Virus record (IMG/VR): IMGVR_UViG_3300025383_000020
Direction: 5' to 3' (one strand)
Length of the DNA: 20,000 bases
Origin: an uncultured virus (IMG/VR IMGVR_UViG_3300025383_000020)
Lineage: Duplodnaviria; Heunggongvirae; Uroviricota; Caudoviricetes
The notes below the pieces were generated by a model. That model was not told where the DNA came from. It worked only from the letters and a program-made list of their open reading frames with translations, and did not search any database. The first letter of the stretch is position 1, and each line of letters begins with the position of its first letter. Shown piece after piece: positions 1 through 20,000 of this stretch. Position numbers and translations under genes: made by a program.

Positions 1-963
1 TTTCTTAAGTCCACCTTCTGGAAGCTTAATGTCTCCAGTAGCTGCAGATGTTCCGCCTACTGCCTTTAAGAATAGATCAGTGTTGAAGTCGGCAGGTAGA
101 GGTGCAGTCTCCTGTTCGTAGAGACGGCTCTCGTTTTTAGCAACTGCAGGACTTTCTGCCGCTTTTGCTGGAGTGCCTAACGTAAGCATTTTATCAACTA
201 CATTCTGGTCAATCGACTCAACCGGATCGCCATATTCGTCTTTGATGCTGAATCCGGCAATAATTCCTTTGACGAAATTCGCAGAAGCGTCGCCAAGAGT
301 TCCAGCTTTAAGTTCAGCCTTTACTTTTGCAAATATCGGATTTGAGCTCAGTTTAGGGTCTTTCAATAGTGCAAAATACGCCTTCTTGATTGGAGAAAAT
401 GCAGGATCCTTTGAAGTCACTTTAGCAATATTATTTAGAGCGATTGGAGTAGTGATTTTTACTGGAGCTTGCGATACGCTTGCTTTTCCAGTAGCCGATG
501 CATTTGCGGTAGATACAGTTTGAGTAAGGATGCTCGCTTTTGCTGAATCTGTCACTAGGCTCTTAACTTCTTCCTGGGTAATAATTGTACGATCTGCAGG
601 TAGGCCTGGGGCTTCTGATCTTGGCGATATGGTGAACGTTATTAGCTGCTTGTTCGCGTTATCCTTGTCGACATGGTATATCACAAAGTTATTCTTAAGA
701 TCCCCTAGACCAGGATAGTATGGAAGCCACTTTGGCTGATTTTTTATCCAAGTAAGTATGCTGTTCCACCCGTTTTGAGTGATTTTACCAGTTGCCTCAT
801 CGATTACTCTAAGATCGTGAACTATCTTGATTTTAAAGCTTTTTTCGTCAACTGGAATACCTACGACCTTTTGACCGAATCCTGCAGTCTGTTTTGTTCT
901 GCCTGGAAATTCAGCTTCGTTTAATACTTTCCATTTTGAAAAGTCCGATACTATGTGATTCAT
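1..963 (-). CDS. Putative virion/internal head protein, partial (runs off left edge; absent from the ORF track)
   Basis: Open frame from ATG at 963 to the window edge: MNHIVSDFSKWKVLNEAEFPGRTKQ...DIKLPEGGLKK. The leader ends in L-N-E like neighbouring late genes, and a GATAAATA box lies at 983-990. Confidence 0.8.
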   Translation of the reverse strand, partial: MNHIVSDFSKWKVLNEAEFPGRTKQTAGFGQKVVGIPVDEKSFKIKIVHDLRVIDEATGKITQNGWNSILTWIKNQPKWLPYYPGLGDLKNNFVIYHVDKDNANKQLITFTISPRSEAPGLPADRTIITQEEVKSLVTDSAKASILTQTVSTANASATGKASVSQAPVKITTPIALNNIAKVTSKDPAFSPIKKAYFALLKDPKLSSNPIFAKVKAELKAGTLGDASANFVKGIIAGFSIKDEYGDPVESIDQNVVDKMLTLGTPAKAAESPAVAKNESRLYEQETAPLPADFNTDLFLKAVGGTSAATGDIKLPEGGLKK

Positions 964-982
964 TATTCGAAATTCTTTTTTT

Positions 983-990
983 TATTTATC
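983..990 (-). promoter_or_regulatory. Putative late promoter GATAAATA (T4 TATAAATA-like)
   Basis: The same octamer sits shortly upstream of many minus-strand starts: 983, 3400, 6527, 6760, 7374, 7973, 8695, 9456, 10604, 12086. Variants occur at ~2219-2230 and ~11158. Confidence 0.65.
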
Positions 991-1045
991 TTTAATGTAG
1001 GGCCCAATTGTAGTACTTTAATTATACACCATTAAACTTAAAATC

Positions 1046-1618
1046 ATGAAAAAGTTAATTGCAATAGCATTCTTTGCGGTAACTATAACAGTTCATGCAC
1101 AAACAAAGCTTGATACTCTAATATTCAATAAAGTAAATGAATATCGCGCTGAAAATTGCTTGTCTTCACTAAAATGGTCAGAATCAGCTACTTGTGTTGC
1201 ACAAAACCAGGTAGAATATTGCTATCGTATAAAATATATTTTTCACTATCAGACGGATAGCTCAGTAAACGATTCAAGTTTTAAAATTGAACCAAACTTT
1301 CAAAAAAGATTCAAGCAGGGAGGAGTTAACATATCCGGTAAAACCTGGACGATTGCTGAGAATCTTTTAGTATATGTAGATACTACTGATAATTATACTG
1401 AAAGTCTTGAGAAAGTTGCAAATGAGACTATTTCTGGATGGAAAGAGTCGCCTGAACACAATGCAATGATGCTGAGAATCGACCTTGAATATGCAGCAGT
1501 CGCTCACACGATCGGCAAAGAATTCGTAAAACGTTGGTTTGATCCAATAATGTTTGAAGACTACGAAACAATATTTCAAGGAAAAGCTTATTATATTGCG
1601 TTAGACGCGTATAGATGA
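1046..1618 (+). CDS. Secreted CAP/SCP (YkwD-like) domain protein, copy 1
   Basis: Sec signal MKKLIAIAFFAVTITVHA; CAP hallmarks NEYR...LKWS, H, AENL, WKESPEHNAMML. Confidence 0.85.
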   Translation: MKKLIAIAFFAVTITVHAQTKLDTLIFNKVNEYRAENCLSSLKWSESATCVAQNQVEYCYRIKYIFHYQTDSSVNDSSFKIEPNFQKRFKQGGVNISGKTWTIAENLLVYVDTTDNYTESLEKVANETISGWKESPEHNAMMLRIDLEYAAVAHTIGKEFVKRWFDPIMFEDYETIFQGKAYYIALDAYR

Positions 1619-2203
1619 TTAAGGTATCTTTTGAGTATCAACTCCAGTATTTATGTCAGTCTGAGTATTGACCACTGCTGCCTTAACTTTAGGTTCACTT
1701 GAATTTCCAACTTCACGTAAAGAGCCAACTGTCTTATTTAGATCTTCTGGATGCGCCTTCATTTTATCAATTCCATAGTCAATCAATGCGTGAGAAGTAT
1801 GAATTCCAAATACTCCATCGTTAAACGCTCTGGTTTTACCGATACGAGTAGTATATGTCTTGTATTTGGTGTCACTCATTAAAAACTCTTGAAACTTCTT
1901 GATGTCAGGATTTCCATCTTTTCCCTTTTGATTATATCCCTTGTTTGTAAAGAATTGAATTGCCGAATTAAGTTGATCATTTGTTAATTTGGAAAGTGCA
2001 TCAATATATTGGGCGACAGTCATTTTAGAAACAGCAGCTGATCCTCCAAGTAAAGTAGGCAAAAACTCAGAATTAAACATCATCAGAAAGTTCGCTATTT
2101 CTGGATCAAGAGATGGCGCTTTTACTGGAAGGGGTGTAATTGTTTGTTTAGGCTTAGCCTTTTGTTCATTTATTGCCTTCCATCTTGAGAAATTTAAAAT
2201 CAT
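1619..2203 (-). CDS. Putative virion protein with PG_binding_1-like motif, copy 1
   Basis: Leader MILNFSRWKAINE; motif IKKFQEFL...DGVFGIHTSHAL resembles the peptidoglycan-binding three-helix domain; paralog of 2840-3382. Confidence 0.6.
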   Translation of the reverse strand: MILNFSRWKAINEQKAKPKQTITPLPVKAPSLDPEIANFLMMFNSEFLPTLLGGSAAVSKMTVAQYIDALSKLTNDQLNSAIQFFTNKGYNQKGKDGNPDIKKFQEFLMSDTKYKTYTTRIGKTRAFNDGVFGIHTSHALIDYGIDKMKAHPEDLNKTVGSLREVGNSSEPKVKAAVVNTQTDINTGVDTQKIP

Positions 2204-2279
2204 CGTGAAACTTTTTATTATTTATTTAATAAGTAACGATATTGTAGTATTTTAATTATACACCATTAAACCTAAAATC

Positions 2280-2843
2280 ATGAAAAAGTTAATTGCAATA
2301 GCATTCTTTGCGGTAACTATCTCAGCAAACGCACAGACTCACCTTGACACTTTGATCTTCAATAAAGTCAATGAGTATCGCGCTAAAAAAGGAATAAAGC
2401 CGCTTTTCTGGAGTGATCAAGGCTATCGAGTAGCAAAAAACCAAGCACAATATATAAAGCTGCTTAAAGCAGTAATCCACGATCAAATAGATAGTGTAAG
2501 TCCGACTTTTAAATTGGAACCAAATTTTGTTAAGCGTTTTTCAAGACAGGGAATTTGCGTAACTGATACTAACTCATACGAAGCTGAAAATCTTGTAGCG
2601 GTCGGAGACACTGTTGCCTTTGTGAGCGATGAGGAAGTCGCAAACCGTGCGATTAACTCTTGGAAGAATTCACCGGCACATAATTCAATGATGCTTATGA
2701 AAGAAGTAACGTTCGCTGGTGTTGCGAACGTTATTGGAAGTGAATTATATGATGTCGCTGGAATAGATCCGGCAACTTTGGAAGAAACAATTATTCAAGT
2801 AAAAGGATATGTTTACTTTATTGCGCTAGACGCTCACAATTAA
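2280..2843 (+). CDS. Secreted CAP/SCP domain protein, copy 2
   Basis: Near-identical signal peptide to copy 1; NEYR, AENL, WKNSPAHNSMML. Confidence 0.85.
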   Translation: MKKLIAIAFFAVTISANAQTHLDTLIFNKVNEYRAKKGIKPLFWSDQGYRVAKNQAQYIKLLKAVIHDQIDSVSPTFKLEPNFVKRFSRQGICVTDTNSYEAENLVAVGDTVAFVSDEEVANRAINSWKNSPAHNSMMLMKEVTFAGVANVIGSELYDVAGIDPATLEETIIQVKGYVYFIALDAHN

Positions 2844-3382
2844 GGAACATATTGAGTTCCGGTTCCAGTCTTAACATCAGAAGGAGTAGCGACCTTTGCC
2901 GCTGGCACGTTTTGACCTGGTTCTTGATGAATTTGCGCAGCAGTTGCAGTAGTAGCTCCTACCGTCTTATTTTGGTCTGATGCGTGACTGTATTTTATTA
3001 TTCTATACTGAACTAACGCATTTGCAGTAGCTCTACCGAGTTTACCATCATCGAATTTTTCAGTCTTATCTTCAGCAGTAGTGAAAGTTTTAATTTCAGT
3101 CTTTGACATAAGGTATTGCTGAAGCTTAGTGATTGCTTCATTTGGCTGTTTATATCCTTTATCTGTAAAGAACTGTATTGCTCCGTTAAACGAATCGAGA
3201 GTTAGAGTTTTTAGCTTTGCAATATAGTCAGCAATTGTCATATTTGTTGGATCTCCAGTAAGAGTCGGAAGATATTCAGTATTAAATATCTCAAATACCT
3301 TTTTTGCTTCTGGATCCATTGCTGAAACTTCATGGGTAACTTGCTCGTGTAAAGCGCTCCATTTCTTAAAATTTAAAATCAT
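2840..3382 (-). CDS. Putative virion protein with PG_binding_1-like motif, copy 2
   Basis: Leader MILNFKKWSALHE; ITKLQQYL...DDGKLGRATANAL; shares F-NxE-[FY]-LPTL and AIQFFTxKGY with 1619-2203; GATAAATA at 3400-3407. Confidence 0.6.
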   Translation of the reverse strand: MILNFKKWSALHEQVTHEVSAMDPEAKKVFEIFNTEYLPTLTGDPTNMTIADYIAKLKTLTLDSFNGAIQFFTDKGYKQPNEAITKLQQYLMSKTEIKTFTTAEDKTEKFDDGKLGRATANALVQYRIIKYSHASDQNKTVGATTATAAQIHQEPGQNVPAAKVATPSDVKTGTGTQYVP

Positions 3383-3413
3383 TTCTGAAAGTTTTTTATT
3401 ATTTATCTAGTGA

Positions 3414-4133
3414 TTAAGGCAAACGCTCAAATATCTTATCAGCAAAGCCTAAATCTATCGTTTCTTCAGGCGAAAGTATTGTGTCATAATTTAAAAGATT
3501 GGCCAAATGCAGGCGAAGCTGTTCCCTTTTTTCCTCTGCTTTTTCTGAGAAAGTTATCTTTGCCTCTGGTAGTATTGACTTTATCTCAAAGGTCTTTTGT
3601 TTGGCCAGGATCCTCGATATTGCACCTGCAAGGTGACCGCCCCCTTCCTTTTCCTCTTTCTCAAGCATTGAATCAAGATAGATGTTCTCCATGATCCAGT
3701 TGTTTCTCTTGGACTCGTCTGCCCACTTTTCAAAGATCTTGGTGTGTCCAGCGATACCGTCAGTGCCGTAGTGTATCATGAATCTTGAATTGGGCATCAT
3801 TATTCTCTCATCTGCCGCCTGCAGTATTACGCTACCCATGCTCATGGCATAGCCGTAGACTTTTATGGTGATGTGACAGTTTGAATATTTAATAGCGTCG
3901 TAGATCGCCATTCCGTGGTACCAGTCACCTCCTGGATTATTCATTATGACGGTTATAGGTTTCTTATTCTTGGATTCAAGGACGTGCATGCCTTTGATGA
4001 AACACTCAGTCATGTTGTGATCGACTCCGCCTTCGCTTCCGTCTTCGTGAGTGTGCATGCTTCCCATGTAAATCATTCTCGATTGGAGATCGAGGTTTAA
4101 TGAAAACCATTTTTCTACGTCTCTAACAATCAT
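3414..4133 (-). CDS. clpP: ClpP-family (S14) protease with large internal insertion
   Basis: NNPGGD..GMAIYDAI, catalytic Ser in AMSMGS, His in FMIHY, Asp in YDTILSPEE..LGFAD. Confidence 0.9.
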   Translation of the reverse strand: MIVRDVEKWFSLNLDLQSRMIYMGSMHTHEDGSEGGVDHNMTECFIKGMHVLESKNKKPITVIMNNPGGDWYHGMAIYDAIKYSNCHITIKVYGYAMSMGSVILQAADERIMMPNSRFMIHYGTDGIAGHTKIFEKWADESKRNNWIMENIYLDSMLEKEEKEGGGHLAGAISRILAKQKTFEIKSILPEAKITFSEKAEEKREQLRLHLANLLNYDTILSPEETIDLGFADKIFERLP

Positions 4134-4224
4134 TGAAATGAATTTATTTGAAGTGCTCTATACTATATTATTTATTTCAAATCGATTTTAAAAATTGCTT
4201 CTATTTTGAGTATTAGTTTCAAAC

Positions 4225-5103
4225 ATGATGAAACACATACAAATATCAGCTGACCGAAAACTAAATAAGCTGAAGGGTACTAACACCTATTTTAATGAGA
4301 TTGACCGAATCAAGAGATTAACTATCGACCAGGAAGTTGACCTGGCAACCAGAGCAAAAGCCGGCGACAAGGCCGCGATGGACAAGCTGATCGAGGCAAA
4401 CCTCAAGTTCGTGGTGTCAGTAGCAAAAAATTACACATCAGATCCAGTCCTAGTGCAGGAGCTCATTGCCCAAGGCAATATCGGAATTATCCGTGCAGCG
4501 CAAAAATTTGATCCTACTCGCGGATTCAAGTTCATAACGTATGCAGTTTTCTGGATTCGTAACGAGATTCTTGAATACTACCTAAAGTACAATAGAGTGG
4601 TTCACCTGCCGTTGCACGTCGAAAACGACCTTAGAAAGGTAAAAAGGGTGCAGGCAAAGCTTGAACAAAAGTTTGATCGAACCCCTACCTTAAACGAAAT
4701 CGAAGATGAGCTAATCAAAATAGGAGAGCCGATTGATCTGGACAAGCTTAGACTCATACTTGAAGTAAAGGATCATGCCGTGCCCCTAGTGACTGACGAC
4801 CCTGAGTCATACGATCCAATCGAGTGGATAGAGGTCAAGTCAGAGACTGAAGTGACGATGCAACAGCTTGAATTTAGGGAAAAGATCGACGAGATACTTG
4901 AGGTACTCAGCCCAGACGAGAGGTCAATTGTGAGAAAGAGGCATGGATTTGACGGGTACGGCCCAATGGAATTTGAAGCGATTGGGATCCAGCACGGAAA
5001 AGGCACAGGTTGGGCAAGTCAGAGATATGCGATAGCGATGCGAAAAATGAGGGCTAAGCTCCACTTGATAAATTCATCAGAAGAGATCACTTTTTCTCTA
5101 TAA
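4225..5103 (+). CDS. Sigma-70 family RNA polymerase sigma factor (short RpoD/SigA-like, regions 1.2-4)
   Basis: ANLKFVVSVAKNY, LIAQGNIGIIRAAQKFDPTRGFKFITYAVFWIR, region 3 RTPTLNEI, region 4 LSPDERSIVRKRHG; no region 1.1. Confidence 0.92.
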   Translation: MMKHIQISADRKLNKLKGTNTYFNEIDRIKRLTIDQEVDLATRAKAGDKAAMDKLIEANLKFVVSVAKNYTSDPVLVQELIAQGNIGIIRAAQKFDPTRGFKFITYAVFWIRNEILEYYLKYNRVVHLPLHVENDLRKVKRVQAKLEQKFDRTPTLNEIEDELIKIGEPIDLDKLRLILEVKDHAVPLVTDDPESYDPIEWIEVKSETEVTMQQLEFREKIDEILEVLSPDERSIVRKRHGFDGYGPMEFEAIGIQHGKGTGWASQRYAIAMRKMRAKLHLINSSEEITFSL

Positions 5104-5680
5104 GGTAATCTTCAAACTTTGAGCTTTTTGGCTTGGTGTTAGTAAAGTAGTATTTCTCCTCGTGCTCTGCATAGTGTAGAGTCTTCCAAAAACCAGTAGG
5201 GATCCTGGCCCCGCTTTGCACCTTCTTTGCTGGGCCGCTAAAATCAACATCGATCCTGACCATCACTGGGTACTGTTGAGCAAGCTTACGCTCGTGATCC
5301 TCAAGAAACCTCCACGTTCCACGATTTAAGTTCTCCTGCTGTAGCGCGCAGTTCGCATAGGAAAAGGTCGCAATGAGAGCTAGCGAGTCGCAGTCAAAGT
5401 CTGCAGCTGGCGCCATGTGTCCCTTGTCCCACTCGTTATCCGCATAGTCTTTATTGCCAGTAGTTATGAGCCCGGGCTCAGGTTTAAAATCAAGCCCCTT
5501 GCGTGAGTATTTGGATTCGGTGCATAACACTTCATACTCTACCCAAACAGGCTCCCTAAATTCCTCTGAGTAACCGACCGTGTAGTGCGGTTTCTGGACT
5601 ATCTTTATTTTAGTAGAGGGTTGGGTTGCAGCCACTGTAAAAACAAAGAGGGTAAGCAATAGGACTCTTAACTTAAGCAT
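5087..5680 (-). CDS. Secreted DNA/RNA non-specific endonuclease (NucA/Serratia type)
   Basis: Signal peptide; WDKGHMAPAAD, NCALQQENLNRGTWRFLE, IPTGFWK motifs. Confidence 0.92.
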   Translation of the reverse strand: MLKLRVLLLTLFVFTVAATQPSTKIKIVQKPHYTVGYSEEFREPVWVEYEVLCTESKYSRKGLDFKPEPGLITTGNKDYADNEWDKGHMAPAADFDCDSLALIATFSYANCALQQENLNRGTWRFLEDHERKLAQQYPVMVRIDVDFSGPAKKVQSGARIPTGFWKTLHYAEHEEKYYFTNTKPKSSKFEDYLIEKK

Positions 5681-5700
5681 GGGATAAGATTCTTTTTATT

Positions 5701-6507
5701 TTAGAGATCCCAGTCAGTGCTTGCAGCTACTGTGAGGTATTGTGTTCCGTCAAACTTGATGCTACCGCCTGCACCACCGAACGGGTCGTCTGCATCCCAT
5801 ACTGCAGAGTTCACATTAGTGACCGTTCTTGCATGGGAACTGGAATCAGTAAGCAAGTGACCGGAATCCGTCGCAAGGAGCAGCAGCTTGGTTTCAGGCA
5901 GGGCAGTTAGCGGTGCAGTAGGTGTAGTAAAAGGTTCAGTGTAGATACATTTTGCAGTCCATCTAAAGTTAGTGATCTTTCCGTCTACTAGACTATCGAG
6001 GCCTCCGTCTTTTGGTTCTGCGCCAATGTATAAGGTATTACCACCGCTTGGTATCGCGTCATTATAGGTCGCGTCAGATCCAATCTGTGAACCATTAACG
6101 TAGAGTCGTAGTAGTCCGTTATTACGAGTCGCTGCTATGTGGTACCAGTTAGTTGTATTAAAGCTGACTGTTCCATCGACCCGATTGGTTTCATTAGACC
6201 ACCAGTATGCGTGGTGTCCGCCGTTCTCTATGCTGATCGCGTTAGGCGCTGGGTAAGTTCCTAGCGAGTAAGGACGTGGGTGTGATGTAGGGTTGCTCCA
6301 ACTTGCGGCCTTGATAAAAAATTCAATAGTAAAGTCGACTCCGGCAACGTGTGGTGGAGTCCTCTGTAGCTTGCTGCCGCCAGCTGCGCCGGGTGCCTGA
6401 CCTGCTCTGGCCATTCGCACTGCCTGTTCGTATATAGCATCGAGCTCAAATCTCTGATTTATTGATCTTTGTTCGGGAGTCTGGTGTCCCCAATTGATAA
6501 ATGACAT
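5701..6507 (-). CDS. LamG/concanavalin-like (Laminin_G_3) domain protein, probable virion/tail-associated
   Basis: DFTIEFFIK, WYHIAATR..LRLYVNG, LYIG, GKITNFR, TKLLL, GSIKFDG; GATAAATA at 6527-6534. Confidence 0.85.
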   Translation of the reverse strand: MSFINWGHQTPEQRSINQRFELDAIYEQAVRMARAGQAPGAAGGSKLQRTPPHVAGVDFTIEFFIKAASWSNPTSHPRPYSLGTYPAPNAISIENGGHHAYWWSNETNRVDGTVSFNTTNWYHIAATRNNGLLRLYVNGSQIGSDATYNDAIPSGGNTLYIGAEPKDGGLDSLVDGKITNFRWTAKCIYTEPFTTPTAPLTALPETKLLLLATDSGHLLTDSSSHARTVTNVNSAVWDADDPFGGAGGSIKFDGTQYLTVAASTDWDL

Positions 6508-6553
6508 GATTAAAGTGTGTTTTAGTTATTTATCAATGGTGCCTAAAAATCTC

Positions 6554-6754
6554 TTAGCTCTTTAGGTATTCTATTTTTGCTGGATCGAAGTCGACGAGTC
6601 CGTTCGGCTCGTATGGAAAGTCGCCGACTGATTTTTTAACTAGTGCGTCAACTGGGTGTGACACCTTTGGAATGGGCAGGGGACCCACTGGGACGTCCCT
6701 TTTTGGAAGGTCGTTAGTCTTTATTAGCTTTCCGGAAAATACGCCAGGCATCAT
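6554..6754 (-). CDS. Small Pro-rich hypothetical protein (late)
   Basis: 66-aa ORF filling the gap, immediately downstream of GATAAATA at 6760-6767. Confidence 0.6.
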   Translation of the reverse strand: MMPGVFSGKLIKTNDLPKRDVPVGPLPIPKVSHPVDALVKKSVGDFPYEPNGLVDFDPAKIEYLKS

Positions 6755-6762
6755 AGGATTAT

Positions 6763-7368
6763 TTATCGCCAGTCAAACTTGAGAAAGTCGGCAAGATTAT
6801 TCGGATAGTTCGGGTGATTTAGGGCAGCGTAACTCACATAAGAGTCTGGGTCCTTTGCAAGCTGGACTAGGATCTCGCCTGGAGAGTTAGGATTCCCAGC
6901 GACCAGGAGACGTACGTCAGCCAATCGGTCCCCTGCAAGCTGGGCTAGGGTCGATTGTTCCGCGTTCTGGTGATTGGCAACCACCAATCTTACATCAAAG
7001 TCAGCGTCCTTTGCCAGGAGGCCCAGCACCTCGCCTGGAGAGTTAGGATTCTTGGCGACCATTATTCGAACAAGGTCGGACGGATCCTCTGCAAGCTGGA
7101 TTAGAGACTCGACTGGAGCGTTAGGGTTCTGAGCGACTCTTACTCGTACCTGAAGGTCAAAGTCAGTTGCCAGCACGGCAAGGACTTTCTTTGGTGTGTT
7201 CTGGTGATTCGCGACGCCTGATCTTATATCAGGATTTGAGTCTGCTGCAAGCTCGACAAGAGTCTTCGCTGGAGTGTTAGGATTCCTCACAAGAGCATTG
7301 AGATCATCTACCGGATTCACATTTGATTCGAGCAAAAATTGGGAATATGATTTGATATGCATCTGCAT
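6763..7368 (-). CDS. LRV/HEAT-like repeat protein, paralog 1 (5 full 26-aa repeats + cap)
   Basis: Repeat LAxDxxxxVRxxVAxNPNxPxExLxx; leader MQMHIKSYSQFLLE; tail HPNYPNNLADFLKFDWR. Confidence 0.9.
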   Translation of the reverse strand: MQMHIKSYSQFLLESNVNPVDDLNALVRNPNTPAKTLVELAADSNPDIRSGVANHQNTPKKVLAVLATDFDLQVRVRVAQNPNAPVESLIQLAEDPSDLVRIMVAKNPNSPGEVLGLLAKDADFDVRLVVANHQNAEQSTLAQLAGDRLADVRLLVAGNPNSPGEILVQLAKDPDSYVSYAALNHPNYPNNLADFLKFDWR

Positions 7369-7376
7369 AGAGTTAT

Positions 7377-7967
7377 TTATCGCCAGTCAAACTTAAGCCA
7401 GTCAGCTAGATTATTAGGATAGTTCGGGTGTTCTTGAGCCGCCTGGCTCACTTTAGGCTGTAAATCCTTTGCTAGCTGAAGTAGGGTCTCGATAGGCACG
7501 TTAGGATTCTGGGCGACTCCCTTTCGTACACTCCATATAGCGTCCTTTGCTAGCTGAAGTAGCGTCTCGTCTGAAGTGTTAGAGTTACTGGCAACGTGCC
7601 ATCTCACATAAGAGTCTGGGTCCTGTGACAGGAGGGCAAGGGTCTCCGATGACGTGTTGGGATTTTCAGCTATAGCCACTCTCACTCTAGTGTCCTTTTC
7701 CTTTGAGAGCTGAAGTAGAGCCTCAGCTGGAGTTTTCGGGTTCCGGGCGACACATCGTCTCACTTTAATTTCAGGGTCCGCTGCAAGCTGGGCTAGAGCC
7801 TCAGCCGGAGCGTTCGGGTTCCAGACGACTTCTAGTCGTACCTCCAACTCAGGGTCCTGTGAAAGTTTCATTAGGACATCGGCTGGAGCATTAGGGTCCC
7901 TGGCTAGTGCCCGGTCCGAGTCATATTTCTCTAGTAGTAAACTTGAGTAAGGTTTAACGTACTTCAT
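7377..7967 (-). CDS. LRV/HEAT-like repeat protein, paralog 2 (5 repeats + cap)
   Basis: Same repeat; leader MKYVKPYSSLLLE; tail HPNYPNNLADWLKFDWR. Confidence 0.9.
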   Translation of the reverse strand: MKYVKPYSSLLLEKYDSDRALARDPNAPADVLMKLSQDPELEVRLEVVWNPNAPAEALAQLAADPEIKVRRCVARNPKTPAEALLQLSKEKDTRVRVAIAENPNTSSETLALLSQDPDSYVRWHVASNSNTSDETLLQLAKDAIWSVRKGVAQNPNVPIETLLQLAKDLQPKVSQAAQEHPNYPNNLADWLKFDWR

Positions 7968-7975
7968 AGAATTAT

Positions 7976-8686
7976 TTATCGCCAGTCGAACTTGAGAAAA
8001 TCCGCTAGATTATTAGGATAGTTCGGGTGGTTTTGAGCCAAGTGTCTCACAACAGAGTCTGGGTCCTTTGCCAACTGGAGTAGAGACTCGATAGGCGCGT
8101 TAGGGTTCCCGGAGACTGCAATTCTTATAGAACGATCTGAGTTCTGTGAAAGTTTCGCTAGGATCTCCACTGGAGTATTAGGATTCTCGGCGACCATAAA
8201 ACGCACGTCACTGTCGGCATCCCGTGTAAGGTCCACTAGGGTCTCGGCCGGAGTGTTCGGGTTATTGGCTACGCCCTGTCTCACTTCATCGTCTTCATCC
8301 TCTGCAAGTTTCACTAGGGTCTCGGCCGGAGTGTTCGGGTTTTCAGCGACTCTAAATCTCACTTTATAGTCTCCATCCTCTGCAAGTTCCACTAGGGTCT
8401 CGGAAGGGAGCTTGGGACTCTCGGCGACCTTTCTTACGACATCGGGGTCGGAGTCTCGTAAAAGTTTGACAAGGGTCCTGGGTTCAGTTGCTGGGTGCTT
8501 GGCGACCAACCAGCGAATCAAGGCCATGGGGCTGCTGGCCAGGTGGTGTAGGTCCTCGGCATCCACTCTTGGCGAATTGATAAACTCACGGATCTTGCCG
8601 AGCTCTTCGTCAGTTGGATTAGTGATATTGAACTCAAGGCGAGACTCAAGCAAAAATTGTGAATATGATTTGACGTGTAGCTTCAT
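7976..8686 (-). CDS. LRV/HEAT-like repeat protein, paralog 3 (6 repeats + cap)
   Basis: Same repeat; leader MKLHVKSYSQFLLE; same tail. Confidence 0.9.
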   Translation of the reverse strand: MKLHVKSYSQFLLESRLEFNITNPTDEELGKIREFINSPRVDAEDLHHLASSPMALIRWLVAKHPATEPRTLVKLLRDSDPDVVRKVAESPKLPSETLVELAEDGDYKVRFRVAENPNTPAETLVKLAEDEDDEVRQGVANNPNTPAETLVDLTRDADSDVRFMVAENPNTPVEILAKLSQNSDRSIRIAVSGNPNAPIESLLQLAKDPDSVVRHLAQNHPNYPNNLADFLKFDWR

Positions 8687-8697
8687 ATAAGATATAT

Positions 8698-9447
8698 TTA
8701 TCGCCAGTCAAACTTGAGAAAGTCGGCAAGATTATTAGGATAGTTCGGGTGTTCTTGAGCCTTTTGGCTCACTTTAGGGTCCGGGTCCTCTGCCAGTTGG
8801 AGTAGGGTCTTGATGGGAGTGTTTGGGTTCCTGGCGACAACTCGTCTCAGACTAGCGTCCCCATTTGCTGCAAGCTGGACAAGGGTCTCCACTGACACGT
8901 TAGGGTGCTCGACGACTCTCCATAGCACACGGTAATCGTCGTCCTCTGCAAGTTCAGCTAGGACCTCGGCGGGAGTCTTTAGGTTATCGGCGACGTTCCG
9001 TCTTACTTCACTGTCTCTATTCCTTGCAAGGTCCATCAGGATCTCCACTGGCGTGTTAGGGTTCTCAGCGACGCCACATCTCACCAAATAGTATCTGTCC
9101 GCTGCAAGCTGGGCTAGAGTCTCCACTGGAGTGTTATGATTTCGGGCGACGTTCCGTCTTACGTCAGAGTCTGGGTCACGTGCAAGGTCAATTAGGGTCT
9201 CCACTGGAGTGTTAGGGTTCGAGGCGACCCTCCATCTCACTTCAATTTCAGGGTCCTTTGCAAGCTGGACAAGGGTCTTGATGGGAGAGTTATGATTCCT
9301 GGCGACTCCTTCTCTCACTTTAACTTTAGGGTCCTTTGCAAGCTGGACAAGGGTCTCCACTGGAGTGTTAGGATCTTGGGCGACGTCCTCTCTTGACCGG
9401 TCTGATTGCTCTAGTAATAAGCTTGTGTAAGGCTTTACGTGCTTCAT
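8698..9447 (-). CDS. LRV/HEAT-like repeat protein, paralog 4 (7 repeats + cap); start revised to 9447
   Basis: ATG at 9447 gives MKHVKPYTSLLLE, matching the paralog leaders, and lies just downstream of GATAAATA (9456-9463). Confidence 0.9.
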   Translation of the reverse strand: MKHVKPYTSLLLEQSDRSREDVAQDPNTPVETLVQLAKDPKVKVREGVARNHNSPIKTLVQLAKDPEIEVRWRVASNPNTPVETLIDLARDPDSDVRRNVARNHNTPVETLAQLAADRYYLVRCGVAENPNTPVEILMDLARNRDSEVRRNVADNLKTPAEVLAELAEDDDYRVLWRVVEHPNVSVETLVQLAANGDASLRRVVARNPNTPIKTLLQLAEDPDPKVSQKAQEHPNYPNNLADFLKFDWR

Positions 9448-9461
9448 ATAAGATATATTTA

Positions 9462-10598
9462 TCACCAGTCACCGAGCGCCCAGTCTGTAATATCTTCGGG
9501 AAAGTTTGGATTTTCTTCCGCTGCTTTGCGGACTCTCGGGTCGGAGTCCGCTGCAAGGTGGACGAGAGTCTCCTTTGGAGTATTAGGGTTCGAGGCGACT
9601 CCTTCTCTCACTTCAACTTCAGGGTCCTTTGCAAGCTGGACAAGGGTCTCCACTGGAGTGTTAGGGTTCCTGGCGACTCCTTCTCTCACTTCAACTTCAG
9701 GGTCCACTGCAAGCTGGACAAGGGTCTCCACTGGAGTGTTAGGGTTCGAGGCGACCATCCATCTTACACTAGAGTCTGAGTCCTTTGCAAGCTGGACAAG
9801 GGTCTTGATGGGAGAGTTATGATTCCTGGCGACTCCTCCTCTCACTTTAACTTTAGGGTCCACTGCAAGCTGGACAAGGGTCTCCACTGGAGTGTTAGGG
9901 TTCCAGGCGACCATCCATCTTACACGAGAGTCTGAGTCCTTTGCAAGCTGGACTAGGGTCTTGATGGGAGAGTTAGGATTCTTGGCGACACTATGTCTCA
10001 CATGAAATTCTGAGTCCCCTGCAATCTGGGCAAGGGTCTCGATGGGAGTGTTAGGGTTCCAGGCGACAATATGTCTCACATGAGAGTCTGAGTCCCCTGC
10101 AAGCTGGACTAGAGCCTCAGCCGGAGTGTTAGGGTTTGCGGCGACCCCCGCTCTTAGCTCAGATTCCGGGTCCTCTGCAAGCTGGACTAGAGCCTCCTTT
10201 GGAGTGTTAGGATTCTTGGCGACACTATGTCTCACATAAGAGTTTGAGTCCCCTGCAAGCTGGACTAGAGCCTCAGCCGGAGTGTTAGGGTTCCAGGCGA
10301 CAATATGTCTCACATGAGAGTCTGAGTCCCCTGCAAGCTGGACTAGAGCCTCAGCCGGAGTGTTAGGGTTCTCGGCGACCATCTGTCTTACACGAGAGTC
10401 TGAGTCCTTTGCAAGCTGGACTAGGGTCTTGATGGGAGAGTTAGGATTCCTGGCGACTCCTGATCTTATATCAGGATTTGAGTCTGCTGCAAGCTCGACT
10501 AGCGTCTCCACTGGAGTGTCAGGGTTCCTGGCAAGGCTCAATCGTGACAGGCCAGATTGCTCTAGTAATAAGCTTGAGTAAGGTCTAATGTGCTTCAT
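9462..10598 (-). CDS. LRV/HEAT-like repeat protein, paralog 5 (12 repeats + cap); start revised to 10598
   Basis: ATG at 10598 gives MKHIRPYSSLLLE after GATAAATA (10604-10611); 78-nt periodicity; divergent tail NPNFPEDITDWALGDW. Confidence 0.9.
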   Translation of the reverse strand: MKHIRPYSSLLLEQSGLSRLSLARNPDTPVETLVELAADSNPDIRSGVARNPNSPIKTLVQLAKDSDSRVRQMVAENPNTPAEALVQLAGDSDSHVRHIVAWNPNTPAEALVQLAGDSNSYVRHSVAKNPNTPKEALVQLAEDPESELRAGVAANPNTPAEALVQLAGDSDSHVRHIVAWNPNTPIETLAQIAGDSEFHVRHSVAKNPNSPIKTLVQLAKDSDSRVRWMVAWNPNTPVETLVQLAVDPKVKVRGGVARNHNSPIKTLVQLAKDSDSSVRWMVASNPNTPVETLVQLAVDPEVEVREGVARNPNTPVETLVQLAKDPEVEVREGVASNPNTPKETLVHLAADSDPRVRKAAEENPNFPEDITDWALGDW

Positions 10599-10622
10599 AG
10601 GATTATTTATCGCGCCAAGTAC

Positions 10623-11243
10623 AAAAAGGTCAGGAGAACAGTAGCTGGCCATGGGGGATTTTTTTAAAAGCGCGAGGGCCTACTTTTCTGGGAGACCGGG
10701 GTTACAAAAAAGGCATAACCGAGTGGGCCAGTCCAGGGGATTTTTTTCCCAATGGAGAGGGGCATAAAAAAAGGGCTCCTTACTTGGGGCCCCTTTAAAA
10801 TAAAATTAGGAATATTTACTGGAATTGCAGGCCCATCATAAGTACTGCCCAAGGCTGTCCTTGCCCTCCCCCTAGGATATTGTCAGCCCTAAAGTATATT
10901 GCTTCAGGCGCGTTATCACTGGTTCCTTCTGCGTCATAGATAGAATCAAATACTACTGCATATTCTTCATGGCTCATAACCTCAGTTATTTTACCATAAC
11001 CGGCATAGCAATTTATCACCACACCGGCATCGTCTGCAAAACCAACAACATAGACTTCGTCTCCTACTTGAGGAGAGTCACCGTTAAAGCCTTTGTCCTC
11101 TTTAATATACTGGCCAAATTTCTTAATTTGAATTTTCATTTTTAAGTACTTTTTAGTTATTTATTTGCGTGATGCTACTAAAAATCAAAAAAGGCCAGGA
11201 GCACAGTCTGGCCATGGGGGATTTTTTTCCTAATGGAGAGGGG
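10623..11243. repeat. Dispersed direct repeats flanking gene 10816-11139
   Basis: AAAAAGGyCAGGAGmACAGT(AG)CTGGCCATGGGGGATTTTTTT at 10623-10665 and 11188-11228; GGGGATTTTTTTCCyAATGGAGAGGGG at 10736-10762 and 11217-11243. Confidence 0.85.
10816..11139 (-). CDS. Hypothetical late protein, leader + SH3/KOW-like beta domain
   Basis: Leader MKIQIKKFGQYIKE; PQVGDEVYVV..GKITEV..YAVVFD pattern; TAAATA upstream at ~11158. Confidence 0.7.
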   Translation of the reverse strand: MKIQIKKFGQYIKEDKGFNGDSPQVGDEVYVVGFADDAGVVINCYAGYGKITEVMSHEEYAVVFDSIYDAEGTSDNAPEAIYFRADNILGGGQGQPWAVLMMGLQFQ

Positions 11244-11340
11244 ACCTGAATCCAAACGCGCAGGGGTCCCAAGATCCCGGGCCCCAGTGGAGAGGAGTGA
11301 GCGACCGCTGGCCGGGCCTATAGTTACAAAATTTAACTTG

Positions 11341-11530
11341 AGTCTTCCCCAGTCTTCCAAGTCTTCCCTTGCTAGCCGGTCCAGTATAGTCATCCAGCTA
11401 GCCTGTCCAGGCGCCCTGCCAGGAGGCGCCCAGGAGGCGCCAGGGGCCTGCCTGGCCTGTCCAGGGTACCCCAGGGCCGGAGACACCAAGCCCCAGGCCA
11501 GACCGGCTAGCCTGGGAGCCAGCCAGGCGC
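11341..11530. repeat. GC-rich non-coding array: 3x AGTCTTCC, 10x CCWGG, 11-bp inverted repeat
   Basis: AGTCTTCC at 11341, 11351, 11360; CCWGG at 11407, 11419, 11430, 11440, 11451, 11461, 11471, 11493, 11511, 11523; GCTAGCCGGTC (11371) / GACCGGCTAGC (11501). Confidence 0.85.
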
Positions 11531-11774
11531 TGGACCGGGCCCGAAGGGTCTCTGCTGGGCTAGTTAGACCTGCTAGATTAATCCGCAGCGGGTCTCTGGT
11601 CTAACTTCCCAGCCTGCTAGCTGTGCAGCAGAGACCTGTGATCCTGCTAGCTAGGTGCCAGCCAAGCCGCGTCTTAATCCAATGGGGTCTCTAGCACGAC
11701 TTCCTAATTTTTCTAAGCAGCAGGTCTCTGGCCGGACTAGCAGAGACCCCAAGCAGGACTTGAATTCTTAAACA

Positions 11775-11804
11775 GCAAGAGCCGACCTTACGATCAGCTC
11801 TTGC
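11775..11804 (-). terminator. Hairpin, probable terminator of gene 11827-12066
   Basis: GCAAGAGC...GCTCTTGC stem just downstream of the stop codon; short T tract on the minus strand. Confidence 0.6.
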
Positions 11805-11826
11805 AAGAAATTAAGATTTACCAGAT

Positions 11827-12066
11827 TTAGCTAACTGACTGAGTCGGTTGTGCCCATCCGTTGATTGCCTCTACTCCAGACCAGTTAGTGTAAACTGTCT
11901 TACCGCCAGCTAGAGACACTTCAAAGACTTCGTGTCCGTCTGATCCAATACCTGCTGTGTAGATAAGAGTGATGTTTGTAGGAACCAAGCGGAGACCGTG
12001 TCCAGTCGGTGAGATTACCCCATCTGAATAACGATACTCGTCTACGCGTACCAATTGATTTGCCAT
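11827..12066 (-). CDS. Small hypothetical late protein (79 aa)
   Basis: GATAAATA at 12086-12093, A-rich start, own downstream hairpin. Confidence 0.75.
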   Translation of the reverse strand: MANQLVRVDEYRYSDGVISPTGHGLRLVPTNITLIYTAGIGSDGHEVFEVSLAGGKTVYTNWSGVEAINGWAQPTQSVS

Positions 12067-12146
12067 TTTAGTTTGATTTTTTTATTATTTATCCCTTTAC
12101 CAGTGTAGAGTCTCTTGAAAAATAAAGTTAGCAAAAAGTTTTTCCG

Positions 12147-12171
12147 TGTCAGGGGCTTTAGTTATATTTAC
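12147..12171 (+). promoter_or_regulatory. Putative early promoter TGTCA-N11-TATATTTAC
   Basis: Conserved bipartite motif with fixed 11-nt spacer and an upstream A/T tract, ahead of ATG 12194. Confidence 0.8.
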
Positions 12172-12193
12172 TTATCACCAAAAATAAAAAAAC

Positions 12194-12358
12194 ATGTCAC
12201 TTAAGCAAGCACTGATGAACTCGCAGGAAATTTCAGAAAGTGAAGCCACCCAGAGGATACGGGAAATGCGGCAACTGGTATGGGACGGCGAGGACCCGGA
12301 AGAGGTTCTTTACGAGGAAGGCCTCGAACCCGACTACGTCCCTGACCTCCTATTTTAA
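12194..12358 (+). CDS. Small acidic phage protein, 54 aa (absent from the ORF track)
   Basis: MSLKQALMNSQEISESEATQRIREMRQLVWDGEDPEEVLYEEGLEPDYVPDLLF; first ORF after the promoter, AAAAAC-ATG start. Confidence 0.8.
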   Translation: MSLKQALMNSQEISESEATQRIREMRQLVWDGEDPEEVLYEEGLEPDYVPDLLF

Positions 12359-12377
12359 AACCTAATAAACCAAAAGC

Positions 12378-12638
12378 ATGAATTGGAAAGTAAGATTAGA
12401 CCGCTACCTTACGTCACCGCCAGACGATGACTACGACCGCTGGTCTAGTGCTGTGATGGAGGCGCACGACCAAGAGTTCTATGAAGCGAACTGCCCCTGG
12501 CTGGGGGAGTCACAGTACGACCGATGGCTTTCAAAATGTTTCGACGAGAAGAATCTTGAACCCAAAGCCGCTGCTGAACTTATCGAAAGGACACACCGAT
12601 TCTTTAAGATACCTCGACCCGTGACCGGCACCAAATAG
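12378..12638 (+). CDS. Hypothetical protein
   Basis: 86-aa ORF, A-rich start, followed by a terminator. Confidence 0.75.
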   Translation: MNWKVRLDRYLTSPPDDDYDRWSSAVMEAHDQEFYEANCPWLGESQYDRWLSKCFDEKNLEPKAAAELIERTHRFFKIPRPVTGTK

Positions 12639-12670
12639 CTGGACTACTCCGTAGATCTAATACTGGCCAG

Positions 12671-12695
12671 AGGCTCCCCAAAAGGGAGCCTTTTT
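12671..12695 (+). terminator. Rho-independent terminator
   Basis: AGGCTCCC-CAAAA-GGGAGCCT followed by TTTT. Confidence 0.85.
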
Positions 12696-12757
12696 CAGTT
12701 TCTGGAAACCTGTCACCGGGTTTTAGTATTTTATAAATAACAAAAAAGCCGATCCAC

Positions 12758-12964
12758 ATGAGTCCCGAAGAAATGATAAGAGAGTATTACCTAGAGCTGG
12801 GAGAACCCGAGCCGCTGACCCTAAACCGGACTGTGCTGCACGAAGACAGTTCGATCGTCTCTGTCCAGTACGAGATACTGCCGAATGCCGCTGTCACGGC
12901 AAGGACCATTAAGCTTAAGTGCATCTTTATGCGGGACGGCTCTCACCTAATAACTAAGATCTAA
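12758..12964 (+). CDS. Hypothetical protein
   Basis: 68-aa ORF after a promoter-like TGTCA...TAGTATTTTATA; abuts the next ORF. Confidence 0.7.
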   Translation: MSPEEMIREYYLELGEPEPLTLNRTVLHEDSSIVSVQYEILPNAAVTARTIKLKCIFMRDGSHLITKI

Positions 12965-13279
12965 ATGAACCCAAAGCTGGAATCCTTCTGGGAGACTCTG
13001 AAACCCGGACTTGACCGTACTCCGGAAAGTCTCGTCCACTTCAGCTGGGCGCTGGAAGACTGGGAAGCCGAGTCTCTTGCTGTCGCGCTTGACCTGTTCA
13101 GCAAGGAACCCGTCCTGCTTAAGCACGAACTTGCCTCTCAGCTTGAAGAACTGGACTGGCTTATGCAGAGGCTCCTTGAGCTTGAAGAGTACGAGTGCTG
13201 TGCTAGGGTAAAGGAGACGCGGGAGAGGGCTAGCGTCAGAAATCAGGATTTACTTAAACCAAAAAGAAGAAAAAGATGA
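12965..13279 (+). CDS. Hypothetical protein with UvrB/UvrC (UVR)-like coiled motif
   Basis: LEELDWLMQRLLELEEYECCARVKE resembles the UVR consensus (M..A...E.YE.AA..RD). Confidence 0.6.
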   Translation: MNPKLESFWETLKPGLDRTPESLVHFSWALEDWEAESLAVALDLFSKEPVLLKHELASQLEELDWLMQRLLELEEYECCARVKETRERASVRNQDLLKPKRRKR

Positions 13280-13476
13280 CATACGAATTAGCAAAAGGAG
13301 TCCTAGCCGAGGATTATCCGGACGGTCGCACCCGAGTCTGGGGCAGGTGTAAAAGAACAGGTCGAGTATGGGAAAGCTGGCCTAGCACCGAATTGGTAGA
13401 AGCCTGGTTAAGGGGCGAAGGGTCTCTTAGCCCAGCCGAAGAGAGCTTCATCAGGAAGGGGGAGTCTCCCGAATAG
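13276..13476 (+). CDS. Hypothetical protein
   Basis: ATGA overlap with the upstream gene. Confidence 0.7.
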   Translation: MTYELAKGVLAEDYPDGRTRVWGRCKRTGRVWESWPSTELVEAWLRGEGSLSPAEESFIRKGESPE

Positions 13477-13497
13477 ATAACACTAAAATTAAAAAAG

Positions 13498-13857
13498 ATG
13501 CCACCTAAAAATCCGCTAGAAAAGATAATCCACTGGATTGGCACGCCGCTTTCTCTGGTGCTGCACACCGTCTTCTTCGTCGGTATGCTGCTGCTCATAC
13601 CGCTGGGCGTGTCAAAAGAGGACGTGATGCTTGTGCTGACGACGCTCGTCTCTCTTGAGGCCATCTACCTGAGCATCTTTATCCAGATGGGGGTCAACCG
13701 CCAAGTCGAAGCACAGGAAGAGACCAGAAATTTCATCTCTACCGGACTCACTACCCTGCAAGAAACGATTGAGGAAGTACAGGAAACCGTCGAAGAAGTA
13801 CAGGAAACCATTGACGAACCTGAAGAAGCGGAGGATCCGGCGTCTCTAGAAAAATAA
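13498..13857 (+). CDS. DUF1003-like membrane protein with acidic coiled tail
   Basis: Two hydrophobic helices; WIGT and LTTLVSLEAIYLSIFIQMGVNRQ; heptad repeat EEVQETV/EEVQETI. Confidence 0.8.
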   Translation: MPPKNPLEKIIHWIGTPLSLVLHTVFFVGMLLLIPLGVSKEDVMLVLTTLVSLEAIYLSIFIQMGVNRQVEAQEETRNFISTGLTTLQETIEEVQETVEEVQETIDEPEEAEDPASLEK

Positions 13858-13878
13858 AGTTGCTTAAAAGTTTTTTAG

Positions 13879-13903
13879 TGTCAGGAGCATTCGTTATATT
13901 TAC
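13879..13903 (+). promoter_or_regulatory. Putative early promoter
   Basis: TGTCA-N11-TATATTTAC. Confidence 0.8.
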
Positions 13904-13921
13904 TTCTATAAATCAAACAAG

Positions 13922-14239
13922 ATGAAAAACACAAAAAAGATTGAAGTACTTCAGGCAATACTACTCGGCCAAGAGACTCAACTGGATTCCATTTTCACCA
14001 ATTTCATTGACGCCTTTTCCGTGCCCTTCACAAAGAAGGAAGTCAAGAGTCTTTCCAAAAAGGGATTTGAGCTCACTGACGAGTCACACGCAACGGGTGA
14101 TGAAATGTCAGTAGTAAAGTTCAAGCTACCCTGTCAGAAGGCGATATTCGTCAAGGTGGACTGGGACTGGTCACCGACTTTCGACCTTGACTTGGAGTCG
14201 CTCATCGCTGAATTCGATGACATTGAGGACGATTTCTAA
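13922..14239 (+). CDS. Hypothetical acidic protein
   Basis: 105-aa ORF directly after the promoter. Confidence 0.8.
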   Translation: MKNTKKIEVLQAILLGQETQLDSIFTNFIDAFSVPFTKKEVKSLSKKGFELTDESHATGDEMSVVKFKLPCQKAIFVKVDWDWSPTFDLDLESLIAEFDDIEDDF

Positions 14240-14258
14240 AAGCTAAAAATAAAACAAG

Positions 14259-14330
14259 ATGAAAAAAGTAATGTATCCCATTGGAGTCAACGTCTTGGGT
14301 CAGCCGATCTGGGTCGTGCACTTCATCTAA
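14259..14330 (+). CDS. Putative 23-aa peptide MKKVMYPIGVNVLGQPIWVVHFI
   Basis: Start context AAACAAG-ATG-AAAAA identical to that of genes 13922 and 16667. Confidence 0.5.
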   Translation: MKKVMYPIGVNVLGQPIWVVHFI

Positions 14331-14369
14331 GAGACTTTGAGTCCGATTAGAAAAAGGCCGGTCGACGCG

Positions 14370-14417
14370 GTCCGACACTGGGTGGACGCGATGCCACTCG
14401 TGCCAGTGTCGTAGGAC
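14370..14417 (+). ncRNA. Candidate structured RNA hairpin
   Basis: GTC/GAC outer pair, CGACACTGG/CCAGTGTCG 9-bp stem and GTGG/CCAC inner stem, in a non-coding GC-rich stretch upstream of a terminator. Confidence 0.35.
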
Positions 14418-14426
14418 GTAGGTAGA

Positions 14427-14453
14427 GAGCCAGCAGCAATGCTGGCTTTTTTT
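14427..14453 (+). terminator. Rho-independent terminator
   Basis: AGCCAGCA-GCAA-TGCTGGCT plus T run (GNRA loop). Confidence 0.88.
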
Positions 14454-14527
14454 GGTATCAGTAACTCACTACTCCGTAGTCCAAGCTAGGGTCTCTGGAA
14501 AAATAAAGTTGCCCAGGAATTTTTAGT

Positions 14528-14552
14528 TGTCAGGAGTTTTAGTTATATTTAC
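14528..14552 (+). promoter_or_regulatory. Putative early promoter
   Basis: TGTCA-N11-TATATTTAC. Confidence 0.8.
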
Positions 14553-14569
14553 TACATAAATCAAACACG

Positions 14570-15355
14570 ATGCAACTACAATCCAAAAAGACAATCACCA
14601 AGACGATTACTAAATATCGCCTGCACCCAGAGATCGATGCCTACCTGGAGATCACTGAAGAGTCAAGCTCAAGGAGCAAGAAGGAGAATCGCAAGCTAGT
14701 CTGTGCCGAATACCTTGGAGAATCGCCGATAAAGGGAGCCTACCCGATGCTGGTGAAGCCCGAATTTTTTGAGCTCATCAAGAGACTGAATCCTTGGGTG
14801 ACAGTACGAGGCAAGTTTGGCTGGGACGGCATGGGGGTCGACGCTGAAGACCTGGCGAAATCCGTCCTATTGGACCCGACGGTTACAATAGACCCCGACC
14901 ACTTCATCTGGAGTTACGGTGCAGGTCACCTCATCTTCGACCGTCACGGAGACCCTATCCCAGTTCCCTACTGTTTCGACTACATCAGTTCGCCTTTTGA
15001 AAATCAACACTGTGACCTCAAGCCGATGCTGGCCCACCTGAAGCAGCACCCATGGGTAGTGAACCGCGACGAACTCTCGATACAGGACGTGCCGTACTAC
15101 AACAACGAGAGCGGAGACCGCCAGTTCATCGCCGGCAAGGAGATGCCTTGGGTGTCGGTGCTGCCCGACAAAGCAGCTTTAAAGGAGATCTACCAGAGAG
15201 CACTGGAAAAAGATCGCGAATACTTCTCGGTGAGGATGAAAGACTTGCTGCTTTCTGACGCGGTGTACAACTGGCCAACTACTAAAGAAAAGGACTGGAT
15301 GGAAATACGACAGTTCTACAAGCCATCGAGAGACGAGGAATACTATTCACACTAG
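14570..15355 (+). CDS. Hypothetical protein (261 aa)
   Basis: Long ORF alone between a promoter and a terminator; no family recognised. Confidence 0.85.
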   Translation: MQLQSKKTITKTITKYRLHPEIDAYLEITEESSSRSKKENRKLVCAEYLGESPIKGAYPMLVKPEFFELIKRLNPWVTVRGKFGWDGMGVDAEDLAKSVLLDPTVTIDPDHFIWSYGAGHLIFDRHGDPIPVPYCFDYISSPFENQHCDLKPMLAHLKQHPWVVNRDELSIQDVPYYNNESGDRQFIAGKEMPWVSVLPDKAALKEIYQRALEKDREYFSVRMKDLLLSDAVYNWPTTKEKDWMEIRQFYKPSRDEEYYSH

Positions 15356-15379
15356 AATCATAAACACCCAATTATTGAG

Positions 15380-15406
15380 AGGCCAGTCACAAGACTGGCC
15401 TTTTTT
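15380..15406 (+). terminator. Rho-independent terminator
   Basis: AGGCCAGTC-ACAA-GACTGGCCT plus T run. Confidence 0.88.
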
Positions 15407-15497
15407 GGTTTTCGTCGAATCCCAAGCTAGCTGGAGCAGCGCGTCTCTGGCAGAGATCCGAAAAATTGTCCAAAAAAGTTTCAAAAAAGTTTCCAGT

Positions 15498-15522
15498 TGT
15501 CAGGGGAAAGCTTTATATTTAC
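15498..15522 (+). promoter_or_regulatory. Putative early promoter
   Basis: TGTCA-N11-TATATTTAC. Confidence 0.8.
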
Positions 15523-15542
15523 TTCTATAAATCAAACAACAT

Positions 15543-15791
15543 ATGACACTTACACCAATTAATTCCAGTGACCTCAGGGAACGCCTTTCCAACGGGATAA
15601 TTAGTTTTGCATTTAAGAAATTGAACGGTCACCTGAGGACTGCCGTGGGCACCACGAACCTTAGTTCGATACCAGTGCAGAGTCACCCAAAGGGAGGACG
15701 CCCAAAGCCGGAGACGCAGATCGCCTACTGGGACCTGGAGAAGGGGCAGTGGCGTAGCCTTAACACTGCACAGGAAATTTTTATTTCCTAG
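15543..15791 (+). CDS. WYL_2/DUF2693 SH3-like beta-barrel protein
   Basis: FAFKKLNGHLRTAVGT...YWDLEKGQWRS signature. Confidence 0.8.
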   Translation: MTLTPINSSDLRERLSNGIISFAFKKLNGHLRTAVGTTNLSSIPVQSHPKGGRPKPETQIAYWDLEKGQWRSLNTAQEIFIS

Positions 15792-15801
15792 TATTTCAAG
15801 T

Positions 15802-15826
15802 TGTCAGAATTTAGTATTATATTCAT
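15802..15826 (+). promoter_or_regulatory. Variant promoter TGTCA-N11-TATATTCAT (also contains TAGTA box)
   Basis: Same spacing as the other early promoters, with a variant downstream box. Confidence 0.6.
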
Positions 15827-15844
15827 ATCCTAAAACAAAGAAAC

Positions 15845-16096
15845 ATGACAAGCCAAAGATGCCTAAACCTAATTAACCACGGTGCGCACAACCTTGTAAG
15901 GAGCAACCTAAAGAAGCTGAGCCTCAAAGACAGGCTGCCGATACTGGAAGAGTGTATCCCTCACATATCCGTATCAGCAGAGAACATCTTCTTCTTTCGT
16001 GAGCACTTCTCGCAAGAGATAGGAGCAATCATGATGGCCAAGGGAGACCTTGCAAAGGCAGAGCAACTGTACAACACTGCAAAAGGCCTCAAGTAA
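15845..16096 (+). CDS. Hypothetical protein
   Basis: 83-aa ORF with AAAC-ATG start. Confidence 0.75.
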   Translation: MTSQRCLNLINHGAHNLVRSNLKKLSLKDRLPILEECIPHISVSAENIFFFREHFSQEIGAIMMAKGDLAKAEQLYNTAKGLK

Positions 16097-16137
16097 GGCT
16101 TACTCCGTAGTATTAAATTAACCCTAAAATAGTAAAA

Positions 16138-16461
16138 ATGACTAATCAAAAGCTAATAGACATGCTGGTCGCTAACCCTCTTACCGAAAGGGAGATCGGC
16201 TATAACTGTGCCGTTATCGAGATTCTTAAGGAGATGCACGGAGTCGCCGAAGAGGACGTGGCCCATTCCATACTTGTTTCAGTCATTCCTAACTATTACA
16301 TTAATGCTAAGGATGAAATTAAGAGCGAGCTCAAGCACTTCCTAGGTTCAAACCAAAAGCTCGAGTTTATTAAGATACTGAAGGCCTTATCGGGTCTGGG
16401 ACTCAAGGAAGCGAAAGAACTGGCCGACCTTGCCTGGGACAAGTTTCGACCGTACCGCTAG
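16138..16461 (+). CDS. Protein with C-terminal ribosomal L7/L12-CTD-like (ClpS-like fold) motif
   Basis: QKLEFIKILKALSGLGLKEAKELAD matches the bL12 motif K..VIK.VR..TGLGLKEAK.LV. Confidence 0.75.
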   Translation: MTNQKLIDMLVANPLTEREIGYNCAVIEILKEMHGVAEEDVAHSILVSVIPNYYINAKDEIKSELKHFLGSNQKLEFIKILKALSGLGLKEAKELADLAWDKFRPYR

Positions 16462-16498
16462 GCGGAGCACCGGAGTAATCCGGGAACAGCACCTAGTA

Positions 16499-16528
16499 AG
16501 GGGCTAGTCGCAAGGCTGGCCCCTTTTT
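16499..16528 (+). terminator. Rho-independent terminator
   Basis: AGGGGCTAGTC-GCAA-GGCTGGCCCCT (with G-U pairs) plus T run. Confidence 0.85.
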
Positions 16529-16623
16529 CTTTTGGCTAAGCCCGAATCCCAGGGATCGGGGTCTCTGGCAGAGACCGCATGAATTCTGGATCCTGAAAAT
16601 AAATGTTACCAAAAGTTTTTAGT

Positions 16624-16648
16624 TGTCAGGAGGTTTAGTTATATTTAC
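16624..16648 (+). promoter_or_regulatory. Putative early promoter
   Basis: TGTCA-N11-TATATTTAC. Confidence 0.8.
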
Positions 16649-16666
16649 TACATAAAATTAAACAAG

Positions 16667-16975
16667 ATGAAAAAATCAGAATTTATAGAGCTAGCAATTA
16701 AGCTATACGAAGAAGCGATCCAATACGCCAGGGTAAGCAAGTGTAGCACAGATAGGTTATTGAAGTATCTGGAAAAGCGAAACCTGAAATACGGTATTTG
16801 TTTTCTTGCGGATCGTTCTGGCTTTGGGTACAGCATGCCGTGGATCAGCCGATACACAAAAGGATGCAATTATATTTGCGACCCACCGTATTGCTTAGCT
16901 GAAAAGCGCAATATCGTCGATGGGTTAGAGAAACGCCTGAAAGTTTTGCAAACTGAACTAAAAAAATGTCGCTAA
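16667..16975 (+). CDS. Hypothetical basic protein
   Basis: 102-aa ORF between two promoters. Confidence 0.8.
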   Translation: MKKSEFIELAIKLYEEAIQYARVSKCSTDRLLKYLEKRNLKYGICFLADRSGFGYSMPWISRYTKGCNYICDPPYCLAEKRNIVDGLEKRLKVLQTELKKCR

Positions 16976-16986
16976 AAATTTCCAGT

Positions 16987-17011
16987 TGTCAGGAGTATTC
17001 ATTATATTTAC
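16987..17011 (+). promoter_or_regulatory. Putative early promoter
   Basis: TGTCA-N11-TATATTTAC. Confidence 0.8.
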
Positions 17012-17029
17012 TACATAAAATCAAACAAA

Positions 17030-17338
17030 ATGTTTCAGAAAACAGAATACCTACCGAGCACTGAACACAATCCAGACTGCAACATCGCGGTTGGCTGGAT
17101 CAGTAAGGACGCCTACCTTACATACGGCAGATACATCAAGCCGTCAGTTTCGGTCAACGGGGTGACCTACCATTTAGAGTTTGTAGAATACTATAGCGGC
17201 AAGAACTACTGTCCTGAGTCGACCCAGAGGAGCTATTCCAGAATCTGGCACGTGCCGGGTCAGGTGCCGCCGGCCAAGTGGAGAGACGAGGTGACTGCCC
17301 TGCGCAGGTTTCTTTATTCACAAGAAGCAAAGAGATAA
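17030..17338 (+). CDS. Hypothetical protein
   Basis: 102-aa ORF between two promoters. Confidence 0.8.
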   Translation: MFQKTEYLPSTEHNPDCNIAVGWISKDAYLTYGRYIKPSVSVNGVTYHLEFVEYYSGKNYCPESTQRSYSRIWHVPGQVPPAKWRDEVTALRRFLYSQEAKR

Positions 17339-17364
17339 AATAAAGTTGCCCTAGAATTTTTCCG

Positions 17365-17389
17365 TGTCAAGAATAATAGTTATATTTAC
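17365..17389 (+). promoter_or_regulatory. Putative early promoter
   Basis: TGTCA-N11-TATATTTAC. Confidence 0.8.
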
Positions 17390-17404
17390 TCTATCACTAA
17401 AAAC

Positions 17405-17614
17405 ATGAACATGAACATAATTCAAACTGTTAACAAAGAGCTCTTTTACAGCGAAGAACTGGGGATGGTGTCTGACCTGGGACTGGCAACCCACCTTGAC
17501 GAGAGGAGCGCTGCCATGGCCATTGTAATGGGCAACATCATTGACCCAGATACTGGAGAGTCATACAACGAGGAAGACCTAGTAATACGTGAAATTTCAA
17601 TAACCTTAATCTAA
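17405..17614 (+). CDS. Hypothetical acidic protein
   Basis: 69-aa ORF after the promoter. Confidence 0.75.
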   Translation: MNMNIIQTVNKELFYSEELGMVSDLGLATHLDERSAAMAIVMGNIIDPDTGESYNEEDLVIREISITLI

Positions 17615-17616
17615 CC

Positions 17617-17952
17617 ATGGCAAAGATACGACTATTTCATGCGACCTCGGCCAAGCACGAGCAGAGCATTCGCGAGAAGGGACTCATCAGCCGGTGGGAG
17701 GGAGTCTACCTCACCGACTCGGCAGACAGTGCAGCTCGTTGGATTGGATTCCGGCTTGCTGCAATGGGAGAGACCCGAATGATCGTCGTCGAGGTCGAGG
17801 TGTCAGAGAAGAATCTTGTAGAAGGGGAAGACCACAGCCCGCTCATGGAAAAGCTGTTTGGTGTAGGTAAAAGCCTTTTACACCGTAGACCCATACCTGC
17901 ATCGGCGATCAAGGAGATACACTATTATGGGCTTAATCCGGAAATAAAGTGA
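17617..17952 (+). CDS. Small ADP-ribosyltransferase-fold protein (KptA/Tpt1 C-domain or PARP-like)
   Basis: LFHATS...SIREKGL...GVYLT..A...VVEV...PIPASAI pattern of H-type ART folds. Confidence 0.65.
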   Translation: MAKIRLFHATSAKHEQSIREKGLISRWEGVYLTDSADSAARWIGFRLAAMGETRMIVVEVEVSEKNLVEGEDHSPLMEKLFGVGKSLLHRRPIPASAIKEIHYYGLNPEIK

Positions 17953-18011
17953 GCCCGGATTTTAAAACTGACCGGAATATTAGTAGTATAATATTCTAAA
18001 CAATTTTTACT

Positions 18012-18209
18012 ATGCCAAGATTATCTACATCTGACAAACTCAACCGAGTTCAGGCCCGCCTCCGTCGCGGCGACATTACTAACATCGCTGAATCGACAGG
18101 ATACGACTTAAGCCACGTATATCGTGTACTCCGCGGTGAATCTTCACCGAATGTGCGCATCATAAACGAGGCTTACACTAAGGTCGGAAGCCGCAAGGTG
18201 ACTGCCTAA
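18012..18209 (+). CDS. Small basic helix-turn-helix DNA-binding protein
   Basis: ITNIAESTGYDLSHVYRVLRG HTH pattern. Confidence 0.75.
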   Translation: MPRLSTSDKLNRVQARLRRGDITNIAESTGYDLSHVYRVLRGESSPNVRIINEAYTKVGSRKVTA

Positions 18210-18231
18210 GAGAAACCGGTTGAGAAAACTG

Positions 18232-18258
18232 AAGGACCCCCAACGTGGGGTCCTTTTT
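18232..18258 (+). terminator. Rho-independent terminator
   Basis: AAGGACCCC-CAACGT-GGGGTCCTT plus T run. Confidence 0.88.
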
Positions 18259-18343
18259 GTGTTTGCTTGGCCCAACTTGGAAAAAGACCAGCACAGGGTC
18301 TCTGGAAAAATAGTTGAAAAATAGTTGCTCAAAAATTTTTAGT

Positions 18344-18368
18344 TGTCAGGGGAAAGCTTTATATTTAC
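18344..18368 (+). promoter_or_regulatory. Putative early promoter
   Basis: TGTCA-N11-TATATTTAC. Confidence 0.8.
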
Positions 18369-18396
18369 TATATCAATCAAACAAAATACTAATACA

Positions 18397-19116
18397 ATGA
18401 CACGATTCGAAACATCAGACAACCTACCTCGCTACTTTAAGACAATAGGTAAACGCGAACTACTCACAGCAGAAGAAGAGACTGCTCTATCAAAGGACAT
18501 TCAATCGGGCAATCCACTGGCACTTGAAATGCTGGTCACCCGCAACTTAAAGCTTGTCGTCACCCTGGCGAAACGTCACATCGGACAGGGTGTAGCAATA
18601 GACGACCTCATACAGGAAGGCAACCTGGGCCTGCAAGAGGCTGCTCGTCGATTCAACCCAGTAAACGGGGAGAGATTCGCCAGCTATGCAGCGTTGTGGA
18701 TCCGTAAGTATCTTAATGAAGCAGTCGTTGCACACGGCCGCATCGTTAGGCTGCCGCACAACCAGGAATACGACATCTACAAAGCCAAGGCTGCCGGCGA
18801 AGAGACTGTCAACCTTTCTACTGTCGAGATCGATTCGCCTGTCGGTGAAGACGGAGACACAACGATCGGTGACCTGCTGCTCAACTGCAAGTCAGACGCT
18901 GACGCAACAGTAGAAATGGATCATATCAAATTTACAGTGAGCAAGGCGCTTGCAGTGCTCAAGGACAGAGACAAGAAGATCGTGTCTGCCTACTTCGGTA
19001 TCGATGCTGAGTACGCAATGCCGACCGATATTATCGCTGAAAGATACGGCATGACTAATGTTAGGGTATGCCAGATCGTCAAAGCATCAATCGATAAAAT
19101 GAAATTAGCCATATGA
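18397..19116 (+). CDS. Second sigma-70 family factor (region 3 shortened); start revised to ATG 18397
   Basis: NLKLVVTLAKRH, DLIQEGNLGLQEAARRF, RFASYAALWIR, region 4 IAERYGMTNVRVCQI. The track's start at 18343 lies inside the promoter. Confidence 0.9.
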   Translation: MTRFETSDNLPRYFKTIGKRELLTAEEETALSKDIQSGNPLALEMLVTRNLKLVVTLAKRHIGQGVAIDDLIQEGNLGLQEAARRFNPVNGERFASYAALWIRKYLNEAVVAHGRIVRLPHNQEYDIYKAKAAGEETVNLSTVEIDSPVGEDGDTTIGDLLLNCKSDADATVEMDHIKFTVSKALAVLKDRDKKIVSAYFGIDAEYAMPTDIIAERYGMTNVRVCQIVKASIDKMKLAI

Positions 19117-19421
19117 ATCAAGTAATCCCAGTCATCGCCTTTGACGGCGATCGCGAGTTGCTCCTTACCGAGCAGGAGATCAAGCAGGAAGAGTCACCGG
19201 AAAAGGTGCTTACTCTTCTAGCCGGCACGATGGTCTACCGAGACCTCATGATGAACAACCCGGAGTTCAAGCACAAGTCCGACCCCAACACGGTCGTCCT
19301 GCTGACGAGAGGCTACCGCGTCCTGACGCAGCGACTCATGGAGCAGATAGGACTTGTTCCTGCCTTGAACAAGGTCGCTGCCATTCAAATGAATATTAAC
19401 CAACTAAATTCAGAAGCATGA
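19113..19421 (+). CDS. Hypothetical protein
   Basis: ATGA overlaps at both ends. Confidence 0.75.
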   Translation: MNQVIPVIAFDGDRELLLTEQEIKQEESPEKVLTLLAGTMVYRDLMMNNPEFKHKSDPNTVVLLTRGYRVLTQRLMEQIGLVPALNKVAAIQMNINQLNSEA

Positions 19422-19879
19422 AATACCTAATCGTGATACTAGCTCTTGCTGCAGCCCTATGGGTAGTCACCGAACAGAAATGCAGAGAGAGTGAACCGCT
19501 GATTGATCCTTCCATCAAGCCCTATGTCGAAGAGTGGAAGAGAGACATGGACCGTGCTGGCATCGACTACAGAGCCGCTTACGGCAGGCTCGACCGGATT
19601 GAAGTACGGCCTTACTCCGTAGAAGGAGCTGCAGGCGAGACCCAAACTGGTGCTAGGACTATCATCATCTACGGCAAACAGATCGAGCGCGGCGAGTATT
19701 CCACGAGGGAGACCGTGTACCATGAGCTTGGCCACTGGGTCTTTCACCTTGAGCACGGCAGCTGCACCATCATGGAGACCAATGCTCGGAGCAATGCCAA
19801 GATCGAAGCCCGCTGGTCAGAGGCAGTCGACGAGTATCTTGAAGCCTGTAAGAAACTGGAGATAAATTCTAAGTATTAG
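19418..19879 (+). CDS. Exported/membrane-anchored zincin (metzincin-like) metallopeptidase
   Basis: Hydrophobic N-terminus; HELGHWVFHLEH zinc motif followed by CTIM Met-turn. Confidence 0.8.
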   Translation: MKYLIVILALAAALWVVTEQKCRESEPLIDPSIKPYVEEWKRDMDRAGIDYRAAYGRLDRIEVRPYSVEGAAGETQTGARTIIIYGKQIERGEYSTRETVYHELGHWVFHLEHGSCTIMETNARSNAKIEARWSEAVDEYLEACKKLEINSKY

Positions 19880-19906
19880 TATATTATTCACTAAATTGAA
19901 ACTTAA

Positions 19907-20000
19907 ATGAAAGAAAAAACTGCATTACAGGACCTGCTTGAGTGGGTAGAGACATCAGAAAAAACTGACGGCCACTTCATATATGACCACAACATCAAGC
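19907..20000 (+). CDS. Hypothetical protein, partial (runs off right edge)
   Basis: MKEKTALQDLLEWVETSEKTDGHFIYDHNIK..., after a TAGTA box at 19877. Confidence 0.6.
   Translation, partial: MKEKTALQDLLEWVETSEKTDGHFIYDHNIK

Follow-up and report, generated by a model that had tools for sequence, protein, structure and literature searches.

The internal proteins found in T-even phages have been described as being packed by the hundreds into the head and injected into the host (PMC3012670, PMC9026906, PMC12373910); having only a leader in common, they block separate restriction enzymes, each of T4 Ip1-3 acting against a different GmrSD enzyme, and the system is by now well described (PMC3012670, PMC12373910). 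In T4 the leader, or capsid targeting sequence (CTS), is given as MKTYQEFIAE, and the proteins that carry it are reported to be highly basic (PMC8442874); residues 4 and 7 of the CTS are needed for targeting, residues 8 and 10 for processing (PMC9026906). In the phiKZ-like giant phages (201phi2-1, SPN3US), according to the same source, many head proteins bear propeptides that a gp21-related protease cleaves after Glu, and these proteins are ejected into the host (PMC9026906).

The window analysed here, a 20,000-nt stretch of an uncultured freshwater phage, carries on its minus strand a tandem run of five paralogous genes (6763-10598; g1-g5 in Table 1), spaced by 8-14 nt. Because a T4-like head-loading tag is found on all five, they probably represent a fast-diversifying set packed in the virus particle; in particular, the array is tentatively read, at a little under an even chance, as a late-expressed, CTS-tagged family of LRV/HEAT-like binders, capsid-packed, diversifying and equipped with T4-type late promoters.

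Table 1. Coordinates of the array genes, their elements and the neighbouring genes in the window
Feature	Position	Strand	Description
g1	6763..7368	-	201 aa; leader, N-cap, 5 LRV repeats, C-cap; PF01816 E 7.6e-34
g2	7377..7967	-	196 aa; leader, N-cap, 5 LRV repeats, C-cap; PF01816 E 1.6e-39
g3	7976..8686	-	236 aa; leader, longer N-terminal region, 6 LRV repeats, C-cap; PF01816 E 7.5e-36
g4	8698..9447	-	249 aa; leader, N-cap, 7 LRV repeats, C-cap; PF01816 E 1.7e-42
g5	9462..10598	-	378 aa; leader, N-cap, 12 LRV repeats, second C-cap type; PF01816 E 8.6e-98
g1 leader	7327..7368	-	MQMHIKSYSQFLLE; CTS-like tag, compared with the T4 CTS
g2 leader	7929..7967	-	MKYVKPYSSLLLE
g3 leader	8645..8686	-	MKLHVKSYSQFLLE
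g4 leader	9409..9447	-	MKHVKPYTSLLLE
g5 leader	10560..10598	-	MKHIRPYSSLLLE
ATAAATA	7374..7380	-	5 nt before g1 ATG; overlaps g2 stop
ATAAATA	7973..7979	-	5 nt before g2 ATG
ATAAATA	8695..8701	-	8 nt before g3 ATG
ATAAATA	9456..9462	-	8 nt before g4 ATG
ATAAATA	10604..10610	-	5 nt before g5 ATG
C-cap tail g1	6763..6816	-	HPNYPNNLADFLKFDWR plus stop
C-cap tail g2	7377-7430	-	g1 type
C-cap tail g3	7976-8029	-	g1 type
C-cap tail g4	8698-8751	-	g1 type
C-cap tail g5	9462-9512	-	type NPNFPEDITDWALGDW
Late protein	1..963	-	N-terminal 321 of 606 aa; second leader form MNHIVSDFSKWKVLNE
Leader-tagged late gene	1619-2203		MILNFSRWKAINE; paralogous
Leader-tagged late gene	2840-3382		MILNFKKWSALHE; paralogous
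ClpP-related protease	3414..4133	-	late motif; PF00574 E 3e-28; phrog_94 head maturation protease E 1.4e-32
66-aa ORF	6554..6754	-	directly after g1; ATAAATA 5 nt upstream; without leader
107-aa acidic protein	10816..11139	-	unrelated; adjoins array upstream; leader MKIQIKKFGQYIKE; ATAAATA 18 nt upstream

Repeat register, fold and C-cap

All five proteins score above the Pfam cut-off of PF01816 (LRV; 21.6 bits), with E from 7.6e-34 to 8.6e-98 and with the matches of g5 falling in 12 stretches; the HEAT_2 HMM also matches the array proteins. The count given in the preliminary description, five leader-tagged LRV paralogs with 5, 5, 6, 7 and 12 full repeats (35 in total), turned out to be exact: the repeats keep a fixed, gapless 26-residue register with zero indels, preceded by half a repeat that forms the N-cap and closed by a C-cap, and in g5 Tandem Repeats Finder reports a period of 78 nt (12.7 copies, 77% matches). 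Two of the starts were chosen within longer frames, namely ATG 9447 for g4, picked by leader alignment and by the ATAAATA upstream of it (a GTG ORF reaches 9465), and ATG 10598 for g5, supported by its own upstream motif (the ORF reaches 10652).

The AF2 model of g2 is an alpha-solenoid (pLDDT 91.3) in which helix A spans repeat positions 7-15 and helix B positions 21-27. Foldseek places 1LRV at rank 1 (E 6e-6; E 4.3e-12 by sequence comparison with g2); alphaRep binders follow in ranks 2-5, with TMq 0.64-0.68. The array proteins are a paralogous alpha-solenoid family of the LRV/HEAT-like type, and we regard their fold, family and register as established. The capping tail noted at first is a conserved aromatic C-cap and can be described more closely as a continuation of the repeat pattern, in which HPNYP takes the place of NPNTP and is followed by helix B and a final LxxD-like turn; it occurs in two types, HPNYPNNLAD[FW]LKFDWR in g1-g4 and NPNFPEDITDWALGDW in g5. 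Its amino acids are kept while its codons differ (88-98% nucleotide identity), and the C-cap is under purifying selection, the differences being synonymous bar one F/W change.

The leader, the late motif and their distribution

The leaders, 13-14 residues long, follow the pattern aromatic, x, x, aromatic or Leu, Leu, x, Glu, and all five end in LLE, just as first described. When they are set against the CTS read from the translated T4 ipII and ipIII genes, the Y, F/L, L and E of the K-S-Y-S-Q-F-L-L-E leader occupy exactly positions 4, 7, 8 and 10 of the T4 CTS; a resemblance at the functionally mapped residues is supported. Within the first 20 residues the tag pattern is found in 16 of 99 ORFs (those of the window, of its 2.6-kb extension and of a related 37.8-kb contig), about 1.9 being expected from interior positions, and a wider pattern in 20 of the 99, both patterns having been composed after the data had been seen; in a T4 control (50-100 kb) the same patterns match two of 71 ORFs, ipII and ipIII. 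Unrelated late proteins bear the tag, both in the window and in the T4-like relative, a PG_binding_1 and a tRNA_bind protein among them. The 107-aa protein adjoining the array gave zero matches in Pfam, PHROG and PADLOC.

The motif ATAAATA occurs in 15 copies versus 2.4 expected, a count of 15 being reached in 0 of 200 shuffles; 13 copies precede ATG starts on the minus strand by 5-35 nt, all five LRV genes (5-8 nt) being among these, and the late genes at 1..963, 1619-2203 and 2840-3382 each have one 15-19 nt upstream. The late promoter of T4-like phages is given as NATAAATA/TATAAATA (PMC2984593). Of the 26 ORFs that have ATAAATA, 15 bear the tag, and of the 73 that lack the motif, 5 do (Fisher p 2.8e-7); since TATAAATA is absent from the 50 nt upstream of T4 ipII and ipIII, the late motif in itself is no mark of internal proteins.

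The N-terminus also lends itself to a different interpretation. LLLE occupies the LAxD slot of the repeat register exactly, the leader runs into the N-cap helix in the AF2 model of g2, of which it forms the start, and a similar N-terminus (...PDFNxLVxE) is found in three cellular-type cyanobacterial LRV proteins, so that the LRV leader could partly be an N-cap. The array would then encode late repeat proteins that stay unpackaged, such as cytoplasmic adaptors, chaperones for assembly, or proteins on the outside of the particle with a role in decoration or adhesion, their N-terminus being a cap or some other late-protein signal (partner docking, stability) and not a cleaved CTS. Two further observations favour it and count against packaging. 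The mature array proteins (20-40 kDa) are acidic, with a computed pI of 4.8-5.4, against the highly basic T4 internal proteins; the analogy with the latter, suggested in the preliminary description, therefore stands for the CTS-like leader and its presence on unrelated late proteins and fails for charge. Moreover, the cleavage argument borrows the L/I-x-E rule of the gp21 family, whereas no gp21-type protease was seen and the sole head-type protease in view is the ClpP-related product of 3414..4133, a candidate head maturation protease (NCBIfam Clp_rel_HeadMat 88.9 bits, under the cut-off of 120). PF03420 is absent from the 37.8-kb related fragment, a negative that says little because the same search was also blank in all 14 control genomes. 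An LRV cap, however, cannot explain the same tag on unrelated proteins, nor does the unpackaged alternative sit well with a leader that fits four mapped CTS positions and a T4 control that retrieves internal proteins only; we judge it rather unlikely.

Related contigs were two only. Contig G001 (L001 and L011; 37.8 kb) carries two LRV genes that agree with those of the window in leader and ATAAATA spacing, both tail types recurring in L001; these genes are dispersed and short, versus five in tandem in the window, and array content does differ, as foreseen, in this one related phage. G001 also has genes for a T4-type portal (phrog_213), for a head closure protein that is gp4-like (phrog_218), and for DNA polymerase, primase, helicase and PhoH and is, to judge from its genes, a T4-like relative; at E 1e-4 it shares zero genes with the window outside the LRV family, which weakens the T4-like status of the window phage.

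Variation on the helix A face

Entropy over the 35 repeats bears out the near-constant scaffold and the variable xxVRxxVAx stretch first noticed: it is at most 0.9 bits at L1, A2, D4, V9, R10, V13, A14, N16, N18, P20 and L24 and about 1.0-1.1 bits at P17 and E22, versus 3.0-3.6 bits at positions 7, 8, 11, 12 and 15. The six nonamers originally quoted (SHVRHIVAW, SRVRWMVAW, YLVRCGVAE, WSVRKGVAQ, YKVRFRVAE, FDVRLVVAN) are all present, and aromatic residues plus His make up 34% of position 11. In the AF2 model the five variable positions are predicted to share one face of helix A, in agreement with the earlier proposal; their i, i+1, i+4, i+5, i+8 spacing is that of alphaRep positions 18, 19, 22, 23 and 26, which were randomised and form the binding face (PMC3754942). 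The same columns are variable, with aromatics common, in 532 repeats from 120 other LRV proteins, so that the hypervariable, aromatic-rich character seen in the array is a family trait; the alphaRep library took over the side-chain frequencies that occur naturally in its repeat family (PMC3754942), which makes the shared pattern a family property and no evidence for a repertoire.

Divergence at these columns is non-neutral, as had been anticipated. For independent pairs of repeats, picked by their other half, pN is 0.58-0.59 at the variable columns versus a pS of 0.20-0.23 in the interleaved scaffold codons; the 12 closest pairs give a dN(variable)/dS(all) of 4.5, with bootstrap values of 3.2-6.9, the variable columns having been chosen once variation was seen, which inflates dN. 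Non-synonymous divergence at the variable columns is 2-5 times that of the interleaved synonymous sites. Codon use is position-specific (L1 is CTT in 28/35 repeats and L24 CTA in 22/35; A2 is GCA and A14 GCC), which means that shared descent, and not codon bias, accounts for how little the synonymous sites diverge.

Some repeat pairs have second halves 96-100% identical and different first halves, and repeat 42 of g4 is 96% identical to repeat 262 of g5, which points to inter-gene exchange. Together with junctions near-identical between genes and between the two phages, these pairs favour the idea of a recombination joint made up of the conserved tail, the stop/ATAAATA junction and the leader, the array arising from unequal crossing-over or gene conversion and its surface being under relaxed constraint, not a selected repertoire. 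Such a process would resemble the homology-mediated shuffling at the internal-protein loci of T-even phages and, in T4-type phages, the promoter cassettes that are mobile; for T4-type phages modular shuffling by regulatory cassettes is described (PMC2839356). Relaxed constraint, however, allows a dN/dS of 1 at most and fails for the observed excess over synonymous sites, the codons being interleaved in the same 27 nt; the survival of the tail amino acids through synonymous changes also argues against a mere joint. Improbable as a full explanation, the process may well act alongside packaging of binders, not replace it. Targeted mutagenesis of helix-A codons, for instance by a diversity-generating retroelement, would account for changes sharply limited to a few codons with adjoining codons identical; yet a Pfam scan of 36 window ORFs and three L003-extension ORFs gave zero reverse transcriptase domains, a template-like extra copy of the repeat block was not found outside the genes, and variation sits among paralogous repeats, not between template and target, so that we give this mechanism hardly any weight.

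Should the array proteins indeed be packaged binders, the tag would dock them on the prohead scaffolding core, a head maturation protease would cleave after the Glu of LLE, and the mature solenoids would remain in the capsid and reach the next host along with the DNA. The exposed helix A face, repeated in every unit, could serve as a long customised binding surface, which diversifying selection would keep changing together with the duplication of repeats and the shuffling of helix-A cassettes; host defence or takeover factors would be its obvious candidate targets.

Comparison with described systems

The 1LRV protein of Azotobacter vinelandii (PF01816/PF25591) has the same DxxxxVRxxVA...P..L signature and alpha-solenoid fold, although in the alignment to the window each of its repeats is two residues shorter, in the loop; it carries an N-terminal Fe-S domain, whereas the window proteins are set apart by their tag, by a conserved cap that ends in DW and by their viral late-gene context. 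To our knowledge, a function has been established for no LRV repeats, and the family name therefore yields no mechanism. The alphaRep neighbours of the fold (6bzx, 4zv6, 7p0h, 7q1f) have repeats of 31 residues, compared with 26 here, and come from man-made libraries. With the inner-body and ejection proteins of phiKZ-like phages the likeness lies in Glu-cut propeptides; the cleavage motif context differs, the cargo is unrelated, and no phiKZ-type genes were seen in the window.

The comparison with T-even IPI/Ip1, IPII/Ip2 and IPIII/Ip3 goes further, extending to a short tag with aromatics three apart and a hydrophobic-x-Glu end (MKTYQEFIAE in T4, KSYSQFLLE or KPYSSLLLE here), to its being common to otherwise unrelated proteins, and to the clustering of the genes in a variable locus. 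After Met the window tag is longer by 2-3 residues; every array gene has a late motif of its own, 5-8 nt before the ATG; and a gp21 protease was not seen here. The cargo also differs, one paralogous repeat family of larger, acidic proteins with a diversified surface here, and unrelated small, basic proteins there. As the T-even internal proteins are already well described, the suggestion that the system was undescribed does not hold for the concept, which is an extension and not a wholly new system; what stands is the repeat-protein cargo, and the array is best viewed, in our assessment, as a putative system of the T4 internal-protein type that extends it to such cargo.

Architecture and fold of the LRV array

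The five tandem paralogues (g1–g5; see the table) are co-oriented, with intergenic gaps of just 8–14 nt, and all five proteins match the Pfam LRV family PF01816 in 3–12 stretches per protein at 114–315 bits (gathering cut-off 21.6), the LRV_2 and HEAT families of Pfam matching more weakly. A fixed 26-residue register runs through the 35 full repeats with zero insertions or deletions, a 78-nt period is detected in the array DNA by Tandem Repeats Finder, and the full repeats of each protein are preceded by a half repeat and followed by a cap at the C-terminus; the coordinates, repeat counts, leader ending in LLE and variable nonamers quoted in the preliminary description all proved right when ORFs were called and the register was set.

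Coordinates of features in the window and in related sequences
Sequence	Feature	Position	Strand	Remarks
Window	g1	6763–7368	minus	5 full LRV repeats
Window	g2	7377–7967	minus	5 full LRV repeats
Window	g3	7976–8686	minus	6 full LRV repeats
Window	g4	8698–9447	minus	7 full LRV repeats
Window	g5	9462–10598	minus	12 full LRV repeats
Window	Leader of g1, g3			K-S-Y-S-Q-F-L-L-E
Window	Leader of g2, g4, g5			K/R-P-Y-S/T-S-L-L-L-E
Window	Two-gene module in tandem duplicate	1046–3382
Window	Secreted CAP-domain protein (duplicated module)	1046–1618, 2280–2843	plus
Window	Leader-tagged late protein of 180–194 aa (duplicated module)	1619–2203, 2840–3382	minus	Facing CAP-domain gene
Window	ClpP-related protease	3414–4133
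Window	Sigma-70 family factors	4225–5103, 18343–19116	plus	Full-length; regions 1.2, 2, (3), 4
Window	27-nt element	10736, 11217		Two copies
Window	Tagged non-LRV ORF	10816–11139		107 aa, adjoining array
Window	G+C-rich stretch	11180–11826		650 nt; noted together with 10650–10800
Window	At least seven small genes, within 13880–17400	Starts 13922, 14570, 15543, 15845, 16667, 17030, 17405	plus
L003 (extends the window)	Protein with internal tag-like sequence	14837–15367		176 aa
L010 (5.6-kb metagenome contig)	Three tandem paralogues	1046–5565		539, 525 and >408 aa
L010	LRV repeats of second paralogue	3692–4216
L011 (T4-like relative)	PG_binding_1 protein / tRNA_bind-domain protein	5898–6923 / 9150–9656

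The AlphaFold2 model of g2 is a regular alpha-solenoid (mean pLDDT 91.3), less certain at the leader (about 71) and in the last 16 residues (54–72), with a 9-residue helix A at repeat positions 7–15 and a 7-residue helix B at positions 21–27. Its top Foldseek match is 1LRV (E 6e-6), also recovered by sequence (phmmer E 4.3e-12), and the next several are alphaRep artificial binders. The alphaRep library is described as randomised at positions 18, 19, 22, 23, 26 (and 30), and in solved complexes the randomised residues form the concave binding face (PMC3754942); the spacing of the first five is the same as that of positions 7, 8, 11, 12 and 15 of g1–g5, where entropy reaches 3.0–3.6 bits (n=35 repeats), the scaffold residues L1, A2, D4, V9, R10, V13, A14, N16, P17, N18, P20, E22 and L24 staying at or below about 1.1 bits in the same 35 repeats. 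Helix geometry and the alphaRep correspondence suggest that the five variable positions (i, i+1, i+4, i+5, i+8) cover about 140 degrees of one helix face, and by the same geometry V9, R10, V13 and A14 would lie on the opposite face. The structural analogy with alphaRep proposed in the preliminary description is thus borne out by the Foldseek neighbours and the equal spacing; the period is exactly 26 residues and not the 31 of alphaRep and HEAT-like PBS-lyase repeats, and the LRV proteins work like an alphaRep scaffold, yet are outside that subfamily.

The conserved tail carries the repeat pattern on, with HPNYP for NPNTP, a helix-B-like NNLADF and a final LKFDWR replacing LAxDxx. The tails of g1–g4 share 88–98% nucleotide identity, their amino acids being held through synonymous changes with a single F/W change, and the tail is read here as a C-cap with a structural role, kept by purifying selection; a part in docking is conceivable, if unsupported. 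A protein search with the tail region only gave no match, the window's own paralogues not being returned either, so the collection searched may lack this contig. Tail, stop codon with ATAAATA, and the following leader together make up a conserved junction, possibly also a recombination joint. A terminator considered between the 107-aa gene and g5 was dropped, the terminator scan listing none on that strand.

Variability and divergence of the repeats

In a comparison sample of 532 repeats from 120 other LRV proteins, the most variable columns are the same ones as in the array, and aromatics are common at positions 7, 8 and 11. Because the same columns vary in these 120 proteins, a constant scaffold with a variable xxVRxxVAx stretch is a trait of the LRV family and not of the locus; the hypervariable, aromatic-rich nonamers singled out in the preliminary description are indeed present in g1–g5, and the idea that they are special to this locus is rejected. 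At positions 11, 12 and 15 the entropy of g1–g5 alone equals that of the whole-family sample at equal sample size, and the scaffold columns of g1–g5 are far less varied than those of the family sample.

As to divergence, dN/dS of the variable columns is 1.4 across all 595 repeat pairs and 3.7 in the 25 closest pairs (scaffold 0.25–0.32), values for which the columns were picked for variability and the repeats may be recombinant; each repeat was therefore used once, in pairs chosen from the other half of the repeat alone. In these independent pairs non-synonymous divergence is 0.58–0.59 at variable codons and synonymous divergence 0.20–0.23 at the interleaved scaffold codons (positions 1, 2, 4, 9, 10, 13, 14), and the ratio dN(variable)/dS(all columns) reaches 4.5 (bootstrap 3.2–6.9) in the 12 closest pairs, which supports non-neutral divergence of the variable codons. 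The low synonymous divergence reflects common descent and not codon bias, because codon choice in the scaffold depends on the position: CTT encodes Leu1 in 28 of the 35 repeats and CTA encodes Leu24 in 22, Ala2 being encoded by GCA and Ala14 by GCC. As far as sequence comparison goes, this is good, if not formal, evidence for diversifying selection at the variable positions. Several repeat pairs have second halves 96–100% identical and quite different helix-A halves, and a repeat of g4 shares 96% identity with one of g5, which points to a probable shuffling of helix-A cassettes, plus point substitution. No reverse transcriptase domain was found among the ORFs scanned with Pfam, and no extra template copy of the repeat block was seen; the target of a diversity-generating retroelement would be expected to have both nearby.

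Relatives, late motif and leader tag

Over positions 1–13977 the window is identical to the end of a contig of 113.5 kb from a freshwater metagenome; that contig stops at 13977 and the window goes on to 20000, which means that the window stems from a different assembly or from the same genome in permuted or circular form. Part of the window occurs in 16 freshwater metagenome runs (half or more of it in four), none of these 16 being an RNA run on record. Contigs from four runs are broken at the array repeats; loose ends at 9456, 7972 and 6751 fall on tail/ATAAATA junctions, and the contigs continue with the sequence found downstream of the LRV genes in a phage like G001, a related 37.8-kb T4-like IMG/VR contig, and therefore both phages co-occur and share these junctions. 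One contig skips from 8116 to 9565 and there is one back-joint, both ambiguous in a repeat array.

The same leader-LRV-tail design was found outside the window in only two IMG/VR contigs, the larger being G001: a scan for the junction pattern gave 107 stretches, and among the 79 new loci screened only L079, the G001 contig, had LRV genes, the already known locus L002 matching too. G001 encodes a portal, a gp4-like head closure protein, DNA polymerase, primase, helicase and PhoH; no T4 core gene lies in the window's 20 kb, the T4-type portal, gp4-like and replication genes being seen in G001 alone. The two LRV genes of G001 are short, one of 121 aa with about 2 full repeats and one of 148 aa with about 3, and dispersed, not tandem, and between them conserve both tail types, one in each gene; array content thus differs between relatives, as far as two comparison contigs can show. 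The window and G001 have no non-LRV gene in common at E 1e-4, and the gp21 family (PF03420, Peptidase_S77) has no match in the 37.8-kb G001 fragment, nor in any of 14 control genomes. The locus DNA has no match among GenBank phages, and a protein search of these gave a single weak match, at 33% identity in Moorella phage MTATph1. For the ClpP-like protein IMG/VR contains no close relative, and the GenBank phage matches of both this protein and the sigma factor are too distant to place the phage. Protein searches for LRV proteins returned 241 and 160 matches and, in a third search, 19,658 representatives at E <= 0.001; leader and DW tail occur together in one of the 232 LRV proteins listed from the first two (P0014) and in none of the best 150 of the 19,658. 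The 5.6-kb contig L010 carries a further array of LRV genes, built to a different design, its paralogues sharing N-termini (M..IR.LIESI.LE...) and C-termini (...LRQLIRLMV) and the second having repeats about 50% identical to g2.

The neighbouring genes are phage-like: one encodes a Laminin_G_3 protein that resembles proteins of virions and baseplates, another a non-specific nuclease that is secreted, and others CAP-domain proteins and two factors of the sigma-70 family. The best NCBIfam rows of the latter are RpoS and RpoD types, all under their cut-offs; T4-type phages normally rely on a gp55-type late factor, and two full-length sigma-70 factors are unusual for such a phage. The ClpP-related protein has 'head maturation protease, ClpP-related' as its best NCBIfam family (88.9 bits, below the cut-off of 120) and is a candidate head protease. 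The two copies of the duplicated module have near-identical upstream regions. The G+C-rich stretch, between two late genes, holds no convincing gene and shows many short direct and inverted repeats, and overlapping ORFs of odd composition on both strands; the 27-nt element is GGGGATTTTTTTCC(C/T)AATGGAGAGGGG. Neither an Rfam family (the G+C-rich stretch included) nor a tRNA was found in the window.

The window contains 15 copies of the motif ATAAATA where 2.4 are expected (0 of 200 shuffles attain 15); 14 copies are on the minus strand, 13 of them 5–35 nt upstream of a minus-strand ATG, and all minus-strand genes within 1–12100 are preceded by it except the endonuclease gene. In all five LRV genes it stands 5–8 nt ahead of the ATG and overlaps the preceding gene's stop codon, and both LRV genes of G001 have it at the same distance. 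The late promoter is given as NATAAATA for T4-like cyanophages and as TATAAATA for T4 and KVP40 (PMC2984593). What the motif shows here is predicted late co-expression with virion genes, not membership of the internal-protein class. With a start site positioned as in T4 late transcription, on which the idea leans, a motif 5 nt before the ATG might, speculatively, give leaderless mRNAs; no Shine-Dalgarno sequence is visible on either strand of the window. On the plus strand, the small genes within 13880–17400 share a promoter-like block, in which GTTGTCAGG is followed after about 8 nt by TTATATTTAC, 15–20 nt ahead of the ATG; this block probably sets them apart from the ATAAATA genes as a class of early genes.

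In T4 the capsid targeting sequence reads MKTYQEFIAE (PMC8442874), and the translations of T4 ipII and ipIII open with it; targeting is ascribed mainly to residues 4 and 7, and processing to 8 and 10 (PMC9026906). All five LRV leaders have Tyr, Phe/Leu, Leu and Glu at the equivalent positions, a sequence resemblance in which two or three extra residues precede the matching part. The tag is also found on the 107-aa ORF, in a second form (F-x-x-W-x-x-[IL]-[NH]-E) on 606-, 194- and 180-aa late proteins at the left end of the window, and on at least nine further G001 proteins, including peptidoglycan-binding-domain and tRNA-binding-domain proteins. Two such proteins of L011, a PG_binding_1 protein (MLLTFEGFINE...) and a tRNA_bind-domain protein starting MTKTYHDFKAE, almost T4's own targeting sequence, are candidate enzymatic or RNA-binding capsid cargo. 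The 176-aa protein of L003 has a DUF3008 N-terminal domain and then, at about residue 60, a tag-like ...TFSEFVNE, which may be placed behind another domain or reflect a mis-called start. Three long LRV proteins (P0007, P0010 and P0035, one named Calothrix) begin with ...(P)(D/E)F(N/E)xLVxE, resembling the phage leader; they have this start either because it belongs to the N-cap in one LRV subfamily or because sequence was exchanged with phages.

In the 99 ORFs of the window, its 2.6-kb extension and G001, the tag pattern, composed after the data had been seen, lies within the N-terminal 20 residues of 16, where interior positions would predict about 1.9, and a wider pattern in 20; the tag is present in 15 of 26 motif-bearing ORFs against 5 of 73 ORFs without the motif (Fisher p 2.8e-7). 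In a T4 control (50–100 kb) the same patterns match 2 of 71 ORFs, ipII and ipIII; ipI, with its longer leader, is not matched. Taken together, tag and late motif make a simple rule by which candidate capsid cargo can be sought in the sequences of metagenomic T4-type phages; in the T4 control this rule picks ipII and ipIII alone, both without TATAAATA within 50 nt upstream. The window phage is provisionally taken to be T4-type because of the late motif, the tag and the one relative, G001.

The LRV proteins as possible capsid cargo

Two features of T4-type internal proteins are seen here, namely an N-terminal propeptide of about 10–19 residues with targeting and processing residues (by sequence resemblance), and a tag placed on otherwise unrelated proteins (16–20 of the 99 ORFs). 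Several observations count against packaging: T4 internal proteins are described as highly basic (PMC8442874), and the mature LRV proteins, of 20–40 kDa, are not small and highly basic but acidic (pI 4.8–5.4); LLLE falls exactly in the repeat register of LAxD; in the g2 model the leader forms the first turns of the N-cap helix; three cyanobacterial-type LRV proteins open with a similar ...PDFNxLVxE; and the sole protease in view is ClpP-related. That g1–g5 are late-expressed, tag-directed capsid cargo is the favoured explanation, put forward tentatively, with slightly less than even confidence.

Were the proteins packaged, the system would be of the T4 internal-protein type, with a paralogous, positively selected family of repeat binders as its cargo. 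Ip1, Ip2 and Ip3 are reported each to block a different GmrSD-type restriction enzyme and to have the leader alone in common, and related phages to have at least 10 Ip-type proteins (PMC12373910); by analogy, an anti-defence function of the LRV proteins would be a reasonable guess. None of the 12 proteins searched matched a defence or counter-defence family of PADLOC-DB. The furthest-reaching interpretation, considered unlikely, is that environmental T4-type phages carry evolvable binder libraries, in which alphaRep-like solenoids would be loaded by the tag and injected, each paralogue or repeat stretch neutralising a different host defence or takeover target, and new specificities would arise through repeat duplication, helix-A shuffling and positive selection at five positions per repeat.

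No link between LRV repeats and phages was found in the open-access literature, and the HEAT repeat is absent among the matches listed from the open-access literature on bacteriophage virion or ejected proteins. Even if the proteins are not packed, the locus would still be a clear example of diversifying selection on the surface of a viral repeat protein. If they are packed and injected, specificity would be readable from five positions per repeat, the targets of injected phage proteins would become approachable through structure prediction and pull-downs, and the array would provide naturally selected, ready-made binder scaffolds. A binder library of this kind would give viruses their own counterpart to an adaptive recognition repertoire; with packaging and injection, the internal-protein strategy of T4, a matter of a few unrelated small inhibitors in coliphages, would reach uncultured freshwater phages in the form of a modular repeat scaffold.
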